Of a stretch of 64,000 nucleotides of DNA, positions 1-64,000 are shown piece after piece. The notes beneath the pieces were generated by a model that saw only the letters and a list, made by a program, of their open reading frames with translations, was not told the DNA's origin and searched no databases. How positions within the stretch are numbered: position 1 is the first letter of the stretch; every line of letters starts with the position of its first letter. The translations under genes were made by a program, and so were the position numbers. This stretch comes from an uncultured virus (IMG/VR IMGVR_UViG_3300019885_000016) (Duplodnaviria > Heunggongvirae > Uroviricota > Caudoviricetes): IMG/VR virus record IMGVR_UViG_3300019885_000016; one strand, written 5' to 3'.

Positions 1-1095
1 CTAGCGCGCGAAGTAGCCGGGGCGCGTGCGCGCTATGAGTTCGGGTTGTGTGACATCAATGCGGATTGTGCGCCAGTTGCCGTTGCGCCCGCGCGCGTTA
101 GATGACTGGTATCTGATGCTGTAGAGTGTTCGCAACTCGGCTGCGACTTCCGCGTAAAGCCTGCCCAAATCTTCCAGATGGTTAATCTCGCTCAAGTGCC
201 CGCCCGTTCTGTCTGCCAGAGTTTGAAGACGAGTGCGCGCCGAAGTGTATATAGCCGTGATCGTCGGGTCTGGGAAGGGCAGATGCCTCGGGTCGCCGGA
301 AGGAAGCGCGAGCGGGTAGACGGTGACGCCAAGATGATCCGCATCGTTAAGCACAGAATTGAGCGCGGCGCTCTGATTCGGTTTGACCGCCGCTATTGCC
401 TCTGCGTCGGTTTCGGCGTGCGCAGTTGCTGCTCGATCCTCGTTGCGCATCTCCGTGTCCAGCCCATCCGTCAGCACAACGATGGCTTTGCGTCGCCTGC
501 CTTCACCGTTAAACTGGCTGAGCGAATACCTGAGCGCCTTGTATAACTGCGTCTCGCCTTTCGTGCTGCCCAAGCGGTCGTCGCCGTAGCGTATGGCATC
601 CACAATCTTGCGCCGGTCTAGCGTAAAGTCTGTGATCGTCTTCACTCTGCCGTTGAAAGCTATGACGGCAACGCGGTCTTCAGGGGCGAGAGCATCAATG
701 AAGCGAAGCGCCGCCTGCTTGAGCGACGTGCGAAAATTCTGGGTGGATGCGGACATGTCAAGAAGCAGGACGAGGCTGAACGGAGCGTCCGTAGCCTCGA
801 AGCTGACTATCTTCTGGCGCACGTCGTCTTCGTAAACAGCGAAGTCGTTGGCCGTCAGGTTCGTTATTGCGTGCCCCTGCCTGTCAGCTACGCCCACATT
901 TAATTGAACCAGCGAAGTGTCAACGCGCACTATGTCGTCCGGCTGTTGATCCTGTTGCGCGACGATGGAAGGCGCTGCGGCGAAGAGGCAGAAAAAGAGC
1001 GTGACGAATGCAAGAGGGAGAAATTTCGGTCTGCTGAATTTTGTGGAAAAGGGATTAAAAATCATTTGCCAGATTACAACTTTACAAGAAGCCAT
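1..1095 (-). CDS. Host VWA domain-containing exported protein (acidobacterial VWFA type); true start may be slightly downstream
   Basis: Signal-like N-terminus, VRVDTSLVQLNVGV, MIDAS DMSAS, VVLTDGLD, C-terminal ARTRPGYFA typical of this family. Confidence 0.9.
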   Translation of the reverse strand: MASCKVVIWQMIFNPFSTKFSRPKFLPLAFVTLFFCLFAAAPSIVAQQDQQPDDIVRVDTSLVQLNVGVADRQGHAITNLTANDFAVYEDDVRQKIVSFEATDAPFSLVLLLDMSASTQNFRTSLKQAALRFIDALAPEDRVAVIAFNGRVKTITDFTLDRRKIVDAIRYGDDRLGSTKGETQLYKALRYSLSQFNGEGRRRKAIVVLTDGLDTEMRNEDRAATAHAETDAEAIAAVKPNQSAALNSVLNDADHLGVTVYPLALPSGDPRHLPFPDPTITAIYTSARTRLQTLADRTGGHLSEINHLEDLGRLYAEVAAELRTLYSIRYQSSNARGRNGNWRTIRIDVTQPELIARTRPGYFAR

Positions 1096-1328
1096 CAGAA
1101 TAGCAAGTATGCCTAGCGTCAGCCTGTTTTGACAAGCGTGCGGGGGCGCATGCCCAAACTTGTAGTCGGACGCTTGCAGGTGTGCGTTAAGTTGCTTGGG
1201 CGAGCGGAAAAGCCGGCGCGGCGTGTGAGGCCGAGGCGACCGAGGGGAAAAGAGCAGATGCGAGAAAGTATTCAGACCACTTTCTCTTTGGAAAACCTTC
1301 GCTCGTTCTTCTCGCCTCGGGTCGTGCT

Positions 1329-1919
1329 TTACCTTCCGGCTGCTTTAGCAAGACGGCGCGTGCGGCGCGCGGGCGCGGCTTCGGGGGCAGACGCGACCGC
1401 CGCGAGAGGCGCGGGCGTTTCGACGGGCACGGGGCGCGGGCGCGACCGGTTGCGTCGTGCTGTGGCGCGCTCGGTCTCTTCGGCCACGATTCTCTTGGCC
1501 TTCTCTATGCGCTTGCGAGGCACAAGCTGGAATTTCAACTCCATCTCCTGCGAGACTTTGTAGATAGTCCTGGGCTTCTGCCCGCGCTCCGCGCGACGTA
1601 TGATCTCTTCGTAATTAAGCAACTCGGCTTGATCGTCTTTTCCAATCCAGATGAATGAACTCTCCGGCATCGCTCTTTTAACCTCCAGACTAAGCAGCGA
1701 ACGCATCTCGGTTTGCACCACGTGCAACCGGGCGCGCTCTTTCTTCGGCGCTTCACCACGCGCCGAGTAGTAATCGGCAACGAGCGCGTCCGTCTCTTCG
1801 CGCCGCTCATCGTAAAAGAGCGCGAAGTCGCGGCAGCGTGTTCGATAAGGGCAGACCACAGCGCAGACAATAGGGTCTTTGAAATGCGCGTAGCGGTTAC
1901 AGTAAAGCTTCAGTCCCAT
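1329..1919 (-). CDS. Host hypothetical protein with Cys-rich N-terminus
   Basis: GC-rich ORF 1329..1973; ATG at MGLKLYC taken as start. Confidence 0.6.
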   Translation of the reverse strand: MGLKLYCNRYAHFKDPIVCAVVCPYRTRCRDFALFYDERREETDALVADYYSARGEAPKKERARLHVVQTEMRSLLSLEVKRAMPESSFIWIGKDDQAELLNYEEIIRRAERGQKPRTIYKVSQEMELKFQLVPRKRIEKAKRIVAEETERATARRNRSRPRPVPVETPAPLAAVASAPEAAPARRTRRLAKAAGR

Positions 1920-2282
1920 AGGGGAAATCCCCGGAACGCGAACTCTTTCGTCCCGTAAAGAGAAGCGCGCCACACTCGTCCTTACTGTCGAGAATAAATT
2001 CTCGACCTATTTTCGGGAGTGAAATGAATTCTAGCACGCTTGTTTTATCTGTGCAACTCAAACTCTCGCGTGCAACACAAGGGCGAAAACTTTTCTTCAG
2101 ATGAAAATCTTTCGGGCGTATAATCCGCGTGCGCATTGTACTGGAAACTGTTGCTGATTGAAGCCGCCCAAACGACACTACCTCGCCAGTGTTTCTGAAG
2201 CGAGCGCGCTTCCTCTCACGACAGCAGCGCTTCCAAGCTTCACCCTGCTCTTAACTTCACCCTCTAGCGGAGACCTCTAATC

Positions 2283-2314
2283 ATGTACAAGCCGAATTTC
2301 TGCGCAGAATGTGG
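2283..2314 (+). pseudogene. 5' fragment of a host CxxC (zinc-ribbon) gene interrupted by the prophage; probable attL
   Basis: MYKPNFCAECG then loss of plausible coding; composition changes here; integrase stop is at 2337; palindrome TTCTGCGCAGAA at 2298-2309. Confidence 0.55.
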
Positions 2315-2336
2315 AATATGCGAATTTCCGCCCATT

Positions 2337-3377
2337 TTAAGCGGTTTTCTCTTCCTCTGTGACAATCTTGCGGCAAAGCGTCACGGAATCCACCGCTTTA
2401 CGTCTCATCTCAGGCGTGGCGTGGGTATACTTGGCAGTCATACGCGCGCTGCTATGTCCCAATAGTGACTGTATGGCTGTTTCATTGAATCCTTGCTCTG
2501 CTAAACGGGTTGCGAAGGTGTGACGCAGATCGTGGAAGCGGCAATCAAATACCTTTGCGTCCTTTAGAGCTTTCCTGAACTGCTTTTCAAACCACGAAGT
2601 CTCAAACCCTCTCCCGAACAATCTCTCACCCGAAGATTCTTCCAGAAGTAATCGAACGACTTCGGACGCTTCACTATTTAGCGGAATGACTTTCTTCTTT
2701 CTTTCCTTTGTCCTCTCAGGCGGTAAGACTATTTCATTTGATTCAAGGTTCACTTCAGAGCGTCTTAGCCCTAAGATTTCGTTCAGCCTCATTCCCGTCA
2801 GTAAGCCAAGATCGAACACAGGAATGAGAGCCGGGTTTAGATGCTCGCGTATCCTCACTTCTTCATCTTCAAAGAGGTATCTTTCGCGCTGTTCGCCCTG
2901 TAGGAGCCTTTTCACCTTAGAGAGCGGGTTATCATTCGTGTAGCCGTTCTCTATCGCCAGAGTGAAGATGCGGTTAAGCACGGCCAAGTCCTGATTGACT
3001 GTCGAGGCTTTACGAACCCCGCGATTTGTAGGAGTCTCGCGCCTCAGTTTTTTGAACTTCTCTAAGAGCATGGGTGAAATCTGTTGAAACGTCCTCTGAC
3101 TGAAGAAGTCACAGAAGACTTTGCATTTCTGCTCATCCTCTTTCCACTTCTTTCTATTAGCCCTACAGTATGGCTTGAACACCTCTTCAACAAATGCAGA
3201 AAAGAGCGTGTTCCTGTTGTCACGCCCATATCTGCCTTCGTAGATTGACTGCCTGACTTGCGCCTCTACCTTTAATGCCTGTTGTTTGTTTTGAGCCTCT
3301 GGAATAGAGCCGCGATACCTGACCCTGCGGATCATAAGGTCAAATTGCCAGCGACTCTTGCGTTTCCTCACTGTCAT
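2337..3377 (-). CDS. int: Tyrosine recombinase / phage integrase
   Basis: TGMRLNE, FHDLRHTFAT, LGHSS, KYTH catalytic motifs; RBS AAGGGAG before ATG 3377. Confidence 0.97.
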   Translation of the reverse strand: MTVRKRKSRWQFDLMIRRVRYRGSIPEAQNKQQALKVEAQVRQSIYEGRYGRDNRNTLFSAFVEEVFKPYCRANRKKWKEDEQKCKVFCDFFSQRTFQQISPMLLEKFKKLRRETPTNRGVRKASTVNQDLAVLNRIFTLAIENGYTNDNPLSKVKRLLQGEQRERYLFEDEEVRIREHLNPALIPVFDLGLLTGMRLNEILGLRRSEVNLESNEIVLPPERTKERKKKVIPLNSEASEVVRLLLEESSGERLFGRGFETSWFEKQFRKALKDAKVFDCRFHDLRHTFATRLAEQGFNETAIQSLLGHSSARMTAKYTHATPEMRRKAVDSVTLCRKIVTEEEKTA

Positions 3378-3597
3378 AGATTCTCCCTTTCCGGGTCGCG
3401 CCGTAAAGGAGGGGCGCATCATATTGAAGTGCGGCGCGAGAATCAATCTCTTTCAGGGCAAAGGCGGGAATCATTGAAACCGACTGACCATCTACAAGGA
3501 AATAGTATCGCTCGCCAAGCCATGCTATTGCTGCAACTTTCCCGCGAAAGCCGTTGTAGTCCACCCACGTCCCAAGAGGTAGTAGTTCGTCTTTCAT
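3340..3597 (-). CDS. Phage hypothetical protein
   Basis: ORF coupled to the excisionase gene. Confidence 0.6.
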   Translation of the reverse strand: MKDELLPLGTWVDYNGFRGKVAAIAWLGERYYFLVDGQSVSMIPAFALKEIDSRAALQYDAPLLYGATRKGRIYDSEETQESLAI

Positions 3598-3908
3598 TAT
3601 TCATTCACCGCCCGCAATCTGGCGTTCCTCAAACCCCACTCATCCAACTCTGAAAGTTTGAATCTCAGGTTTCTGCCGAAGTAACGCGCCGGGATATTTC
3701 TATATCTATCCGCAACCCACTGTCTTAATGTCCTGTCGGATACATCTATATGTTTAGCTGCAATATCAATGGTCACGTACCCCTCTGTTTTGTCGCCTAA
3801 AATAATCGGCACAGGCTCAGGCTCTATTTCTGAGAGGAGGGATAAAGCATCGTGTTTGGCTCTATCAAATATGCTTTCGATCTTGTTAGCGATGTTCTCT
3901 TTCTTCAT
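3597..3908 (-). CDS. Excisionase-like HTH protein
   Basis: TIDIAAKHIDVSDRTLRQW...IPARYFGRNLRFKLSELDEW, upstream of int. Confidence 0.8.
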   Translation of the reverse strand: MKKENIANKIESIFDRAKHDALSLLSEIEPEPVPIILGDKTEGYVTIDIAAKHIDVSDRTLRQWVADRYRNIPARYFGRNLRFKLSELDEWGLRNARLRAVNE

Positions 3909-3929
3909 ACCACCTCTCGGGTTAGTCCG

Positions 3930-4118
3930 CTACCGCTTATCCTTCCATGCCCAAAAATAGTCCATCATTTCCCGACACTTGGCGCGAAGTTCGGCGTCGG
4001 AGGAACAGAGGTAAACTTTGAATAATCCATTCATCGCCTCTGTTGCGCCTTCATAAATCTCTTTTGTGTACCGCTCACCGGACAGCTTGAGTTCTGCTTT
4101 TGCCTGTGTGTCATTCAT
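3930..4118 (-). CDS. Phage hypothetical protein
   Basis: 62-aa ORF in leftward operon. Confidence 0.55.
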   Translation of the reverse strand: MNDTQAKAELKLSGERYTKEIYEGATEAMNGLFKVYLCSSDAELRAKCREMMDYFWAWKDKR

Positions 4119-4381
4119 GGGTCAACCTCGGCTTTCAAGCGGGCGTTTAACGTGGCGAATGTGTTCTTGCCTGACGTGGATAAACTCGTTGTCAATGCTG
4201 CACAGACCACTGGCGTAGATTGAGCGAATTATGTAGTGCTTTCCAACGCTCGGCTTGTTAGTGTAATCAATCGCGCGAATCTTTTCGGGTATCACCTCAA
4301 CCATGTCGCCCACTTTGAAAATTTCCGGCATCGTAGTTACCTCGCAAGAGAATCCCTGCCTTTAAGGCGCGGAGCATTCAA
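4119..4381 (+). mobile_element. Degenerate IS200/IS605-type mini-element A (left-end hairpin deleted, right end intact)
   Basis: TCAT 4115-4118; AACCTCG then GCTTTCAAGCGGGCGTT (17-nt identity with 8485-8501); right end GAAT 4350-4353, hairpin, TCAA 4378-4381. Confidence 0.6.
4122..4331 (-). CDS. Passenger of element A; small SH3/KOW-like protein
   Basis: FKVGDMVEV start; RBS GAGGT next to right-end hairpin. Confidence 0.65.
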   Translation of the reverse strand: MPEIFKVGDMVEVIPEKIRAIDYTNKPSVGKHYIIRSIYASGLCSIDNEFIHVRQEHIRHVKRPLESRG

Positions 4382-4432
4382 TGATTAGCGAGCCTCAGAA
4401 GCGTCGCGGCATGGCATAAATCAGGCTCACCC

Positions 4433-4627
4433 TCATCGGCTTTGCCCGACAATGCCCTTCGCTTTAACCACTTTTGCTTTCTCTAGCAACCTAATGGCTC
4501 GGCGCACGTCTTCCGCGCCAAGCACTCCCATACGATGGAGATTGTCTTGAACATGCGGGCCTTTCAAGCAATACAACGCGCCCCAAATCGCATCCTCAGC
4601 CGAAAGAGTCTCTTTTTCTTGCGTCAC
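4433..4627 (-). CDS. Phage hypothetical protein
   Basis: GTG start with GGAGG RBS. Confidence 0.6.
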   Translation of the reverse strand: MTQEKETLSAEDAIWGALYCLKGPHVQDNLHRMGVLGAEDVRRAIRLLEKAKVVKAKGIVGQSR

Positions 4628-4678
4628 GATTGTGCCTCCAAAGAAGCCCTCGCGTTGAAGACGCGGGGAGTGTTTGAT
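4624..4678 (+). repeat. Solitary IS200/IS605-type end hairpin
   Basis: TCAC, 15 nt, GAAG, hairpin CCCTCGCGT-TGAAG-ACGCGGGG. Confidence 0.55.
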
Positions 4679-5071
4679 GCGGCTTGTAGATTAAAGCCTT
4701 TGGTTCGCTTGCGTTGGATTCTTTCAGGCATGCGTTACCTCATTTAATTTCCGCACAGCTTCATCCAGTGTCACTGTGTACTCTTCTATCTCTTCGTCTG
4801 AGGCGTAACAGCCTATGCAGTATTCAGGTGAGTCCTTGTGCCTGAGAAATGATTCACGCTCGAATTTACAATTCTTGCAGATGAATGTTTCTTCCATTGT
4901 TATTCTCCAAATGGCTCTCAATTACCTCTTTAGCTGACTTGATCTCGCTCATTGCAAGTTCGTAGTCGGGGTGATTCTCCGGTATGTGGTAATCAATTAT
5001 CTGCTTCAAAGTAGAAGCGAGGTTGTTTAGTGCAATTATTAGATTGTCTTCCATTTTCCTTTTCCATTTGT

Positions 5072-5347
5072 TTACAAAGATTTCCTTATTACATTTTCAA
5101 CATGCTTCACTGACACACGATGCTTCTCTGCTATCCGCTCAAAGTTCATCCCACTAAGAAACTCCAATGCTATGAGAATGTGACTGTATCGTTCGGGATA
5201 TACAGATTGTGAACTCATAGAAAAGAATTGAGAGCGTCCGTAATAATGGGCAGGTCTATCACAGGAAGGAACTCCGTTGTCGAAGTTGCCCGCACGCGCG
5301 CCGCACATCTTTCCAGACTTTAATATTGCATGGCATTTGAGATTCAT
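5072..5347 (-). CDS. Hypothetical protein with Cys/His N-terminus and C-terminal HTH-like segment
   Basis: C...C...C..H; MNFERIAEKHRVSVKHVENVI. Confidence 0.55.
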   Translation of the reverse strand: MNLKCHAILKSGKMCGARAGNFDNGVPSCDRPAHYYGRSQFFSMSSQSVYPERYSHILIALEFLSGMNFERIAEKHRVSVKHVENVIRKSL

Positions 5348-5358
5348 GTTCTATTCAT

Positions 5359-5895
5359 CAGAACTCACAAGGAGACTCTCTCATTTATGTGAGAGAGGAA
5401 TTGTGTCCACCGCGAAACTGCTTTCAAAGTTTCGCATCAACTAGACAAGCCTCTATCTCAGCAACGGACGCGCGACGTACAGCCATGTAACTTTTTCGTC
5501 GTAATCTCCTACGTAAGTACCTGTGTCGCCCGTCGAGCAGTAAGTTTTCTGGGCTTACAATGCCCGGACATTCCGGGTCACACAGGAGGAAACGTACAGG
5601 GCTAAATGACCAATGATAGCGGTCTGCGCCCTTGATTTTTGAAATTGGTAAGTATTCAATAGGTGCTTTTTCAAGGAGCCAGATTAAGTTGTGAATTTTT
5701 ATCCTGCGTCCATCATGCAGAGTTTTCGTGTGGAATAAAAAGCTATATCGTCTAGGCTGTGTAAGTTTGCGCTGCCAGCCTAAAACAAAGCCTACGGTAA
5801 GACCGAATAGCAAGCCTAAACTAACGTGCAAAAGCCACCACATAAATTAAACCTCACAAATGAAACCGCGTGTTTCTAACGCGGGGAGACTTCAT
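5359..5895 (+). mobile_element. IS200/IS605-type non-autonomous mini-element B
   Basis: Target TCAT 5355-5358; guide GAGA 5372-5375; hairpin 5376-5397; second hairpin with GCTTTCAA loop 5412-5435; right end GAAA 5862-5865, hairpin, TCAT 5892-5895. Confidence 0.75.
5424..5843 (-). CDS. Passenger of element B: N-terminal membrane anchor plus ParB/Srx-like motif
   Basis: Hydrophobic N-terminus; PGIV...LLDGRHR. Confidence 0.65.
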   Translation of the reverse strand: MWWLLHVSLGLLFGLTVGFVLGWQRKLTQPRRYSFLFHTKTLHDGRRIKIHNLIWLLEKAPIEYLPISKIKGADRYHWSFSPVRFLLCDPECPGIVSPENLLLDGRHRYLRRRLRRKSYMAVRRASVAEIEACLVDAKL

Positions 5896-5934
5896 CCACC
5901 CTTCAGTAATCAACAGAAAGAAGTTTAATCAATC

Positions 5935-6123
5935 TCACTCCGCTTCTCCTGCCCACAAAACCTGCACGGCCTTTTCCTCATCCAAGCCTCTGTATAAGGT
6001 CTGCGTATTCCTTTTGCCGAACTTACGTTGGTAAACAATGAACTCGCCCGCGTTTACTACAACCCACCTGTCTTCAAAGGTAATCCGTACATTCTCAACC
6101 GACAGAAATTCTATAATTGTCAT
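5935..6123 (-). CDS. Phage hypothetical protein
   Basis: ATGA-coupled ORF with GGAGG RBS. Confidence 0.55.
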   Translation of the reverse strand: MTIIEFLSVENVRITFEDRWVVVNAGEFIVYQRKFGKRNTQTLYRGLDEEKAVQVLWAGEAE

Positions 6124-6483
6124 GCGTGCCTCCGTGCTTCTCTCACTCTCCCCAAATGAGCTACGTTGACCTTCTCTCTTAACGTATAAGATGGATGAAA
6201 CGTAATCAACGAGCGGCCAGCAGAGAGGTCTTCAAGGATGCCTTCAAGAAATATTCGTGATTCGGAATGAGTGAAGATGGTTTCATCTTTAACTATGCAC
6301 CATCTCATACCGTATTCGTTGGTGACTCTACGTTCTATCTTGAAACTCGTTTGACCTCCGCTTGTTTCGCTAACCACTCATCCTCATCTTCGGTATAGCC
6401 TTCACCGCCGCAACCGTAGCAGACGCGGGTTGCTAGTTGGCTAGAGCATTTTGGGCAATCGTCGTCGCTATATTCCCAATCGT

Positions 6484-7479
6484 TCATACAATCGCTTCAG
6501 ATTCTTTCTTCTCAACCTCAGAATGAAACAAAGTCAATTCACGCTCAGAGTGTTTGCCGCTCAGGTAATCTTCCCAAGTAATGAATTGGTAGTAGCGTCT
6601 GACTACCCACCGTTGAAACTTTTTCAGCGTCTTGTTTTCTTGGTCGTAGACCATTGGATAAGGTAATAGCTTGGCCTCGTCCATCTTCTGAAATCTGTAA
6701 TAGACATCTTCAAATGTTTCGTTAGGCCAGTATCCGCAGAGCATGTAAACGAGAATGTGATTAGGTCGTATGCCCGCTTTGGTTAAGATTTCTATTCCAT
6801 TGAAAAACACCTTTTCATCTCTGCGGTTGTCCCAAGCCGTGTAAATCCTTTTCGTCTTAAACTGGTCGTCGCGGTATTTCATCCTTGCGAGATAGCTTGC
6901 TCCGTCCTCATGTATCAATCGAACATTGATGCCCTGATTGAAACAGACCTCGAACCCACCTTGAGTGATTTCCTCTGCTCTATCTTTCCATCCTTCTTGA
7001 CCAAAGAAATCATTGTCTAAAAGGTGAATCTGTTTCGGATGACCACCACCGCGCCAGATGTCGTTGATTGTGTTCAGACCTCTGACTTTGCCCTCTTTTT
7101 TAGGAACTACGCAGAATGAGCATTTGAGCCGACAGCCCCTTTGTGTGAATCCTATTGAATGAGGAAATTCGGGATAATCTGAATAGTCATAAAACTCGTA
7201 TTCGCTTATCCCGAGAAAGTCTTCAACCGTTTCAAAGTCATCCGTTCCTGTCCCTCTAACAACGGCCTCTGGAAAGTTTCTTTTGAACGTCTCGGCTTTC
7301 TTTGTAGAGAAATTGAATATCTGGCTTCCTAAAACTAAATCGTATTCAGGCTCAAACAATCCGCGTGTGGCAGACTTGGTTAGAATCACTTCCGCGCCGT
7401 TTGAGCGGTAGAAGTGGGCAAGCTTCATCAAAGCCAGATTGGGTAACTTGCCGTCTAATTGTGTGAGCCTGATTTTCAA
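6484..7479 (-). CDS. Radical SAM protein
   Basis: RGCRLKCSFC (CxxxCxxC), LLDNDFF, PNLALMKL N-terminus. Confidence 0.9.
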   Translation of the reverse strand: MKIRLTQLDGKLPNLALMKLAHFYRSNGAEVILTKSATRGLFEPEYDLVLGSQIFNFSTKKAETFKRNFPEAVVRGTGTDDFETVEDFLGISEYEFYDYSDYPEFPHSIGFTQRGCRLKCSFCVVPKKEGKVRGLNTINDIWRGGGHPKQIHLLDNDFFGQEGWKDRAEEITQGGFEVCFNQGINVRLIHEDGASYLARMKYRDDQFKTKRIYTAWDNRRDEKVFFNGIEILTKAGIRPNHILVYMLCGYWPNETFEDVYYRFQKMDEAKLLPYPMVYDQENKTLKKFQRWVVRRYYQFITWEDYLSGKHSERELTLFHSEVEKKESEAIV

Positions 7480-7874
7480 AACGGTGTTACCTCAATCTCT
7501 CCAACTTCTACATTCTCAGAATGAAACTTATTGAATACTCTCTTGTAGTAGGCCATCCGTCCCTTACCAGCTTTACCTGTAGCGATATTTAATCTCTGTT
7601 GATTAAACCGTTCGTGTGACTCATTACTCCATTGTCTTGCTAATGCAGGGAAAGATATTGCCAGTGCTAATGCCACATGACTACACGGTGTATCAGATAG
7701 GCCAGCAGGACAGGAACAGGTTGCGCCGTCTTCTTCCATGTGAACGAAATGCCACTCGCCTTTATGAGAGAAGCTAGATACTTTCCAGTGGATGCCAAAG
7801 GGAGTTATTTCTAGTTGGCGATCTTGGGCTTTCTCGTATTGAAGAGATAGTGATTTATTGTTTCGGACTATCAT
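7476..7874 (-). CDS. SWIM zinc-finger protein
   Basis: CSCPAG...PCSH. Confidence 0.75.
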   Translation of the reverse strand: MIVRNNKSLSLQYEKAQDRQLEITPFGIHWKVSSFSHKGEWHFVHMEEDGATCSCPAGLSDTPCSHVALALAISFPALARQWSNESHERFNQQRLNIATGKAGKGRMAYYKRVFNKFHSENVEVGEIEVTPF

Positions 7875-8422
7875 GCTGCTCTCTCAGTGCGTCCGAACAA
7901 GCTTAAGGCGTCAGTCATTCGCTCAATCGGAAGTTGCAGGACATACTTGCCGGTATCAGTCCATCCGACATATTCAAATCCAATTTGCTGGTATGAATAG
8001 CCCCAAGACATCTCAGAGCCTTCTTTTGTTCGTTTGACGAAGCCTGAAACCTTTCGTGGGTCAATCATCGTAACCATGCCTAAACTCGGCTCATCATAGC
8101 CACGCCACTTGTTTGCAACTGTTCGATACCAGCGCGTGAGTGCAATGGCTTCCAAAATCAAGTCGCTTGATAGAACGGTTGATTCATTTCTGAATAATGA
8201 ATTGTCCCAAGCGTCCGGCCATGCGTGCTTGATTAAATGCGGATAAGGCCAACTTGTGACCCAGACCGCTCCATACTCAAATTGATCGGGAATCTCTAAG
8301 CCCAAGACGAGACAGCGACCGGGCTTGACGAACTGTGAACTATCAGGCGTTTGGCAAGAGTAGTGCCTTTTAGCCAGAATGTTGGCTCTGGGGTCTGCTC
8401 TGTGTGATAATCGCCAGTTCAT
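7871..8422 (-). CDS. Conserved phage protein, possibly a Mom/GNAT-like DNA-modification enzyme
   Basis: RADP...RHYS, PGRCLVL, WVTSWP, FRNE motifs; family assignment from memory only. Confidence 0.45.
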   Translation of the reverse strand: MNWRLSHRADPRANILAKRHYSCQTPDSSQFVKPGRCLVLGLEIPDQFEYGAVWVTSWPYPHLIKHAWPDAWDNSLFRNESTVLSSDLILEAIALTRWYRTVANKWRGYDEPSLGMVTMIDPRKVSGFVKRTKEGSEMSWGYSYQQIGFEYVGWTDTGKYVLQLPIERMTDALSLFGRTERAA

Positions 8423-8921
8423 CAAAACCTCGCAGGAGACTCTAGGATTTATCCTAGAGAGGAATGCGTAGCCACTTAGCCCGCGCTTTCAAGCGGGCGT
8501 TCCAAGTTGCGCTATTGCGGCTCACGTCGAAGTTCGGCCTGATTCTTAGCCTCAATCCTATCTTCGACGGCACGCTGCAAATCTATCGTGCGACCTGGAC
8601 AGGTGTTAGCCATACGGAGAGCGCACACAACCAAATCAGCGACGTAACGGTCAACTTCGTCGAGCGTGAACTCACTCCCGCCATGCTCCGCATCGTTTAC
8701 GACGGCGGCGAGTTTGCCGCTCGCCTTCTGAACGTGAAGCAAGGCGTGGGCAAAATCTTTGTGCGTCATGGGCGACGAACGAAAATCCCTGTGATAGTGA
8801 ACCGTCCAGGGTAATTGAGTTTGCAGTTCTCTAAGTGTCAAATCCTTAGCCATGTGTTTCACCTTTCAAGTTTCGGTTAATTCTGTAGAATCCCCTTCTT
8901 TGGAAGTGGGGGAGCATTCAA
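8423..8921 (+). mobile_element. IS200/IS605-type non-autonomous mini-element C
   Basis: Target TCAT 8419-8422; guide GAGA 8436-8439; hairpin 8440-8459; second hairpin with GCTTTCAA loop 8479-8498; right end GAAT 8888-8891, hairpin, TCAA 8918-8921. Confidence 0.8.
8512..8862 (-). CDS. Passenger of element C; MazG-like all-helical protein
   Basis: HALLHVQKASGKLA...VADLVVCALRMAN...IDLQRAV resembles the MazG fold but lacks the canonical acidic motif. Confidence 0.55.
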   Translation of the reverse strand: MKHMAKDLTLRELQTQLPWTVHYHRDFRSSPMTHKDFAHALLHVQKASGKLAAVVNDAEHGGSEFTLDEVDRYVADLVVCALRMANTCPGRTIDLQRAVEDRIEAKNQAELRREPQ

Positions 8922-9080
8922 CTCCCCTCTCTTTCGTATTCCCCAAAAAAAAAAAATACTTAAATATCGGTGCTAGCTGTTGAATCTCCGCTAGAGAATT
9001 TGATAAGCGAACTTCTGTTTCCACCTGGTACGCCTCACTAATATCGAAACGGGCTTCGTCTTCTTTAGTGGGGAAGCGGG

Positions 9081-9488
9081 CTAGACATCTTTCAAATTGA
9101 AAACGATGCCGCGACACCACTTCCGACCGTCTTCCAGAATGTCAAATGTGGTGTGTGGTATTTCCGTTTTGAAAGTCCAGGCGTAAGGCGGCTCTTGATT
9201 CCACAGTCCCTCAATCTTCTTCGCGTGCTTCTTACGCTTAAACCATTCCTCTAACTCGTCGTCATCATCAATAGAGTCGCGGTCTGGCAATAGCCCACGC
9301 TCGTCTACTAACACGGTGGCGGGTGAGCCGGATTCATCGTCTATCGCTCCGCGAAATTCCATAAGGTCGTCCGAAGCGCCGAACACTACTACGAGGCCAC
9401 ATTCCTCGGCTGTGGTTACCAGTTCCTCTGAAATCTCTTCACCGTACTCGTTGTTGTTGAGTATTCGCGCCAACTCGAATTTGTTCAT
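9081..9488 (-). CDS. Conserved acidic phage hypothetical protein
   Basis: GLVVVFGASDDLMEFRGAIDDE...IPHTTFDI...CRGIVF. Confidence 0.8.
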   Translation of the reverse strand: MNKFELARILNNNEYGEEISEELVTTAEECGLVVVFGASDDLMEFRGAIDDESGSPATVLVDERGLLPDRDSIDDDDELEEWFKRKKHAKKIEGLWNQEPPYAWTFKTEIPHTTFDILEDGRKWCRGIVFNLKDV

Positions 9489-9844
9489 CTCATCTCCTAA
9501 AGTTAGAGTGCGTATCCTTGTTCTCGCATCTCTGAATTCATAGATTCATAAAGTTGGCCGTCAAACGCAGACATCGTTTTCAGACTCGCGGTCGCCAAAT
9601 GCTTCAATCTCAGATTGCAAGAGTTGATCCAACTCGGATGCGGTCATTTCGTCTCCGTCAGAACAAACGTAAACGTCTCAATATAGACATGCACGTTCTC
9701 ATCATCGGTAATGTCATAGGTGAAGAAGCGTTCACCCCAGATGAGTATTCCAGGCGGCTCGTTAAACTTCGGAATAGTCCCACTTGTCACGTAACCGCCG
9801 TCTGCTGTTAGAAGTCTTACGTTGTCCATCTTGTCTCCCCTCAT

Positions 9845-10075
9845 CTATGCGGCCACCTCCATACTTAATTTCTCAAAACAGGCTTTGCAGCGAGTGGCTA
9901 TATCCACGAAGAGGCGAGGCTTATAGTTTGTAGAGTAGACGGACATTTCATAATATCTTTCGCCCGTCTGTATCTTTCGCTTGCCACATGCGCCACGACA
10001 GAATTTGTCTTTCCCGCGACCGCTCTTTGTGTGCGTCTCGGCTGTCGTGGTGTCTATCATTCTGTTGCTTAACAT
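9845..10075 (-). CDS. Small Cys-rich (zinc-binding) protein
   Basis: CRGAC and CKAC. Confidence 0.55.
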   Translation of the reverse strand: MLSNRMIDTTTAETHTKSGRGKDKFCRGACGKRKIQTGERYYEMSVYSTNYKPRLFVDIATRCKACFEKLSMEVAA

Positions 10076-10410
10076 TTGATCTTGCCTCTTGTAGAAATTA
10101 CGACGCGAGTTTTAGTTAACCCTTTTCTTGTCTCTCGCTTCTCCGCACCGTTGGCACTCGCGCACCTGCTTGCTGTGGGCGAAACCGCCAACATTGCGCT
10201 CGTCTATTAGTTGTGTCGTCGGGTTGATGTGCCCCTGCGAGCAGGCCCACGCATCTAAGGCGGGACAGTCGGGTTGACGCTTATGTGCGCCGTGATACCC
10301 TGAACGCACGCTGTATGCACCGTTGAAATGTCGCCCCACCTTCTTTTCTCCTTTTGTGTGAAATAGCTTCCCAGTGTCTAGTAGTCTGCGCTTTTGTAAA
10401 AAGGTATGCC

Positions 10411-11232
10411 TTACTCTGTTATGTCCAGCCAGCGACTTCCTTGTGTTTTGAATCTGATACAAGCTTCAACACAGATTTCAGCCGCAAGGGATAGAATCTT
10501 GTCGCGCTCGCTGGCTGCATCGCTGGCTGCGCGGGCTGCACAGCTGGCTGCGCTGGCTGCATAGCTGGCTACGCGGGCTGCAGCGCGGGCTGCACAGCTG
10601 GCTGCGCTGGCTGCACAGCTGGCTGCGCGGGCTGCACAGCTGGCTGCGCGGGCTGCATCGCTGGCTGCACAGCTGGCTGCGCGGGCTGCACAGCTGGCTG
10701 CGCGGGCTGCAGCGCTGGCTGCACAGCTGGTTGCGCGGGCTGCATCGCTGGCTGCACAGCTGGCTGCGCGGGCTGCATCGCTGGCTGCACAGCTGGCTTC
10801 TTTCGTCCCTTCCTCCTCGCACTTGTTCGCAGCATCGCGCAGTGCTTTTTGGTGTGTCTTATCAGGATGGACTTTCGCGGCTACGCGCAAAGACAAAGGA
10901 ACGATGCGACGAATCACTTGCTCAGAGACGTAAGTAATCCATGCGACCTCGTCAACACCCGTGCTGCCGAGTTGAGCTATAGCCGCACGCCGCATCCCTT
11001 TTGTGCGCGCATCGTTTGTAGACCATTGAGCATCATTGAGGCCGATCTTGTATGTGCGAATCACCGGCGCAACGCACTTCGGTTTATCGCCATGCTTATA
11101 TCCGAGTGCATAACAGATTGCAGCTTCTACACAGAATTTACCCGGCTCTGGCACGCCCAATCCCGCAACCAAACCTTTGTCCACTACTTCTAAAACTTTT
11201 CGTGCGTCGCGTTTTGTTAGATTTGTGCTCAT
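10411..11232 (-). CDS. First gene of the leftward operon; contains an Ala-rich tandem repeat
   Basis: AAGGAG RBS; (AASC/AASD/AAR)n region. Confidence 0.8.
   Translation of the reverse strand: MSTNLTKRDARKVLEVVDKGLVAGLGVPEPGKFCVEAAICYALGYKHGDKPKCVAPVIRTYKIGLNDAQWSTNDARTKGMRRAAIAQLGSTGVDEVAWITYVSEQVIRRIVPLSLRVAAKVHPDKTHQKALRDAANKCEEEGTKEASCAASDAARAASCAASDAARATSCAASAAARAASCAARAASCAASDAARAASCAARAASCAASAASCAARAAARVASYAASAASCAARAASDAASERDKILSLAAEICVEACIRFKTQGSRWLDITE
10509..10797. repeat. In-frame tandem repeat of mixed 9- and 12-bp units
   Basis: GCTGGCTGCACA, GCTGCGCGG and GCTGCATCG units. Confidence 0.9.
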
Positions 11233-11319
11233 TTAGTTTCTCCTTTGTGGATGTGAAATAGCTTCTTTAGTCTTAAATGGGGTTTTAACCTTTGTGCCCT
11301 ACCCCTTAAAGACAAGCGT

Positions 11320-11347
11320 ATTATAGCAAAGTTTGCAAGAATTGCAA
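11320..11347 (-). promoter_or_regulatory. Leftward early promoter with overlapping candidate operator
   Basis: Minus strand TTGCAA-16-TATAAT with extended TG; TTGCAA-N3-TTGCAA at 11333-11347. Confidence 0.75.
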
Positions 11348-11527
11348 AGCCCTTTCGTAAAGAAATGTTTTTATACCGATTTTTGCTAGGAAATTTGAGG
11401 ACTATTCAGAGTTTGCGTTTTGTTGGAGTGGGTATTAGATGTGTGAGGCAAAAAGCAGTGTAATAATAAATGCGCCAACCTTCACGGCATTGCCTTTTCT
11501 TTGCGAGATTTGTGTTAGGAACAAATT

Positions 11528-11794
11528 TTATTCACAGTACCGCCAATAGGCCGGACGATACCCTTGCTCTTGAGCTTTCCTCTGTGTGGTGTAGAATCCT
11601 TCTCTCGTTCGTCCATACCACTGTGAGCCGGGACACCAATAGATTCCAGATCGAGTATTTACCCAGACCTGTACGTTTGGATTGCCTTGCCTCTGCGTGG
11701 TGACTTCTGCGCTGGCGCTCTTGAATGTCGCCGGAGCGGTTGAAGTACATGCAAGGGCGATTGAAAGGAAGAGAATTGAGAGCAGTTTTTTCAT
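11528..11794 (-). CDS. Small exported protein/lipoprotein with VWVNTRSGIY..PGS.WYG.T domain
   Basis: Signal peptide with ALAC lipobox-like sequence; Ada-metal-binding-like GYRPA ending. Confidence 0.75.
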   Translation of the reverse strand: MKKLLSILFLSIALACTSTAPATFKSASAEVTTQRQGNPNVQVWVNTRSGIYWCPGSQWYGRTREGFYTTQRKAQEQGYRPAYWRYCE

Positions 11795-12204
11795 GGCGAG
11801 CTACCTTTCTTACTTAGAACGAACGCGAGGCTTTGATTGACTCGAACGAACACTAATTCTACTTGAACGGGGCGATCTGGAAATTGGTAAGTGAAGCTAA
11901 ATACCTCTGTCGGTCTGTTGCTATTTAGAAATTCAGTGAATCTACCTTTGAATTGTCTTACATCCGAACAAGGCGCTATTTCGGTAAAGAAGTTTCGACC
12001 AATAACATCTTGCGCGTGGTGGTCTGATAGTTCTTCTTCCGCGCGATTAAATTCCAGAATCTTTCCAGAGGCATCTAATTCAATTGCGCCATAAGGAAGC
12101 TCATCCAACTGCTCTGCTGTTAGAGAGGGAACACTCAAGGCTTTCCTATAACACTCTTCGCAGATTTTCCCTTTAGACGACTTCCCACACCACGCGCAGG
12201 TCAT
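11791..12204 (-). CDS. pyp: Photoactive yellow protein (PYP)-family PAS domain with N-terminal CxxC-CxxC zinc finger
   Basis: Gapless match to PYP: QLDELPYGAIELDASGKILEFNRAE...VIGRNFFTEIAPC; Cys69 and Glu46 equivalents retained. Confidence 0.88.
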   Translation of the reverse strand: MTCAWCGKSSKGKICEECYRKALSVPSLTAEQLDELPYGAIELDASGKILEFNRAEEELSDHHAQDVIGRNFFTEIAPCSDVRQFKGRFTEFLNSNRPTEVFSFTYQFPDRPVQVELVFVRVNQSLAFVLSKKGSSP

Positions 12205-12875
12205 GCGGCGTCCTCTGCTACTGCCACCTTCGGCAGATCAATCGTCCTTATCACCTTGACGAGAACAGCGTAAGGCTCAACCTTTTTTCGAGGGATTCTC
12301 ACAGTCTCGTAATCTTCATTCTCCGGCTTTAACTCAACCTTGTTTCCGCTCTGATGCCAGCGCTTCAGCGTAGCCTTGCGGTCAATGCCCTCTCTGATGT
12401 AAGCAACAACTATCTGATTTTGAGGTTCAGCCGGCGGGTCTGCCACAATAATAATGTCGCCATCTTGAATGTTGGCGTCCTTCATGCTGTCGCCAACGAC
12501 ACGTAAGGCGTGTGCATTGCGAGTTCCCGCAATGTCGGACTCAAAGACGTAGATAGTCTCAGCATCATCAATCGTCTCAATTGGCTTTCCCGCCGAAATA
12601 CGACCTTTTAGATGCAACGGAACTACGCGCGGGCATCGCTCATCTTCGGGCGGCTCAAACAGTTGCTTGTCCTTACGCGAGGCAGCCGCGCCCCGCTCCA
12701 TGAGCGCGCGTGATACCTCAGTAATTGTCCGCCGGTCTTTCTTCACCCAATACTCAATTACTTCGTAAACGTCATCGGGTACGCGAAAGGCCGGGACTGT
12801 TTTATTAAGCCCCTTCGCCACAAGCGCAACATTCTCAGAGTTTGTAGCTGTAGACAAGGAATGTTTTGTTTGCAT
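12201..12875 (-). CDS. Prophage repressor: RHH-like N-terminus plus LexA/CI S24 autopeptidase
   Basis: ISAG cleavage site, GDSM serine, ATLKR lysine; N-terminal AFRVPDDVYEVIE...RRTITEVSRALMERG. Confidence 0.9.
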   Translation of the reverse strand: MQTKHSLSTATNSENVALVAKGLNKTVPAFRVPDDVYEVIEYWVKKDRRTITEVSRALMERGAAASRKDKQLFEPPEDERCPRVVPLHLKGRISAGKPIETIDDAETIYVFESDIAGTRNAHALRVVGDSMKDANIQDGDIIIVADPPAEPQNQIVVAYIREGIDRKATLKRWHQSGNKVELKPENEDYETVRIPRKKVEPYAVLVKVIRTIDLPKVAVAEDAA

Positions 12876-12887
12876 ATAAAATACCTC

Positions 12888-12915
12888 TTGCAATATTTGC
12901 AAATCTGTGCATAAT
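12888..12915 (+). promoter_or_regulatory. Rightward early promoter with overlapping candidate operator
   Basis: TTGCAA-16-CATAAT; TTGCAA-N3-TTGCAA at 12888-12902. Confidence 0.7.
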
Positions 12916-12926
12916 CGGAAATCGAC

Positions 12927-13109
12927 GTGAGGAAAGATAAAGACAAAAAAGAGCCAGAGCCGCGATTGACGGTGACTCTACCAGCAACGCGGGTGACAGA
13001 AGATGTCGCAGCCTTTCTTGAGCGCAAGCGACAAGCTGAGCGTCGCCACAAAATAAGCGACACAGTAAGAGCCGTTCTGGAAGAGGCGGCAGAGCAAAGC
13101 GCAGCATGA
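12927..13109 (+). CDS. Cro-position ribbon-helix-helix regulator
   Basis: Divergent from the repressor; ATRVTEDVAAFLE...KISDTVRAVLEEA. Confidence 0.7.
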   Translation: MRKDKDKKEPEPRLTVTLPATRVTEDVAAFLERKRQAERRHKISDTVRAVLEEAAEQSAA

Positions 13110-13648
13110 ACATACAAGACGTTTCCATAGCAGACATAATAATTGGCGAGCGCCGGAGAAGTGACTACGGCGACATCCAACAACTAGCGGACTCTATCAC
13201 CGCGCGTCAACTCTTACACCCTATAACCGTAGTGCGCGAGGGCAATAAGTTCCGGCTGGCTGCCGGTGAGCGTCGTATAAGAGCCTTCCAGCTTTTAGGT
13301 CTTACTGAGATACCCGCCAAAGTGTACAGCGAACTCTCGGAAGAAGAGTTAAGGGCGATTGAATGGGAAGAGAATCGGCAGCGCAAAGACCTCACCATTG
13401 AAGAGTCCCGAAAATTAGTCCAAATCGCGCAAGATGCTGAAAAAGCAATAACTTCCGAATTTCCGTCCACGATGGACGAAAAATCAAAGGCCACGCGCAC
13501 GGAAGATTCGCGCACGCCAAAGGGCAGGCCGGAGACGGCGGACAAATTAAGAGTTTCGTTGCGCGAGATTGAAGAGAAAAACCCTTCGTTATTAAAGCTC
13601 GCTCAACAACGCGCATGGGAGCGTGGATTACTTTTTGACAAACCATAG
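13106..13648 (+). CDS. ParB/Spo0J N-terminal domain protein
   Basis: LADSI...LLHPITV...AGERRIRA...EENRQRKDL. Confidence 0.88.
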   Translation: MNIQDVSIADIIIGERRRSDYGDIQQLADSITARQLLHPITVVREGNKFRLAAGERRIRAFQLLGLTEIPAKVYSELSEEELRAIEWEENRQRKDLTIEESRKLVQIAQDAEKAITSEFPSTMDEKSKATRTEDSRTPKGRPETADKLRVSLREIEEKNPSLLKLAQQRAWERGLLFDKP

Positions 13649-14035
13649 GTGGTCGAGACCGACTGTAGGTGGCGCTACTTAATTGGTCGGGGCGTGGGAA
13701 GCGGGCGGAAAGCTAACCCACTATTTCAAATATCAGTTCTTTCAAAAGTTTGCCGTGACGCCTTCGGGCGTGTGCATTGTTTATCAATTCTTTGCGCTAC
13801 TTCGGTGAAAGCCGGAGACACGGCATCAGTTCTTTGAGATTGCGGGAGACAGAGGCATCAACTCATTCCTGCTCATGGACTATGAGTAACCCTGGATGAG
13901 TTTCCAAGAACTCTGAGGTGCAACACTATGGCAACTAAAAAAGGCTCAAGAGTTTTTGTTTCTGTCTCCGCAATGATTTAAGGCTTAGACGCCTGCTTTG
14001 TTTCGTTTGAATCCTTTGGTTGCAGGTACACGGTA

Positions 14036-14254
14036 ATGTGGCAATACACACGCGGCAGACAGGTTTACATACTTTCCCTTCTGTCCCTGCACGTCTGGAA
14101 AGAAACTCGGTGGCACGCAAAAATCTGCAACGCTGGACGGTATAAAAGCTGGCCTTTGTCGGAGACGTTCGACACAGAAGAAGAGGCCAAACAAGCTGCG
14201 ACTAAGGCCGCAATCGGACTATTGAAAGAGCACATCAAGAAACTTGAAGCTTAG
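14036..14254 (+). CDS. Phage hypothetical protein
   Basis: 72-aa ORF in rightward operon. Confidence 0.5.
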   Translation: MWQYTRGRQVYILSLLSLHVWKETRWHAKICNAGRYKSWPLSETFDTEEEAKQAATKAAIGLLKEHIKKLEA

Positions 14255-14296
14255 CATTTTGAATCTCTCGCTAAACGCTAACGAAAGGTAAATCCA

Positions 14297-14467
14297 ATGA
14301 GTGACAGCAAAGGTTCAACGGCGGCAAGTAGCGGCATCTCTCTAGGTGCTGCTCTTGCCGTGTCCATCTCTTGGAGTCTCTATCATTCAATCATGTGGGC
14401 AATCATTCACGGCATTTTCAGTTGGGGCTACGTCGTTTATTACTGTTTCCAAAGTGGGCGATTGTAG
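14297..14467 (+). CDS. 56-aa membrane protein (not in ORF track)
   Basis: Manual translation: MSDSKGS...GISLGAALAVSISWSLYHSIMWAIIHGIFSWGYVVYY; AAAGGT RBS. Confidence 0.75.
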   Translation: MSDSKGSTAASSGISLGAALAVSISWSLYHSIMWAIIHGIFSWGYVVYYCFQSGRL

Positions 14468-14991
14468 CGCGCGGACGCGGGGATTCAAGCGAATCACCAA
14501 CAACGTCTTAATCCTTAATTGTCAAACAACTATTTATTCTCGAAAGGCCACAGAATGCCCAAAGAAACAACCAAACCACAAGTACACAAGATGCTGGTGA
14601 TCTTCGGAGAAGACGGGTCTATGCACTTCGCGCCCGACGAGTCGCCCGACCTGCCAGACAACATTGAAGACGGCGTTGATGATAACGGCATTGTTGAGGG
14701 GCATATCGTTGAAACCTTCTATTGCGCTTTCAAGGACATGATCGAAGGTGACGGCTATCTCCGCGTCGTTGGAGATAACGATTTTACGGACGTTGAGATA
14801 CGCATACCTTTTGACCTCTTGCGCGCACTTGGCTGGCAAAAGAACGACCACGCCAGCGCGGTTAGCGGGAACAACTCGGATGCACCAATGCAGGCCAGCG
14901 TCTTAACCTGATATTTGATTATCAATTTATTTGAAGAGGCTTAGACCCGTGTTTCCACCTCTTCCATACGCCAACCGCAACGGAGAAATTC

Positions 14992-15630
14992 ATGCACAAC
15001 CTGGATAAAGTCCAAGACTACATCAAAGCGCACGCTAAATACGACACGCAACGCAATTATCTAGGAATGTCTGGCATAGGGCGTTGCCCTCGCCAACTCT
15101 ATGAGAATTTCCTGAGTCCTACTCAGCCCACAGAAGAAACCTATCGGAGTTGCTATCTCGGCTACCTTTGGGAGCGCGAAGCCAAAATCATTCTACAAGG
15201 TGCGGGCGTGTTTGAGTTCGATTCCGAGCGCGAACTAATTGCACCTTTTGACCCTCGTTTCATAGGCCACACGGACGGTGAAACCGCTCAGGGTGATTTA
15301 CTGGAAATCAAGTCTGTCACGCAAAGGGCAATGGACAAGATAAAGTCGGAGAACCGCATCAAGCGTGCCCACTTCTACCAAGTTCAGACCTACCTGAGAT
15401 ACGGCGATTATAGGCAGGCGTTGGTAACTCTTGTTTGCCGTGACCCAATGGAGTTCCACTTTATTCCAGTTCCCCGCGTTGAATCCGTTGGCGAGAGCAT
15501 GGAAAGAAAAGCTAAGACCGTGCTAGCGGCGATTGATGCCCGCTCGCGCCCCGCGTGCGAATGCGGATATTGCGGAGTTTCAAAGAGCTTTAGTGGGGCA
15601 TCTTGCACAAATGCCCCTTTACGCCAATAG
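14992..15630 (+). CDS. Cas4/AddB-like PD-(D/E)XK nuclease (solo, no CRISPR array)
   Basis: SGIGRCPRQ, GHTDG, LEIKS, QVQTY, CECGYC (1+3 Cys Fe-S pattern). Confidence 0.85.
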   Translation: MHNLDKVQDYIKAHAKYDTQRNYLGMSGIGRCPRQLYENFLSPTQPTEETYRSCYLGYLWEREAKIILQGAGVFEFDSERELIAPFDPRFIGHTDGETAQGDLLEIKSVTQRAMDKIKSENRIKRAHFYQVQTYLRYGDYRQALVTLVCRDPMEFHFIPVPRVESVGESMERKAKTVLAAIDARSRPACECGYCGVSKSFSGASCTNAPLRQ

Positions 15631-15742
15631 CTTATTAGCGCTTACAACCGATTGTGTAAATGAACACTTTTTGTTCACCAATTGAAAGATACGCCAATGA
15701 TTTTTGATTCTCTAGTCTAAATATCAAGGAAATATCTTACCA

Positions 15743-16195
15743 GTGAGACACGAACGACCTCTTACACCTGAGATTGAGAACATCCTGCGCGACCGGACTA
15801 AAGTGATGGCGCATGAGATGGACGTTGACCGCTCATACTTAGACGGCATTTTATCAGGATACAGAGCAGACCCACTTGCCCACCTGATACCGATATTCAA
15901 AGCAACCTGTCGAACTGATTTATCACTAGCCCGCCCTGTATTAGACCGTCTTAATTCCATCTATGAAGCGGAAGTCGGAAGAGAATCGAAAAGGTCAGAC
16001 TTCCATCTTCAATTAGGCATGGCGATGGATAGATACAGCAAGATCATAAACAAGTTGGGCGTAAGACGTATCAACGAATTGAGCAGAGAAGAGAAGGAAG
16101 TAATAAGAGGTTGGACGGCTTCAATGTCCAGCTTCACTCAGATGGCAGAGGTTTTTGTAAGTGATTCTTTACAGGAAGAAATGGTGAGCAAGTGA
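15743..16195 (+). CDS. Phage hypothetical protein, possibly regulatory
   Basis: HTH-like KVMAHEMDVDRSYLDGIL. Confidence 0.55.
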   Translation: MRHERPLTPEIENILRDRTKVMAHEMDVDRSYLDGILSGYRADPLAHLIPIFKATCRTDLSLARPVLDRLNSIYEAEVGRESKRSDFHLQLGMAMDRYSKIINKLGVRRINELSREEKEVIRGWTASMSSFTQMAEVFVSDSLQEEMVSK

Positions 16196-16608
16196 TGTCA
16201 GCAAGAATAGCAGAAAGAACTTGGACTTGTGATTGCTGCGGCCTTGAGAACGACCAGCGCGGCTGCGTCAAAGGCTCTCCGCAATGCGTGTGTTATCACT
16301 CTGGCCTCAAGACGCAGATTCACTCACTAAGCCCTGATTTCTGTATCACCTGCGGTCGCTGCGCTCTCCACTGCACAGGCTCACGCTTTTATGAAGAGCC
16401 AAACGATTTTGATAAGAGATTTAGATTCTCGTCAAACGCTCCCATTCAGAAAGATTCAAAGCCGCATCCATTTAGAGCAATAGGATTTTGTCACTGTGAG
16501 TCCGTTGCTGATTCTGAGTTAGTCAAGGAAGCGATTGTAGACGGAATACCTGAGCGAGATGTCCATGTAGTTTGCGGGAAGCGTTACATGCCTTTGGAGA
16601 ACGAGTAA
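16192..16608 (+). CDS. Cys-rich hypothetical protein
   Basis: Multiple Cys clusters. Confidence 0.6.
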   Translation: MMSARIAERTWTCDCCGLENDQRGCVKGSPQCVCYHSGLKTQIHSLSPDFCITCGRCALHCTGSRFYEEPNDFDKRFRFSSNAPIQKDSKPHPFRAIGFCHCESVADSELVKEAIVDGIPERDVHVVCGKRYMPLENE

Positions 16609-16814
16609 TGCCTATATCCACCGCACGCTCAGAGTTTACAGAAGACGTTCAGGACAAGGACGGCTTTAACTGCAACGGTTGCTATGAGCCGATTGTGCGC
16701 GGGAGTCGAATATTTACGAAAGACTATTTAACCAAACTTAACAAACCAGCAAAGGTAAGGCTTCATAACTTAGACGAGTGTTGGGAATCTTTTGTTGAAT
16801 GCTCCGCGCCTTAA
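16608..16814 (+). CDS. Zinc-binding protein truncated by mini-element D
   Basis: CNGC...H...C; terminal VECSAP is encoded by the element's right end. Confidence 0.6.
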   Translation: MPISTARSEFTEDVQDKDGFNCNGCYEPIVRGSRIFTKDYLTKLNKPAKVRLHNLDECWESFVECSAP

Positions 16815-17145
16815 AAGGCAAGGATTCTCTTGAGTAGAAACGGAGGTTGATTTGAGCAACGTAACGAGAATGTCTATACAGGAATTGCACGAGTCTATTG
16901 GTTTTGAGGACTCGCTTGTTGACGGCTCTGACGTTGACAGGCTTCTTAACGAACTGAGCGCACGGGGCGGAGCGGACGCGATTCTTGGCCGCTTCCTGCG
17001 TGACAAGCTTGCGGAGTATTGGTCAACCGTTGACCCTGAAAGTTGTATTGGCGACGAAAGTTGAAGCGCAATCTTGAAAGCGATTGCGCGATGGCTGCGG
17101 CTTCCTCCCCTGCATAAATGCAGAGGGGTCTCCGCCGAGGTTCTG
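16795..17145 (-). mobile_element. IS200/IS605-type non-autonomous mini-element D
   Basis: Minus strand: TCAT 17149-17146, GAGA 17132-17129, hairpin, second hairpin with GCTTTCAA loop 17089-17066; right end GAAT 16827-16824 to TCAA 16798-16795, nearly identical to 4350-4381. Confidence 0.82.
16852..17064 (+). CDS. Passenger of element D; acidic hypothetical protein
   Basis: GGAGG RBS immediately inside the right end. Confidence 0.6.
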   Translation: MSNVTRMSIQELHESIGFEDSLVDGSDVDRLLNELSARGGADAILGRFLRDKLAEYWSTVDPESCIGDES

Positions 17146-17217
17146 ATGATCGAGTCTGGCAACAGGCAGCGCGTAGAAGAGAGTTAGGGATACACCCGAA
17201 AAGGAGAAGGAAAAGCA

Positions 17218-17559
17218 ATGGCACACCACAGCAGCATACCGTTTGATGAGTTGCCCGAAGGCTTGCGCGAGATGTTTCCCGACAAGCCCAACGAATATGT
17301 CCGCGAGCTAATGACGCCGCGAGACGCTTTTGGTCGTGACAAGTTCGGTGCTACCGGAAAATTCCCGCAAGGACACTATAACGAGACGGACGAAGGCGAG
17401 ATAGCTTTCGGCGTGGCCGCAGATAAGCAAGCGGGCAAAGTCATTATCAACTTCGGCAAGCCTACCGCGTGGGTAGGGATGGACAGAGAGCAAGCATTAG
17501 CGCTTGCTGAATCTCTGAAGCAGAAAGCAGACGACCTTTTGACGGTCGGCTTGGAATAA
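17218..17559 (+). CDS. Conserved phage hypothetical protein
   Basis: GATGKFPQG...DEGEIAFGV...INFGKP; strong RBS. Confidence 0.7.
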   Translation: MAHHSSIPFDELPEGLREMFPDKPNEYVRELMTPRDAFGRDKFGATGKFPQGHYNETDEGEIAFGVAADKQAGKVIINFGKPTAWVGMDREQALALAESLKQKADDLLTVGLE

Positions 17560-17646
17560 CGCGAGGTTGGTCGGGCGTGGAACTGTTTATTGAAAACTTT
17601 GGGAGAGGTTGTCAGGAAATGGGGAAGCGTCCGGCCAGCGAAAAGG

Positions 17647-17829
17647 TTAGAAGCGAGTTTCTAACAGACCTAAACCAATGATTTCTACAACGTCAAAAGT
17701 ATTAACGCTGGTTGAAACCGAAGCACGTTGCGGTGGTGGTGGGGTGTATCCGGGGTCGTCAATGATTCCCGCGAAGGCAGGGACGCACAGAAGACCCGCC
17801 AGCACCAAAGAGGCGAGTGTTTTTCGCAT
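17647..17829 (-). CDS. Small secreted pro-peptide
   Basis: AAGGAG RBS; MRK plus hydrophobic core plus AFA signal-peptidase site; GIIDDPG, Pro-rich linker, amphipathic tail. Confidence 0.75.
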   Translation of the reverse strand: MRKTLASLVLAGLLCVPAFAGIIDDPGYTPPPPQRASVSTSVNTFDVVEIIGLGLLETRF

Positions 17830-17876
17830 GGCTTGTACTCCTTTCTTCGGAGATAGATAGAACCCTAAATTTTATC

Positions 17877-18512
17877 ATGCTGAAGACTCAAACAGAGAAG
17901 CCGGTTATCCGCGACAGGATGGACGAGGCCATTAAAGAACGCTCGGAAGGCCAGCCTTTGGAAGCGCTCGCCACGCTTGAATTAAATCAGGACTTACTTG
18001 ATGAGGGCAGCGATCTGGAAAAAGGAAAGTTTCACAATGGGCGCGGTGGCGCGCTCTACGAATTAGGCCATTACCAAGATGCGTTAGACGAATTTCTCTC
18101 TGCCGGTTTCCACTATCAGCAATGCGACGAACTCAGGCGTGGAATAACAGAGAACAATATAAGCAACTGCTATCTGAAACTCGGAAGGATTAAAGAAGCC
18201 AAAGAGCACGCCTTCAAAGCAATATCTATTTTTACTCTACACAATCACGCTAACTGGCTGGCTCAAACTCAAACAACACTAGCCAGTGTTTTCATTCAGG
18301 AAGGCATTTATTTTGAGGCTTCGCAGATGGCTTCTATTGCCTATTCCGCGCTGAGAGATAGTGATGACGCGCGGGCTAAAAACGAAGCATTAACCACATG
18401 GTATCTAGCCGTGTGGTGTCACTTCTTAGCGACGATTGTAGGTTTATCTTGTGAGGGGGCGCACACGGCGGGCAGGGTTGGGCAGTCCTGTCCGCTTGTA
18501 GAGGTCAAATGA
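17877..18512 (+). CDS. TPR-repeat protein (candidate peptide receptor)
   Basis: HNGRGGALYELGHYQDAL, ENNISNCYLKLGRIKEA, LASVFIQEG repeats. Confidence 0.85.
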   Translation: MLKTQTEKPVIRDRMDEAIKERSEGQPLEALATLELNQDLLDEGSDLEKGKFHNGRGGALYELGHYQDALDEFLSAGFHYQQCDELRRGITENNISNCYLKLGRIKEAKEHAFKAISIFTLHNHANWLAQTQTTLASVFIQEGIYFEASQMASIAYSALRDSDDARAKNEALTTWYLAVWCHFLATIVGLSCEGAHTAGRVGQSCPLVEVK

Positions 18513-19714
18513 AAACATTCGCATCAATATTCTCAGGTGGTGAACTGGCAGGCATAGGAGCTATGCAGGCCGGGCTTACGCCTATTTGGGGAGTAGAGAA
18601 AGATGCCAGTATTGCTTCCGTCGCAGAGATGAATACAGCCTCGAAGATTATCGTCTCACGCGCGCAGGACGTTGATTATTCAAAATTAGAATCACCTTTC
18701 TGGCTTCATGTCAGCCCACCTTGTACGAACGCGAGCCAAGCTAATCAAGGCTCAGGCGAATGCTCCGAAGATGTTGAAATGGCGCGAGCGTGTGGGCTTG
18801 CCCTTTTCTCGCTGCGCCCCTCCGTATTCTCCCTCGAAAATGTTTGGGCTTATCGCTCTTTTCAATCTTTTACCAACATTCTTTCCGAGCTTCGCAGGTA
18901 CGGATACGCCGTTGATTATTGGCATCTCAACTCTGCCGACTTCGGCGTTCCTCAAACCCGCAAAAGACTTTTTCTTGTAGCCCGCTTGAACGCGCGAGTG
19001 CAACGGCCTGAAGCAACACACAGACAACGCGGAGATATGTTTCTTCCGGCATGGTGTAGTTGGCTGGAAGCGATAGAAGATTTAATCCCCACGTTGCCGA
19101 CATCGAAGTTTGCCGCCTGGCAATTAAAGAGGCTTGCGCGCACGGACTTTTTCACCACAGGTTACTTTGATTCTCAGAATCCGCAGAAAGCACAATTGCG
19201 GCGACCAGCGAACGAGCCTGCTTTCACGGTAACATCTTTCGACAGACCCTCCCACATGCCGCGCGCTTACTTAGTGGACGACCAAAGGAACGGGTTCACA
19301 GGCGAGATGAACTTTGCTTCATCCGTTGCCCCTGCTTTTACAATAGGGACTAGACGCGCCTCAAAGCTTCGGGCGTTCATCGTTGACGGGAAGAATACTC
19401 GGACAACAACGGATGAACCTTTCACGCTGCGCAAAGAAGATGAGCCGTGCTTTACGATTGCCGCTTTGGACGGAAGCGCAAGACATCGGGCTTTTGTCGA
19501 AGGATACGCGCAGCGCCAGCCTTCTTTGATTCCCGTCGAACCTGAATGGTTCTCGCGCGGGCGCATCGTCTCCATGACGCCGCGAGCATTAGCGCGTTTT
19601 CAATCCATACCCGATTACTACAAGTTGCCTTCGAGCAACGGACTTGCCTGCAAAGTCACAGGCAATGCCGTGCCGCCTCTCCTTATGCGGAGAACTATAG
19701 AAGCGAATACGTGA
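18509..19714 (+). CDS. DNA (cytosine-5) methyltransferase
   Basis: FSGG, SPPC, ENV, QTRKR, ARFQS, GNAVPP motifs. Confidence 0.95.
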   Translation: MKTFASIFSGGELAGIGAMQAGLTPIWGVEKDASIASVAEMNTASKIIVSRAQDVDYSKLESPFWLHVSPPCTNASQANQGSGECSEDVEMARACGLALFSLRPSVFSLENVWAYRSFQSFTNILSELRRYGYAVDYWHLNSADFGVPQTRKRLFLVARLNARVQRPEATHRQRGDMFLPAWCSWLEAIEDLIPTLPTSKFAAWQLKRLARTDFFTTGYFDSQNPQKAQLRRPANEPAFTVTSFDRPSHMPRAYLVDDQRNGFTGEMNFASSVAPAFTIGTRRASKLRAFIVDGKNTRTTTDEPFTLRKEDEPCFTIAALDGSARHRAFVEGYAQRQPSLIPVEPEWFSRGRIVSMTPRALARFQSIPDYYKLPSSNGLACKVTGNAVPPLLMRRTIEANT

Positions 19715-19973
19715 TTGAGTGAGAAACAGAGAACTCAAAAGGTAAACAGTTTCAGGCAGGCGTCTATGGAACTAGAACAAAGAATTGAATCTCTAAATAA
19801 CGAGTTAGACGCTCTATGGGAAGCAAGCAAGCCTGATGAGAGATTAGCTGTATTAGTAGCTTTGATTGCAAGGGTAGTGGATGAGGATGAGGATGAGTTG
19901 AGAGGGATGATGAGGAATTAAATGTTTGACACGAATTTGAAACCAACCAACAACCAAAGAGAGGACAACCAAA

Positions 19974-20636
19974 ATGAAAGGCTTACAAGAACAAACAGAC
20001 GCAGGAACAATCTACTTGGCAGTAAAACACCATTCGATCTGCCACGAGTCTAAAACAGAGCAGGAAGGACACCATCCTGTAGTAGTCGAAAACCCACGCT
20101 CAAAGGAGAAGATGACGAAATACATCAAATCTTATAAATGCGTGGAAGCTCTCATTTGCAAGATTGAATGGTATGAACGGGAACATGACGGCACGATTTA
20201 TCGAGGGTGGCAACTCTTTCTTGATGCCAACGGTGTGCCTTGTGTACTTGATCTTCCGTTTAATTCAAGGGCAGGCAATCGCTTTATGAAGCTGGCTGAA
20301 CACCTTGATTTCACGCAACCCGTTGAATTTTCCGCATGGTACGATAAGAAAAACGACGCAACTGCTTTCAACGTCAAGCAGAACGGTGAAAGCATCTCAC
20401 AGAAATACACTAAGGATCAGCCTGGCGACTGCCCGCAACCAACGCAGAACAAATTAGGCAAGTGGAATTTCGATGCTCAGGAGGAATTTCTTCTTGAGCG
20501 AATGGAGAATTACGTTATTCCGGCAGTCGAAGAAGTTGGCAATCCAATGCCGACCCTTGAGCATGCACTTGCAACGAGTGTGGGCGGTTCTGTGCCGATT
20601 CAGCCAGAACCGGACGAGGACGAGATACCGTTTTGA
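19974..20636 (+). CDS. Probable single-stranded DNA-binding protein
   Basis: Acidic C-terminal DEDEIPF; located before the helicase. Confidence 0.6.
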   Translation: MKGLQEQTDAGTIYLAVKHHSICHESKTEQEGHHPVVVENPRSKEKMTKYIKSYKCVEALICKIEWYEREHDGTIYRGWQLFLDANGVPCVLDLPFNSRAGNRFMKLAEHLDFTQPVEFSAWYDKKNDATAFNVKQNGESISQKYTKDQPGDCPQPTQNKLGKWNFDAQEEFLLERMENYVIPAVEEVGNPMPTLEHALATSVGGSVPIQPEPDEDEIPF

Positions 20637-20935
20637 GATAACTCAAATTAACTTCTCGCGGATGGTTCTGAGTAAACACCATTCGCCGTTGCCGGATAGA
20701 GGTTCTGCCAAGACCTTCACCGGGGTAACGATAAAAAGCTGACCAAGCCGAAACTCAGAATAGGCTCAAACAGGCTGGTGGATATGGCAGGGCGACCGAC
20801 GGGCGACGGGGCAGACCCTAAAAGCTATAAGTTCGGAGTCGTAGCTAGCGGCCTCAATCAATGCCAATAGGCAAATCTGATTGACGGTTAGCTACGACTC
20901 CCTCAAGGCTCAGAAGCAGACCAAGAGTAAATGAT

Positions 20936-21805
20936 ATGAATACATATAAAGAACATCCTTTAGCTTCAATATTTCCGATGATGAAAGAAGTGGAAATAAA
21001 AGAGTTGGCTGAAGATATAAAACAGAATGGTCAGCGTGCGCCGATAACTTTACTTGACAATAAAATTCTTGACGGTAGGAACCGCTACAGAGCTTGTCAG
21101 GTTGCGAAGATTGAGCCACGCTTTCGAGATTTCAACGGCAATGGCGATCCGCTCGCCTTTGTTATTTCCGCGAATATTCGACGCCGACACTTGACTGAGA
21201 GCCAGCGTGCAATCATCGCCGCAAAATTAGCGACGATGCAAGAAGGCCGTCCTTCAAAAACTGCGTCACGTGACGCAGTTTCTCAAACAGAGGCCGCCAA
21301 GCAACTTGACGTAAGCCGAGCGAGTGTTACGCGCGCCAAGCAGGTTCTAGCCAAAGCCACACCCGAAGAAATTAAAAAGATTGAGCAAGGCGAAAAGACC
21401 GTAACCGAAGTAGCGCGCGAAACGAAGGCGAAGACTGATAAGCCCAAAGAATTTTTAGATAAAACAGGCTATCCAATCCCCTCTGAAATCCTTGAAGATT
21501 GGCAACACGCAGAATCTTACAACGAGACACTCAAACAACTTCATAAAATCAAACTCACGGTTGAAAAAGCCATTCAGGAAGGCAATCTGGCCTTTCGAGA
21601 AATCACCAATACGACTACTGCGGACTTGAAAAACGCTTGGAGTTCACTGGAGAGAGTTCTGCCTTACTCCGTCTGCACAACGTGTAGCGGGCAGAATCGA
21701 AAGAAATGCACGCTCTGTAAGGGTAGAGGGTTTATATCGAAGTTCGCTTATGAGCGGTTTGCGACCAAAGAGGTGAAAGAGATTAGGGCGAAGTTGAAGA
21801 AGTAG
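20936..21805 (+). CDS. ParB-like N-terminal domain, HTH and C-terminal Zn-binding motif
   Basis: ILDGRNRYRAC, NIRRRHLTESQRA, SQTEAAKQLDVS, CTTC...CTLC. Confidence 0.85.
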   Translation: MNTYKEHPLASIFPMMKEVEIKELAEDIKQNGQRAPITLLDNKILDGRNRYRACQVAKIEPRFRDFNGNGDPLAFVISANIRRRHLTESQRAIIAAKLATMQEGRPSKTASRDAVSQTEAAKQLDVSRASVTRAKQVLAKATPEEIKKIEQGEKTVTEVARETKAKTDKPKEFLDKTGYPIPSEILEDWQHAESYNETLKQLHKIKLTVEKAIQEGNLAFREITNTTTADLKNAWSSLERVLPYSVCTTCSGQNRKKCTLCKGRGFISKFAYERFATKEVKEIRAKLKK

Positions 21806-21932
21806 AAATTTCGGCTCGCTTACTTGTGCCTGATCAGCACGAGGACAAGCGGCGAATCCTGACGCAGCCTGCGAGCCGAAAAACATTCAGGTCAGACTAA
21901 CAGGAAGGTCTTTATGCGGGTTTATACGAATC

Positions 21933-23606
21933 ATGCAATTAAGACCTTATCAGCTTTCCGCCGTAGATGCCGTGTTCGAGGCATGGACGGAAAACGATAG
22001 CACGTTGATTGTCTCTCCTACGGGATGCGGGAAGACCGTGACTTTTTGTGAAATTATCAAGCGTATGCAACCTAAGCGGGCAATCGTACTGGCGCATCGA
22101 AGCGAGCTAATCACTCAAGCGGTTCGTCGTCTATGGGACTTTGGAATTGAGGCCAGCATTGAGATGGGTGACCAGTATGCAAATGAGGGTGATTGGGAAC
22201 GCTCACCTGTGATTGTCTCCACTGTCCAGACGCAGAACGCAGGACGAAATGGCAAAGGCAGGATGAGTTGTTTCGACCCTTACGACTTTGGTCTGGTCGT
22301 GGCAGATGAAGCCCATCACTACACGGCAAGTTCATTCAAAAGGGTTCTTGATTACTACCGCAAGAATCCTAATCTTAAAGTTCTAGGTGTTACGGCCACG
22401 CCGGACAGGGCAGATGAGGAAGCATTAGGTCAAGTGTTTCAATCCGTTGCTTATGACTACGAAATCCTTGATGCGATAAATGACGGCTGGCTGGTTCCCG
22501 TAGAACAGCAGATGGTTAATATTGAGGGGCTGGATTTTTCTCAGGTGCGGACTACGGCAGGAGATTTGAACGGAGCCGATTTAGCCGTTGTGATGGAAGC
22601 GGAGAAGAATCTACAGGGGATTGCGGGATCGGCAATAGAGATAATCGGTAATCGGCAAACTCTGGCATTTACCGTCTCGGTCAAGCAGGCTGAGAGATTG
22701 GCAGAGATATTCAATCGTCATTGCCCGGGCATGGCGGATTGGGTTTGTGGGGCAACGCCGAAAGACAAGCGTCATAAAATACTTCAAGACTTTTCACAAA
22801 GGAAGACCCAGGTTTTATGTAACGTCGGGGTGTTGACTGAAGGGTACGACGAGGCCGGGGTTGAAGTTATTTTACAAGCTCGCCCAACTAAATCACGTTG
22901 CCTTTATGCACAAATCATCGGTCGCGCCCTTCGTCCTCTTGGAAATCTAGTTGATGATTGGGGGTTAGCAGAAGATAGAAAGATTGCAATAGCCGAAAGC
23001 TCAAAGCCCTCTGCACTTGTATTAGATTTTGTCGGTAACTCCGGTCGACATAAGCTAATGACTACCGCCGATATTCTTGGCGGAAAAGTTTCTGAGGCTG
23101 CGATTGAACGGGCAATCAACAAGGCCAAACAGAATGGTCAACCTGTTGATATGACCAGAGCACTTGAGGAAGCCGAGGCCGAGTTGAGGCGGGAAGAAGA
23201 AGAGAGAAGGCAACGAGAGGCCGCTAGACGGGCAAGGGTGGTAGCAAAGGCGCAGTTCAGTCTTCAAACGGTGAGTCCGTTCGACGTGTTTCATCTGACG
23301 CCGCAAAGAGAAAGAGGGTGGGATAAGGGGAAGAGTTTGAGCGAGAAGCAGCGTTCTCTTTTGCTCAAACAAGGTATTGACCCGACCGACATGCCGTATG
23401 CGCAGGCCAAGCAAATCATAGATCACCAGTTCTACAGATGGAAAAACGACCTGTGCTCGATTAAACAGGCGAACGTGCTGCAAAGAGCGGGTTATGTGGA
23501 TGCTCAGAATTTCTCGCGCGCTGAGGCATCAAGATTGATTACCCAACTTGCAAATAATGGATGGAAGAGAGTTGACCTAAGCGCGAATCGGCAACCTTTG
23601 CTGTAA
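21933..23606 (+). CDS. SF2 DEAH-box helicase
   Basis: LRPYQ, SPTGCGKT, DEAHH, TATP, QIIGRALR. Confidence 0.95.
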   Translation: MQLRPYQLSAVDAVFEAWTENDSTLIVSPTGCGKTVTFCEIIKRMQPKRAIVLAHRSELITQAVRRLWDFGIEASIEMGDQYANEGDWERSPVIVSTVQTQNAGRNGKGRMSCFDPYDFGLVVADEAHHYTASSFKRVLDYYRKNPNLKVLGVTATPDRADEEALGQVFQSVAYDYEILDAINDGWLVPVEQQMVNIEGLDFSQVRTTAGDLNGADLAVVMEAEKNLQGIAGSAIEIIGNRQTLAFTVSVKQAERLAEIFNRHCPGMADWVCGATPKDKRHKILQDFSQRKTQVLCNVGVLTEGYDEAGVEVILQARPTKSRCLYAQIIGRALRPLGNLVDDWGLAEDRKIAIAESSKPSALVLDFVGNSGRHKLMTTADILGGKVSEAAIERAINKAKQNGQPVDMTRALEEAEAELRREEEERRQREAARRARVVAKAQFSLQTVSPFDVFHLTPQRERGWDKGKSLSEKQRSLLLKQGIDPTDMPYAQAKQIIDHQFYRWKNDLCSIKQANVLQRAGYVDAQNFSRAEASRLITQLANNGWKRVDLSANRQPLL

Positions 23607-23610
23607 AAAT

Positions 23611-24393
23611 ATGAAGTGGTGTCGAGTAAATAAAAAGCATCCGTGCAAAATCTGTCGCCATATAGATTGGTGCGGATACTCCGACAACGCTTCGATCTGC
23701 ATGAGGGTTGAAAGTGACTGCCAGACCAGGAATAGCGGATGGCTGCATAAATCGAATGATGTCATTCCGGTTTATACGAAACCGAAGGTTGTAGAGGTTG
23801 AGCAGACGATTGATGTTGAGAGTCTTTGGCTAAAATGGTTTGAAGCAACCGATTATAAACGCATGGGCATTCTTGCCGCAGAGTTGGGTGTTACCGCTGA
23901 CGTTCTTTGTGCGCTGGGGTGCGCATGGAATGATCAAGCATGGGCTTTTCCCATGAAAGATGCGAATGATGAGATTGTGGGCATAAGGCTACGCGGCACG
24001 GACGGGAGAAAGTGGGCGGTCAAAGGAAGCAAGCAAGGTCTGTTTATTCCGAGTGTGGATATTGAATCAACTATGTTCATTGTCGAGGGCGTGACGGATG
24101 CGGCGGCGGCACTAACTCTTGGTTTATATGCGATTGGTCGGCCTTCTTGTTTGGGCTGTGAAGAAATGATTGTAAACCACATTCGCGCGCATAAAATCCG
24201 CCGTGCTGTGATCGTTGCTGACAACGACGAACCCGGTCAACGTGGAGCAATGAAGTTGAAAAACCACTTACCTGTATTTTCCTGTATCTGGACTCCGCCG
24301 ACGAAAGACTTGAGGGAGTTTGTGAATCTTGGCGGGAACAGTTTGTTGATTGAAGCGAGTATTAAAGATTTAGTCTGGGAGCGTGCGGCATGA
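23611..24393 (+). CDS. Primase-like protein (Zn finger plus TOPRIM)
   Basis: CKIC...WC...C; VEGVTD; ADND; KDLRE. Confidence 0.85.
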   Translation: MKWCRVNKKHPCKICRHIDWCGYSDNASICMRVESDCQTRNSGWLHKSNDVIPVYTKPKVVEVEQTIDVESLWLKWFEATDYKRMGILAAELGVTADVLCALGCAWNDQAWAFPMKDANDEIVGIRLRGTDGRKWAVKGSKQGLFIPSVDIESTMFIVEGVTDAAAALTLGLYAIGRPSCLGCEEMIVNHIRAHKIRRAVIVADNDEPGQRGAMKLKNHLPVFSCIWTPPTKDLREFVNLGGNSLLIEASIKDLVWERAA

Positions 24394-24799
24394 AGAAATG
24401 CTACTTACACAACTGGCAACCAATAAAAGAACTAAAAGGCTGGCTGAGATGCGCCAAGTGTGGTGCTACTAAGCGTGTCCAAAGCTAACAGGCGGGGAAC
24501 GGATTGAAACACCTTCGTTTCCCTCCACAGCAGGAGAGGAAAAGATAATGCAGATAGGACGAATGATTATCAACAACATGGGCGCGAGCAATCCGAGTAT
24601 ACGCCTTTGGCTCGATGTTAGATTCCGAGGCTTCTGGTACGTCTTTATATGGCGCAAGGATAGTAAATCATACTGCTATAGAAGCCTAGATGCTACGCCA
24701 CCAAGTAATCGCCCGAAGGGGGGCTTGAATGCTTCGGATAACAAAGGCAAGTGGTATTTCGGTAAGAGAATCGGACTTGCGGATTAGCGAGGTTACGTT

Positions 24800-25213
24800 A
24801 TGAGCATACGCGACATGCGCTTAGGCGATACGATTATTGGCAAAGATTGTTTCGAGTACACAGTGGAGAAAAAACTTGGCGATAAGGTCAGAGCGCGCAG
24901 GCATAGCCCCACTAATGCAACGCTCAAGACTTTTCACGATGACGAGCAGGAGTTCCTTGCTCTTGAAAACGTAGGCCGCCCAGAAGAGTTCATCTTGTAC
25001 GTGCTTGAAAGCGAGAGCGGTGATTATGAATATGCAAACGCGCCCGGTGGTAAAGACAAGTTAATTAATTCGGCTATTGATTACATGGTCGAGCAATTGG
25101 GCTACGCCCGTGAAGACTTATTTGCAAGCGATATTCCGTTTCAGGCGCATATATGTGTATTTCACGAAATATGCTCAACGTGTGGCGCAGAGTCGGGCAG
25201 AGTTCGTGCGTGA
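24800..25213 (+). CDS. Phage hypothetical protein
   Basis: GAGGT RBS; 137 aa. Confidence 0.6.
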   Translation: MSIRDMRLGDTIIGKDCFEYTVEKKLGDKVRARRHSPTNATLKTFHDDEQEFLALENVGRPEEFILYVLESESGDYEYANAPGGKDKLINSAIDYMVEQLGYAREDLFASDIPFQAHICVFHEICSTCGAESGRVRA

Positions 25214-25251
25214 TGTCTTTTGGGGTGAACGGCTGAGAATGAGGGGGAAGG

Positions 25252-25464
25252 ATGAGCGAAGATAAAAGTCAAGTTGAGGGTGGTCGGATTGAGTCTGATG
25301 TTAGACCGCCTGACCCGCGTATCAATGTACTCAAACAATTAACGACTCGTGAACTTGCAATACTCTTCATTGACCTCTGTAAGGCGAACCCTACAGGCGA
25401 TGAAGATTGGAAGCATCTTGTCAGAGAAGAATTAAAGACTCGCCTGGAATATAAGGCTGTCTAA
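25252..25464 (+). CDS. Hypothetical protein within an integron-cassette-like unit
   Basis: GTTAGAC 25300-25306; stop TAA inside GTCTAAC 25459-25465. Confidence 0.6.
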   Translation: MSEDKSQVEGGRIESDVRPPDPRINVLKQLTTRELAILFIDLCKANPTGDEDWKHLVREELKTRLEYKAV

Positions 25465-25533
25465 CGCCTGAATTAAATATGACCAAAAGAGCTAACAGTC
25501 AGTTCGTGCGCCGTACAAGGATAGATAGCTGAG

Positions 25534-25911
25534 ATGCTAACTCGTTCATCAAACATTCAAAAGATAATTGCCGCAGGTCGTGGCAAGCGTCGTATCGCTG
25601 GCACGATGAATCGTACTGAAGCTGCATATGCTGACATCCTTCAGCGCAGAAAGTTATCAGGCGAACTACTAGATTGGTGGTATGAAGCCGTGACCTTTAA
25701 GCTAGCAGACGATTGCAGGTACACGCCGGATTTTATGACCGTTCGAGCCGTGACCGGACAGGTAGAGTTTCACGAAATAAAAGGCTCGTTCATTCGAGAC
25801 GATGCACTTGTTAAATTGAAAGTTGCTGCTCAGATGTTTCCATTCGTCTTTTATCTCTGCGTGAAAGAGTCTAAGAAGTCGGGCGGTGAATGGAAGATCA
25901 AAGTTGTTTGA
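25534..25911 (+). CDS. DUF1064-like PD-(D/E)XK endonuclease (possible resolvase)
   Basis: MNRTEAAY, YTPDF, HEIKG. Confidence 0.8.
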   Translation: MLTRSSNIQKIIAAGRGKRRIAGTMNRTEAAYADILQRRKLSGELLDWWYEAVTFKLADDCRYTPDFMTVRAVTGQVEFHEIKGSFIRDDALVKLKVAAQMFPFVFYLCVKESKKSGGEWKIKVV

Positions 25912-25931
25912 GTTTCCGGCGAGGTGAGAAG

Positions 25932-26138
25932 ATGGGGTGCGAAGGTATGGGCTACATTGATTGTTTCTGCGCTGGCGACTTTTGCGCTTGCTCGTTCGGC
26001 GGCAGTCAACCATGCGAGGGCTGCGATGATTGCTACGAATCGCCAGACGGCGAGTGCGCCTGTTCTTGTGTTGTATGCACGAACACTAACTTGCATTGTG
26101 ATTCAACTTTGGCTTGTGCGTTTCGGAGTGGAGATTAG
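25932..26138 (+). CDS. 68-aa protein with 14 cysteines
   Basis: GAGGTG RBS; manual Cys count. Confidence 0.55.
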   Translation: MGCEGMGYIDCFCAGDFCACSFGGSQPCEGCDDCYESPDGECACSCVVCTNTNLHCDSTLACAFRSGD

Positions 26139-26260
26139 AATTACTCCACGACTTCAAAAGGTAAGGGTTTCAAAGTCGTGGAGTTGTCGAGGGGTTGGGG
26201 TTGAATGCTCCCGCGCCACACAGTCAACGCTTCAACCTGGTGTCCGTTGCGATTGCACTT

Positions 26261-26677
26261 TCAAGCAATCGCCTTTAACGCCCAAAACGGACGGATAGGC
26301 AGTTGCTCGAATCGCGTGTTCGAGCAGTCGTACACGCTCTCACGCGAGAGGTCGAAATTTAACAACCGACCGTCCGCGCAGCATGCGTACAGTGCGTCGA
26401 CCTTGAAATAAAACAGTTCGCCGTCACGCTGCCTAGCGCGTGAAGTGAACAACGCAAAGTCGGTGCGTCGCGCAGTCTCGCGCAGGCGCAGGAAATCTGC
26501 GTAGTCGGAGATGACATATTCCGACAGCACGCGCAGGCGCGGCGGATTGTTGACAGGCTCTTCGTAGGTGCGACATTGGATTGTCAGGGGGTAAATCAGT
26601 TGCTTCTCAGCGAATAAGTAATCGTGCATCCACTCCAAGTGGATTTCGTGTGAATTTTTGATGCTACTGCTATCCAT
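26261..26677 (-). CDS. Moron hypothetical protein
   Basis: AAGGAG RBS. Confidence 0.6.
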   Translation of the reverse strand: MDSSSIKNSHEIHLEWMHDYLFAEKQLIYPLTIQCRTYEEPVNNPPRLRVLSEYVISDYADFLRLRETARRTDFALFTSRARQRDGELFYFKVDALYACCADGRLLNFDLSRESVYDCSNTRFEQLPIRPFWALKAIA

Positions 26678-26729
26678 AACTTTTCTCCTTCTTACGCAAT
26701 CATACTATGCGTGAATTAATGTTAGACGT

Positions 26730-26984
26730 TCAGCAAGATTGCTGTAATTGTTTCTTACGCCTCGCGCGCTCGCGCTGGTACAACGCTACGCCGGACGGTT
26801 TCGGGTCAAGCGGCCTGCCTCGCTTGCGCCGCCCCTTCTCATCTTTGATGAGCTTTACCTCTTTATCGGAGAAGACCATGCCGCCGCGCGGGACTTCGAT
26901 TTCCAGATCGTGTGCGATGTTGCGAATGGTCTGCGTGGAGCATTCCAGGAGGCGCGCGACAGATTCTGTTGTGTTAATTTTCAT
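26730..26984 (-). CDS. HTH DNA-binding protein with RGRP hook (moron)
   Basis: TTESVARLLECSTQTIRN; KRGRP. Confidence 0.7.
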   Translation of the reverse strand: MKINTTESVARLLECSTQTIRNIAHDLEIEVPRGGMVFSDKEVKLIKDEKGRRKRGRPLDPKPSGVALYQRERARRKKQLQQSC

Positions 26985-27243
26985 CGCTTTCCTCCAAGCT
27001 GGCGATGTACTCGTTAGCCGCGCTGAGGGTCATAGCTTCGTAGTCGTCTTCGTTGACTTTCACTTTAACGTAATACTCGTCATCATACTTGCAAGCCAGC
27101 GAATCGCCGGAAGCCCACGCGGTAAATTCTTCGTCTGTCTCGCAAAAGCTAATCGTGCCAACGAACTCGCTATGACGAGTCTCGTCTGTCAAGAAAGCCA
27201 TCGTTGTTCCGTTGTCTTGTACGCTGTAATGTCCGTTCGTCAT
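26974..27243 (-). CDS. Acidic hypothetical protein (first moron gene)
   Basis: AAGGAG RBS just downstream of promoter. Confidence 0.65.
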   Translation of the reverse strand: MTNGHYSVQDNGTTMAFLTDETRHSEFVGTISFCETDEEFTAWASGDSLACKYDDEYYVKVKVNEDDYEAMTLSAANEYIASLEESDEN

Positions 27244-27281
27244 TGTCTTAATCTCCTTCAAAGTTTCAATCGAACACAGAG

Positions 27282-27310
27282 ATACTACTCTCTAACAAAG
27301 AATTTGTCAA
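27282..27310 (-). promoter_or_regulatory. Sigma70 promoter of moron 1
   Basis: TTGACA-17-TAGTAT; palindrome ACAAA-N3-TTTGT overlapping the -35. Confidence 0.8.
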
Positions 27311-27378
27311 TATATTTCTTTGCTAAAACAAACTATTTCACCATACCATTTCGTGCACTGCTGTGGAAGGGAAACTGA

Positions 27379-27615
27379 ATGGCTGAAGTCTTAGAAAAAA
27401 CCTTTGAATCGCAGGCGGATTGTATTAGAATATCCGTAGCGGACGCGCGCCGGCTTATCGAGAGCCTGGAAAAGCGCAAGCGCGCGGAATTGAACACTAG
27501 AGACATTGCTGATAGAACGATAAAGGCGCAGACGATCATAAAGTCCAACTCTGACAGGAATATTGAAGAGATAGATAAGCAGATTAGGCTTTATGAGGTT
27601 TTGTTGAAAAGTTGA
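27379..27615 (+). CDS. Coiled-coil hypothetical protein
   Basis: 78-aa ORF with RBS. Confidence 0.55.
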   Translation: MAEVLEKTFESQADCIRISVADARRLIESLEKRKRAELNTRDIADRTIKAQTIIKSNSDRNIEEIDKQIRLYEVLLKS

Positions 27616-27760
27616 GGCTTCAGGCTGCGGCACGTAGGCAAGGATGCCTTCAGTGGGAACGCTGAAGGGACACGAGATTAGGACATCCTTGCATGGCAGC
27701 ACGCAGCCTGAATTGAAAAATAGAGACTAACTAGCCAGACCATACCCTTTGAGGTAGGCC

Positions 27761-27808
27761 GCCAGTTGACTTTGATTAAGTTCAAAGTTGGCTGGCTTTT
27801 TGTTTTTT
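27761..27808 (+). terminator. Intrinsic terminator
   Basis: GCCAG...CTGGC stem followed by T tract. Confidence 0.65.
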
Positions 27809-27896
27809 GCGAGCGGCTAATCAGCGAGAAGCAAAATGAGCGAAGCTGGACTGAGGTAAAGGAGGGTTCCCGTTAGCCGCTCGCAAGATAATTCTT

Positions 27897-28088
27897 ATGA
27901 AATACCACGTCGAATTCAAAGACAACTGGCGAGTCCGATCAAGCAAAGGAACTGTCGGCTATCCCTCTTGGGATAAACGTGTAGCGCTCTCTTATGCCAA
28001 GGCAGAAGCTAAGAAGAATAGACCGAGTTCGGTGATTGTACATGATAAGAAATTCGGGGCGGTAGTGGATACGATATTTTACGAATGA
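27897..28088 (+). CDS. DUF2188-like small protein
   Basis: YHV...W.V...A...A+..AK...S.VIVH pattern. Confidence 0.65.
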   Translation: MKYHVEFKDNWRVRSSKGTVGYPSWDKRVALSYAKAEAKKNRPSSVIVHDKKFGAVVDTIFYE

Positions 28089-28287
28089 AGAAAGCGGCTC
28101 AAATCCGAGTTGACCTTTACGTTGAAGGCGTAGATGAGCCTGAGAATGATTTCCCTCGCGAAGTCAAATTATTGGTGCGAACGATGATTCTATCGGGTGC
28201 GGCTAGATTGCCCCATCTGAAAGTGATTATCAGGAACGTCGAGGAAGTGAAAGATTGAAATTTAACATTAAAGAAAGAGGTGTTTGA

Positions 28288-28632
28288 TTGGAAGACAAAG
28301 TAATAGTACCGGCATCAATAGTGCCAAAAGCCACCGTGGACACTACAGGATTTAAGTTAATGCTCGCCTCGTGGCTTGCTGCTGTAATCATCACCGTTTT
28401 AGGTAAGTACAAAATCTATCTTCCTGAGACCCTGCAAGGGCAACTCAGTGACTTGATCGTCGCGGGAATAGATGCGCTGGCTTACACAATCGCAGGATTC
28501 ATCACACACAAGATTGCTTCAGCTTCAATGGATAAGAATGCAGGGAAGCAATTGGCTGTGAACGATATTGTCCAAGCTCAGGTTGCGCCCACACAATCGA
28601 CGAATATCGGCTCAGTTGAAGTTAGTAAGTAG
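28288..28632 (+). CDS. Holin-like two-TM protein
   Basis: Two hydrophobic segments; GAGGTG RBS. Confidence 0.55.
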   Translation: MEDKVIVPASIVPKATVDTTGFKLMLASWLAAVIITVLGKYKIYLPETLQGQLSDLIVAGIDALAYTIAGFITHKIASASMDKNAGKQLAVNDIVQAQVAPTQSTNIGSVEVSK

Positions 28633-29080
28633 GGAGGAAGTCTACAATGAAATGGATTCGTGAGCAGAAGATGTGGCTCGTACACATCTACAGTATGTAT
28701 CGAGTCAGGAAGCAGATTCGCCAGCCCGACCTCCGCGTTTGGGAGTTTGTTGTCCAGATGCTTTGCTCTGCCTACCTCTCGTGGCGATGGCTAGGCAGTC
28801 AAGCTCGATTCAAGTTCTGGTCGCTCAGCTATTGGTCGTGGCTAGCTGAATATTCACAGCTTTGGGAGTTGTCTACACGCGCGAGCCTTGCAGCACAGAC
28901 CCAGCAAGAGAAGTGGTTCAAACAGTCAAAGCGCCCAACGCGGGAAGAAGTTGATGAACCACTAACTGAAATCTGGCCGGATGTAATTGCATGAAAGGAA
29001 TTCCCCTGAAACTCGCAATCACATTAGTAATTCTAACCATCGCTGCGCTCTGTGGAGTGTCCGCCGCTCTGTGTCGTATC

Positions 29081-29320
29081 TTAACTTCCCTGCAAAAGTT
29101 TGTTTGCTTTCTCTACCGCCTCGCGGTCAGAGTGTGCCGTAAAGACCTTGCTGACCTCTTCAGAGGCAAGATAATAGCGGGAAGGTCTGCCCGTTTTACG
29201 CCGCCCACTGGAACGGGTCAGTCTTGTCCCCGTCTCCTCGTCGTAGGCCGTGAAGTTGTTGACGAGAGCGAGCAGCAAGGCCCGCTCTCTGTCTGTGTAA
29301 TCTACAAGAAGTGTGAGCAT
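29081..29320 (-). CDS. Moron 2 hypothetical protein
   Basis: AAGGAAGG RBS. Confidence 0.6.
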   Translation of the reverse strand: MLTLLVDYTDRERALLLALVNNFTAYDEETGTRLTRSSGRRKTGRPSRYYLASEEVSKVFTAHSDREAVEKANKLLQGS

Positions 29321-29385
29321 GACTATTTCCTTCCTTTCTCGCGCTCTTTTTTGAGTTCTTCCGATTCTCTCATTTACCTACTCCT

Positions 29386-29610
29386 TTATTCTTTCTCCTT
29401 TTTCCAACGCCCCGGATTGCCCTTTGCGCGTTGGTTGCCTTTCGTCGCTCCTCTTTTGAGCGGCGGCAGTTTAAGTTTCTTGCGTATTAGATTCGGGACG
29501 GTGATCTTATCGGCAGCCTCACGGCTGAGGTTTTTTAGTTCCTCAGCCGTGAACATTACCGGTACTCGCGGGTGCTTAGTCGGCACTTTGTCACTCTTTG
29601 TCCTCGTCAA
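29386..29610 (-). CDS. RHH-like regulator with RGATKGNQ tail (moron 2)
   Basis: RVPVMFTAEELKNL...VPNLIR. Confidence 0.65.
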   Translation of the reverse strand: MTRTKSDKVPTKHPRVPVMFTAEELKNLSREAADKITVPNLIRKKLKLPPLKRGATKGNQRAKGNPGRWKKEKE

Positions 29611-30136
29611 CTTCGACGGCTTGAATGATCAACTCGCGTACTGCTCTACGCGAACCCGGCCCGCCTTGTTGGTTGAGGCGATAGACCTCTTGAAGCATCT
29701 CTTCCAGTTTCTCTGCGCGCTCGCTTGCTTTCTCTGCTTTAGCTTCCGCTTCTGTCACACGTTGCGCTGCGTGTTCGGCACGCGCACAAAGGCTACTAAT
29801 CTCGCGCTGTCTACGCGCCTCTACTACTTTTGCTTCCGTCTCGGCAAAGAGTTGTTCGAACGTTTTGGCGGTCAGAGGCTCGTCGTCGTCGTAGGTCAAC
29901 GGGAACTCTCCGAATCCGGTAGAAGCACCTTGATAACGCCCTCGCAGCTGTCCGCTCAAATCCAGACCGCGTATCTCAAAAAAGAAGTTGCCCGGTTTGT
30001 ACTGCAATTTCTGGCGCAACTTCTCGCTCAATTCAAGCGGTTCAATTTCAAACGTGCGAGTGGTGGGAGCGTTTTTCCCGGTGGCTGTGGCTATGGCTTG
30101 CTGTTTTTGAGTGGAATAACTTGTGGTGATTTGCAT
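29591..30136 (-). CDS. Moron 2 hypothetical protein with coiled coil
   Basis: AAGGAG RBS. Confidence 0.7.
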   Translation of the reverse strand: MQITTSYSTQKQQAIATATGKNAPTTRTFEIEPLELSEKLRQKLQYKPGNFFFEIRGLDLSGQLRGRYQGASTGFGEFPLTYDDDEPLTAKTFEQLFAETEAKVVEARRQREISSLCARAEHAAQRVTEAEAKAEKASERAEKLEEMLQEVYRLNQQGGPGSRRAVRELIIQAVEVDEDKE

Positions 30137-30207
30137 TTCGTTCTCCTTTACGTTGGCCTTTTGGCTGTTGTGTTGGTTTCGGTCTATCTTGCCTTGACCG
30201 TGAGAAC

Positions 30208-30236
30208 ACTTTACTCTAAGTGTCGCACTTTGTCAA
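30208..30236 (-). promoter_or_regulatory. Sigma70 promoter of moron 2 with palindromic spacer
   Basis: TTGACA-17-TAAAGT; AAGTG-TCG-CACTT at 30218-30230. Confidence 0.75.
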
Positions 30237-30306
30237 GCGTTATTTCAACTATTTCCAGATTATTTTCCACCCCATTTCGTGTACTCAAACTAGAAAGGAA
30301 CTACGC

Positions 30307-30768
30307 ATGAAAAGCAAATTGGCTTACTTACTTTCACTGACAATCTTCCTCAGCCTCTTGGCAGGCTGCACAAACCGCGACGTATTTAGCTCGCTCGACG
30401 AGGCACAAAGCTACGCGCACGATCTGGCAATCTCAGCCCCACAGTCGGCTGAATTCATCAACAAGTGGTCAGCAAAGATTGATAAATTCAAGCTGGATTT
30501 TCAATCTGCTACCGAACCCGGCGCTCAAGCTCAACTCTTACCTGTGCTGACTTCTCTAGTCAAAGAATTTCAATCTGAAATCTTACCTCTGGCGCATTTG
30601 AATCCATTAGCGACCGCAGGGATAGATATTGCTTTGAGATTCGTAGTGAATCATTTTGTGAAGACAGCTAAACCCGTAGTGGCGAGCGTAAGAAGCGCAA
30701 GGGCTAATTCGGATATAGACGTGTTGGAGAATTATTTGAAGACGCCAGCACTAAAGAAGCCGAAATGA
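30307..30768 (+). CDS. Lipoprotein
   Basis: MKSK, hydrophobic core, LAGC lipobox. Confidence 0.75.
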   Translation: MKSKLAYLLSLTIFLSLLAGCTNRDVFSSLDEAQSYAHDLAISAPQSAEFINKWSAKIDKFKLDFQSATEPGAQAQLLPVLTSLVKEFQSEILPLAHLNPLATAGIDIALRFVVNHFVKTAKPVVASVRSARANSDIDVLENYLKTPALKKPK

Positions 30769-30902
30769 AGGCTAAACCAAAGAAGAAGCCTAAACGGTAT
30801 GAATCCCGTTGGGTGAACTTCCAAAAGTTAGTTCCTAAGAAGGGGCACAGGGATTTAGAGCCTGCAAAGAAGAAAAAGAAAGCTTAGTGAAAACCCTACG
30901 GC

Positions 30903-31316
30903 ATGAATTATGAACCTCTTGTTGAAATTACGCCCGGTAGTCTTGTCGCCGGGCTTGCGGCTGTTGCCTTGCTCGCGCTCGTCGTCGCTTACTTTTGGGT
31001 TCAATTCAAAAAAGGCGTTGATGACGCCGAGAAGACCGCTCTCAATAATTGGAAGGAGTTAGCCGCATCCGAGCAAGCTAAATATGCGGCTCTTGTTGCT
31101 GAAAAGGCAGGGCTTCAAAAGAGGTACGAACAGTTAATGGTTGCCAACGAAGAATGCGAGAAGTTGCGAGACGACTTTGCCAAGCACGTGTTAAGAGCGC
31201 GGTCTAGGGAGGAGAAATACCAGCGATGTATAAATCGTTTGGAATTTGAACTAAAGATTGAGCCGACTGATTTTGATGACCCGACCATGCACATTACATC
31301 GAGTCCTAATAGTTGA
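30903..31316 (+). CDS. N-terminal TM plus coiled-coil protein (possibly lysis-associated)
   Basis: Single TM then heptad-like region. Confidence 0.6.
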   Translation: MNYEPLVEITPGSLVAGLAAVALLALVVAYFWVQFKKGVDDAEKTALNNWKELAASEQAKYAALVAEKAGLQKRYEQLMVANEECEKLRDDFAKHVLRARSREEKYQRCINRLEFELKIEPTDFDDPTMHITSSPNS

Positions 31317-31701
31317 TGATGCGCCGGACATTCTCAACATGCTGGCTACGACGCTCCGGCATAAAGGCTATGAAGTTTCGGCGGTCGAGCGTGGCTTAGA
31401 TGCCGTGATTCAATTCATGGAGTCAATCAAAGAGGGGCGCTGCTTCGACGTGCTTGTTTTAGATTGCGCTCTACCGCAGATGGACGGCTTTAGCGTTGCC
31501 GAGCATATAAGGCTCACCGAATCTCAAGGTGTGACGGATTGTCATCCCTGGATAGCAGCATATACGGCGTACAGCAAGACGGTTGAGAAGACTACGTTGA
31601 TTGAGAAGGCGGGAATAGATGCTTACTTCGTCAAGGGTGAAGATGAGGGAAAGCTCGTTGAGCAGATAGCTAATTGGCTGTCTGAGGTGAAGACGTTGTG
31701 A
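31276..31701 (+). CDS. Stand-alone response-regulator receiver (CheY-like)
   Basis: VLIVDD, VLVLD (phosphoacceptor), PQMDG, YTAY, AYFVK. Confidence 0.92.
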   Translation: MTRPCTLHRVLIVDDAPDILNMLATTLRHKGYEVSAVERGLDAVIQFMESIKEGRCFDVLVLDCALPQMDGFSVAEHIRLTESQGVTDCHPWIAAYTAYSKTVEKTTLIEKAGIDAYFVKGEDEGKLVEQIANWLSEVKTL

Positions 31702-32544
31702 ATAGATTTCTGGCAGAGAGGAACACCAATAATAGTTTTGTCTAAGCAACAAATTGTTATCTACTCTCTGCCAGAATTGAAAACGGAGCGGGGCGAAAAG
31801 ATGTTTCAGCACCTAATCGCCCCTTGTCAGAGCAAAGGCACTAGAACTTCGCTCCAACCGCCGCAGAGTCTATCTGTGGTAATGGAGGGAAGCAAGGATG
31901 CACGCGGAACGTCCGCCAATAATTCAAGAAAGGAAAGTAAACATGAGTCACGAAAAAGAGAAGAAACACGAAGAGGAACAGCCTAAGCCTAAAGATGTAC
32001 CACAAGACCCGCCCCCATCTGACCCGTTGCCGGAAGATGGCGAAGGTGGTGATCCGCTCGGCCCCGGAAAGACTGGAGGTAGATGACATGGGAGTCTCTC
32101 TTAACAGAGAAGCCCCCCGGATGCACTTGGATGGTGCGCTCACGGCCTTTCTGGTCGGCAAGCGCCCCGCGTTGGTGGATTTACCCCTGTGGAAACGCCC
32201 TCTGCTCGGTTTGATGCGTTTCCTCTATTTCCTCACCGGACTCTCTGACGTGGAGTTTCAATACATCTCCACAGATTTTGGACGAGCCGAAGAGGACGCG
32301 CATAGACCGGGCTGGTTCTATTTCGAGTTACCTGTGAACTGCTCTTTGCCGGAAGAGACTTGTCAATTCAGAAGGCATTCGTTTGCTTCGTCGAAAGCTG
32401 GCGGGAGATATGTAGCCAGAGCGTTACCGATGAAGGCGATGAAGGCGATGAACAGGCGAGAGGTTGACTTACTGCTTGCACAGGCTCAGGAAGTGGCTCA
32501 ATTAGCCAAGTCGGTAAACGAGAGGTTAGGCGGATAACAATGCG

Positions 32545-32874
32545 ATGCAAATTGCCTTGCCTCACTTGGGCGAAAACGTCATCACCGCAATCATTGCGGG
32601 TTCGCTTGTGGCCTTCATCAACTGGTTTGCTAACTGGAGAAGGAACAGGTCGGAGGCGACCAACTTCGACGTTAATTCACTTGCGGTTGCCTCCAAGTCC
32701 CTACTGGACGCGATGCAACAGTTAAGGGCTGCGGAGAAGCGAGCGGCAGATGCATCTCGAGAAAAAGATAAAGCCGTAGCGGAGGCTGATAAAGCAAAGG
32801 CTCAAGTGGGCTTACTTGAATTTCAAATTGAGCAGATGAAGGCGCAGAGGAAATTGGGCGGGAACGGGAAATGA
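32545..32874 (+). CDS. Membrane-anchored coiled-coil protein
   Basis: Hydrophobic N-terminus, then charged helix. Confidence 0.6.
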   Translation: MQIALPHLGENVITAIIAGSLVAFINWFANWRRNRSEATNFDVNSLAVASKSLLDAMQQLRAAEKRAADASREKDKAVAEADKAKAQVGLLEFQIEQMKAQRKLGGNGK

Positions 32875-33375
32875 CAAGCAGATTTTTAGAGGCACAGCGA
32901 AAAGGAAACGGCAAGGCTTGAACGAAACCCCCAGCGTGAAAATTGATGAACAACCCGTCAAGGTTCAGATGGAGGAATCACAAACGCGGCTGGTCAAGAC
33001 GGACGACCATTTATCTAAAGCCCCCGATACGACATCGGAAGAGGATTTACATTCCAAGTCGCAGCGAAAGGTCAATCTGATATGGGAGTATTCACAAGCG
33101 TCCATAGCGCTGGTGACGGTCTTTACTACCTGCCTCGGTATTTTCATTGGCCGGGTGTGGGTAGGTTTGGATTCGCCAATATACGTTTATGAATTATTGG
33201 TGGGCATAAATGGATTAGTGAGTACAGAAGCTATAACTTTGTGGCGCGTGGGTTTGTTTCAAAGCAGGTGACTCCATGAGTGCAAGAATAAAAATACCCT
33301 ATGAGGAATTAGAGAAGCGCATTTTGATAACTATTGATAACCAATTTAGGTAATTTCTAAAGAGGGTCATCCCTT

Positions 33376-34887
33376 ATGAGCTTTCACATTCCCCAAAGCG
33401 CAGTTGACCGGCTTCCCGGCTATTTCCCGCGCAAGCGCCGCGTGCCGGATGAGCGCGAGTTGCCCGGCCCGGAGACACTGGAGGAAGTCGTTCGTCGCGT
33501 TGCAGCAGTGCAAGGGCCAACTAATAATCAAGCGTCTATCTTCTCGCCACGCCCACCCGAGCAGCAAGGCTTACAGCAATCCACAAGGGATTTACCCGGC
33601 TACAATCCACCCGCACCAACCACACCTGAACTGCCAGGCTATAACCCTCAAGCAGAGGCCACTCCTCCAACTATGCCCAGCGACACGACCACCAGACCTA
33701 GAATGGCAGGGACTCACATAGACACCAGAGGAATGTCCGAGGTGGAGCGTCGGGCAGCGATTCTGGCAGCACAGACCAACACCCCAGCGAACCAGAAGAT
33801 CACTGTTACAGACTCTTCAATTGATATTGCTCCTCCTAAAAAGATGAGCCACTTGAAGGCTTTGGCACTTGGTGGGCTGAGGGGATTCTTTCAGAACGGC
33901 CTTGTCGGAGCTATAACGCAGGGCGCGGCGACCGGAATAGCGCCGTCTCTGGAACAGAGGATGGAGAGGGAGCAATCTCAAACGGAGGCTCAAGGCAACT
34001 ATGCTCAAGCGGCATCTATTGAACATAACCGTATAGCGAACGAGACCGCCCAGACCGAAAACGCTGCAAGAGTCGCGGGGATTGTTCACAATCAGAATGA
34101 GGATCAGCGGAACGTTGCGCGCGACCAAGAGACGGCGCGAAACAGCGCTCAACAGAGGATCATCAGTATCTACAACGACCTTGAGGACTTTGACCCCGAC
34201 GCGACCGACCCGCGCACGAAAGCTTTGGTACGTGCCGCCGAAAACGCTGGCGTGCCTCTGGTTAAGAAAACAAAGAGCCAGAAGATAACAATGCAGATCG
34301 CGCCGGACGGAACCCCGATATTGACCGATGGTCAGGGGCACGTATGGCGTGCGGGCACAGACAGCAGAACCGGCCAACCTCTCAATGTAGCGAGACCAAG
34401 GGAGATAACTAACGCAGAACTCCCTTATGAGATGTTCGGCATTCCAAGTGATGAGCAGATTCGTGATGAAGCCAGAGCCGGTGTTGCCCCGTCACTGCGG
34501 AACCGTCAGGTGAAACCCGAAATCACCCAGAGGGCGCAATATCGAAACCAAGATGGTACTCCCAACATGGATGCTATCTGGGCAGATATTGACGCTGGGA
34601 TCATCCACCCTTCGGATGTCTGGGAGAATGTCACTGAACGTGACGAGCAGCAACTAGCGCAGGCTCGAAGTAGTGTACGAACTAAATACCAGCAGGCTCA
34701 GAGGGATGTGGACGAGTTTCGTTTGCGCGTAGGGCGCAATCATCCGACCGTAGCGAACCCAACATCGACCCCTCTGGCTAATCTCGTTCGACGATTTAAT
34801 GAGATACGAGAGATGTCTGCGGGACGTAAGCGAGACCAAGCATTAAAGACTTTCTACGACACACTACCTTTTTTGCAGATTCAGTGA
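33376..34887 (+). CDS. Probable DNA-ejection / internal virion protein
   Basis: Pro-rich N-terminus, Gly-rich hydrophobic segment, Gln/Ala helices; adjacent to giant protein. Confidence 0.55.
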   Translation: MSFHIPQSAVDRLPGYFPRKRRVPDERELPGPETLEEVVRRVAAVQGPTNNQASIFSPRPPEQQGLQQSTRDLPGYNPPAPTTPELPGYNPQAEATPPTMPSDTTTRPRMAGTHIDTRGMSEVERRAAILAAQTNTPANQKITVTDSSIDIAPPKKMSHLKALALGGLRGFFQNGLVGAITQGAATGIAPSLEQRMEREQSQTEAQGNYAQAASIEHNRIANETAQTENAARVAGIVHNQNEDQRNVARDQETARNSAQQRIISIYNDLEDFDPDATDPRTKALVRAAENAGVPLVKKTKSQKITMQIAPDGTPILTDGQGHVWRAGTDSRTGQPLNVARPREITNAELPYEMFGIPSDEQIRDEARAGVAPSLRNRQVKPEITQRAQYRNQDGTPNMDAIWADIDAGIIHPSDVWENVTERDEQQLAQARSSVRTKYQQAQRDVDEFRLRVGRNHPTVANPTSTPLANLVRRFNEIREMSAGRKRDQALKTFYDTLPFLQIQ

Positions 34888-35285
34888 GCTTTATGAAAAT
34901 CTTCAAGGACAGACTTCAGTTTGACTCGCACGCGCGCCGCGCGGTCGGATTGCCAGAAGGCAGAGTTTCGGAGTTGTGCGAGGTCATTCTTATTCCTGAT
35001 GTACTGCTCTCTTGAAACAGCCAGCGCAAGGATATTTTTGATTAGGGTGTGTGAATCGTCGTACTGAACAATGATAAAGAAAACAAAATCCGCTTCATTC
35101 AACGATGGGACGACTTTATATACACCGCGTTTTTTGAAGCCATTCTTAATCTCCCTTTCCGTTGTGAGGTCAAGCGAGGTAAAGGAGATGTCGGCGCTGT
35201 TGCTTTGTAGGGCAACGATGTACACGGATTGGCCGGGTGTAATCCTTGGTTCTTGAGATAAGAGAAGTAAGAGAATAAAGAGCAT
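34881..35285 (-). CDS. Exported moron protein between ejection genes
   Basis: AAGGAGGT RBS; MLFILLLLLS N-terminus; opposite strand. Confidence 0.7.
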   Translation of the reverse strand: MLFILLLLLSQEPRITPGQSVYIVALQSNSADISFTSLDLTTEREIKNGFKKRGVYKVVPSLNEADFVFFIIVQYDDSHTLIKNILALAVSREQYIRNKNDLAQLRNSAFWQSDRAARVRVKLKSVLEDFHKAH

Positions 35286-35333
35286 CGGGAGACCTCCTTT
35301 GCGCATAGTATGACAGGTTTGATGATTAAGTAA

Positions 35334-38300
35334 ATGTCCGTTCCCCAAAACATCATAGACGAGATGCAGCGCATAGGCGTTCGTCCTCCACAGCCAAGCG
35401 GCCTATCAACCATTGACCAATTGGCCGAAGAGGAAGGGCTTGCGCCTCGTCATCGTCAGGAGATAGCGGCAATAGGAGGCCAAGAAAGCGGGCGCGTCAC
35501 GAATGAAGCTCGCCCGGATTCTCACGCATCTGGTGGATTGCAGGTAATTCCCTCCACAGGACTGCATTATGTTACACCGGGAGAGTGGGCTACCCCACAA
35601 GGTAAAATCAGAGCAGGGCTGCGCTACTACAAATCAATCCTTAATGCCTTTCCGGGCGATGATCAATTCGACCAGAGAGCAGCAGCCTATCATGCTGGTA
35701 TTGGTGCTGTGCAGCACGCAGTTGCTAGTGGTCAGAGATTGCCGCATACGGAAGATAGGTATGTCAGCCGACAGCTAGGACGACCTTACTTCACTGATAC
35801 TGATTATGTACCGACCGTCTTAGCTCGCTTCAACGGCTCTAACGGAAACTCAAAGCCTCCGCAGAATGTTCAGGACGAAATAGCGCGAATCAGTGGCGCG
35901 CCTCTTTCAGGCTCGGCGCATGAAGGCCAACAGCCTCAAGCTACGCCACCGCCCATCGCTACTGAGATAGCACGAATCAATCAATCCTCGACTAGCGCAC
36001 AGGCTGGCCTGCAAACACAGCCAACCCCTTCAACCGAGGCAAATCAAGTGACAGGCCAACCCTCTCCTTTTACTGTTCCCACGTACACTACTCGTAAACG
36101 TAGGGCGACTGACGAAGGCGAGCCGGAGCAGGGCACACTTGAGCCAAATCAAGTCACGTTCACGCCCAGCCAAGCTGTCATCGCCACACCGGGAACGACC
36201 CTTCCGACAAGGGCTGCACAGGGACAGCCGACATCTCAACCGGTAGCATCCACCGCCTCGCCTATCACGACTCAATTAACACCTGAGCAGGGCTACGTTG
36301 TAGGCACAGCACTGGGAGAGGCGGCAGATAGACAGAGGCACGAGACATTTGACCAAGCGGCTTTTGAGCAATGGCGTCGTAGAAATCGCATTCCTGTGCC
36401 AAAGACGGATGAAGAAAGACGGAACACTCAGACTCTCTTCGCCAACGTTCAAAATAGCGACCCAGATGCCGTAGCTACGCTCAATAAATATCAGGCTGAC
36501 TTGCGACGACGGGACAGGATTCAAAGACGCAACGAGCCGATTAGACGACAATCCCAAGCAGGGAGCGCAAATGGCGGCGAGCCGAACTTAGGCGAAGTCA
36601 CAGATGCTGACTTCGTGAAATACCTCGGTACGCTACCTGGGGAGTCGGCGGGCTGGTCAAGGCCACAACTAATCCAAGCTGCATTCACCGTTGCGCGACG
36701 CAAGCAAGCGGGAGAAGCCCAGTCTGTTCCCGCCTTGGCGGACATGGAAAGAGCAGCTTTGCGAGAGCATGCAGGTTTGCCTGCATCTCCACAGACGAAT
36801 AACCGCCCACGCTCGCCTCTTGCGGTGCCTCCACGCCCTTCTATTGATTTCCGTAGGCCAAATAGACCATTTGAATTTACAGCAAGGGGAGAAGAGGCTG
36901 CGCGCGTACAGGCCAGCGGGCAGCAAATCCGAGCCGCACTACAGTTGAATAGCGTTCGTGACCAAGTGCGCCAACAGATGTCGCACGAATGGGAATATGA
37001 TCCGCGCAATCATAACGCGATGCCTCTTGATGACGGTGCAATTGAGCGGCGCATAAATCAGATGAGAGAGGCAACGCAGCACGAAGAGGAGTTGCGAGCA
37101 TCGCTTAGCCCCGAACAGCACCAACAGGCGCAGGAGATTGCTCAAGGGCTACAGCGTCGCTTTTCAAATGAACCCGGTTGGCTCTCAGCTTTGGATACAG
37201 GGCTGGACATCTCTGCGAGCAACACCGCAACCCTCATTCCAGGGGTCTGGAGAATTATCGGGGACGTAACAGGGAGCCAGCGCATTAAACAATTGGCGCG
37301 CGAGGGCGAACAGTATTTCGCTATGCGTCGTGAAGCTCACGATATTTCGACTAGGGGGCAAACCGACACTCAGAGCGTTCTAACAAACGGCGCGCGTGTA
37401 GTCTCTGACGTTGTTCAACTCGCGGCACTCAGCGAGGTGGCGGGGCCAGTCAAAGCGATGGCGGCGCTTGGCGGGCTTGAGTCACTTGGAGGCGGGCAAA
37501 GTTACGGGCGTGCAGCAATGGAGACTGTGAAAGGCGCGGGCTATGGCGCAATGTTCGGGGCGGCTGCACGCATTCGTCCTTTTGCCTCGACAGAAGGCTT
37601 GCTTGCGCGCGGTGGTGACTTGGCGGCACATCTCGGAACGGTAGCAACAGGCACGTATGCGATTGAGCGGGCATTCGGTTCATCTCATCAAGAAGCCATG
37701 CGCGCCGCGATGACGAATACGATTCTCTCTGGCGTATTGCAATTTACGGGCACGGTAGGTGCTGGTGTCTCGGAAGAGGCGCGCATGGCGAGTGAAGGGC
37801 GCGGCGCAGTAGGCGAGCGTTTACCTGAAAATGTTCGCGCAGCCATCACTCGCGCTCGCGGGCGCGTGCCTGTGTATGTGCAGGAGGAAAGCGGCGGTGA
37901 GGGTGGCCGCATTGGAGTAGTAAACGCTGAGCCTGGCGAAAACGGTTCCGGTAGAATCGAACACTTCCGCCCTTTAACATATGAAGAGGTAGGACAGGTC
38001 AATCCAAGTCGTTATGTCACTGTTTCGCCGGAAGAGTTCGACGCAATGGTTGAGACTTTCGACTCGTCGCGTGGTGAGCAGATTCTTAACCAAACGCCTG
38101 ACCTTGAACCCGCGCAAGGCTCGATGCCACAAGAACCTGGTGCGACTGCGCTGGTACGCAGAGAAGGAGCATCCCCCAATGAAGCACCTACGCCGAATCA
38201 AGCGCCGTCTGCGCCGCAACCGACGCCGGAAACACCTGAGACGATAAATGCTCAAATGGAGGCGTTCGTCGCCGGTCGGAGAAAAGCAATTCTAGTTACG

Positions 38301-41300
38301 CCTGGAGAAGAGATGCCGCCTTACCCGCGCGACTTGGCGGCGACCGAAACAAGCGTTGGCACATTCATCCACAACCCGCGAGAGATAACGCCCGCCCAGA
38401 TTAAGAGCATGGTTAATGACGGTTCTTATGGTTCTCTCTTAGGTCACGTCGAACCGCCAAGCCAGAGCACAACGCAAGTTGTAACGGCTCGTCATCCAGA
38501 GACAGGGGCAGAGATTCAATCTTCTTATGTCTCACCTGATAATGTTCCCGAACAGACTGCTCGCTATGAAGAGATGTATCCGCGTGCTCATATAGAGCAC
38601 GGGGGGGCAGAATTAGAGCGGCAAGTCTTAAGTGAACGCCAGCAAGTAAGCACAGTCCCCGCAAGAGAGTCCGGGCGTGAACTGCTTGGTACGAATGAGC
38701 AGATCAATCGTGAACTGCAATCACTCTCAGATGAAGGCTTACCGCTTTCAAGTGAGATACGAGGCTTGCAATCAAGTCTTTCTCGCGGTGCTACGCCAGA
38801 GATTCAAAAGATTATTGAGAATAATATTTCTCAGAAGCAATCAAGATTGGGTGAGATACAGGCAAGGCAAGCATATCTTCGCGCTGAATTACAGTTGAGA
38901 GCAGAAGGCCAACCTACTGATAATCTTCCAGACCTTAGCGAAGGAGCGATAAATGCAACAGATATTTCCAGTGAACACGCTCCCGAAGCGAGTGCGGCGC
39001 AGGATAGGCAGGAGGTTCATCCGGCGGGGCAAGGTGAAGAAGTTCAGCCGAGTGACGCGGGAACTGAGGGAGTATCTTCTCAGCCACCAGGCCGCATCAC
39101 TCCAAAGCAGATAGTTCGCCACTCTGACCCCAACATTGACGGTGGAGAGGTCGTTGGACGCACGCCCGATGGACGCCTTAAAGTCAGAAATAATGAAGGC
39201 GGCATATCAATAGTTCAAGACCCGCGCAAGCAGGGCGGCAACAGAGAGGCGGCGCTGACAACAAGGCATGGCTTGGTGATTAAGCCGAAGAGCGAGTCAC
39301 TGTCAGAATCTCAGGGACAGAAGCAGGCACAGGAAGTTATTGCTATACCGCCCGCCGCAGGAACCACAAGTGCGGTCGCCCCTGAAAATATTGAAGAGAC
39401 CAGTCCTGCGTTGCAGAAAGCAGTTAAGCATATCACCCGCAAGCCGCGCCGTAGGCGGCAAGCAGATGAAACCCGCCACAGCCTTGCGGAGTTCGTCATG
39501 CTCTCAGGCGGCATCCGACCAGACAGAGATAATGCCAACGCTGGCGAATTAAAGCGTCTTTCAACGAAATCTCTCGGCGGTCGCTGGATTGGTCTTGTCA
39601 ATAAGAACTCTTCACACACTGCCGAGCAGATGGCTACACATGCCGCAGAGCTGGGCTACCCGGTCACGGAGGGCGGCGGCTATGCCGTGCGTGGAAGAGA
39701 GTACGCATCGAATGTTGATCCGAACTTCCTGAGCATGGCCGAAGATGATGCACGGGGAATTCGCAAAATATATTCGTCGGCTAATGAGGCTTTCACCGAA
39801 GCCGACCTTGAAGAATTGACACCTGAGCAAAAGGAAGACTTGGACACGGAATTGCGTTTCCTTGCAGATGCTCATGTGGTAAGATTATTGAAAGAGGTTG
39901 AGAACGGAAATGAAGATGAAGGAATCCGAGAAGAACTCTCCATCCTCGCAAGTAACTACGGCCTCCCTGATGAAGCGGTTGACGCAAACCTCTCGTATGC
40001 TAGAGACGCATGGCTTGAACGCGAGGGGCTACTTGAGGCAAGCTTTGAACAGGGTGAAGAGGATACGTCCTTTGCCTTCGGCTCAAACCGAGAACCTACC
40101 GAAACAACCACTCCGCGGAAATTAACCGCACCAGAGCCAGAACAATCAGATGCCTTTGCTCGGTTACGCAATCTTGCGGCAGATTCGTGGAAACTCACGA
40201 AGAGTGATTACATTGCCCAAGATTGGAAGATTAGGTCTGAAGAATTTCCGGGTAGTGATAGTTTTATAGCTCGGAAGAATGCTGGGGAGAGGCACGAGCA
40301 GCAGGTTAAACAAGCTGCCCGTGAAGGCTTGTATGAACAAGCTATTAGTCGTGGCGAGTTGACTTCTCAAGAGGCTCTCAATGCTCTTGAAAGTTTAGGC
40401 GCAAATCCACCACAGTTCATCCAAAAAGCAATTAAAGCGATTGCGGATTTAACGGAGTCCCCGCTCAAGATGGCACGGCCTGAGATGCGAGAGGCTACGC
40501 CCGAAGAACGCAAGGCACTCAAGATTCCTCCTGCATGGACAGATGTTCACATTACTGATGATCCGAACGCGCGCCTTCTCGCTGTAGGGCGAGATGGTAA
40601 GGGTAGAACGCAACGACTCTACAGTGCTGCCCACACCGAAGCACAACTCGTTGCAAAATTCATCCGTCAACGCGAATTCAATTCGGCATTACCGGCAATA
40701 ATGGAGCAGGTTGAGCGGGATGCGGAAGGTGGAAATGAAGAGGCAAGCGTACTTCGTTTAATTGCTTTAACAGGCTTTCGCGTCGGCAGCGAAGCGGACA
40801 CAGGGGCGAAAATAAAAGCGTATGGGGCGACCACTTTAAGGGCAGAGCATGTTAAAATAGAGGGCGATGTTGTTCACTTTGATTTCATTGGAAAGCTTGG
40901 CGTCAGGCAGCAACACAGTATTCGTGACTCGCAATTAGCGCAGGATTTACAGGGGAGAATGACGCGCGGTGGGGCGTTGTTCTCTACTAATGATACGAAG
41001 GTTCGCAACTATCTAAATCAAATCGCTGGCGGTAAATTCTACAAGGTTCACGACTTTAGAACGTGGAACGCAACTGAAGCGGCACGTAAAGCGATTGAAG
41101 ATATTCAGCCTCCGACAAATGCGGAAGAGTATTGGCAGAAGCGAGATGATGTCGGAGACATTGCCGCACGTAAGATTGGGGACACTCGCCAGATTGCGCT
41201 TGATACTTATATTGACCCACTTGTGTTTGAAGACTGGCGCGAGCGTGCAGGAGTAGAAGAGAATGCGACAAGACCAAGACAAACGAGACGAAAAACCAGT

Positions 41301-44300
41301 GACATTCAAAGAGAAGATGGAACGGATGAAAGAACATTTCGAGACCAACCACTTCGACGTGGAGTTGAAGAAGGGCGAGCCGCGCGAGGAAGTGGAGAAG
41401 AAGTTAGCGGAGCGCTTGTAAAGTCAGAAGACTACTCAGAAGCGGTAAAGAACTTCTCTCTACAAGCATCTTCGCAGAGTGGTAGAATAGAGTCCGTGAA
41501 GGAGTATCAGCCCGGAGCGCGATTGCCTTCCGAATATGTTTACCACCAGACGACGCCTGAAGCACTAGAGGCAATCGAGAGAGAGGGATTTAGTGCGGGG
41601 GCATTTACAGACAGACCGTTTGACTTCCACTTTACAGGTGTGCGCCCCGTTTGGGTTGCTATAAAGAAGTCCGAGCTTCCCAACGTTCAATCACATCAAT
41701 ACGGGTCTGTCATCGCACACGAGACGAGTTTTGAAGCATGGCCTGAGTACGGGCGTGCCGAAACCCCACCAATCCCACCAGAGAACATCTATCTCGTTGA
41801 TAGGCGCGGCAGGGTGATTCGTAGGCTCGGCGCATCAAAACAACTGATTGAGAGAGGTGTAGATGCCTCTCTGAAAATGGCGCAACAGAATCAGGCGTTG
41901 CGCTCCGTTGAAAACTCTGCTGAACTCGCCGCGTCTGCCTCCACTTCTCTAACTGCCTTAGAAGACAATGAAGTAGTCGGCAACCCTGAAGCCGCAGAAC
42001 TCATCCGTCGCGTTATAGATAAATCTTCCGCCGACATAGACGGCCTCACTCTTTTGCCTGAAGAGTCCGCAGAAGTAATCCGCGATCTTCGTGAAGCCGC
42101 AACGCACATGAAGTCTTTGGGGTGGGACGAAGAAGATATAAAACCCTTACGTGATTTTATTGGGAATCTGATGCGCGCTCGCCGCGCCACACCATCAAAG
42201 ATTGTCGTATTCAAGCAGGATGTTGCCCACGCCACCGAGCACGAGTACATGCACGAAGGGCAGTATGTAGGCTCTGGCATGAAGCATTACTCTGAGCATC
42301 TGAGCGCAGAGGATTTCGCGGACTTAGGAAAAACGAACGACATCAAAGCTTATGATGATTATTTCAAAAATACTCCGTCTGAGCGCAACGTTCCCGTTGA
42401 AAGAAAGGTTACTGAATTAGTAGCTTTCTACGCTGCGGGTGATTATCAGAAGTTCGGGAGAACATTTGAGCAAGCGAGGGAATTTCTCAAAAAGTATTTC
42501 AGGGCGTATATTAAGCAGAACGGAAGAGAGAGCGTAGAAGCTTTCAGAAAGCAGCACACGTATGTCAGACAAATCATCGAAGAAGAGAAAGCAAGGGCTG
42601 AAAATCCTTCCGCCGAAGAAAGACCCGTTAGCGGAAGCCTACAAGATTTACAGGGAGAACGAGAACCAGCCCGAGGAAGTCCTGAACCGCCAGATGGACG
42701 CGCACCTTCGACGCCACGCGATGAAGCAACAAGCGAAACGCTAAAGCCGCGCTCTCTACCTTCTACCCTTCGTGAGCGTGGCATTGCAGCCGCAGACTCT
42801 CTATACGAAATCTATCCTAACCGCGCTGCAATCGCAGACGCTAAATCCCTACTTGAAAAATTAGGATGGGAGGCATCCGTCTCTCTAATCAAGAGTGGTC
42901 AGGCTCTCGGCGCAGAGCACATGGCTCTCGCTAAGATTCTCTCTCGCACACTTCTGTCCCAAGCATCTGAAATCTCTTCGACTGATGAAACGGAGGCTGC
43001 TCGTCTTCGTAGCGAAGCGCTCTCTATCACTTCGACAATCTCTGCTGCTGCGACTAAGGCTGGACAGTTCAATCAAGCTGTACAAGCAATAGAAACGTCC
43101 GTTGAAGACGTTATGGCTGCTGCTCAAAGAATTGTGAGTGAGCGTGGTCGAGAGTTGTCGCCTCCTGAAGCCGCAAGAATCCACCGAGCAGGGGAAGAGT
43201 TAGAGCGCACAAACGCTGAGATGGAAGTGGCTGCGTCCGGGTCTGCCGATGCTCGCGCTCAGATTGAAGAGAACAGGAAGATGCGCGGCTGGGCTGAAGG
43301 GGGCCAACTAACAATGGCAGAGATAGACACCCTGCGTAAACGATTAGCTAACCTCCGAGCAAAAGAGAAAACAAGAGAACGGCGTATTGATGAGTTGGAA
43401 GGACGCATCCCGCCGCATGTGCGCAAAGTCTCAGCGCGTAAAGGCGGGCGCTCTCAGGTTCGTCAGAGGGCTGCTGAGTCCCTGGCTTTTGACGAATTAG
43501 ATTTGATGGCGCAGGTTAAATCTGCTCTAGGGATGGGTGGACATTTGAAGATGGCGCAAGCCCGTGCGCTAACTGATACGGAAGCTTTTAAGCGGTGGTT
43601 TGGAGATTCTAAAGTAGTTGATGAAGAGGGCAAACCGCTTGTTTTATATCATGGCACACGCGGGGACTTTGATGAGTTTAGCGGAGAGAGACGTATTTAC
43701 CTGACAACAAATCCTGAGCAAGCGGCGCTCTACGGCAATACCATGATGCCGGTGTATCTGAAGGCTGGCAGTATAAGGGAGGTGGGAGAAACAGCAGGCC
43801 GGTGGTGGAAGGATAAATTTGATGCTGTAACTTCTGCCTATAAACAGTTAGACAGCCGCCGAGTTGATGTGGTGCTTCTTAGGAATACCGCCGACCCCCC
43901 TGTGTTTAATAAGGGCGAAAAGCAAATCTTCGGGGATATTTATGTTGTTAACGACCCAACTCAAATCAAATCAGCAACAGGCAATCGTGGAACATTCTCA
44001 CTAGATGACCCGAACATTCTAAAAATGGCTCAACCCGCCGAGCGTCTTTCTGAAGGATTCACAGGAGAGACACTTCAAAACCTTGCGCACCTCGGAGCCT
44101 TGCGCATCCTTCGCGGCCAATCTTCCGTCGAAGAGTGGAAGCAGGGGATGATTTCAGACTTTGGCTCTCAGATAAAACCTCAAATAGACAGCCTCCACGC
44201 TGAATCGGTCAAAGTCGTTCGTGAGACTTTAAGGCAGGCGAGACGTGATGCTGAACTGGAAAGAATCCGCTCCCGTCCCGGCAATGAAGAGTTGTCTCAA

Positions 44301-46775
44301 GGTGAGCTTGAAGAGATTGCAGACGAGGAGCGCAACGCGAAGAGACGCGCTCAATTAGCCAGAACAGAGCACGAGCGCGCGGCCAAAGCTTACGAGTCAG
44401 GTCAGAGAAAGGTTGAGCGTGAGACTACGAGGAAGGAAGCCCGCACAGTCTCAAGCGTAGAACTCCGCTCTAAAGCTCTGGCTGAAGCTATTGGCAGAAG
44501 TGCCTCAAGCGATATAGATACAATCGCAGCCGCGAAACTTGCTCAACCCAACATGACGCCCGAACGCTTTAACGCGGAGATGTCGCGTGAGCACAACTTG
44601 AAAAGCAATGCTCTACGGGACGCATTCACCGAAGGCGCGCGTGTTCTTGAATCTGCCAGAAACGAGATAAAAGAGTCGAAGCGACTTGCGGAGGCATTAA
44701 GGCAGGCAGAAAAGTCCGGTGAAGCAGACCTGAACCTTGCGATGATGCGACTGCACGAGGCGAGAGCGCAAAAGCGCGATGCTGAACGCAAGGTTGCACG
44801 CGAACTTGCGAAACTCAAGCAGAGTAAATTCACCCCCACACTGGCGGCTTTGTTGGCTCTGGCTCGTGATGGTCTTCTATCTGCTAAGGGACTGCTCCGA
44901 ATAGCTTCAGGCATGTCCGTTAAGCAAGCGGGAGACCTTCTTGCCTCTTTCGGTGAAAGTGCTATTGATACCACTGCATCAAAGGCTCTGGGCTTGCCTC
45001 GAACAACTGCGTCACCTTCTCTTAGCGCAATAATTAACACTCTCATTAGCCTCCCCCGCGCTGGCGGAAGAAGGGTTAAGGCAACCATGCAAGGCAAGTC
45101 GTCCGACTTGATGCCCGCGCATGATCCCCCAACAGAGAACCCTTACGTCAACGTTGCTGCTACGATGATGCAGAGGTTATACGCTTCTAAGGAAGTGCTC
45201 TTACGCTCCTTTGCCCACCCTCTTGCTAAGAATGCCAGAGCGAGAGTCTTTGCTTTGAATGATTTCAGGGGTGGTGGGATTAAGCGAAGCGAAATCGGGC
45301 AGAGGACAAACGAGTACGTGAACGGGACTCAACAGTTCTCCGGTTCAAATATTGAAGTAGCTCGTGATCTGGCAAAACAGCAAGCAGAGTATGAAGCGCG
45401 TAGCGGTGCGATAAGCCCAAGCGTGGTTGAAACAAGAACGAGGGTTTTAGCCACACATCCTGCGGACTTAATTGATGCCCTAGCTATGCAGGACACTGAA
45501 AAACAGGTCTACGCGAATCCCTCTTTATTATCAGAGGGGATGCAGGGAGCGAGAAGCGGAATTTCTCGAAGAAACCCTGTAGGCGGGAAAGTCTTTGACA
45601 TCGCTTCTACAATAGTTCTGCCTTTCGTCAAGCGTCCTGCTAATAGTATTACAGATGCCCTCTACACTTATACAGGTGTGCGCATACCCGTTGAGGCCGC
45701 AAAGATTATAAATGAGAAATGGACGCAAGGCAGAGTCGGAGCAGACCAACGCAGAGCCTTCAATCGCGCGGTCGCAAGGGGCGCAATCGGATGGGCATTA
45801 TTCGGGCTTGGAGCATTGTTGGCAGCATACGGACTGATGACACCTGTTTCAGATGATAGGTTCGACCCGACGAGCGGAGCGATTCACGTTGGAGGTCGTT
45901 ATTGGAAAGTTGCCAATATTCCGTTCGTAGGATGGCTCTTAGGCATGGGCGCTACTTATCAGATGAAAGGCGCGCACGCAGTTCCTAAAGCACTACTTAA
46001 TATGATTCTTGAGCACCCTCTACTTCGCGGCATCTCTGACATGGCAGATGCTTTTGATGAAGCAAAGCAAGCAGTGCAAGGTGGCGTGTCTGCTTCAAAA
46101 CTTGAAATGGGTGCGGGTCACATAGGGGCGCGGCTAATCCCTTCACCTTTGGCTATAATCGCAGAAGGAATGGACACGCGAGAGCGTAAACAAGTGAATC
46201 CGTCAGACCCGTTCCTTTATAGGATACCGGGAGCACGCCAGACACTAGAGCCTCGCACGGATGGGCAGGGCAATGAAATCCAGAAGAGCCATTTATCAGT
46301 CGTAGACCCGTTCTCTTCCGTCTCTGATGAAAATGTAAAACCGCTTTCACCTGCGATGGAACTTCTTCGAGAAATTCAGCGCGCACGCGACCCGAACCCA
46401 ACCCCCGCGACCGAAACGGAACGTCTTCATCGTGATGCAATCAACAAACTCGCGGGTGAGTTGAAGGAAGGCCAAGACGTTCGAGAGGATTTCAAGCAGT
46501 TAATCCGGCAGGGAGTCTTAAAAGCCGGTGATTTCAGACAGATTCGCGAGCGTGCTGCGTTGACGGATTTACAGAGAGGCATTGAAGACTTATCGCTGGA
46601 AGAGGCTGAGAGGGTTTACAGCGAAGTCACGCCGGAAGAGCGTGCGCAGCTTGAGCCAATACTGAAAAGGAAGCGGAAGCGTGCATTAGCAGAGGAAAGA
46701 AGAGCCTCAAGGCGTTCTCTAAAGATGTTGACGCCTCAATCTGTACAAAGAAGGGCGATGCAGGTTCAAAGATGA
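35334..46775 (+). CDS. Giant polyvalent ejection protein: lytic transglycosylase, topoisomerase IB, two ART-like domains, HExxH metallopeptidase motif
   Basis: QESG/GGLQV/AYHAG; IPPAWTDV...DFRTW...YIDP; YHQT; HEYMH; WFGDSKVVD...LYHGT...PTQIKSATGNRGTF. Confidence 0.88.
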   Translation: MSVPQNIIDEMQRIGVRPPQPSGLSTIDQLAEEEGLAPRHRQEIAAIGGQESGRVTNEARPDSHASGGLQVIPSTGLHYVTPGEWATPQGKIRAGLRYYKSILNAFPGDDQFDQRAAAYHAGIGAVQHAVASGQRLPHTEDRYVSRQLGRPYFTDTDYVPTVLARFNGSNGNSKPPQNVQDEIARISGAPLSGSAHEGQQPQATPPPIATEIARINQSSTSAQAGLQTQPTPSTEANQVTGQPSPFTVPTYTTRKRRATDEGEPEQGTLEPNQVTFTPSQAVIATPGTTLPTRAAQGQPTSQPVASTASPITTQLTPEQGYVVGTALGEAADRQRHETFDQAAFEQWRRRNRIPVPKTDEERRNTQTLFANVQNSDPDAVATLNKYQADLRRRDRIQRRNEPIRRQSQAGSANGGEPNLGEVTDADFVKYLGTLPGESAGWSRPQLIQAAFTVARRKQAGEAQSVPALADMERAALREHAGLPASPQTNNRPRSPLAVPPRPSIDFRRPNRPFEFTARGEEAARVQASGQQIRAALQLNSVRDQVRQQMSHEWEYDPRNHNAMPLDDGAIERRINQMREATQHEEELRASLSPEQHQQAQEIAQGLQRRFSNEPGWLSALDTGLDISASNTATLIPGVWRIIGDVTGSQRIKQLAREGEQYFAMRREAHDISTRGQTDTQSVLTNGARVVSDVVQLAALSEVAGPVKAMAALGGLESLGGGQSYGRAAMETVKGAGYGAMFGAAARIRPFASTEGLLARGGDLAAHLGTVATGTYAIERAFGSSHQEAMRAAMTNTILSGVLQFTGTVGAGVSEEARMASEGRGAVGERLPENVRAAITRARGRVPVYVQEESGGEGGRIGVVNAEPGENGSGRIEHFRPLTYEEVGQVNPSRYVTVSPEEFDAMVETFDSSRGEQILNQTPDLEPAQGSMPQEPGATALVRREGASPNEAPTPNQAPSAPQPTPETPETINAQMEAFVAGRRKAILVTPGEEMPPYPRDLAATETSVGTFIHNPREITPAQIKSMVNDGSYGSLLGHVEPPSQSTTQVVTARHPETGAEIQSSYVSPDNVPEQTARYEEMYPRAHIEHGGAELERQVLSERQQVSTVPARESGRELLGTNEQINRELQSLSDEGLPLSSEIRGLQSSLSRGATPEIQKIIENNISQKQSRLGEIQARQAYLRAELQLRAEGQPTDNLPDLSEGAINATDISSEHAPEASAAQDRQEVHPAGQGEEVQPSDAGTEGVSSQPPGRITPKQIVRHSDPNIDGGEVVGRTPDGRLKVRNNEGGISIVQDPRKQGGNREAALTTRHGLVIKPKSESLSESQGQKQAQEVIAIPPAAGTTSAVAPENIEETSPALQKAVKHITRKPRRRRQADETRHSLAEFVMLSGGIRPDRDNANAGELKRLSTKSLGGRWIGLVNKNSSHTAEQMATHAAELGYPVTEGGGYAVRGREYASNVDPNFLSMAEDDARGIRKIYSSANEAFTEADLEELTPEQKEDLDTELRFLADAHVVRLLKEVENGNEDEGIREELSILASNYGLPDEAVDANLSYARDAWLEREGLLEASFEQGEEDTSFAFGSNREPTETTTPRKLTAPEPEQSDAFARLRNLAADSWKLTKSDYIAQDWKIRSEEFPGSDSFIARKNAGERHEQQVKQAAREGLYEQAISRGELTSQEALNALESLGANPPQFIQKAIKAIADLTESPLKMARPEMREATPEERKALKIPPAWTDVHITDDPNARLLAVGRDGKGRTQRLYSAAHTEAQLVAKFIRQREFNSALPAIMEQVERDAEGGNEEASVLRLIALTGFRVGSEADTGAKIKAYGATTLRAEHVKIEGDVVHFDFIGKLGVRQQHSIRDSQLAQDLQGRMTRGGALFSTNDTKVRNYLNQIAGGKFYKVHDFRTWNATEAARKAIEDIQPPTNAEEYWQKRDDVGDIAARKIGDTRQIALDTYIDPLVFEDWRERAGVEENATRPRQTRRKTSDIQREDGTDERTFRDQPLRRGVEEGRAARGSGEEVSGALVKSEDYSEAVKNFSLQASSQSGRIESVKEYQPGARLPSEYVYHQTTPEALEAIEREGFSAGAFTDRPFDFHFTGVRPVWVAIKKSELPNVQSHQYGSVIAHETSFEAWPEYGRAETPPIPPENIYLVDRRGRVIRRLGASKQLIERGVDASLKMAQQNQALRSVENSAELAASASTSLTALEDNEVVGNPEAAELIRRVIDKSSADIDGLTLLPEESAEVIRDLREAATHMKSLGWDEEDIKPLRDFIGNLMRARRATPSKIVVFKQDVAHATEHEYMHEGQYVGSGMKHYSEHLSAEDFADLGKTNDIKAYDDYFKNTPSERNVPVERKVTELVAFYAAGDYQKFGRTFEQAREFLKKYFRAYIKQNGRESVEAFRKQHTYVRQIIEEEKARAENPSAEERPVSGSLQDLQGEREPARGSPEPPDGRAPSTPRDEATSETLKPRSLPSTLRERGIAAADSLYEIYPNRAAIADAKSLLEKLGWEASVSLIKSGQALGAEHMALAKILSRTLLSQASEISSTDETEAARLRSEALSITSTISAAATKAGQFNQAVQAIETSVEDVMAAAQRIVSERGRELSPPEAARIHRAGEELERTNAEMEVAASGSADARAQIEENRKMRGWAEGGQLTMAEIDTLRKRLANLRAKEKTRERRIDELEGRIPPHVRKVSARKGGRSQVRQRAAESLAFDELDLMAQVKSALGMGGHLKMAQARALTDTEAFKRWFGDSKVVDEEGKPLVLYHGTRGDFDEFSGERRIYLTTNPEQAALYGNTMMPVYLKAGSIREVGETAGRWWKDKFDAVTSAYKQLDSRRVDVVLLRNTADPPVFNKGEKQIFGDIYVVNDPTQIKSATGNRGTFSLDDPNILKMAQPAERLSEGFTGETLQNLAHLGALRILRGQSSVEEWKQGMISDFGSQIKPQIDSLHAESVKVVRETLRQARRDAELERIRSRPGNEELSQGELEEIADEERNAKRRAQLARTEHERAAKAYESGQRKVERETTRKEARTVSSVELRSKALAEAIGRSASSDIDTIAAAKLAQPNMTPERFNAEMSREHNLKSNALRDAFTEGARVLESARNEIKESKRLAEALRQAEKSGEADLNLAMMRLHEARAQKRDAERKVARELAKLKQSKFTPTLAALLALARDGLLSAKGLLRIASGMSVKQAGDLLASFGESAIDTTASKALGLPRTTASPSLSAIINTLISLPRAGGRRVKATMQGKSSDLMPAHDPPTENPYVNVAATMMQRLYASKEVLLRSFAHPLAKNARARVFALNDFRGGGIKRSEIGQRTNEYVNGTQQFSGSNIEVARDLAKQQAEYEARSGAISPSVVETRTRVLATHPADLIDALAMQDTEKQVYANPSLLSEGMQGARSGISRRNPVGGKVFDIASTIVLPFVKRPANSITDALYTYTGVRIPVEAAKIINEKWTQGRVGADQRRAFNRAVARGAIGWALFGLGALLAAYGLMTPVSDDRFDPTSGAIHVGGRYWKVANIPFVGWLLGMGATYQMKGAHAVPKALLNMILEHPLLRGISDMADAFDEAKQAVQGGVSASKLEMGAGHIGARLIPSPLAIIAEGMDTRERKQVNPSDPFLYRIPGARQTLEPRTDGQGNEIQKSHLSVVDPFSSVSDENVKPLSPAMELLREIQRARDPNPTPATETERLHRDAINKLAGELKEGQDVREDFKQLIRQGVLKAGDFRQIRERAALTDLQRGIEDLSLEEAERVYSEVTPEERAQLEPILKRKRKRALAEERRASRRSLKMLTPQSVQRRAMQVQR

Positions 46776-47080
46776 AGATGGCGGAAAAGGAATTAACTAT
46801 TGAAATATGGTGGTCAGGTGAAGATTACGAAGTCAATTTGAAAGAAGACGGTGAAGACGTGAAGTTTCGTGCGCCGACTACCGATGAAGAGTTACACGAA
46901 GCGATTGATGAACTGCTTCCGTCAATAAAGGAGAAGCCTTGAAACTCTGGACACCAATCAGACGATTCTTCAAGCCTCAAAAGCCGCCAAGCTTTACTGT
47001 GGATAGTGGTAGCTATCAGAGCATCAATACAAGGAATTACTCGAATCTGAAAGTGATTAGCGCGGAAGGAAGATTCTGTA

Positions 47081-47707
47081 ATGACAGCAAGTAAGAAAAA
47101 GTATGTAAGAGGCAGGCGGGCTAGAAAGCTCAGGGCTGCAAAGTTCGTTGAGGCTCTAATTGAGGGCGGCAACGCTACGGATGCGGCAGCATCCGTGACC
47201 GACAGCACCAACCGCAGCTATCTGAAAGTTCAAGGACATCGCCTAATGAACGACCCTTACGTAAAAGAGATGATTGAAGAGAGAATCGCGCAGTCGAATG
47301 TCAGCACTCAGGAGATCATCGGGACTTTGGTGTCTCACATGCGCGGAGACCTTGCGGACATCTTTCCCGATGACCCTGTATTGAAAGCAGCGCGGAAGCG
47401 CGGAGTCTCACATTTAATTAAGAAGTTGGAGCGGAAAGAGCATTTCATTGTACGAGAAGAGGGCGAAGAGCCTATCAGGGAAGTCGTAACTAAGATTGAG
47501 ATTCACAACGCGCATTCAGCGGCCAAGCACCTGACAAATGTGTTCGGTCTTGAAAAGCTGCCGGGACTAAACCCTGAGACCGAAAAGGAACTGAACGCTA
47601 TGGTTGAGAAGTTGATTAAGAAGGCAGCAGAAAAAGGTGTGGAGGTTACGCCCGAACAGGCACGCGCGAAGTTGACTCCGCTTATTCAGTCGAAGGCTAT
47701 CAACTAA
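47081..47707 (+). CDS. terS: Terminase small subunit
   Basis: KFVEALIEGGNATDAA...GHRLM; directly upstream of terL. Confidence 0.85.
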   Translation: MTASKKKYVRGRRARKLRAAKFVEALIEGGNATDAAASVTDSTNRSYLKVQGHRLMNDPYVKEMIEERIAQSNVSTQEIIGTLVSHMRGDLADIFPDDPVLKAARKRGVSHLIKKLERKEHFIVREEGEEPIREVVTKIEIHNAHSAAKHLTNVFGLEKLPGLNPETEKELNAMVEKLIKKAAEKGVEVTPEQARAKLTPLIQSKAIN

Positions 47708-49881
47708 TGCCAGAAGTAATAGACATTCCAGACGGGATTCCTGACGACCTTATTGACGAAGTAATGGCCGAGCGGGTTGATAGTGTGCTTGATAATCTCG
47801 CCGTTGAAGTCGTAGAGGAGTCCGTTTCTGCTCTGGAAAGCGGATGGAAGGAAAGAGACCCGGATATTTATGCAGCCCTACAGCGCTGTGTTGACGCTCG
47901 CCTACTCATTGAATCCGAACAGGCCAAACTGGATGAGTTGATTGCCAATGCTTCAAGTGACATAGAGCGCGCTGCGCGTGAGTATCAGAAGGATTTAATC
48001 AAGTGGCAATTGGAACGTGCAGCAGACACGGCAGAGAAGCGTATAGCTTACTTTGACGCTCTAGCTGACTATGACGCGGAGAACCGGAAGTGCGAAGCCG
48101 ACACCTTACACTGGTTTGAGTATTACGCATGGACGGTTGACCCAAGACCTGATGTTCCTTTGGCCGTGATGCCGCTCTCCCCGTTTGAATTCCAGCAGAG
48201 ATACATCAAGTGGCTGGAATACATAACATTCCAGAAAAGAGCCTCCGGCGTGGTCGAGAAGTGTAGGACGATGGGCGCTACCGAAGTGGCCTTGAGATGG
48301 GTACTCAAGCAATGGCGCTACCGGAGAGACTTCTATGCAATGCCGTTGTCGGCCAACGAAGACCTTGTAGATTCAAAGAAAGACCCCGGCACTCTGTTTG
48401 AGAAGTTGCGCTTCCAGATTCGTTACCTGAACTGGTGGGCGCGACCCAAGGGGTTCAATCTCGAAAAGGACATGCCTTTCATGCAGTTGGTTAATCCTGA
48501 GAACGGTTCTGTGATTCAAGGCGACGCCCCTACAGTAAACGTAGGCCGCCAGCGCAGAGCGACGTTCGTTCTAAAGGATGAGTCAGCCGCGTGGTCTAAT
48601 GGGGGCTACCAACAGCACACCGCACTTTCTAGGACTGCAAACACAATCTGCGACGTGTCCTCTGTTCAGGGGAAATTTAATAAATTCTCTGACCTTGCCC
48701 ATGATAACCGGACTCCGAGGTTCGAGATGGACTGGCGAGATCATCCCTGGTACGACGAAAGGTGGTATCAATCTTTACCCTTTGGATACATCGGCCCGGC
48801 AATGACCGAGGAAGAGATTGCGCAGGAAATAGATAGAAACTACGAAGCTTCGCAGCCCGGTCGAGTGCTGAAGAATGTTAAGGAAGAGTATTGCTTCATC
48901 ACTTGGGATGAGTTCATTCAAGGCTTCGAGAGATACAAATTAGGACAATATTTTCTTACTCCGAGCGGAAGGGTGAAAATCCCCGACCCGTGGAACTGGG
49001 GAAGAGTCACAGACTACGGTGAAAGCGCCAGAGATGAGAACGACACTCATGTATGGGCGTACAGTCTATTCTCCAGACCATCGGAAGGCTGGCCGCTTGA
49101 AGATTCACTCTTTTTCTTCTACTCGCTCCCGATTGAGCCTATCGGAGCGACGGAGTTGGAAGGCTTTGCCTTTTACAGCCAACTTGAACGGGATTTGGGA
49201 CTTCGTGCAGAGCGGGGATTTGTGAGAGAGCCGACTGTTAACGATATGAGCCACGAAGCCACAGACCCGAAAGAGGTTCTGTTAGAGCAGTGTGGCGATT
49301 ACTGGGCTATACCTGATCTTGACTTCGATAAAGGGAGACGAAAGATGGTCTTTCACTTCGGAATTGTAGATGAGCACCTTCCGAACCCTTTTCGTCCCGA
49401 GTTGATGGGTAGAAGCCGAATCTACTTCGTTGCGCCGCAGGGTGAATACCAGATGGCGAAGAACGAGAGGAACGGGAACTACTTCGTCACTGCTTCCAAG
49501 ACACAGAGGGGCTTTAAGAGATTGAGGTCTGAAATCCAGTCGTGGCATTACCCGCCGGAAGAACGAGGGAAACCCGTTCCGAAGATGCGCCCCAAATCTG
49601 TATTTGATGATGTCATCACCACTGTACGTTATGCGCTGGCTAGGTGGGGTGTTGATTCCGCTCCGATGACAAAAGAGCAGCGAAGGCTGCATAAACTCCC
49701 TGAACAGCTAAAACCCGCAGAGGTCAACGCACAGTTCGGCAAATCCAATTACGTCGAACTCTACGTTGCGCAACAGAATGAACTGTGGAGGCTCAAAAAA
49801 TTGGAAGAGAAAGACGAGCAGAAAGCTTCTAAAGCATGGTCACCGTCTGTTGGTAGAGTTGTGAGGCATAGGAGGAGGTGA
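47707..49881 (+). CDS. terL: Terminase large subunit
   Basis: VEKCRTMGAT Walker A, VLKDESA Walker B, DYG and DD nuclease residues. Confidence 0.88.
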   Translation: MPEVIDIPDGIPDDLIDEVMAERVDSVLDNLAVEVVEESVSALESGWKERDPDIYAALQRCVDARLLIESEQAKLDELIANASSDIERAAREYQKDLIKWQLERAADTAEKRIAYFDALADYDAENRKCEADTLHWFEYYAWTVDPRPDVPLAVMPLSPFEFQQRYIKWLEYITFQKRASGVVEKCRTMGATEVALRWVLKQWRYRRDFYAMPLSANEDLVDSKKDPGTLFEKLRFQIRYLNWWARPKGFNLEKDMPFMQLVNPENGSVIQGDAPTVNVGRQRRATFVLKDESAAWSNGGYQQHTALSRTANTICDVSSVQGKFNKFSDLAHDNRTPRFEMDWRDHPWYDERWYQSLPFGYIGPAMTEEEIAQEIDRNYEASQPGRVLKNVKEEYCFITWDEFIQGFERYKLGQYFLTPSGRVKIPDPWNWGRVTDYGESARDENDTHVWAYSLFSRPSEGWPLEDSLFFFYSLPIEPIGATELEGFAFYSQLERDLGLRAERGFVREPTVNDMSHEATDPKEVLLEQCGDYWAIPDLDFDKGRRKMVFHFGIVDEHLPNPFRPELMGRSRIYFVAPQGEYQMAKNERNGNYFVTASKTQRGFKRLRSEIQSWHYPPEERGKPVPKMRPKSVFDDVITTVRYALARWGVDSAPMTKEQRRLHKLPEQLKPAEVNAQFGKSNYVELYVAQQNELWRLKKLEEKDEQKASKAWSPSVGRVVRHRRR

Positions 49882-50086
49882 AACAGTGTGTTGCTCACAT
49901 TGCTCAATTCCATATGACCAAATTACAAATCAAATAACTGGGCACTTCTGCGGGTTTCTTCCTAGTCAAGTGCGCGCCTTTACCATTTTTATATTGATTT
50001 TTTGGATGACCTTGAAGGCAAAAGGCTATGACCGCAAGTTTATTTATTTCAGTTACACAACTCTGAGATTGGTGGTATTGCTGTAA

Positions 50087-50452
50087 ATGTTCGGATACGT
50101 CACGCAGAAAGAATTCGACTTTGAGCATGAGCTTCGTCTTAAAGCAGAGGCTCGTGAAGAACTCCTGCGTCAACAATTAAAAGAAGAGTCTGAGCGGCAT
50201 GAACGCCAGATTCAGGATTTACTTGACCGCTATCAACCAAAGCCTGTGGCTGCCATCACTGGTAGCGGCGAGCGCGTACAGCTTTCCTCCGAAGAACTCC
50301 GCCGCATGCCAGCGATAGGTAAGCGTGGCATGGCCGAGCGCCACCGTCTTGTAGGCGAAGCCGAAGCAAGAGAGAAGGATAACCATCTTTCATCGGAAGA
50401 AGCGGCAGAACTGGATAAGGTGATCTCAAATAATGGACATAATCACAACTGA
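50087..50452 (+). CDS. Coiled-coil hypothetical protein
   Basis: Overlaps portal start. Confidence 0.55.
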   Translation: MFGYVTQKEFDFEHELRLKAEAREELLRQQLKEESERHERQIQDLLDRYQPKPVAAITGSGERVQLSSEELRRMPAIGKRGMAERHRLVGEAEAREKDNHLSSEEAAELDKVISNNGHNHN

Positions 50453-53102
50453 CCCGACGTTAGACGCTACCAGAAACGTAGATGATGAGAATATTGAGAC
50501 CTCTGAGGCTCGCGCCAGGAAGTGGCGTGAAAACCTCATTGAGCAGCAGAAGGGTCAGGGGGCTCGTCTTCGTGACGTTCTTAAACGCCTGCGCGACTAC
50601 TATCGCGGCTTAGACCGCGAAGCCCGCTTGAAGCACGCTACCGACACGGACTTGATGATTCGTTATCTCAATGGAGACCAGTACGGAGAACACGATGCTC
50701 AAGGAAACTGGCAGGCATACACCCTACAAGACGGAGACTTCGCCTATACGATTCCTGTCTTGGTAGGCCATGTGGAGCAGGCTTTTTCCCAACTGTTAAA
50801 GACTAAAGTTGAGTTCGAGATTGAAGCCAAGCAGTCCGGTGATCCGAATCGTCGAAGCCTCGCGAGAATGTGTGAGCAGCTTTCGAATGAAGAGGTTGAG
50901 CGTCTCTTTGATGAAGATACTAGACAAGATGACATTCTTAATACTCTGGTCTCAGGTGAAAGCCCGCGATATTTATACTGGGGCGCGTCCGAGAAGAAAG
51001 CAAAGAGGCTTCTGTTCAAATCTGAGGTCGTTAAAATCCCCGGAAGGCGCGAATGCAAAAACTGTCAGGCTATCGTTTCTCAGGAAGCGACCTCTTGTGG
51101 TTGCGGGGCTTCTTATATTGAAGACATCCCTCCGACCGAGACCATGAAATCCACTCCTGCGGGTGAAGTCGTGGTTCAACTCGGGCACAATAAACTGCAC
51201 ATCCCTCCACCTCTGGGAGTCCAGTACAATCTGTCAGCAAGGTTCGAGCAGTCCACTTTCGTCATAGAACGCGACGTTCTCCTCAAGAAAGTGGCCGAGT
51301 GGGTCTATAAGACGAATATCGTAACAGGCTCATTGAGCGAAGAGATGCGTATCCGTCGAGAACAGGAGCGGATGTCTGTGCAGACAGATGCCACTGTCGG
51401 GTCGAGTCGAAGTGAAACCGGATACAGCATGCAGGTTGAACCCGTCGAAAGAGCAAGACACTTCCTTGATGTGGTTGAATACGGTCATATCTATTTAGAC
51501 CAGGAAGAAACTCTGCCTAACGGCAAGAAGTTGGAGGCAGGAAAACTACTTGGAGAGCATTTTCCCGAAGGCATGTACTTTAATTTTGTGGGAGATACGT
51601 TAGTAGAAGTCGAGCCAGTGAAGAAGAGAAGGAAGTGGTCTCTGGTTCGATATGGGAAGAAGGCAGGTACACATCGAGGAACAGGGATGCAGATTGGTAT
51701 TCCAATGCAGGATGTCATTGACGACTCGTTTAATTTAACTTACGCCACCGGCATGACTGTCGGGCATCCGCTCACGATAGTTAATCGCAAGTTTGCGCCT
51801 GAATTGCCGGATGCGAACAATATGCTATTCGTGAATAATTCGGAGGTGGATGTCAATAAGGTCGCTACAAGAATCTCAGGAGGAGCAGTGTCAAGTGTTG
51901 TGGATTCCACTGCTGAACGTGTGGAAGGGGCGTTGCAGTTCATTCTTGGGACTCAGAGTGTCATTGGTACGGTCGGGGCACCGGACGCAAGGCAGGCGAT
52001 GGGCACGGCCACTGCCGTCACCGCGACGGTTGAAAACGCAGCGCTTCGGATGACTGGCCCCATCGGACAAAGAGTAGCGGCAGAGAAGGAATTGAGATTC
52101 CAGATTTTAGAGAACATTAAGGAGCATTCAGCGCCTGAGCAAATCAAAGAGTTGGAGAGAAGATTCGGCCCCGACACGGTTGCGTCTTTTAGAAAGTGTG
52201 GCTTTCGTCTTGACCTGACTATTAAAGTTGTGCCGAACACGGACAGACCACGCTCAATGGCTTTGACTCAATCTACTCTGATGGCGCTGGGTCAGATGGC
52301 TCCTGCGCTGGCGAATGTTCCCTGGGGCGGGGAGTTACTGTCAATAATGGGAGATGTTGCCGGAATCCCCCTAGACATCGGCCCCGGTCGTGTTGATAGA
52401 AGAGAAGCCGAGTATCGTCTGAATAAGTTGTCGGCAATCGTCGAAAGAATCCAAGCAAAAGACTCTGCGTACTTGGCAAACTCAGAACAAGCGGCAGTAG
52501 AGATTTACAACATGCTTGCCAGATTCTGCGGGCCGCTGATTCAGACGGAAAGTCCTGCTTCAATGTTCATGCAAGATCATCAATCTTTCATGGATGTTTA
52601 TAAAGACGCTCTTCTGGGAGAAGAGGCCAAGATGTGGCCGGATGCTCAGAAACTCGTAGTTATTCAATTATGGATGGATCACTTCAATGAGCAAATGACT
52701 GGCGAGGCTAAGAAGGCTGAGATGGCAAAAGAGGTGCAGGACAAGATTACGCCACCTCCACCGGAGCCTTCCCTGCCACAGAAGATTGCCGAAGGGCTGT
52801 CAATCAAATACACCGACCTGGCGGCTGCTCCTTCACCTTTGCAGGCTCAGGTTCTGCAACTTGCTGGCTTGCAGGTCGAACCCGCGCAAGCGAGCGACCA
52901 GACAAGCAGCGACGGTCAGAATACGCTCGTACAGAGTGCTGTGGAGCATGAAGCAGGGGAAGAGTCTAAGGATACGGACGTAGAAAGACAGATGGCCTTG
53001 AATGAGCACCAACACCACTTGGATGAAGAGGCCAAAGATAACCAGATGCACCGTGATTTAGCTAAGCAGGCGCACAGCGCACAGCAGAATGGAGGGGCAT
53101 GA
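50433..53102 (+). CDS. Portal protein (long, P22-like)
   Basis: Position after terL, 889 aa, YLNGDQY, TATAV, Gln/Pro-rich tail. Confidence 0.8.
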   Translation: MDIITTDPTLDATRNVDDENIETSEARARKWRENLIEQQKGQGARLRDVLKRLRDYYRGLDREARLKHATDTDLMIRYLNGDQYGEHDAQGNWQAYTLQDGDFAYTIPVLVGHVEQAFSQLLKTKVEFEIEAKQSGDPNRRSLARMCEQLSNEEVERLFDEDTRQDDILNTLVSGESPRYLYWGASEKKAKRLLFKSEVVKIPGRRECKNCQAIVSQEATSCGCGASYIEDIPPTETMKSTPAGEVVVQLGHNKLHIPPPLGVQYNLSARFEQSTFVIERDVLLKKVAEWVYKTNIVTGSLSEEMRIRREQERMSVQTDATVGSSRSETGYSMQVEPVERARHFLDVVEYGHIYLDQEETLPNGKKLEAGKLLGEHFPEGMYFNFVGDTLVEVEPVKKRRKWSLVRYGKKAGTHRGTGMQIGIPMQDVIDDSFNLTYATGMTVGHPLTIVNRKFAPELPDANNMLFVNNSEVDVNKVATRISGGAVSSVVDSTAERVEGALQFILGTQSVIGTVGAPDARQAMGTATAVTATVENAALRMTGPIGQRVAAEKELRFQILENIKEHSAPEQIKELERRFGPDTVASFRKCGFRLDLTIKVVPNTDRPRSMALTQSTLMALGQMAPALANVPWGGELLSIMGDVAGIPLDIGPGRVDRREAEYRLNKLSAIVERIQAKDSAYLANSEQAAVEIYNMLARFCGPLIQTESPASMFMQDHQSFMDVYKDALLGEEAKMWPDAQKLVVIQLWMDHFNEQMTGEAKKAEMAKEVQDKITPPPPEPSLPQKIAEGLSIKYTDLAAAPSPLQAQVLQLAGLQVEPAQASDQTSSDGQNTLVQSAVEHEAGEESKDTDVERQMALNEHQHHLDEEAKDNQMHRDLAKQAHSAQQNGGA

Positions 53103-54296
53103 TGAAGGTCAGATTTGTAGGTGGCTCTTTAGATGGCGAAGAATGTGATTCGCCTGATGCAGGCTCGCCATTGCTTAACATCCCTGTGGCTCGGGCAGAG
53201 AAGATTAAGCCTGTGGACGAGGCATTGACCGATGCGGTAAGGAGTCTCAACGGGGAATATACATGCCCACACTATGACATTGAAAGTTATAGCTTAAATG
53301 GAAAAGAAGGCGATGCGCTGATTTATACCTACGCGCATACTCAACTATTCCTAGACCAAGAGGAGAATGGAGACGGAATCAATGAATAAAAATAAATCTC
53401 GACTTTGGCAAATGCAATTTGGCGTTCCTCGTCCAACTGAGGCTGAGCCGGACAAGTGGGTTATGGAGTGGCGGAATGTAAGCGCGCCTTCTATGAAAGA
53501 AGCGATGGAAATTATTGAGCAGGAGTATGAAGGCGCATACTTTTTCGGAATAAATGAAAGAGGGACTATAGACTACGCATTCGCAGTAGCAGAGGGTGGC
53601 CCGATGCTTAGACACTGATTGTATAGATGCTTGAAGAGAAGTAGATAACATGCACAAGGTTAAAACTGATGGGATGGCTATGAGAGGTAAAAATGAGAAT
53701 TCATCATCTGCATGTGTGGGTTCGTCTTGGTGGGAATGGCGATAGTTTGATGTGTTCATCGTGCTCTGCTGGCATCCACAGAGCGCGGGATGGCAGTCAT
53801 GGTTATGAGCTTTCGTCGACAGCATGTCGCAGGCTTACGGTTGAGCATGCACTTCAGTGTCTTGAACGAAAAGAGCGCCCCACAACCCAAGCGGCACTCA
53901 GGTTTGTAGAAGCGACGAAAGAGGCAATGAAGAAGGAACTAAGACACCGCGTTCATCTAGCAGGAAAGCCCCGCTATTCAAGAAATCTCCGGCGAGCCTT
54001 ATTAGTGGTAGAGAAAAACATTTATCGTACCGACACACTTGGAAGGTATGTTTATTCTTAAACCGATAAAGGAATGTCTAGCGTTCGGCATCTAAAAAAA
54101 GATAGCATTCCACCACAAACTTGTAGTAAGATTAACTTGGTGGAAGAGGTTGACCGTCTGACCCGCGAGGTTCACACGGTTACACACCAACTCTCCACCA
54201 TCACCAAGCGGCTTTTTGATTTGAAAGAACAGATCAAGAAGTCCTAACTTAATAGAGCTAAGTTCTTAAAAAGAACCCGCTCACCAACGGACTACT

Positions 54297-54361
54297 AAGC
54301 CCGCTGGCTACAGAGTCAAGTGACACGAGATGTCACCCGCTCTGAGGTCAGCGGGCTTTTT
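54297..54361 (+). terminator. Long hairpin plus U-tract immediately before the scaffold gene
   Basis: AAGCCCGCTG...CAGCGGGCTT with nested CAGAG/CTCTG and GTGACA/TGTCAC. Confidence 0.7.
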
Positions 54362-54366
54362 CGTTT

Positions 54367-55668
54367 ATGTCAACAAATTTAGAAACACCAGCCGAAGATT
54401 TCCTTTCTTCGGTCGCAGACTTCGGAATTGACTCTCAACCGGAAGAGGTTAGCCCTCTGCCAGCAAACGCCACCGAGGAAGCTGGCGACGCTGTGCAGAG
54501 CGAGCAGGCCAAAGGCGAAGAGCAGTTGGAAGTCGCAGCCACTGAGAGCGGGCAACCTCAAGAGGTCAAGGCAGAGCCGGTTAAGGCCGAAGAAGCTAAG
54601 ATTGAAGAGAAGCCCGCAGAAGAGTCTCAAGAAGCTAAGGCTGCGAGACCTAGCTTCTGGGATCACTTCATCTCGTCACAGCCCATCGGGGAAATCCTCG
54701 ACCACATGCAGACACAATCCCCTTCCCGTTACGGCGAGATGGAGACGGAAGTCTTGGGTCGAAGGCTTGCAGACCCCGCTAAATTTGCTCTTTCGCACTA
54801 CGAGCGAGACCCGGAAGGCTATGGCCGACAGTCTCTCGCTTACTACGAGGTGGCGAAGGATTTCTACCGCCAACAGGTCATAAAAGACAACCCTGACATT
54901 CAGGCCGCTCTCACCTTCCACGAAAAATATAAAGACAGTGTGAAGGAGGAGGACGACTTTGAATTGACCTCTGACATTGAAGAGGACATCCGCGCGCTCC
55001 ACGACCCCGCAGTTGCCGAAAGGATGATTAAACGTCTGAAGGCAACGAGCGAGAAGAAGCCGGAAGAGCCTAAGACGGAGACGCCCAAGAGCGAGGAGGT
55101 CAAAAAGCCAGCAGCACAACCACCAGACGAAGCTATCCAAACAGAGATTAAGGCGACTCTGGACGCTGGCTACAACGAACTCTTCTTCTATCTCGGCTCA
55201 AAAGCGGATGACCCCAAACAGTTAGGGTTGAAGGTCACACCGGAAGAGCGCGAGCGTGCGCCGGAAGTTGCCGACCTGAAGGACTTCAAGCGCCACGTTC
55301 TGTTCGATGCTTACGGCGACCTTCCGGACTTCGAGCGGGGATTGTTTGAGTGGGCGAAGGAGAGGGATATCAATGGAGTCAAATTCATAGATGCCTTCGA
55401 CGACTGGAAGAAGTTCGCAGTGGCGCGCGAGAAGCCGAACGCAATCGCAGCCGCGAAGAAGATGATTCCCTTCGCCGACCAGTACATGGGTGAACGGTTG
55501 AAGAACCCAATCTTTGCTCGGATAGACAAGCAGATTCAGGCGGCAATCCAGGCGGTAAATCCCACACAGAAAACAGAGAATTTCACTCCGGGGACACTCA
55601 AGACGGTCTCGCAGCCCGCAAGCCCCGAAACCGCCTTCTTTGATGAGGCGGCAAACTACGGACTTTAA
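54367..55668 (+). CDS. Capsid scaffolding protein
   Basis: Acidic, Glu/Pro/Ala-rich; directly before the capsid gene. Confidence 0.7.
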   Translation: MSTNLETPAEDFLSSVADFGIDSQPEEVSPLPANATEEAGDAVQSEQAKGEEQLEVAATESGQPQEVKAEPVKAEEAKIEEKPAEESQEAKAARPSFWDHFISSQPIGEILDHMQTQSPSRYGEMETEVLGRRLADPAKFALSHYERDPEGYGRQSLAYYEVAKDFYRQQVIKDNPDIQAALTFHEKYKDSVKEEDDFELTSDIEEDIRALHDPAVAERMIKRLKATSEKKPEEPKTETPKSEEVKKPAAQPPDEAIQTEIKATLDAGYNELFFYLGSKADDPKQLGLKVTPEERERAPEVADLKDFKRHVLFDAYGDLPDFERGLFEWAKERDINGVKFIDAFDDWKKFAVAREKPNAIAAAKKMIPFADQYMGERLKNPIFARIDKQIQAAIQAVNPTQKTENFTPGTLKTVSQPASPETAFFDEAANYGL

Positions 55669-55677
55669 GGAGACATC

Positions 55678-57030
55678 ATGGCTTCCTCAATCACGACTAC
55701 TACGATTAACGGCATCCTTCCGAAGCTAATCGAGAAGGGCAGAAACCTACAGGTGGCTCAATCCCGCTTCTTTCAGGAGATGGAGAAGGTCAAGAAGATT
55801 AACAAGATTAACCCCGGCGGACTCTACACACCGTACCAGACGGGTGAGAACAACATGGCCTTCGCCGTCGCTGAAGGCGGGCCGATTCTATCAGGCGGAG
55901 CGCCCTCTTATGCAATGGGCGTTACACAGTTGAGGCAGCACTGGGCTTCGATTGCATGGACTGGAGCGCTTGAGAGAATCAAGAACGAATTTCTCACTGA
56001 AGTCGCGCAGGACTCCCGGTATGCGGGCGAGGGCATGCCGAAGCTAATGCAGCGCGCCGGAAATATGGCCGTTGGCGCAGTCATCTACTCAGCCCTGAAG
56101 ATGTACGCAAGGCGTGAAAATTTCTTTGCATTGCAGGGCACTGATAAGAGTGCGATAGGCATCATCACTGGGTTACCGGGCGGCAACGTCATCCAGTGTT
56201 CGTGGGACTCTACGAATCAAGGAAACCGTCTATTCGATGCTGACCAGCAGGTGCAAATCTTCTCCCCCGGTGGAGTACAGAGAACCACAGGATTAGCCAC
56301 AGTAGGCTCATCCCTCTACAACACGGTTCTGAGTGTTGATAAGACTCCCGCTTCGGGAGACACCGGGCCGGTAACCTTCTCGGAAGCACCTCCTTCAAAT
56401 GCGGACGTTGGCGATACCGTTGTGTTCCGCAACTCCTACGGGCTGATGCCACAGGGCTTCATCCATTACGTGGATGATACGGGAACGTTCAAAGGAATCA
56501 CTCGCTCGACGAACCCGGCGATCTTCAATTCCGTCATTACTAGACTGTCAGGCTCGCCCACAATCAGCCCGGCTCATATACGTGAACAATTATCACAGAT
56601 GGAGTCGAAGGCTGGCTACGGAGTTCCTTTGAACCTGCAAATCTGGTGGTCGAAGACCCAGGAGTTCAACTGGGAGAGTCAGTTGTACACGACTCCGTTT
56701 GTTCGACAGGTGGACGCTTCCAAAGTCGGACGAGTTGATCTGGCTCCGGGTGAAAGTTACTGGGATGGTCACAAGTTTATGGGTGACCAGGATGTTCCTC
56801 CCGGCCATGTTGATTTCATCAACATGCTTAGTTGGAGAAAGGTCACACAGACTCCACTTCAGCCTTACGAGTTTGACGGCGGTAGTTATGTCGTGAACCC
56901 GATCAACTCTTATGGAGAGAGACTAGACCAGCGACAGTCAACCGTCTTCAGCGAGTACAACTGGGACTGCGACGACCCGCGAACAAATGGACGTATCGAG
57001 GGCGCAGCATTTAATCGGATCCATGTGTGA
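55678..57030 (+). CDS. Major capsid protein
   Basis: 450 aa after scaffold; strong AAGGAG RBS; HK97-type AVAEGG and GITRS features. Confidence 0.8.
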   Translation: MASSITTTTINGILPKLIEKGRNLQVAQSRFFQEMEKVKKINKINPGGLYTPYQTGENNMAFAVAEGGPILSGGAPSYAMGVTQLRQHWASIAWTGALERIKNEFLTEVAQDSRYAGEGMPKLMQRAGNMAVGAVIYSALKMYARRENFFALQGTDKSAIGIITGLPGGNVIQCSWDSTNQGNRLFDADQQVQIFSPGGVQRTTGLATVGSSLYNTVLSVDKTPASGDTGPVTFSEAPPSNADVGDTVVFRNSYGLMPQGFIHYVDDTGTFKGITRSTNPAIFNSVITRLSGSPTISPAHIREQLSQMESKAGYGVPLNLQIWWSKTQEFNWESQLYTTPFVRQVDASKVGRVDLAPGESYWDGHKFMGDQDVPPGHVDFINMLSWRKVTQTPLQPYEFDGGSYVVNPINSYGERLDQRQSTVFSEYNWDCDDPRTNGRIEGAAFNRIHV

Positions 57031-57122
57031 TTTTAACCGAAAAGGGTTCACGTCTAAGCGGGGCACAACATTTGGGCGAGAAGGGGGCGGTAGCTGTGCG
57101 CCGCCCCTACCTTTGAGAAGCA

Positions 57123-57887
57123 ATGGCAACTCTTGAAGAAAAACAGAGTTATTACGAGTACGGGCGGGAGCGTGTGTTCAAACTACCTCCGCGCCTCGAC
57201 CCTGTGATTGAGAAAGAGCTTTTACGGTTCGGGCGCGACGAGAACGGCGACCCGCTATGGCGATTTTGCTGGGGTGGTGCTTGCATCATTCGCAGTAGTC
57301 CAAGCGCGCCGTGGGGAACTATTCGCGGAAATCTTGATGCCACGCGAGTAGATAAAGGCCGTTTGGTTCTTCGCTATCTCGACCCTCCAAAGATGATGTC
57401 ACCTATTGCTCTCTGTTTTAAGCAGGGCAAGAAGATTAAGAGGGTAAAGCGGGAATCGGACGTGCCGAAAGGCGCTATGTCTTGGTGGGAGTACGAGTAC
57501 ACGGACTTCGGCCATCTCCGATGGTTTCTGGAAAGAAAACTGACAGCCGCGCAACTGGTCGAAGCGAAAGTCTTCTTACCGGACGACCCTTATCTTCCCA
57601 GACAAGGCGAGTACATCTCGATAATGGATCGGCCCATTGAAACGCCAGACGGGAAATACTTTGAGCCGACAATGGCCTATCTGGAAGTCATCGCAGAGCA
57701 CCTTGTTGAAGAGCAGACCGAATCCATGCGCGACCTGCTCACAAAGTACAGAGAGAAGCGAGAAAAAAGAGAACAGGACGTGGAGCACGAAAAAGACAAA
57801 CGTGAATTTCTTGATGTGGTTGATATGGTCTCTCAGGTAATGCGCGAGCCTGTCAATCCAACCTATTCGATACCGGAGAATTTATGA
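57123..57887 (+). CDS. Phage hypothetical protein
   Basis: Long ORF in late operon. Confidence 0.7.
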   Translation: MATLEEKQSYYEYGRERVFKLPPRLDPVIEKELLRFGRDENGDPLWRFCWGGACIIRSSPSAPWGTIRGNLDATRVDKGRLVLRYLDPPKMMSPIALCFKQGKKIKRVKRESDVPKGAMSWWEYEYTDFGHLRWFLERKLTAAQLVEAKVFLPDDPYLPRQGEYISIMDRPIETPDGKYFEPTMAYLEVIAEHLVEEQTESMRDLLTKYREKREKREQDVEHEKDKREFLDVVDMVSQVMREPVNPTYSIPENL

Positions 57888-58906
57888 GTTCAATCGCAGA
57901 GATTATCAGCAATCGTGAGGGCGTTAACGCATCCTTTTTAGATGAAGCGATGCGAAGAGTTGAGGCTATAAAAGCTGTCCTCTTTGTCTGGCATCCGTAC
58001 ATGCCGCTCAACAACTTGGGCGCAGACACCTTTCGCTTCAACTACCCTCGTCCCGTATTGCACCGACTTGAACCGCTTCCAGTTACGACCGTTGAGCGAG
58101 CCGACATTCATTCACGGGGAAGAAACTCTCTCGGCATGACCGGGGTTTCTAACTTTCGCGGTACGGGCGCATCTCTTGAGGGCGATGTGCTGGGAGCGGG
58201 AGGCTTTGTCCCTTCAGGTCAGGGCGCAATCGTCAAGCAGGAGCAGCAGCGACCCGCAGAGACCGTGATTGACATATTACAGGCATGGTCGAAAGTCGGC
58301 ATGGTGGAGCTTCAGTCTCTGGCAGCGTCTGACGAGAACGAATTGATTCTTTCCTACAAGTTGTACGACGTAATATTCAAGGAGGCAGAGACAGAGGAGC
58401 ATCTGGAGATTGGCAGACGCCCCGTTAGTCTAGTGCTTGAAGACTACCCTTTATGGCTGGAACGCTCTGCGCCTCGTGTCCTTGAGCACGCTCTTAGAAG
58501 CGGTCTTCCTGCCACACTGGAGAAAAAGGGAGAGCGCCTCATCGCGGAGGCTTCGCAAGGCGTGGCTCGCGCTCATGTGTTCGTGCTTGACCCTGAGAAT
58601 GGAATTCTCCCCAAGACCAGAAAAGGCTTGCAGGTAGCCAAGCAGGGTGGATTGGAAGGAAAGACTCACCTTGACCGTCAGGACATGTGGTGTCTTGAGC
58701 AGTTTCCATCGTTCCAGGTGAACCCGGACGCCGAAAGAGCGGAGAGGGCACTTGCAGCAACGATTGAGAAGGGCAGCGAGTCGGCTGAAAGTACGAATGC
58801 GGGACTCTTGGCAATCGTCGAGCAGAACCAGACGGTCATTGGGATGCTGGCCGAGCAGCAACGCCAGACCAACGAACTCATTCAACAGGTCAGTAAGAGA
58901 AAGTAA
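57884..58906 (+). CDS. Phage hypothetical protein
   Basis: ATGA-coupled long ORF. Confidence 0.7.
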   Translation: MSSIAEIISNREGVNASFLDEAMRRVEAIKAVLFVWHPYMPLNNLGADTFRFNYPRPVLHRLEPLPVTTVERADIHSRGRNSLGMTGVSNFRGTGASLEGDVLGAGGFVPSGQGAIVKQEQQRPAETVIDILQAWSKVGMVELQSLAASDENELILSYKLYDVIFKEAETEEHLEIGRRPVSLVLEDYPLWLERSAPRVLEHALRSGLPATLEKKGERLIAEASQGVARAHVFVLDPENGILPKTRKGLQVAKQGGLEGKTHLDRQDMWCLEQFPSFQVNPDAERAERALAATIEKGSESAESTNAGLLAIVEQNQTVIGMLAEQQRQTNELIQQVSKRK

Positions 58907-58922
58907 AACAAAGGAGGAAGAG

Positions 58923-59480
58923 ATGGGTGAACACATTGTTATCGAATTGGGCGAGAAGGTTAAGCTCAAAGGCACGGACGCGGAAGACGGCGACCGCTTC
59001 CACATTACGGGTGGGGCGGCCATTGCCGATTCCTCTCAAGACCTTGCGGGCAAGTCAATAGAACTCGTAGGCGCGCAACTCGGTCGCACACACGTCTCCT
59101 ACGGGCCTGACCTTTCTGAAACACTTACGGGCGAAGAGAAGTTCGCAGGGCGCGGCGCAACCCGCTCATCACACGACGAGTGGGATATTGAAGTAGTTCC
59201 GAAGGGGGCTAAGAAAGAGGGCACGCAGGCCGCGCCTGATTCGCCCCTGGCCTCTTCAAATGTTCACGAAGGGCTTCTGCCGATGAGTGAAGTACAGGAA
59301 GAGCCATCTGAAAAGACTCCCTACGGGATGGATCAAGAGAACAAGCCTGTTGCTCCTCATCCCAGTATGACTGCCGGTGGAGCACATAACGTGGCGAAGC
59401 AGAGCGAGGATGCTGAAGCCACTGGCCCGACTGTGCCCGTCGCGGACGAGAAGAAGAGGGGCAAGAAGAAAAGAAAGTAA
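58923..59480 (+). CDS. Phage hypothetical protein
   Basis: AAGGAGG RBS before MGEHIV. Confidence 0.65.
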   Translation: MGEHIVIELGEKVKLKGTDAEDGDRFHITGGAAIADSSQDLAGKSIELVGAQLGRTHVSYGPDLSETLTGEEKFAGRGATRSSHDEWDIEVVPKGAKKEGTQAAPDSPLASSNVHEGLLPMSEVQEEPSEKTPYGMDQENKPVAPHPSMTAGGAHNVAKQSEDAEATGPTVPVADEKKRGKKKRK

Positions 59481-59483
59481 GTA

Positions 59484-60230
59484 ATGCCTGACACGATGCT
59501 ACAGGTTGTGGCGGGAGTCCGCACGCTGCTTCGGCGTCCGAGTGAACAGAAACTGCCCACTCAGGACATCCGCGAACGTGCGGACGACTGCCTTCGTGCT
59601 TTGGTTCAGGAAGCCCAGCTAGAAGGCAGAGACCAGCGCACCGTAGTCACAGACGTTACTCTTTCTCCTGACACCATAGATTACACGATTGATCTGGACG
59701 TTTCGGACTTTGAGCCTGTCCGTTTAGAGAGGGGATTGAACTATCCCAACATCGGTCAGGCGTGGACGGAAGTGGCTCTGGTTCCCTTTAACGCATGGGA
59801 GAAGCATTTCAATCAAGATTACGTCGCCGGAGCGATCTACGGCGGGGAAGACGGCAGGACGAGAATAAAGCTGAACCTTGATTCAACCGAGTTTGGATTA
59901 AGCTACTGGCGGCTCTCCTACAGACCCTCTCTCCTGACGATTTTACAGCTAGGCGATAGACCTCCTTTGCCAGCACATTTCGTGCCGATGCTAAAGCTTG
60001 GCACGGCCACAGGGTGTATTCCGATTGTCCGGGATGACTCGGCGGAATGGATAGCGTGGGCTGCTACGACCCTTCCGCAGTACGCCCTTGAGTTTGCTTC
60101 ATGGCGCGAGAGGTGGAAGGACTATTTGAATCATTCATTAGAGCCTAACACCGTTCCTATAAGACCGTTCAATGGCTTTCGTAGAGGTAATCGCAGGCGA
60201 TTGAGAGCCTATTTGCCGATTGGAAGTTAG
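59484..60230 (+). CDS. Probable head-tail adaptor
   Basis: Size, position, PPLPAHFVPML motif. Confidence 0.55.
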   Translation: MPDTMLQVVAGVRTLLRRPSEQKLPTQDIRERADDCLRALVQEAQLEGRDQRTVVTDVTLSPDTIDYTIDLDVSDFEPVRLERGLNYPNIGQAWTEVALVPFNAWEKHFNQDYVAGAIYGGEDGRTRIKLNLDSTEFGLSYWRLSYRPSLLTILQLGDRPPLPAHFVPMLKLGTATGCIPIVRDDSAEWIAWAATTLPQYALEFASWRERWKDYLNHSLEPNTVPIRPFNGFRRGNRRRLRAYLPIGS

Positions 60231-60947
60231 ATGGCGTACGCTGACCCCACAAGGATGTACAACCACATTCTTGACATCTTGAACGCAGCCGCCGAAGGCG
60301 CGTGGGGTGGAGATGTCTCTGACGGGCGAAGGTCGCAGGATGCCATTGAAAACGCAAGAATTCAGTCGGGCATGGAAGTCTTACGCGCCATCTCAATGAA
60401 TCCTGAGAACGGTCATTACGGCGCGCTTGTTCAAGATATTGCTGTAGAGCATAACACACAGATTCCAGACCATGACGGGGAGACAGGCATTCCAAAGATA
60501 GTTCCCTTTGACGGAAGCGCTGCAAGAGAGGGAATCCCGGCAGACCCGGACGAGATTGATTCTTACCGCAACGATACGCTGGGGCTTTATTCGGCGGCAT
60601 TGGATGGCACATCGGTTCTACACGACCAGCCGGATCAGAACAATCTGCCATCGCCCGTTTCTTTGAAATATTCGATTGTCGCGGGAAGGTTCAAGTTCAC
60701 CGGACTCTCAGCAGTCATTCCCATGATCCAGTTAACCCGTGAGATGGCCGATGCGCAGATTCCAGAAAACTATGAGCCAACGGTGGTCAAGCTTTCAATC
60801 GCCAAAACGGTTAAAGAAGGCGATAACCTCTATCAATATGCTCAGGCATACGCACAGGCTGGACAACAGGATTTGATGCAGATAATGAGCGGGGCGCTAC
60901 AGGTTAGCCCCGTTCCAGAGATAGCAATGGCTCAGAAAAACCTCTAA
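60231..60947 (+). CDS. Probable second adaptor / tail protein
   Basis: Size, position, IPENYEPTVV motif. Confidence 0.5.
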   Translation: MAYADPTRMYNHILDILNAAAEGAWGGDVSDGRRSQDAIENARIQSGMEVLRAISMNPENGHYGALVQDIAVEHNTQIPDHDGETGIPKIVPFDGSAAREGIPADPDEIDSYRNDTLGLYSAALDGTSVLHDQPDQNNLPSPVSLKYSIVAGRFKFTGLSAVIPMIQLTREMADAQIPENYEPTVVKLSIAKTVKEGDNLYQYAQAYAQAGQQDLMQIMSGALQVSPVPEIAMAQKNL

Positions 60948-60959
60948 GGAGATTTTACA

Positions 60960-61976
60960 ATGAACAGATACGCTCGCGCCCTCGCGCCTCTACTTTCTAT
61001 CACCATATTGCTCTCGACGCTCATCACAGTCTCGGCGTCTGGAAGTAAAACCATCGTCGCTAAATTCCCGACTACTTCAGCGATGAAGCTGGTTGACTCA
61101 GACCCTTCAATCACGAGTGTTCTGGTAGTCAACAATGGGTCGGTCACGGTCTATCTCGGAAACAGTTCATCCGTGACGGCTGCGGCATCGGCTTCGACAG
61201 ACGGCATCCCTCTTTATGTAAACAATTACATCGTCTTCAACGACGTGACGGATGCTCTGTACGGCATAACCTCTTCAGGTACTGGGAACCTGAGAATCAC
61301 CACAACAAAGGGGGGAGGCCGGATAGAGAGCGGGCGATTGCAGACCTCTGGTATATCCAATGGAGCGGCTGCCAACACAATCCCGATGTCGAACGGCTCT
61401 GACCTCGTTGCCAGCAACGCTTTGGTCTACAACCTGTCAACAGCAATCACGCCTAATTCGACCACGACAAGCACGGCTGCGGGCACGCTTGCTATGACTT
61501 CAAACGCTACGGGGCGCGGGTCAATCTTCCGCTCCGACGGGACTAACTGGCAACTACTGTCGAACTATTCAGATGGTGCTTTCCAGAGTGAATCAGCCAC
61601 CATAGCCACAACAGGCAACACGGATACCTATGTCATTGCCCCCTACGCGGCTACCGTGACAGGGGTGGACTTTTCAGGTGTGGATGCTCTCTCTGCGAGT
61701 GACACCAATTACATCACATTCTCCATTACTAATTTGGGACAGGCTGGCTCAGGCTCAAACCCCATCTTGGCGGCCACCGCTGCAAATACCACTCAGGCGA
61801 CGGGCGGAACAGCCATCTCTGCCAACACGAAACGAAGTCTTACCTTAAACGGTACGGGGTCAAATCTGGTTGTCGCAGCAGGTGATCGTCTGAGGGTCAG
61901 GTATGCGGTAACAGGCACACTGGGAAACACTGTTACTTACGCGAAGATCATCATTCGCTTCACGCGCCTGTCGTAA
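60960..61976 (+). CDS. Thr/Ser/Gly-rich beta protein with signal-like N-terminus (virion decoration or fibre)
   Basis: Composition; strong RBS. Confidence 0.6.
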   Translation: MNRYARALAPLLSITILLSTLITVSASGSKTIVAKFPTTSAMKLVDSDPSITSVLVVNNGSVTVYLGNSSSVTAAASASTDGIPLYVNNYIVFNDVTDALYGITSSGTGNLRITTTKGGGRIESGRLQTSGISNGAAANTIPMSNGSDLVASNALVYNLSTAITPNSTTTSTAAGTLAMTSNATGRGSIFRSDGTNWQLLSNYSDGAFQSESATIATTGNTDTYVIAPYAATVTGVDFSGVDALSASDTNYITFSITNLGQAGSGSNPILAATAANTTQATGGTAISANTKRSLTLNGTGSNLVVAAGDRLRVRYAVTGTLGNTVTYAKIIIRFTRLS

Positions 61977-61984
61977 GGAGAAAT

Positions 61985-62623
61985 GTGAGCCAACAGGCTA
62001 CTCCGAAAGCTTACAGCGTTCTCCCCTTCCTTGCAGACCCAAAACGTGAGGCGGAGGACGCGCGCCTTCAGGAGATTCGCAGGGCTAGTTTCACACGCGG
62101 GCGACTGACTGAAGCTGAAAAGATGGTCGCGCGGGGAATCGCACTTCAAGAGATAGCACAACGAAATCTTGAGCTTGTTGAAAAGAACAGGGCTGAACAC
62201 CTCGCGACTCCGCGACATAAAAGAAGGAAGGGCAAGGTAGTTGGCGAACTCAACTCACAGCGCCGACACGCTGAACGCCAGTTGGCCGAAGGGCTTCATC
62301 TCGTGGGGCGTCATCGGGAAGCCTCGGAAGTTCATCCCGATAAGGTGATGAAAGAGCATTACACGGAGGTAGCAGAGGCTATTGATAGAGACGACGAAGA
62401 TGAGTGCTCATGCCCTCCGCAGGAATTCAACGGACAAAAGATTGACCACATCCGACCCGCAAGGATGGTCTACTCAGAAAAGCACAACGACTTGGTAGTG
62501 ATGGAGCGATGTGTTAAGTGCAGACTTGCTAACGCGCGTCCTCCGAGTGGCACGCTTGCTACCAGATTGGCGGAACACGCGGCAAAGCATGTCCAGAAGG
62601 AATCAAGGGAAATACGGAGATAG
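61985..62623 (+). CDS. Phage hypothetical protein with Cys motifs
   Basis: AAGGAG RBS; CSC...CVKC. Confidence 0.6.
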   Translation: MSQQATPKAYSVLPFLADPKREAEDARLQEIRRASFTRGRLTEAEKMVARGIALQEIAQRNLELVEKNRAEHLATPRHKRRKGKVVGELNSQRRHAERQLAEGLHLVGRHREASEVHPDKVMKEHYTEVAEAIDRDDEDECSCPPQEFNGQKIDHIRPARMVYSEKHNDLVVMERCVKCRLANARPPSGTLATRLAEHAAKHVQKESREIRR

Positions 62624-62626
62624 TTG

Positions 62627-64000
62627 GTGCTTGAAATATTCGCCAGACAAGCCGTTACAGGCTATCAGTCATCTTCAAACCCGCTGCTCGCGCGGGAGGG
62701 CAGTGTTGTCTCAGGTTCAAAGAATCTTCTCATTTTAGGCACTGGTCGACCACAGTTAGCCAAAGGCCCGGTGATTATAAACGCGGTCACCGGAGGCCGT
62801 GTGATGTACAACATCCCTGACGGTGGCTATGCTTCACTCGGAGATGCCACAACTCAAGGGATAGGCTCAATCAGTGGAATCATTGCTCGTGCATTTGCAT
62901 TCGTCGGAGGCGGGCCGCTCTATATAAACGGAATATCTCGAAGCGTCAGCGCTTCCACAACCCCGCAACTCATTCTCTATAAATCAGGCTCATACTCGGG
63001 TTTAGGTACTGGCCCGTTCACGATGGGTTTATCTCGTCCTAGCGCTCCAACCATAGCAACAACTCCGACTGTCAATACGGACATGTCGGGAACTGTTGCG
63101 GCTGAAATCTGGTTCGTCCGCTCTGCCACAGGAGGAAGAAGTCGAGCATCGTTACCATCAAATGTTTTAGTAGTTGATGGGAAGACAGTAAGGATTACCA
63201 TCTCAGGGGCAGATTTAACCACGGCATCAAATAATGGTTATGATCGCATCGGGGTCGCCGTCACATTGTTTGGTTTTGGGTTCAGCGGGCCATTTTATGA
63301 ATATAAAGATGCGACCGTTAGCGGTGAGATTCCCATTTCATCATTAACTACTGTGGACGGAGTTGCTAATTCCTATGAATTGGCGTGGACGAATGGCTCT
63401 TTAGCGGGATCGGATTTAGCTCCCGGCTTGGATTTTCAACCTCCTCCGTTTGTCTTCCTTGCGGGGTTAGAAGATGTCTTGGCCGGTATTGGTGCTTGTG
63501 GTGATATTTCGAGCGGAGTCTCTACGGGCAGTCCCGGCACGGCAATCGTTGTTTCTTTACCAGTATTCATAGAATCCTTCCCCCCTGATTCAATACTGTT
63601 CCTGCCAGAAGCTCCTACTGGTGTATTGTCCCGCGCCTCGGAGGGTTTTTGTTTCGTCGCGTGTAAAAACTCACTGCACGCTCTCCTCTATACAGGAGGC
63701 AAGAACCCTCTATCTCTGAGAACGGTCTGGGCGCAAGTGGGCTTCGCAAATCAGAAGAACATGACGCTCGCGGAAGGCGGTCGCCTCTATGGAATGAGTT
63801 CTGGCAAGAGGGGGCTGGTTCGCATAGGGGAGTCGGGTGAACCGGAAACCGAGTGGGCTGCCGATGTGGTTGAAGACGTAAGAGGGTGGGCGGCAGATAA
63901 CGTAATTACAGGCTGGGATGGTGATCATCAGATAGTCGCCTTCGGACACGTACAAACGATTCTATGTTTTGCTCCCGCTGCGCGAGGCGGTGAGGGTGCG
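62627..64000 (+). CDS. Partial tail / nozzle-like structural protein (no stop seen before window end)
   Basis: GGAG RBS; frame reading VLEIFARQAVTGY...; Gly/Ser/Thr-rich. Confidence 0.6.
   Translation, partial: MLEIFARQAVTGYQSSSNPLLAREGSVVSGSKNLLILGTGRPQLAKGPVIINAVTGGRVMYNIPDGGYASLGDATTQGIGSISGIIARAFAFVGGGPLYINGISRSVSASTTPQLILYKSGSYSGLGTGPFTMGLSRPSAPTIATTPTVNTDMSGTVAAEIWFVRSATGGRSRASLPSNVLVVDGKTVRITISGADLTTASNNGYDRIGVAVTLFGFGFSGPFYEYKDATVSGEIPISSLTTVDGVANSYELAWTNGSLAGSDLAPGLDFQPPPFVFLAGLEDVLAGIGACGDISSGVSTGSPGTAIVVSLPVFIESFPPDSILFLPEAPTGVLSRASEGFCFVACKNSLHALLYTGGKNPLSLRTVWAQVGFANQKNMTLAEGGRLYGMSSGKRGLVRIGESGEPETEWAADVVEDVRGWAADNVITGWDGDHQIVAFGHVQTILCFAPAARGGEGA

Follow-up and report, generated by a model that had tools for sequence, protein, structure and literature searches.

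Structured ends around single genes in the window

The window, the whole stretch of 64,000 nucleotides analysed here, contains three small open reading frames (ORFs), each enclosed by a pair of structured ends (elements B, C, and D), together with a degenerate copy of the same arrangement (element A; Table 1). As originally predicted, B, C, and D share one architecture, consisting of TCAT, a 13-nt leader, GAGA, hairpin 1 with a TTTA loop, GAGGAA, and hairpin 2 with a GCTTTCAA loop. The hairpins at both ends lie on the same strand and are subterminal and imperfect, with bulges or mismatches; terminal inverted repeats are absent. A repeat search of the window recovered the shared ends independently (repeats D9, I7, I10, and I19), and GCTTTCAA occurs 11 times in the window against 4.8 expected, a count that 0 of 100 shuffles reached. 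The motifs and coordinates first given for B, C, and D hold, apart from a trivial shift of the start of B from 5359 to 5358.

Covariance models had been proposed as a check with the original prediction. Run on the window, models built from relatives gave exactly three strong matches for the left end (R1, 90–102 bits; next best 22.5) and exactly four for the right end (R2, 49.9–54.7 bits; next 19.3). Relatives include copies with other passengers as well as tnpA genes between the same ends. Element A had been assigned to the common pattern, which its right end fits; its left end, however, has neither guide nor hairpin 1 and is missed by the left-end model.

Table 1. Elements, ends, and passenger ORFs in the window. 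For elements and their ends, the strand is that of the transposon top strand; R1 and R2 are the left-end and right-end covariance models.
Feature	Position	Strand	Description
Element A (fossil)	4119..4381	+	Right end intact at 4350-4381; R2 49.9 bits at 4342-4385; no R1 match
Left-end remnant of A	4119-4147	+	Leader remnant, with loop and 3′ arm of hairpin 2; guide and hairpin 1 deleted; compared by eye with the C left end
Passenger A	4122..4331	-	69-aa ORF reading into the left-end remnant; stop 3 nt before the ATG of the next gene
Target of B	5354..5357	+	TCAT, left cleavage tetranucleotide adjoining the left end; ATGA on the strand of the operon; complementary to guide GAGA under the IS608 pairing rule
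Element B	5358..5895	+	Complete; R1 90.2 bits at 5351-5443; R2 54.0 bits at 5854-5899
Passenger B	5424..5843	-	139-aa ORF with N-terminal hydrophobic segment; antisense to top strand, co-oriented with the leftward phage operon
Right end of B	5862-5895	+	GAAA-hairpin-TCAT
Target of C	8419-8422	+	TCAT
Element C	8423..8921	+	Complete; R1 98 bits at 8415-8508; R2 54.7 bits at 8880-8925
Passenger C	8512..8853	-	113 aa from ATG at 8853; longest ORF from GTG at 8862; phrog_27761, no assigned function
Right end of C	8888-8921	+	GAAT-hairpin-TCAA
Right end of D	16827-16795	-	GAAT-hairpin-TCAA
Element D	16795..17145	-	Complete, within a rightward operon; R1 102.4 bits at 17153-17058; R2 50.7 bits at 16835-16791
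Passenger D	16852..17064	+	70-aa ORF, antisense to top strand, co-oriented with the rightward operon
Target of D	17149-17146	-	TCAT
Possible degenerate relic	26200..26290	+	End motif TTGAATGCTCC, then a hairpin with ACTTTCAA loop; weak R1 match, 22.5 bits; not counted as an element

Passengers A, B, and D are predicted genes, judged from ORF length, ribosome site, and orientation. Neither A nor B matched Pfam or PHROG; passenger A has no homologs, and passenger B, compared with 5.8 billion proteins, found only itself and bears no resemblance to TnpA or TnpB. Homologs of passenger D appeared at the DNA level only. Passenger C is a widespread phage gene (PHROG E = 5.5e-35). In keeping with the original prediction, neither tnpA nor tnpB was detected in the window, and the passengers are not decayed fragments of these genes (best tblastn E-values 0.21 and 0.66; C being phrog_27761).

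Covariation of guides, targets, and stems

Across the family, the left end comprises the target T(C/T)AT, a 13–14-nt linker, a 4-nt guide, an imperfect hairpin, a 3′ flank, and a second hairpin; the right end comprises a 4-nt guide, an imperfect hairpin, a short linker, and the cleavage tetranucleotide. The stem covariation first noticed among the window copies extends to 11 left ends, in which 92% of cells are paired versus 61% when shuffled (0 of 500 shuffles equalled it), and compensatory change on both sides is seen in 16 of 20 left-end pairs. The leader also pairs, again with covariation, with the segment after hairpin 1 (helix 1).

The original prediction invoked the IS608 rule, by which guide base 1 pairs with site base 2 and guide base 2 with site base 1 (GR GAAT, CR TCAA); the rule is in print (PMC5934647) and is obeyed here with covariation. 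Pairing between the fourth guide base and the fourth base of the cleavage site holds at 13 of 13 right ends, spread over three versions (GAAT/TCAA, 8; GAAA/TCAT, 3; GAAG/TCAC, 2). Among 33 distinct parsed left ends, the target, the guide, and the base 3′ of the hairpin covary jointly in 31, as TCAT/GAGA/AG (22) or TTAT/AAGA/AT (9); T(C/T)AT adjoins 32 of these copies and TCAC the other. Flanks past the right ends vary between copies, and the left-end tetranucleotide is not duplicated there. The three-way left-end covariation mirrors the IS608 triplets A+16:T-3:T+43 and A+17:T-4:A+42, as given in PMC5934647, and the 3′ flank probably forms base triplets.

Such hairpins might instead be phage mRNA elements (processing sites, stabilisers, or translational operators) belonging to gene cassettes and unrelated to transposition. 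The covarying helix 1 would suit this role, as would the constant agreement with operon orientation and the bottom (mRNA) strand of the left end, which has GAGG 5–6 bases ahead of the junction ATG (within the reverse complement of TCAT); the lack of an Rfam match in the window at gathering thresholds counts on the same side. In the G009 loci, Rfam returned a tRNA and an Acido-Lenti-1 RNA and nothing else. However, an RNA role does not explain why target, guide, and flank covary, the target being external to the conserved unit. The same ends also bracket tnpA and tnpB genes, and copies occur at host chromosome sites outside operons (L091) and, identically, at unlinked loci, leaving an mRNA-level origin very improbable.

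Relatives with the same ends

We read B, C, and D, which lie in a prophage of a soil bacterium, as non-autonomous members of an IS200/IS605-type transposon family (HUH Y1, single-strand “peel-and-paste”), and A as an inactivated copy, with a probability of about 80%. The original prediction was to fall if no autonomous IS200/IS605 element had these ends; Y1_Tnp genes (130–150 bits) do lie between homologous left and right ends in two proviruses (G003 and G005) and two genomes (G010 and G180). The ends flank orf1-HTH-tnpA operons (Y1_Tnp 149.8 bits) as well as TnpB genes, and the TnpA sequences of these relatives display an H-V-H motif and, within KKYV..Q, a C-terminal Tyr. Empty copies resembling PATEs (palindrome-associated transposable elements; 302–336 bp) and TnpB-only copies belong to the same family. 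The description of the window copies as transposase-less IS200/IS605 mini-elements with one passenger each was thus largely right, and the grounds named for refuting it, where testable, came out in its favour.

A census of 35 complete left–right pairs found 5 with TnpA, 4 with TnpB, 1 decayed, 2 empty, and 23 with cargo, so that copies with small, unrelated cargo genes are the commonest form. In all 23, the ORF judged coding runs antisense to the top strand of the transposon and in the direction of the phage operon, as had been proposed for the window passengers; when ORF length is the sole criterion, 20 of the 23 have antisense cargo, one is a tie, and two have a slightly longer, low-complexity sense ORF. 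The home of the family is mainly prophages of Pyrinomonadaceae (Acidobacteriota). In the G009 copies, the cargo is non-coding (approximately 256 nt), and its folding is no better than that of shuffled sequences (z = -0.67). Most matches to loose end patterns in viral_contigs were due to chance: of 14 distinct contigs matched by the left-end pattern, about 5 were genuine, and of 36 loci matched by the right-end pattern, 2 were.

Otherwise unrelated phages have only the ends in common. The left end of D and one in provirus G003 have 94.7% identity, and there is no DNA similarity elsewhere between the two phages. In one genome (G239), two 326-bp copies lie about 2.1 Mb from each other and are 100% identical, and homology among three TnpB copies ends at the element borders. 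The flanks of the homologous cargo elements G047a and G128 are unrelated, and the homology of the two elements begins at the border of the left end. This border-limited homology of unlinked copies is a feature of the relatives, the cargo elements of the window being single-copy. In G001, a right end ending in TCAT is directly adjoined by the next left end. The evidence suggests that single accessory genes are moved between phages by the IS200/IS605 family whose ends B, C, and D bear.

Resident phage genes could also have become bracketed by leftover ends of separate insertions and deletions without ever moving as cassettes, the ends being kept through drift or an RNA-level role. Element A and, in G003, an isolated left end (5151-5246) are examples of decay, and the window is devoid of tnpA. 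Homologs of passenger C are present in 11 other viral contigs (61–92% identity), with neither end near any of the 11 and with DNA homology confined to the ORF; the gene could therefore have been resident, the ends having been acquired around it. A DNA homolog of passenger D (75%) in genome G180 likewise has no flanking ends and is about 2.3 kb from an autonomous element. The window copies also yielded no empty site or joint. Searched at the DNA level, 401 Pyrinomonadaceae genomes returned only element ends and a few diverged genes, with no empty-site allele because no close relative of the window phage turned up: positions 4000-11900 had no blastn match among 50,697 phage records, and scanning viral_contigs with the proteins encoded downstream of C and of D yielded no relative and one weak relative, respectively. 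Assembled contigs (depth about 7) from two runs of the soil sample that is the probable source contained no excision or circle joints, contigs being a form of data from which rare forms drop out. Two genomes, G060 and G268, have some genes in common with the window phage, and synteny around D is not kept in them.

Against immobile relics, all 23 cargo elements retain both ends in the correct relative orientation, and guide/site complementarity is intact in the 13 aligned right ends and 31 of the 33 left ends counted above, including the cargo copies of the window. Stem pairing is kept via compensatory changes, and G047a and G128 have homologous cargo in unrelated surroundings. This is the pattern that would be expected from purifying selection for mobility, and we consider it unlikely that the elements are relics.

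Proposed mobilisation and fit to phage operons

Since no empty-site allele was found for the window copies, it is by inference that we propose mobilisation of these transposon-type elements in trans. By analogy, a cognate TnpA dimer supplied by an autonomous copy elsewhere would bind the two top-strand hairpins, cutting after the tetranucleotides that the guides select, and the single-stranded circle released would be pasted 3′ of another TCAT. It counts against this reading that in one genome (G006) a cargo element is present and an autonomous copy with these ends is absent. The interior of B, C, and D would hold, in place of a transposase, one small phage gene, which, being on the bottom strand, would be read with the host operon. 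The GAGG of the left end may preserve the ribosome site of the downstream gene. The further proposal that insertion can occur at start codons is weakly supported, as 18 of 29 junction ATGs open at least 40 codons, compared with 42% of the 733 ATGAA sites in the same loci that served as background (p = 0.023).

A bolder and rather doubtful possibility is that the gene-carrying mini-element is the family's main form, a transposon-borne cassette system for phage accessory genes that is built for operon life without polarity. Insertion would then fall just 5′ of a coding-strand ATGA, the left end would give the downstream gene a ribosome site, and the right end, which starts with TTGA or ATGA, could provide a stop or start. 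The element would always be translatable in the operon direction, through the cargo gene where one is present, and in transposase-bearing copies through a stop-free antisense frame ending at a UGAUG or AUGA junction; this translatability might allow insertion without polarity.

Comparison with known systems

Like IS608 and ISDra2, the family has subterminal imperfect hairpins on one strand, a second hairpin past the left-end palindrome, a 4-nt guide 5′ of each hairpin with the same pairing scheme (guide 1 with site 2, 2 with 1, and 4 with 4), and autonomous members that encode a Y1 HUH TnpA; the GR/CR pair GAAT/TCAA occurs unchanged in IS608. It differs in its target, T(C/T)AT rather than TTAC, in the orf1 and HTH gene ahead of tnpA in autonomous copies, in its commonest form, which has a foreign gene on the opposite strand, and in its concentration in prophages of a single acidobacterial family, Pyrinomonadaceae.

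IS200/IS605 elements are seen as minimal transposons, and to our knowledge the cargo of their non-autonomous forms is TnpB or IscB nucleases or nothing. Here, the ends of one IS200/IS605 family routinely bracket unrelated phage genes; no description of such cargo elements in phages was found in a literature search outside subscription journals and the ISfinder/TnPedia texts. Phage morons and the “PeSL” mobile regulatory cassettes of T4 also place small accessory genes between conserved phage genes, have short conserved sequences at their boundaries, and are thought to move by recombination, whereas the boundaries here are transposon ends with a defined cleavage grammar.

Integron cassettes comprise a single, mostly promoterless accessory gene that depends on an outside promoter and has folded single-strand signals; their attC sites are hairpins that are imperfect, contain bulged bases, and are recognised in single-stranded form. 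The units described here resemble them in having one mostly promoterless gene and folded single-strand recombination signals with bulged bases, and might on that account be integron-like, or cassettes of some other site-specific recombinase with folded attC-type sites. Each gene, however, has two unlike ends rather than one attC, and the copies are scattered at tetranucleotides, with no array or attI and no IntI-type gene nearby. The ends co-occur with HUH Y1 transposases as opposed to a tyrosine integrase, and the sole integrase of the window belongs to the phage itself and lies at the attachment end; an integron-like origin is hardly credible.

PATEs and non-autonomous TnpB-only IS605 elements are also transposase-less and retain ends of the IS605 type, and their mobilisation is presumed to occur in trans (PMC3119063 and PMC10055086). 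PATEs are there described as non-coding, and B, C, and D differ in that each has an intact unrelated ORF (139, 113, and 70 aa).

If the transposon reading is true, it would offer a concrete, testable route by which single “moron”-type genes hop among phage genomes with nucleotide precision, and the elements would be natural cargo-bearing single-strand transposons, relevant to IS608-type programmable DNA-guided insertion tools. Through their three-way covariation, the left ends are a natural experiment bearing on the code by which TnpA uses guide, target, and triplets.

Mini-elements in a temperate prophage

The window is a temperate prophage adjoining host DNA. GC content is 0.58 in bases 1-2000 vs. 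about 0.48-0.50 in the neighboring phage DNA. As read from their translations, an integrase and an excisionase-like gene head a leftward block of small genes, and a rightward operon, which begins with a ParB-like gene, faces a gene for a LexA/CI-type repressor. A blastn search with bases 4000-11900 found no DNA relatives of this phage among 50,697 phage records. The late region contains one ORF of 3813 aa (35334-46775), and dense 9/12/21-nt periodic repeats at 10456-10821, within ORF 10411-11232, code for Ala/Ser/Cys-rich repeats (AASCAARAAS...).

Elements B, C, and D follow the common plan originally noted for them. On the top strand (the transposon strand with foldable ends), each left end contains TCAT, CARAAC plus 7 nt, GAGA, hairpin 1 with a TTTA loop, and GAGGAA, followed after about 15 nt by hairpin 2 with a GCTTTCAA loop and then the interior. 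Each right end consists of GAAT or GAAA, an imperfect hairpin, a short linker, and TCAA or TCAT. A repeat search of the window recovered the common ends of the units, and GCTTTCAA has 11 matches vs. 4.8 expected, a number reached in 0 of 100 shuffles. Element A had been assigned to the same pattern, which holds for its right end only: a by-eye comparison with C shows that its left end no longer has hairpin 1 or the guide (the 4 nt 5′ of the hairpin), and that it retains just a remnant of the leader together with the loop and 3′ arm of hairpin 2. Because their guides and sites are intact, B, C, and D look mobilisable from their sequences, while A does not.

Features of the window and stop-free-frame elements of relatives
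Feature	Location	Strand	Remark
Integrase	2337-3446	minus	identity read from translation
Element A	4119-4381		right end intact, left end reduced
Element B	5358-5895	plus
Element C	8423-8921	plus
LexA/CI-type repressor	12201-12902	minus	identity read from translation
ParB-like gene	13106		first in rightward operon; identity read from translation
Element D	17145-16795	minus
Stop-free-frame elements, G003	L065:1566-2836, L066:1463-2676
Stop-free-frame element, G005	L070:4157-5256
Stop-free-frame element, G010	L102:3394-4856
Stop-free-frame TnpB copies	L107, L111, L113, L139

As originally noted, no tnpA or tnpB is present in the window; the best tblastn E values were 0.21 (five TnpA queries) and 0.66 (three TnpB queries). 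The passenger genes are therefore not transposase remnants, and decayed tnpA/tnpB is ruled out as their identity. In other viral contigs, passenger C is matched by 11 homologs of 61-92% identity, with DNA likeness spanning the ORF at 8512-8853 exactly. The flanks of these homologs are ordinary operon junctions, and no left or right ends were detected within 2.5 kb of them with filters off. Element C contains 116-aa ORFs in both directions, 8464-8814 (+) and 8512-8862 (−), with a family match for the minus ORF only. Passenger D has a DNA homolog (75%) in genome G180, where it lacks the ends, and passenger B is an orphan with no homolog besides itself among 5.8 billion proteins. Between convergent ORFs at 26200-26290, TTGAATGCTCC (the opposite-strand reading of the right-end terminus) precedes a hairpin whose loop is ACTTTCAA; this may be debris of one or two more elements.

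Autonomous relatives with the same ends

A pattern scan found true left-end relatives in a few viral-contig records, with four copies in provirus G003. Pfam Y1_Tnp was found in two of the five left-end records searched, as three genes (130-150 bits), each lying 600-800 nt inward of a left end in the same orientation. In these elements, TCAT and the left end are followed by a promoter-like site (TTGACA-N17-TAATAT) and a small orf1, then by an HTH gene (HTH_17 or HTH_3) and tnpA; the right end is either GAAT-hairpin-AGGATTCAA or GAAG-hairpin-GGAGCATTCAC. The original prediction hinged on an autonomous IS200/IS605 element sharing these ends; complete orf1-HTH-tnpA elements in related records provide it, and at the sequence level the window-type ends are transposon ends. 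A 71-nt stretch of the window (30229-30299), lying immediately before a lipoprotein-like gene whose ATG is at 30308, matches, at 77% identity and in opposite orientation, the interior sequence beside the left end of the G003 autonomous element.

Covariation and the guide/target code

In an alignment of 11 left ends, 92.2% of stem cells are paired vs. 61.3% in shuffles, and 16 of 20 pairs changed on both sides; the observed values were reached by 0 of 500 shuffles, and pairing was 32-51% when partner columns were slid. Covariation extends to a third short helix, formed by the leader with the segment that follows hairpin 1 (two of four pairs changed on both sides). Right-end stems (13 aligned) are 69% paired in fixed columns, lower than the left-end stems because bulges differ between copies.

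The predicted IS608 guide/site rule is obeyed, with covariation, at both ends. In all 13 right ends, base 4 of the guide pairs with base 4 of the cleavage site (GAAT/TCAA 8, GAAA/TCAT 3, GAAG/TCAC 2), with guide 1:site 2 (G:C) and guide 2:site 1 (A:T) invariant. Of 42 left-end matches, 33 were distinct parsed copies (three misfit the parser, and the rest were duplicates). In 31 of these, the target (the tetranucleotide abutting the left end) covaries with the guide and with the base two positions 3′ of the hairpin, as TCAT/GAGA/AG (22) or TTAT/AAGA/AT (9); the two exceptions are TTAT/GAGA/AG and TCAC/GAGA/AG. Excerpts of PMC5934647 give for IS608 CL TTAC, GL AAAG, CR TCAA, and GR GAAT, base pairs A+16:T-3 and A+17:T-4 forming triplets with T+43 and A+42, which are located 3′ of the left hairpin, and a second small left-end hairpin with a minor role. 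Set against these pairs and triplets, the covarying bases indicate that the family repeats the IS608 recognition code, the TTAT/AAGA/AT class having the same A:T+T triplet as in those excerpts. By analogy, the window-family elements would work like IS608/ISDra2, and they show the testable features of the IS200/IS605 family.

Census and cargo genes

The proposed search with end models for copies carrying other passengers or tnpA used R1 and R2, covariance models of the left and right ends built from relatives. Complete elements, defined as R1 and R2 matches paired on one strand, numbered 35, comprising 26 from loci at hand and nine new ones (plus one duplicate) from a metagenome scan. Five carry orf1-HTH-tnpA, four TnpB only (OrfB_IS605 and Cas12f1-like TNB, scanned in two of the four), one is decayed, two are empty and PATE-like (302 and 336 bp), and 23 carry a non-transposase ORF of 59-213 aa.

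Transposase genes of the family are found on the top strand. In 23 of 23 cargo elements, the ORF judged coding is on the bottom strand; by ORF length alone, this is so in 20 of 23, with one tie (window C) and slightly longer, low-complexity top-strand ORFs in L084 and G060b. Likeness between elements is confined to the ends, about 90 nt on the left and 40-70 nt on the right, and cargos are mutually unrelated save the pair G047a/G128. Where family matches exist, the cargos are ordinary accessory genes of phages: phrog_27761 (passenger C), phrog_12600, DUF1643, a DNA methyltransferase, and endonuclease VII/HNH-type zinc-ribbon proteins. Flanks are phage-like at three of five genome loci scanned with PHROGs.

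PATEs are described as non-coding in excerpts of PMC3119063 and PMC10055086, whereas the window elements carry a protein gene; what sets them apart from TnpB-only elements is a cargo of unrelated genes encoded on the opposite strand. A literature search, in which the slash in "IS200/IS605" limits phrase matching, turned up no account of phage elements with such cargo.

Signs of mobility in relatives

Two 326-bp copies in G239, at about 117.5 kb and 2,204 kb, are 100% identical, and three TnpB copies have DNA in common only inside the element borders. G047a and G128 resemble each other across the left end and cargo (about 600 nt at 67%), with no flank likeness by blastn or tblastx; G128 has one extra small gene. 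One of the G003 left ends matches that of window D at 94.7% identity, with one hairpin-2 pair changed on both sides, and the rest of the two phages has no DNA similarity. In G001 (L059:10411-10822), the next left end begins immediately after a right end that finishes in TCAT, as insertion 3′ of TCAT predicts, and G002 (L063:15062-15189) has a similar junction after TCAC; thus, elements stack in tandem, using the neighbor's terminus as target. Since no close relative of the window phage turned up, no empty-site allele was found for the window copies, and assembled contigs of the probable source sample, which say little on joints, contained no excision joints. The behavior of the family suggests that the window copies came, or can leave, by transposition.

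Junctions and an antisense open frame

The top strand is the non-coding strand of the surrounding operon for all window elements, in leftward and rightward operons, and the coding cargo lies on the operon-sense bottom strand, in agreement with the predicted co-orientation. Read on the coding strand, the left end is ...GAGG-N5-6-|ATGA. The fifth base is nearly always A, making the effective target TTCAT. Insertion at start codons, also predicted, is seen for C and A, whose junction ATG starts the following gene (7871-8422 and 3930-4118, respectively); in B that ATG opens a 4-codon ORF overlapping the real start, and in D a 13-codon ORF. The junction ATG opens at least 40 codons in 18 of 29 TCAT copies, a modest enrichment over the 42% background of all 733 ATGAA sites in the same loci (p 0.023).

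All ten transposase-bearing or decayed elements have one stop-free frame on the bottom, operon-sense strand, spanning 74-93% of element length (756-1353 nt) and matched by at most 1 of 2000 shuffles. Read from frame ends and tails, its stop codon in five of them (G003IS1, G003IS2, G005IS, M139, and G123a) is a TGA that overlaps the junction ATG. Among other Y1 transposase genes in the same host genomes, the antisense strand is open for just 99-252 nt in seven of eight and fully open in one. We propose that polarity would be avoided by translation through the element along the operon, and that the cargo gene of the mini-elements may serve this anti-polarity translation.

Distribution in Pyrinomonadaceae

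Genome loci with window-type repeat elements are labelled as MAGs of Pyrinomonadaceae (Acidobacteriota). A strict left-end pattern hit 13 loci in one-per-species genomes, 11 labelled Pyrinomonadaceae and two labelled only Acidobacteriota or Acidobacteria. R1 matched in 25 of 151 sampled Pyrinomonadaceae genomes (including the unpublished G023), and gave only two weak matches among 150 other sampled genomes of the phylum. In the MAG G009, R1 matched 13 times, often at contig ends, and the assembly contains no good Y1_Tnp gene. At L085, L086, L087, and L091 of G009 (e.g., L091:3816-4188, minus), a left end and a TATAAT-like site are followed by about 300 conserved nt without an ORF. These copies occupy host-chromosome sites and many contig ends; the conserved stretch, which had no Rfam match and a fold z-score of -0.67 vs. 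shuffles, may be non-coding cargo or a collapsed repeat. An Rfam Acido-Lenti-1 RNA (47.4 bits) lies at L090:3835-3880, about 140 nt outside a G009 left end.

Follow-up and report, generated by a model that had tools for sequence, protein, structure and literature searches.

A photoactive yellow protein homologue with a putative zinc ribbon in the immunity operon of probable Blastocatellia prophages as a predicted sensory input to the lysis-lysogeny switch

In phage lambda, the immunity operon cI-rexA-rexB consists of the repressor gene followed by co-transcribed genes, and it lies between two early promoters under operator control. The question which cues other than DNA damage induce prophages is described as open in PMC10432266 (Silpe et al. 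2023), where SOS-independent TF-smORF modules, pairs of a transcription factor and a small ORF, provide a damage-independent induction route beside a cleavable repressor. Another phage system that brings an outside cue to the lysis-lysogeny decision is VqmA of vibriophage VP882, a PAS sensor akin to the host receptor; this protein, which combines a PAS domain with a C-terminal HTH, has an autoinducer as ligand and acts as a separate activator via the antirepressor Qtip. The photoactive yellow protein (PYP) family is defined by Cys69, and its natural output partners are largely unknown according to the family survey (Xing, Gumerov and Zhulin 2022, PMC9664959); the light signal of PYP reaches the N-terminal cap, as stated in PMC4477167. 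A term search of the main text of the family survey gave no hit for 'phage', 'zinc' or 'repressor', and in its neighbourhood table Blastocatellia do not appear as a row and neither LexA nor S24 is mentioned, the four table cells with the word 'phage' referring to distant neighbours of cellular PYPs. We also found no report of a phage PYP, or of a phage photoreceptor tied to lysis-lysogeny, in a literature search that reached a minor part of the subscription papers. Here we describe a gene for a PYP-family domain fused to a putative zinc ribbon (Zn-PYP) in the immunity operon of a prophage. It is predicted to be a RecA-independent sensory module feeding the phage lysis-lysogeny switch, a reading to which we assign a probability of roughly one half.

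The window, i.e. the whole stretch of 64,000 nucleotides that was analyzed (IMG/VR record IMGVR_UViG_3300019885_000016), is an integrated prophage joined to host DNA. A host VWA-type gene (1-1095) flanks the prophage, the prophage integrase (2337..3446, minus strand; PHROG integrase E=3e-63) adjoins host DNA, helicase and terminase subunits were also recognized by PHROG matches, and a single contig crosses the host-phage boundary at even depth. No att repeat was found within the 64 kb. Five genomes were searched for the flanking host gene. Four of them, which belong to the class of Pyrinomonadaceae, contain orthologues with 59-66% identity, and Geothrix gave no match; hence, the host probably belongs to the Blastocatellia. 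The only sequencing runs listed for the source are of soil DNA from one sample. Contigs assembled from two runs of one soil sample, which is possibly the source sample and thus not independent, show zero sequence differences to the locus, and one soil contig covers both pyp and the repressor gene.

The immunity region of this prophage is lambda-like in layout. The repressor gene (12201..12875, minus strand; 224 aa from the ATG) encodes an S24 autoprotease domain (Pfam E=6e-21; LexA 1.6e-23; also a PHROG repressor match) with an Ala95-Gly96 site, Ser130 and Lys171 as in cleavable repressors of the CI/LexA type, the roles of these residues being presumed from LexA. Its N-terminal domain is possibly RHH-like, with Pfam RHH_5 at E=0.06, below the cut-off, PDB profile matches to CopG, ArtA and TraM at E 0.3-0.9, and Atlas structure matches that carry RHH names under the bar. 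A divergent gene for a protein of 60 aa (12927..13109, plus strand) is judged to be Cro-like from its position, and the protein is 39% identical to the N-terminal domain of the repressor over the aligned stretch. Twelve bases upstream of the repressor ATG, an operator-like palindrome TTGCAA-N3-TTGCAA (12888..12902) overlaps the -35 box of the rightward promoter (12888-12915), and a second operator-like site (11324..11347; perfect at 11333-11347, one mismatch at 11324-11338) covers the leftward early promoter-like site (11348-11320, 10/12 consensus). Allowing up to one mismatch, the motif occurs three times in the window versus 0.36 expected, a number reached in 0/100 shuffles, and matches only over these two promoter-like sites; it was picked by eye from the sites themselves before its count was tested. 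The same motif is absent from all eight other PYP loci checked. The third gene of the operon (11528..11794, minus strand) encodes a predicted lipoprotein of 88 aa with a 'sunset' domain (NCBIfam NF051437, 28.7 bits, cut-off 27) and a lipobox read by eye, and it is followed by a weak terminator-like hairpin (11473..11489, minus strand; two in the region versus 2.4 expected by chance). Repressor, pyp and lipoprotein genes are joined by ATGA twice: the pyp ATG overlaps the repressor stop (12201-12204), an overlap that the initial annotation had noticed without naming the strand, and the pyp stop overlaps the ATG of the lipoprotein gene (11791-11794). These overlaps together with the operator layout suggest co-transcription and translational coupling. 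Compared with the lambda operon, the layout is the same, and the window has a possibly RHH-like repressor plus a Cro-like gene, and a sensor domain is encoded by the first co-transcribed gene.

The pyp gene (11791..12204, minus strand) encodes a protein of 137 aa, in which a ribbon of Cys3, Cys6, Cys15 and Cys18, a helix (residues 16-27) and a PYP core (28-133) follow each other; the translation contains the motifs MTCAWC, CEEC and IAPC in this order, residues 3-18 reading CAWC-x8-CEEC. The ORF encodes a PYP-family domain and not a generic PAS domain. Residues 28-117 align without gaps to residues 18-107 of the Halorhodospira halophila PYP (E ~1e-19); the gap-free match seen in the initial annotation thus stands, while the extent given there, about 18-79, was too short. 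With an offset of +10 in the numbering, C79 corresponds to Cys69, E56 to Glu46, F52 to Tyr42, S60 to Thr50, H62 to Arg52 and Y106 to Phe96, which agrees with all residues named before, namely the retained Cys69 and Glu46 and the changes Tyr42->Phe, Thr50->Ser and Arg52->His, and adds F96Y to them. The family survey asks for the Cys69 equivalent and for at least one of Tyr42 and Glu46 (PMC9664959); in the gap-free alignment C79 takes the former position, E56 is kept, and the Tyr42 to Phe exchange is, according to the survey, tolerated in ~9% of PYPs. An HMM comparison, which had been proposed as a check, gave a match to TIGR02373 photo_yellow with 93.5 bits (E=1e-26), below the curated cut-off of 143.05 of a model that covers ~20% of PYP homologues according to the same survey. 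All 33 of 33 sequence matches in the PDB are PYP or its derivatives. The AF2 model of Zn-PYP (pLDDT 86) has solved PYP structures as best Foldseek matches (TM ~0.70), with E ~1e-10 for PYP versus ~3e-6 for other PAS structures.

The assumed fusion to a zinc finger is borne out as far as the four cysteines are concerned; these probably form a zinc ribbon that binds metal, the Pfam DZR_2 match to this part being weak (E=0.07). An HTH is absent from the 137-aa protein according to the Pfam scan. The longer start of 137 aa is preferred over the database gene call P0002 (115 aa), because 22 of 23 relatives have kept the Cys ribbon, and P0002 was ruled out as true pyp start. The GC content of pyp (0.44) is lower than that of the repressor gene (0.51) and the prophage average (0.50). 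Hence, the window protein shares with H. halophila PYP and the PAS_PYP family the fold, the gap-free core, Cys69, Glu46 and the NFF-x3-APC motif. It differs by being phage-encoded in a repressor operon, with relatives fused to repressor domains, by the exchanges Y42F, R52H and F96Y, by a putative zinc ribbon that replaces the first helix of the cap, and by the lack of an adjacent TAL or ligase gene.

A survey of phage genomes for repressor-pyp linkage, also proposed in the initial annotation, revealed this linkage at nine distinct phage or prophage loci, window included, with two origins of the PYP and additional fusions. The PYP gene lies directly behind a repressor-like gene in seven of the nine (gaps of -4, -4, -4, -11, -20, +9 and +52) and one gene further in the other two, where an IrrE/ImmA-like peptidase gene (L001) or an ORF of 138 aa that is not S24-like by profile (the prophage of genome G280) intervenes. 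Repressor types comprise RHH-like plus S24 (3), HTH plus S24 (1), HTH plus ImmA-like (1) and forms without S24 (4), so that S24 is present in 4/9 and no single domain occurs in the repressors of all nine; the calls for L002, L086 and L089 are weak, based on location, on resemblance to other repressors, or on a PHROG match of 1e-4. The genes downstream vary among the loci, and the position of PYP is kept. Six of the loci (L001, L002, L083, L084, L085, L086) are the true ones among eight motif matches in the IMG/VR scans; the other two, L082 and L087, lie in frames that do not encode a PYP and were discarded as chance matches. PYP-like matches were obtained in 36 of 401 genomes of the class, the two best being prophages in G167 and G286, of which the former is the same sequence as L085 and was counted once. 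The putative capsid gene of the window (55678-57030), named by position and without family match, retrieved 3 of the 401 genomes as query, G280, G384 and G046. G280, also among the 36, has an intact early region with PYP in the immunity operon. In the DNA examined of G384 and G046 an early region is missing, and both are hence uninformative on PYP. Their head-gene clusters (L309 in G384; L314 and L311 in G046) are related to that of the window, and host genes occupy the place of an early region, which suggested remnants or a gene-transfer-agent-like element.

The PYP is not a universal component of such immunity regions, which counts against a role in the switch. It was found within 3 kb of none of 77 distant S24 repressors and near none of five weaker Cro-like matches (four Mu-like prophages and one contig end); PYP accompanies each of the three strong Cro matches, all three having been part of the query. 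The four Mu-like transposable prophages (L324-L327) carry divergent repressor/ner-like pairs with no PYP nearby. A metagenome scan gave 64 loci, three of them with Zn-PYP by pattern. The GenBank phage collection contained no match to Zn-PYP, PHROGs none for the PYP, and in BFVD only PAS folds with at most 18% identity appeared among the matches with E<=0.001.

Further evidence came from a HMMER search against 1.84 billion representatives, in which the best 150 of 1269 matches were examined; 15 of them proved to be close homologues with an additional N-terminal part and a length of 212-317 aa. A repressor-like DNA-binding N-terminus is supported in 11 of these 15, P0012, P0017, P0021 and P0024 standing outside the count. 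Among 16 N-termini tested, the 15 plus the more distant P0043, eight match repressors of the split loci at E<=1e-3, whereas the best of 30 shuffle rounds was 0.006. The N-terminus of P0023 is 44% identical to the window repressor over 99 aa (E=1e-21), P0033 has HTH_3 over the cut-off, P0047 RHH_5 with E=0.001, and the N-termini of P0014 and P0027 link to P0029 and P0047. Hence, at least three kinds of DNA-binding N-terminus are fused in frame to the PYP. A Pfam scan of the 14 proteins with more than ~70 extra residues and of P0021 gave no S24 domain. In the AF2 prediction for P0023 the PYP part is modelled and the N-terminus has pLDDT <55. Nine of the 15 were looked up and are single-member clusters on contigs of 1.2-49 kb; a phage origin of the fused proteins seems probable from their sequences. 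The viral scans for fused forms gave no locus, and a search for longer forms at 556-2000 aa, an uninformative range, gave nothing.

Two readings without a sensory input to induction have to be weighed at this point. Since lambda rexAB is also expressed from a repressor promoter, the PYP could be lysogenic-conversion cargo transcribed in this way. It would then act on host signalling, for example by sequestering the chromophore or the partners of the host PYP-kinase, and play no part in induction, and the fusions would be by-products of adjacency. This would fit with an operon between two early promoters that includes a lipoprotein gene, with host genomes (G167, G286) that own PYP-containing genes, with a G280 copy derived from a host kinase domain, and with freely varying repressor types. 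However, the PYP remains first or second while the downstream genes differ, and accident hardly accounts for a PYP that is joined in frame to three or more kinds of DNA-binding N-terminus and keeps Cys69 and Glu46 in 15/15, which makes the cargo role somewhat unlikely. Alternatively, an apo Zn-PYP might sense nothing and serve as dimerisation or stabilising domain of the repressor. In the fused forms it occupies the place of S24, a domain that also dimerises CI and LexA. The PAS domain of VqmA is likewise needed for dimer formation (10.1101/2021.04.15.439952). A pure scaffold would have no need of Cys69 and Glu46, which are invariant in 23/23, the PYPs of known structure consist of one domain, and no ribbon is present in the G280 copy; we therefore consider a scaffold very improbable.

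The phylogeny of the PYP domains supports a common history of split and fused forms. In a FastTree analysis of 161 domains, eight split Zn forms and the 15 fused forms fall in one clade of 34 rows (support 0.93), which also contains two degenerate long branches and nine proteins of unassigned context. IQ-TREE with 59 chosen rows, in which four fused forms were left out, gave the split and fused forms as a 24-row clade (98/95). In the latter tree, the G280 PYP groups with host PYP-histidine kinases (99/95); it has 57% identity to these kinases versus 34-40% to the phage forms, lacks the zinc ribbon and keeps Tyr42. A single origin of the phage PYPs was rejected (AU p=7e-5, 109 columns), the group having been named after the tree was seen. 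Judged from these alignments there are two origins, one of the nine loci (G280) deriving from the host PYP-kinase lineage. The zinc ribbon as a phage-specific invention was ruled out, because cellular Acidobacteriota PYPs carry it: cellular Zn-PYPs occur outside phages in Geothrix, where the protein of G. fermentans is a clade A member in supplement file 4 of PMC9664959, in Blastocatellia and in Gemmatimonadota, hence the ribbon is older than the phage clade. A degenerate PYP-like protein without Cys69 or Glu46 is widespread in Blastocatellia (L109, L112-L117, L059, L063), often beside Crp-like and receiver genes.

Within the 23 clade members (eight split, 15 fused; median identity 41%), Glu46 and Cys69 are invariant, ten positions being invariant altogether, including the equivalents of Asn43 and Phe92, and the NFF motif is also kept; the four-ligand ribbon is retained in 22/23. 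F96Y is found in 21/23 versus 11/138 of the other matches, Tyr42 is lost in 8/8 split Zn forms and kept in 9/15 fused ones, with F, V, L or M as variants, and position 52 is free. The drift at position 42, the free position 52 and F96Y speak against the switch reading in its PYP-like form and could point to another ligand. The PYP might thus be an input of the switch whose signal is chemical and not light, be it a different acyl-CoA or aromatic acid or a thiol/redox reaction of Cys79 and the zinc ribbon. The clade-wide F96Y and the loss of Tyr42 in the split forms would agree with such a signal, as would the soil habitat, lysogens without TAL or PYP-type ligase (see below), and host PYP-kinase genes beside a menaquinone-pathway gene. 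Against it, the invariant Glu46, Asn43, NFF, Phe92 and Cys69 form the pattern of a chromophore-binding PYP, and Tyr42 persists in the majority of the fused forms and in the G280 copy; we regard this chemical signal as unlikely.

Regarding the supply of a chromophore, tblastn with plant-type 4CL, a PYP-type-ligase-like protein and HAL as queries gave no match in the 64-kb window at E<=0.1, in agreement with the initial annotation, which had not seen a coumaroyl-CoA ligase there. The proposed check of the host for TAL and pCL genes was run on the three related lysogen genomes (G167, G286, G280) and came out mixed: neither TAL nor a PYP-type ligase was found in any of the three, mostly metagenome assemblies in which misses are not absences, while a plant-type 4CL-like enzyme was present in all three. 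TIGR02372 gave only generic C-terminal matches (best ~62 bits), compared with 131 bits in Geothrix, where the match lies beside a second lyase. One aromatic lyase occurs per lysogen genome, HAL over the cut-off in G167 and G286 and a protein with the same motif in G280. The 4CL-like gene is closest to plant 4-coumarate:CoA ligase, the enzyme of G286 (L206 1084-2646) reaching 484 bits with tobacco 4CL2. Such genes occur in 111 of 401 genomes of the class, a tally that includes three unpublished genomes (G301, G203, G362), often in two copies; they are present in 19/36 PYP-positive versus 92/365 other genomes (p=0.0013), an association that is confounded by kinship. The enzyme has Val at the position of tobacco 4CL2 Ser243, which we take to bind the 4-hydroxyl. 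With a plant-like 4CL and without PYP-type ligase and TAL, any chromophore would therefore come from outside.

The gene of the host PYP-histidine kinase is part of a menaquinone (futalosine) pathway cluster in five loci (L099 784-1887, L101, L102, L103, L105). An MqnC-like gene (NCBIfam, 259 bits with the partial ORF of L101) immediately follows it, and the conserved gene that precedes it, which we assume to be MqnA-like, has no NCBIfam match.

Collectively, the data can be combined to the following scenario for a RecA-independent sensory module. In the lysogen, pyp would be co-transcribed and translationally coupled with the repressor gene, the plant-type 4CL of the host would make a hydroxycinnamoyl CoA thioester from scavenged coumarate-like acids, and Cys79 would be acylated with the hydroxycinnamoyl group. 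By analogy to PYP biology, loading and/or blue to near-UV isomerisation may then alter the N-terminal cap, here the zinc ribbon. In the fused forms the cap would adjoin the DNA-binding domain and the Zn-PYP module would replace the S24 protease, and therefore the fused repressor itself would be signal-controlled. In the split forms, the free Zn-PYP might act in trans as co-repressor or anti-repressor beside an intact RecA/S24 route. Since the repressors of the nine loci do not share any one domain, a conserved contact surface on them is unlikely. The complex prediction for a repressor dimer (residues 20-215) with Zn-PYP returned no verdict on their contact (0.00 versus a mark of 0.32). The lysogen-expressed sensor feeding into lysis-lysogeny that was suggested at the outset thus gains from a PYP-family domain in the lysogeny operon of nine loci and from the fusions, while a conserved contact with one repressor domain is doubtful. 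The sensory module is favoured by the constant PYP position across differing repressor types and varying downstream genes, by one clade of split and fused forms with invariant Glu46 and Cys69, by a G280 PYP of separate origin at the same immunity-operon place, and by the 4CL-like gene in 3/3 lysogens versus 111/401 of the class; against it stand the Val at the Ser243 position and the kinship behind the 4CL-PYP link, the missing TAL and TIGR02372 ligase in 3/3 lysogens, and immunity operons that carry unrelated cargo too.

A more specific version, that temperate Blastocatellia phages recruited PYP twice and fused it repeatedly to the repressor instead of the domain for SOS cleavage, obtaining a light-switchable AND gate of hydroxycinnamate uptake and blue/near-UV light, appears doubtful, yet within reach. 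Both versions resemble the TF-smORF modules in the induction route, whereas no pair of transcription factor and small ORF was seen and the module of the window is one sensor domain. Unlike VqmA, the window PYP has a chromophore Cys, a location in the repressor operon and no DNA-binding domain of its own, and its fused relatives carry the DNA-binding part N-terminally, the sensor being part of the repressor. For these phages, the time to leave dormancy may hence be set by light or by a chemical of plant origin. Given a coumarate-dependent cue, the lysis of an abundant soil group would be governed by the chemistry of plant litter and by the light that reaches the soil surface. The fused proteins, single-chain PYP-transcription-factor units of about 210-320 aa, would represent natural optogenetic repressors.

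Some other genes of the prophage should be mentioned. The first gene after the leftward promoter (10411-11232, minus strand) encodes 273 aa with a long, imperfect and Ala/Ser/Cys-rich repeat tract at about 10500-10800 and has no Pfam or NCBIfam match. An ORF of 3813 aa (35334-46775, plus strand) probably encodes a large virion-ejected protein, and similar giant ORFs exist in the G280 and G046 elements. Moreover, the window contains genes for a TPR protein (17817-18512) and a CII-like protein, named by eye (15743-16195), as well as a response-regulator-like ORF (31258-31701); the former two recur rightward in related phages, and the response-regulator-like ORF is also present in G280.

Follow-up and report, generated by a model that had tools for sequence, protein, structure and literature searches.

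Acidobacteria are abundant soil diderms in which little is known of cell-to-cell signalling. Does a temperate phage of such a host carry a secreted peptide and the receptor that reads it? The question is raised by a 64,000-nucleotide stretch of DNA from an uncultured virus (here called the window), in which a first-pass annotation had proposed a peptide communication module of the arbitrium/RRNPP type, made of a small antisense ORF and a neighboring gene for a TPR protein.

A peptide gene and a TPR-only gene in a prophage early arm

The window holds a prophage, with host genes at positions 1 to 1973, an integrase gene at 2337 to 3446, leftward and rightward arms, and then terminase genes. An S24/LexA-type repressor gene (12201 to 12902) ends the leftward arm, while the rightward early arm encodes ParB, a Cas4-like exonuclease, a methylase, a helicase, and a primase. 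The two ORFs lie inside the rightward arm (Table 1), with the peptide ORF on the opposite strand, and they are divergent, with 47 bp between the peptide ORF and the TPR start codon. The TPR stop codon overlaps the ATG of a C5 DNA methylase gene (ATGA, 18509 to 18512). A host gene in the flank is 59 to 64% identical to genes in three of five Acidobacteriota/Pyrinomonadaceae metagenome-assembled genomes, in keeping with the original guess of a diderm host from the Acidobacteria; this gene and the distribution of the TPR family point to a Pyrinomonadaceae-like host.

Table 1. Predicted features of the peptide/receptor cassette and of the gene family upstream of other short-form cassettes
Feature	Position	Strand	Basis or remark
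Pro-peptide gene, 60 aa	17647..17829	-	ORF; family HMM E=1.6e-9; called as a gene in public collections
Predicted Sec-type signal peptide, residues 1-20, ending AFA	17770..17829	-	Sequence and family conservation at -3/-1
Predicted signal motif GIIDDPG, residues 21-27	17749..17769	-	Sole part of the pro-peptide that co-varies with the receptor
Pro run, Ser/Thr linker, hydrophobic/amphipathic C-terminal helix	17650..17748	-	Family alignment
Shine-Dalgarno sequence AAGGAG of peptide gene	17838..17843	-	8 nt before ATG
Extended -10-like element TG-n-TAAAAT for peptide gene	17869..17877	-	45 nt before ATG; overlaps TPR start codon
Long G-U-rich RNA hairpin, TPR strand only	17566..17641	+	Between the stops of the upstream 113-aa gene and the peptide gene
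TPR-only receptor candidate (P0001), 211 aa	17877..18512	+	Pfam TPR_2 match; fold model; no HTH, AAA+, or SD
Predicted groove codons R22 (17940), N54 (18036), Y61 (18057), specificity; N94 (18156), invariant anchor	17940..18158	+	Conservation and co-variation
Disordered, non-homologous tail, spanning a weak hairpin	18444..18512	+	pLDDT <55; hairpin z -2.2
Upstream 160-180-aa family, locus L088	2642-3187
Upstream 160-180-aa family, locus L089	143-670
Upstream 160-180-aa family, locus L096	2387-2902
Upstream 160-180-aa family, locus L137	635-1186
Upstream 160-180-aa family, locus L244	5851-6324

The small ORF reads just as it had been described, antisense and with a strong ribosome-binding site, and an SD-like motif is present in 76 of 83 peptide genes of its family. 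We built a peptide HMM from 72 ORFs of other loci, leaving the window and the short forms out of training; searched against the 64-kb window, it matched this ORF (E=1.6e-9) and nothing else below E=4. The predicted product has a basic N terminus, a hydrophobic core, and a putative cleavage site between AFA and G, as judged by a heuristic and by family conservation (Ala at -1 in 78/83 members, Gly at +1 in 75/83), so the Sec signal that had been proposed agrees with the family. The exported part of family members begins with G-[DE]-[IM]-x-T-[PG]-G and continues through a Pro run and a variable linker to a hydrophobic helix; the Pro linker and amphipathic tail noted for the window are thus a recurrent anatomy. 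The motif is clearly repeated inside 38 of the 83 pro-peptides, with a single copy in the window, and the internal copy is closer to its own motif than to those of other loci in 67/83. Matches to the peptide in the ESM Atlas all score below 0.9 and fall in three Acidobacteriota clusters, which we take as a lead only.

The neighboring protein, P0001, scores 29.7 bits against Pfam TPR_2 (cut-off, 27), and its AlphaFold model, made from 119 sequences, is a plain TPR superhelix of ten helices (mean pLDDT, 90), followed from around residue 190 by a disordered tail. Neither Pfam nor PHROGs gave an HTH in P0001, and the description as a TPR-only protein near the peptide gene holds. We asked whether the tail might hold a degenerate Fis HTH, as two short relatives do, and rejected this because the region is disordered and no alternative frame exists there. 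The two Asn-bearing helices singled out in the first-pass annotation differ: N94 (ENNI) is invariant in 119/119 aligned family members, whereas N54 (FHNG) is present in just 61/119 and behaves as a specificity position. Helix positions in the single-chain model suggest that R22, N54, Y61, and N94 line the concave face. P0001 has lost two near-invariant family residues (R137, now Ser, and E/D133, now Thr, the latter shared with its relative P0004) and retains N94, Q130, T134, E170, and T174. In fold comparisons, LGN/Pins (Z 20 to 21) rank above Rap105 (Z 17.8) and the PlcR TPR domain (Z 17.4, rmsd 2.9 over 177 residues), and in sequence comparisons kinesin light chain and LGN come ahead of Rap (E 1e-9 to 1e-6). 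Since LGN-type TPRs outrank Rap and PlcR, the fold does not place P0001 among RRNPP receptors.

Several other genes of the window are of interest in their own right. A homologue of photoactive yellow protein (PYP) is encoded at 11791 to 12204 (- strand), directly downstream of the repressor gene, and matches solved PYP with E 1e-19; it keeps the Cys of the APC motif and has an N-terminal CxxC..CxxC pair. A PYP-like gene also lies beside the repressor gene in the prophages of genomes G167 and G003 and of locus L244, while genome G326 has a full-length chromosomal copy, a zinc-finger PYP gene with no cassette within 40 kb around it. The PYP-like protein may feed a second sensory signal into the phage switch. 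The same repressor operon encodes, downstream of the PYP-like gene, an 88-aa predicted exported protein with a Cys-bearing C-terminal part (11528 to 11794, - strand). In a 273-aa ORF at 10411 to 11232 (- strand), units of the AARAASC type form a long Ala-rich tandem array, which gives rise to overlapping open frames. A 3813-aa ORF (35334 to 46775, + strand) precedes the terminase genes; by eye, it has topoisomerase-IB-like and ART-PolyVal-like stretches, and we take it to resemble polyvalent phage proteins. The late region encodes a stand-alone receiver domain (31258 to 31701, + strand) amid genes for small membrane proteins.

A receptor family of Pyrinomonadaceae and its short forms in phages

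A word-indexed protein search matched the query alone, or seven proteins when an alignment was used as the query; INPHARED phages gave no match, viral contigs had no match for P0001, A2, A3, or P0004, and two DNA runs that are possibly from the source sample showed no variants in the window. An unindexed search of 1.84 billion representatives with P0001 returned 635 matches. The best 150 of these comprise generic multi-TPR proteins and a specific set that matches the whole core in one stretch, divided into long forms of 400 to 760 aa and short forms of 185 to 236 aa. Long forms consist of the TPR domain, an optional sigma-54 AAA+ domain, and a Fis HTH, at times with an S24 or receiver domain. 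They are common in Pyrinomonadaceae, with at least 580 confirmed stretches and several to many paralogues per genome, and are about 25 to 35% identical to the window TPR core. With a short-clade profile, short forms were found in just 3 of 401 family genomes. The folded core of P0001 (residues 7 to 188) corresponds to positions 159 to 330 of the 515-position long-form profile. By sequence comparison, the window pair belongs to a large, unannotated Blastocatellia family; its module derives by trimming from that of the host and is not phage-specific in origin.

In a quick tree, whose short rows were chosen by likeness to the query, P0001 groups with 14 other short forms (SH-aLRT 99) as sister to P0004, while the short form of locus L244 falls among long forms and has different truncation limits (113 to 287). 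Tree and limits suggest that the short form arose twice, with L244 apart. The closest relatives of P0001 (P0004, P0011, P0051, and P0153) are known from their protein sequences alone.

The first-pass annotation had named the finding of TPR homologues without adjacent signal-peptide ORFs as the result that would count against the pair, and we found the opposite. A divergent small exported ORF lies beside the long form in 7/7 viral loci. Among loci with enough upstream DNA, a family-blind signal-peptide heuristic scored the divergent ORF in 78/84 cases versus 20/84 on the same strand; this method is noisy, giving 26/76 and 12/76 in control windows. In 79 of 87 long-form loci, the peptide HMM had a match at the divergent position and none elsewhere in the locus (72 of the 79 are training rows, one miss has 135 nt upstream only, and locus L012 is included in both the heuristic and the HMM counts), and it also found the peptides of the short-form loci L088, L089, L096, and L137, all outside training. 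In an enlarged set with at least 850 nt upstream, a divergent family peptide accompanies 191 of 204 distinct TPR domains, leaving 13 with no peptide neighbor. The peptide gene is present at all five other short-form loci, including L244, which was found through its upstream neighbor gene rather than its TPR and again has a short TPR gene with a divergent peptide gene (L245, from the same neighbor-gene search, is the same phage as L089).

Judged by gene content, short forms belong to the early regions of phages, where their neighbors are genes for a repressor, ParB, a methylase, or replication. At L089/L139, L096/L119, L137/L141, and L244, a repressor gene lies a few kilobases upstream and methylase, PAPS-reductase-like, or replication genes lie downstream; the L088 contig, of 4 kb, carries small phage-like genes. 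Directly upstream of the short cassette, the other five loci all have a member of an unannotated phage gene family of 160 to 180 aa (Table 1), a candidate target or partner. It has no PHROG hit and no detectable homology to the window gene at 15743 to 16195, and for these reasons a "CII-like" label that we had considered for it was dropped. In the G003 prophage, a TnpB-like gene of the IS200/IS605 type, recognized by eye (L096:336-1436), is inserted right after the short TPR gene.

Signals around the cassette also distinguish the short forms. The hairpin past the peptide stop has a folding energy of -38.3 kcal/mol, with z -6.4 on the + strand and 0.05 on the - strand, has no U-tract, and is the second most extreme of 300 tiled 95-nt segments. 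(Other strongly folding 95-nt stretches lie at 26111 on the - strand, z -5.6, and at 16041 on the + strand, z -4.7.) It has no match in Rfam; candidate roles are a processing site, a stabilizer, or an atypical terminator. A TPR-strand hairpin abuts the peptide stop in 6/6 short-form loci, with z below -3 in four (versus 5/75 long-form loci) and no significance in L089 and L244 (z -1.2 and -1.5); five of the short-form hairpins have no alignable common structure and no shared sequence. Long-form loci have a GTGTG-type motif after a small hairpin, 45 to 100 nt past the peptide stop, in 61/83 cases versus 0/5 short loci, and this arrangement (loci L001 to L087) may represent a type of terminator or an operator site for the Fis HTH. 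A similar hairpin with GTGTGCG lies on the - strand at window position 18466, inside the TPR tail.

A consensus promoter scan found none for the peptide gene. A TAnMMT hexamer, however, lies 45 to 51 nt before the peptide ATG in 6/6 short-form loci, versus 3 hits among 78 long-form loci. Most long forms are preceded by AAAGG, whereas the P0001 gene has no SD sequence; since this is also absent from other short forms, we regard its lack as a clade trait. The simplest reading of these signals is that the early transcript, after crossing the hairpin and covering the peptide gene in antisense, would yield the TPR protein at a low level, and that a separate predicted promoter would drive the peptide gene. 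Such opposed, overlapping transcription of receptor and peptide recalls prgX/prgQ.

A residue code between predicted receptor groove and peptide motif

Co-variation of receptor and peptide had been put forward as a check of the pair, and we observed it at the very 7-mer that had been named. From the 191 pairs we removed 5 short forms and 12 of unclear motif register, leaving 174, or 164 at 85% identity, and calculated mutual information with APC correction between 198 receptor columns and 24 peptide columns (window numbering). The top pairs among the 164 long-form pairs were receptor position 61 with motif position 2 (Z 19.7), 22 with 4 (Z 16.1), and 54 with 5 (Z 14.5), followed by 62 with 2, 51 with 7, and 58 with 2. 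The best APC value was 0.48, compared with maxima of 0.08 in signal-peptide columns and of 0.07 to 0.11 in free shuffles, and the C-terminal tail of the pro-peptide showed no co-variation with the receptor domain (maximum 0.12). The pairings are chemically specific. Lys at position 61 goes with Asp at motif position 2 in 54/66 cases, Arg with Glu in 40/45, and Glu with Gln, His, or Asn in 16/16, while small or apolar residues at 61 pair with Ile or Val. Acidic residues at motif position 4 lie opposite Arg or Lys at position 22 in 31/35, and at position 54 Asn goes with Thr or Ser and Gly with Phe or Tyr at motif position 5.

The code between groove positions 61, 22, and 54 and motif positions 2, 4, and 5 survives phylogenetic controls on these alignments. 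When peptides were swapped between nearest relatives, the three top pairs fell to APC values of 0.155, 0.06, and 0.04. Sign tests on independent pairs, with a tree built without these columns, gave p 0.008, 0.016, 0.008, and 0.016, with p=1 for crossed controls, for position pairs chosen from the same data as were tested. The motif and the matching receptor positions have each undergone about 30 changes on the tree. In leave-out prediction from the three positions, trained only on receptors less than 65% identical to the target, the cognate motif ranked at a median percentile of 0.95, and 130 of 164 ranked above 0.75. Thus, groove reading by residues 61, 22, and 54 is strongly supported at the family level by co-variation. 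In the model, positions 51, 54, 58, and 61 share one face of the helix formed by residues 46 to 62, in an order opposite to that of the motif, which suggests an extended peptide in the TPR groove; an extended binding mode has been described for RapF (PMC3601957, in excerpt).

The window pair fits two of the three code positions, with Y61 facing Ile2 and R22 facing Asp4, and 9/9 host pairs with a G-[IV]-x-[DE] motif likewise have R22 and a non-basic residue at 61. Both charge rules hold in 6/6 short-form pairs, which had been held out, and 12 of 720 pairings would satisfy them; because L089 and L096 are related, the test is weaker than this fraction suggests. Under the three-position code the window pair ranks at percentile 0.26 to 0.34, a low value because N54 normally goes with Thr or Ser and Asp at motif position 5 occurs in 0/164 host pairs. 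With a finer alphabet, L244 (motif GIIEQPG; groove L61/R22/N54) and L137 rank at 0.56 and 0.69. The N54/D5 misfit may reflect a private phage dialect or drift.

Proposed mode of action and relation to known peptide-receptor systems

On balance, we think it probable that the window holds a self-contained, prophage-borne peptide/receptor pair operating in the manner of an RRNPP circuit. Expressed from a separate promoter that opposes the early operon, the pro-peptide would be exported by Sec; cleavage after AFA would expose GIIDDPG at the N terminus, and periplasmic or extracellular proteases would trim it off the Pro linker. Re-entry could use a host importer of the Opp/Dpp type, and 4 to 5 family-5 solute-binding proteins are encoded in each of five related host genomes. 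In the cytoplasm, the peptide would bind extended in the TPR groove, with N94 as its anchor and residues 61, 22, and 54 reading its sequence. Phages have cut the host-type receptor (TPR with optional sigma-54 AAA+ and Fis HTH) to its binding core, and since only this core is kept, the output should be a peptide-controlled protein contact. As a guess, the free TPR protein binds a phage or host regulator early in growth, and accumulating peptide, as a measure of how dense infected or lysogenic cells have become, switches the contact off; the nearest precedent, by analogy, may be the anti-repressor mode of RappLS20. Counting against such a circuit in the window copy, the hydrophobic C-terminal helix could keep the pro-peptide in the envelope. 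A wider proposal, which we put forward tentatively and consider rather doubtful as it stands, is that temperate phages of Acidobacteria have more than once paired a bare receptor core with a private peptide, making an arbitrium-like census that steers lysis-lysogeny through protein contact, evolved independently outside Bacillota and readable from a three-residue code.

The C-terminal helix bears equally on an unlikely alternative in which the pair is cognate yet cell-autonomous, with a peptide that stays in the envelope and reports Sec export, periplasmic proteolysis, or outer-membrane integrity, or serves as a timer. The host is diderm, the conserved helix could tether the product, and co-variation speaks for binding rather than diffusion; nevertheless, the rapid, matched diversification of motif and receptor and the many paralogous dialects per genome fit kin-specific signalling better, and the motif repeats resemble the duplicated pheromones reported for phage Rap systems (excerpt of PMC11343458). 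We give somewhat less credence to a decoy or jammer, in which the effector-less TPR protein soaks up host peptides or poisons host TPR-HTH/sigma-54 regulators, or the phage peptide floods host receptors. Retention of the binding core alone, the many long-form paralogues of hosts, and host pairs with similar G-I-x-[DE] motifs would suit it, but a pure sponge has no need of a peptide matched to its own groove, as the two charge rules indicate for 6/6 short forms, and D5, which host motifs lack, leads away from host dialects.

Ranked just after these is the reading that the cassette type is real and the window copy has drifted and no longer signals. It draws on the N54/D5 mismatch, the loss of R137 and E133, the absent TPR SD, the disordered tail, and a long branch. 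Against decay, both frames are intact, the fold is confident, the conserved residues listed above are kept, as are the promoter-like element, the peptide SD, and the hairpin, and the missing SD and T133 have the parallels already noted among other short forms. The proposed output as a Rap-like phosphatase acting on the orphan receiver did not stand up, and we regard it as very improbable. A stand-alone receiver does lie 13 kb downstream, and the fold matches include Rap structures (Z 17.8), but these rank below LGN-type TPRs, and the P0001 model has TPR-type hairpins alone and no N-terminal 3-helix bundle. Three related prophages also lack such a receiver close to the cassette: in G167 and G473 the contig that bears the cassette has no match, and the nearest match in G003 (E 4e-7, in a 564-aa frame) is about 55 kb away. 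The orphan receiver is probably unrelated to the cassette. Least probable of all is that the ORFs are chance neighbors or that the peptide ORF is an antisense shadow. Small antisense ORFs are common, and codon usage of the pair is uninformative and lends no support, but the family HMM match, the conserved linkage and orientation, and the residue co-variation confirm at the sequence level that both ORFs are real and that their pairing exceeds chance.

The arbitrium-like census proposed more tentatively above would, if true, be phage-to-phage peptide communication outside Bacillota, in a Gram-negative soil phylum. The residue code lets the idea be examined without culturing the host, using a 190-residue protein and 7-mers in cognate versus swapped pairs. 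The effector-less phage form raises the question of how a bare TPR core transmits a signal, and the diderm host that of how the peptide gets back across the inner membrane. In the literature covered, which leaves out most subscription journals, there was no description of the Pyrinomonadaceae TPR/pro-peptide family or of an RRNPP-type system in Acidobacteria; what is new here is the residue-level code and the phage-borne form trimmed to the binding core.

Intracellular peptide quorum sensing and phage peptide communication have been described for Gram-positive Bacillota (excerpts of PMC10075063 and PMC13389391). Scored by the five RRNPP criteria in the PMC10075063 excerpt, the 60-aa window peptide lies within the 10 to 100 aa of known pro-peptides, a Sec signal is predicted by heuristic and family conservation, TPRs are indicated by Pfam, model, fold, and sequence matches, and the genes are adjacent, 47 bp apart and divergent, as kept in 191/204; the receptor, by contrast, at 211 aa (185 to 236 aa in the other short forms), falls short of 250 to 500 aa. 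RRNPP systems occur in Bacillota, whereas the flank gene and the family point to a window host from the Pyrinomonadaceae (Acidobacteriota). Rap and PlcR TPRs match P0001, yet LGN, Pins, and kinesin light chain score equally well or better, and Asn anchoring of peptide is general to TPR domains (PMC3601957, in excerpt). With four of five criteria agreeing, length and phylum off, and homology unspecific, the pair appears to work like RRNPP without being filed there, and the membership in RRNPP or arbitrium first proposed is not upheld.

Among known systems, Rap-Phr (RappLS20-Phr*pLS20, and Rap3T and Rap105 of phi3T and phi105) also places a Sec-exported pro-peptide beside a TPR protein without a DNA-binding domain on a mobile element. 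Rap has a conserved Asn anchor and variable specificity residues, and it contacts response regulators with a 3-helix bundle and linker that precede the TPR domain at the N terminus (PMC3601957, in excerpt), and RappLS20 is a peptide-inhibited anti-repressor acting by protein contact (PMC7641744, in excerpt). The window receptor has an invariant Asn, a candidate anchor, along with variable residues and a matching fold (Z 16 to 18), but its host is diderm, its genes are divergent rather than tandem, it has 211 aa with TPR hairpins from residue 7 and no bundle, and its motif is predicted at the N terminus of the exported part, followed by the Pro linker and hydrophobic helix. The arbitrium system AimR-AimP-AimX of SPbeta-group phages likewise has an exported peptide and a TPR receptor, both encoded by the phage, whose codes have diversified (PMC13389391, in excerpt). 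AimR, however, binds DNA and controls aimX, whereas P0001 has no HTH and we identified no gene resembling aimX; the sequence and fold matches listed for P0001 do not include AimR. PlcR-PapR, NprR-NprX, and PrgX-prgQ carry an N-terminal XRE HTH, host long forms a C-terminal sigma-54 AAA+ and/or Fis HTH, and the phage form neither; one short relative has a weak RNPP_C match (E 0.0012), under the cut-off. The window pair is most like the host Pyrinomonadaceae TPR-(AAA+)-Fis-HTH family in core, pro-peptide anatomy, orientation, and, largely, code. It differs from that family in a receptor trimmed to the core, a short-form spacer of 23 to 78 bp versus mostly 100 to 250 bp in hosts, loss of the TPR SD, a TPR-strand hairpin in place of hairpin plus GTGTG, and its place in a phage early operon.
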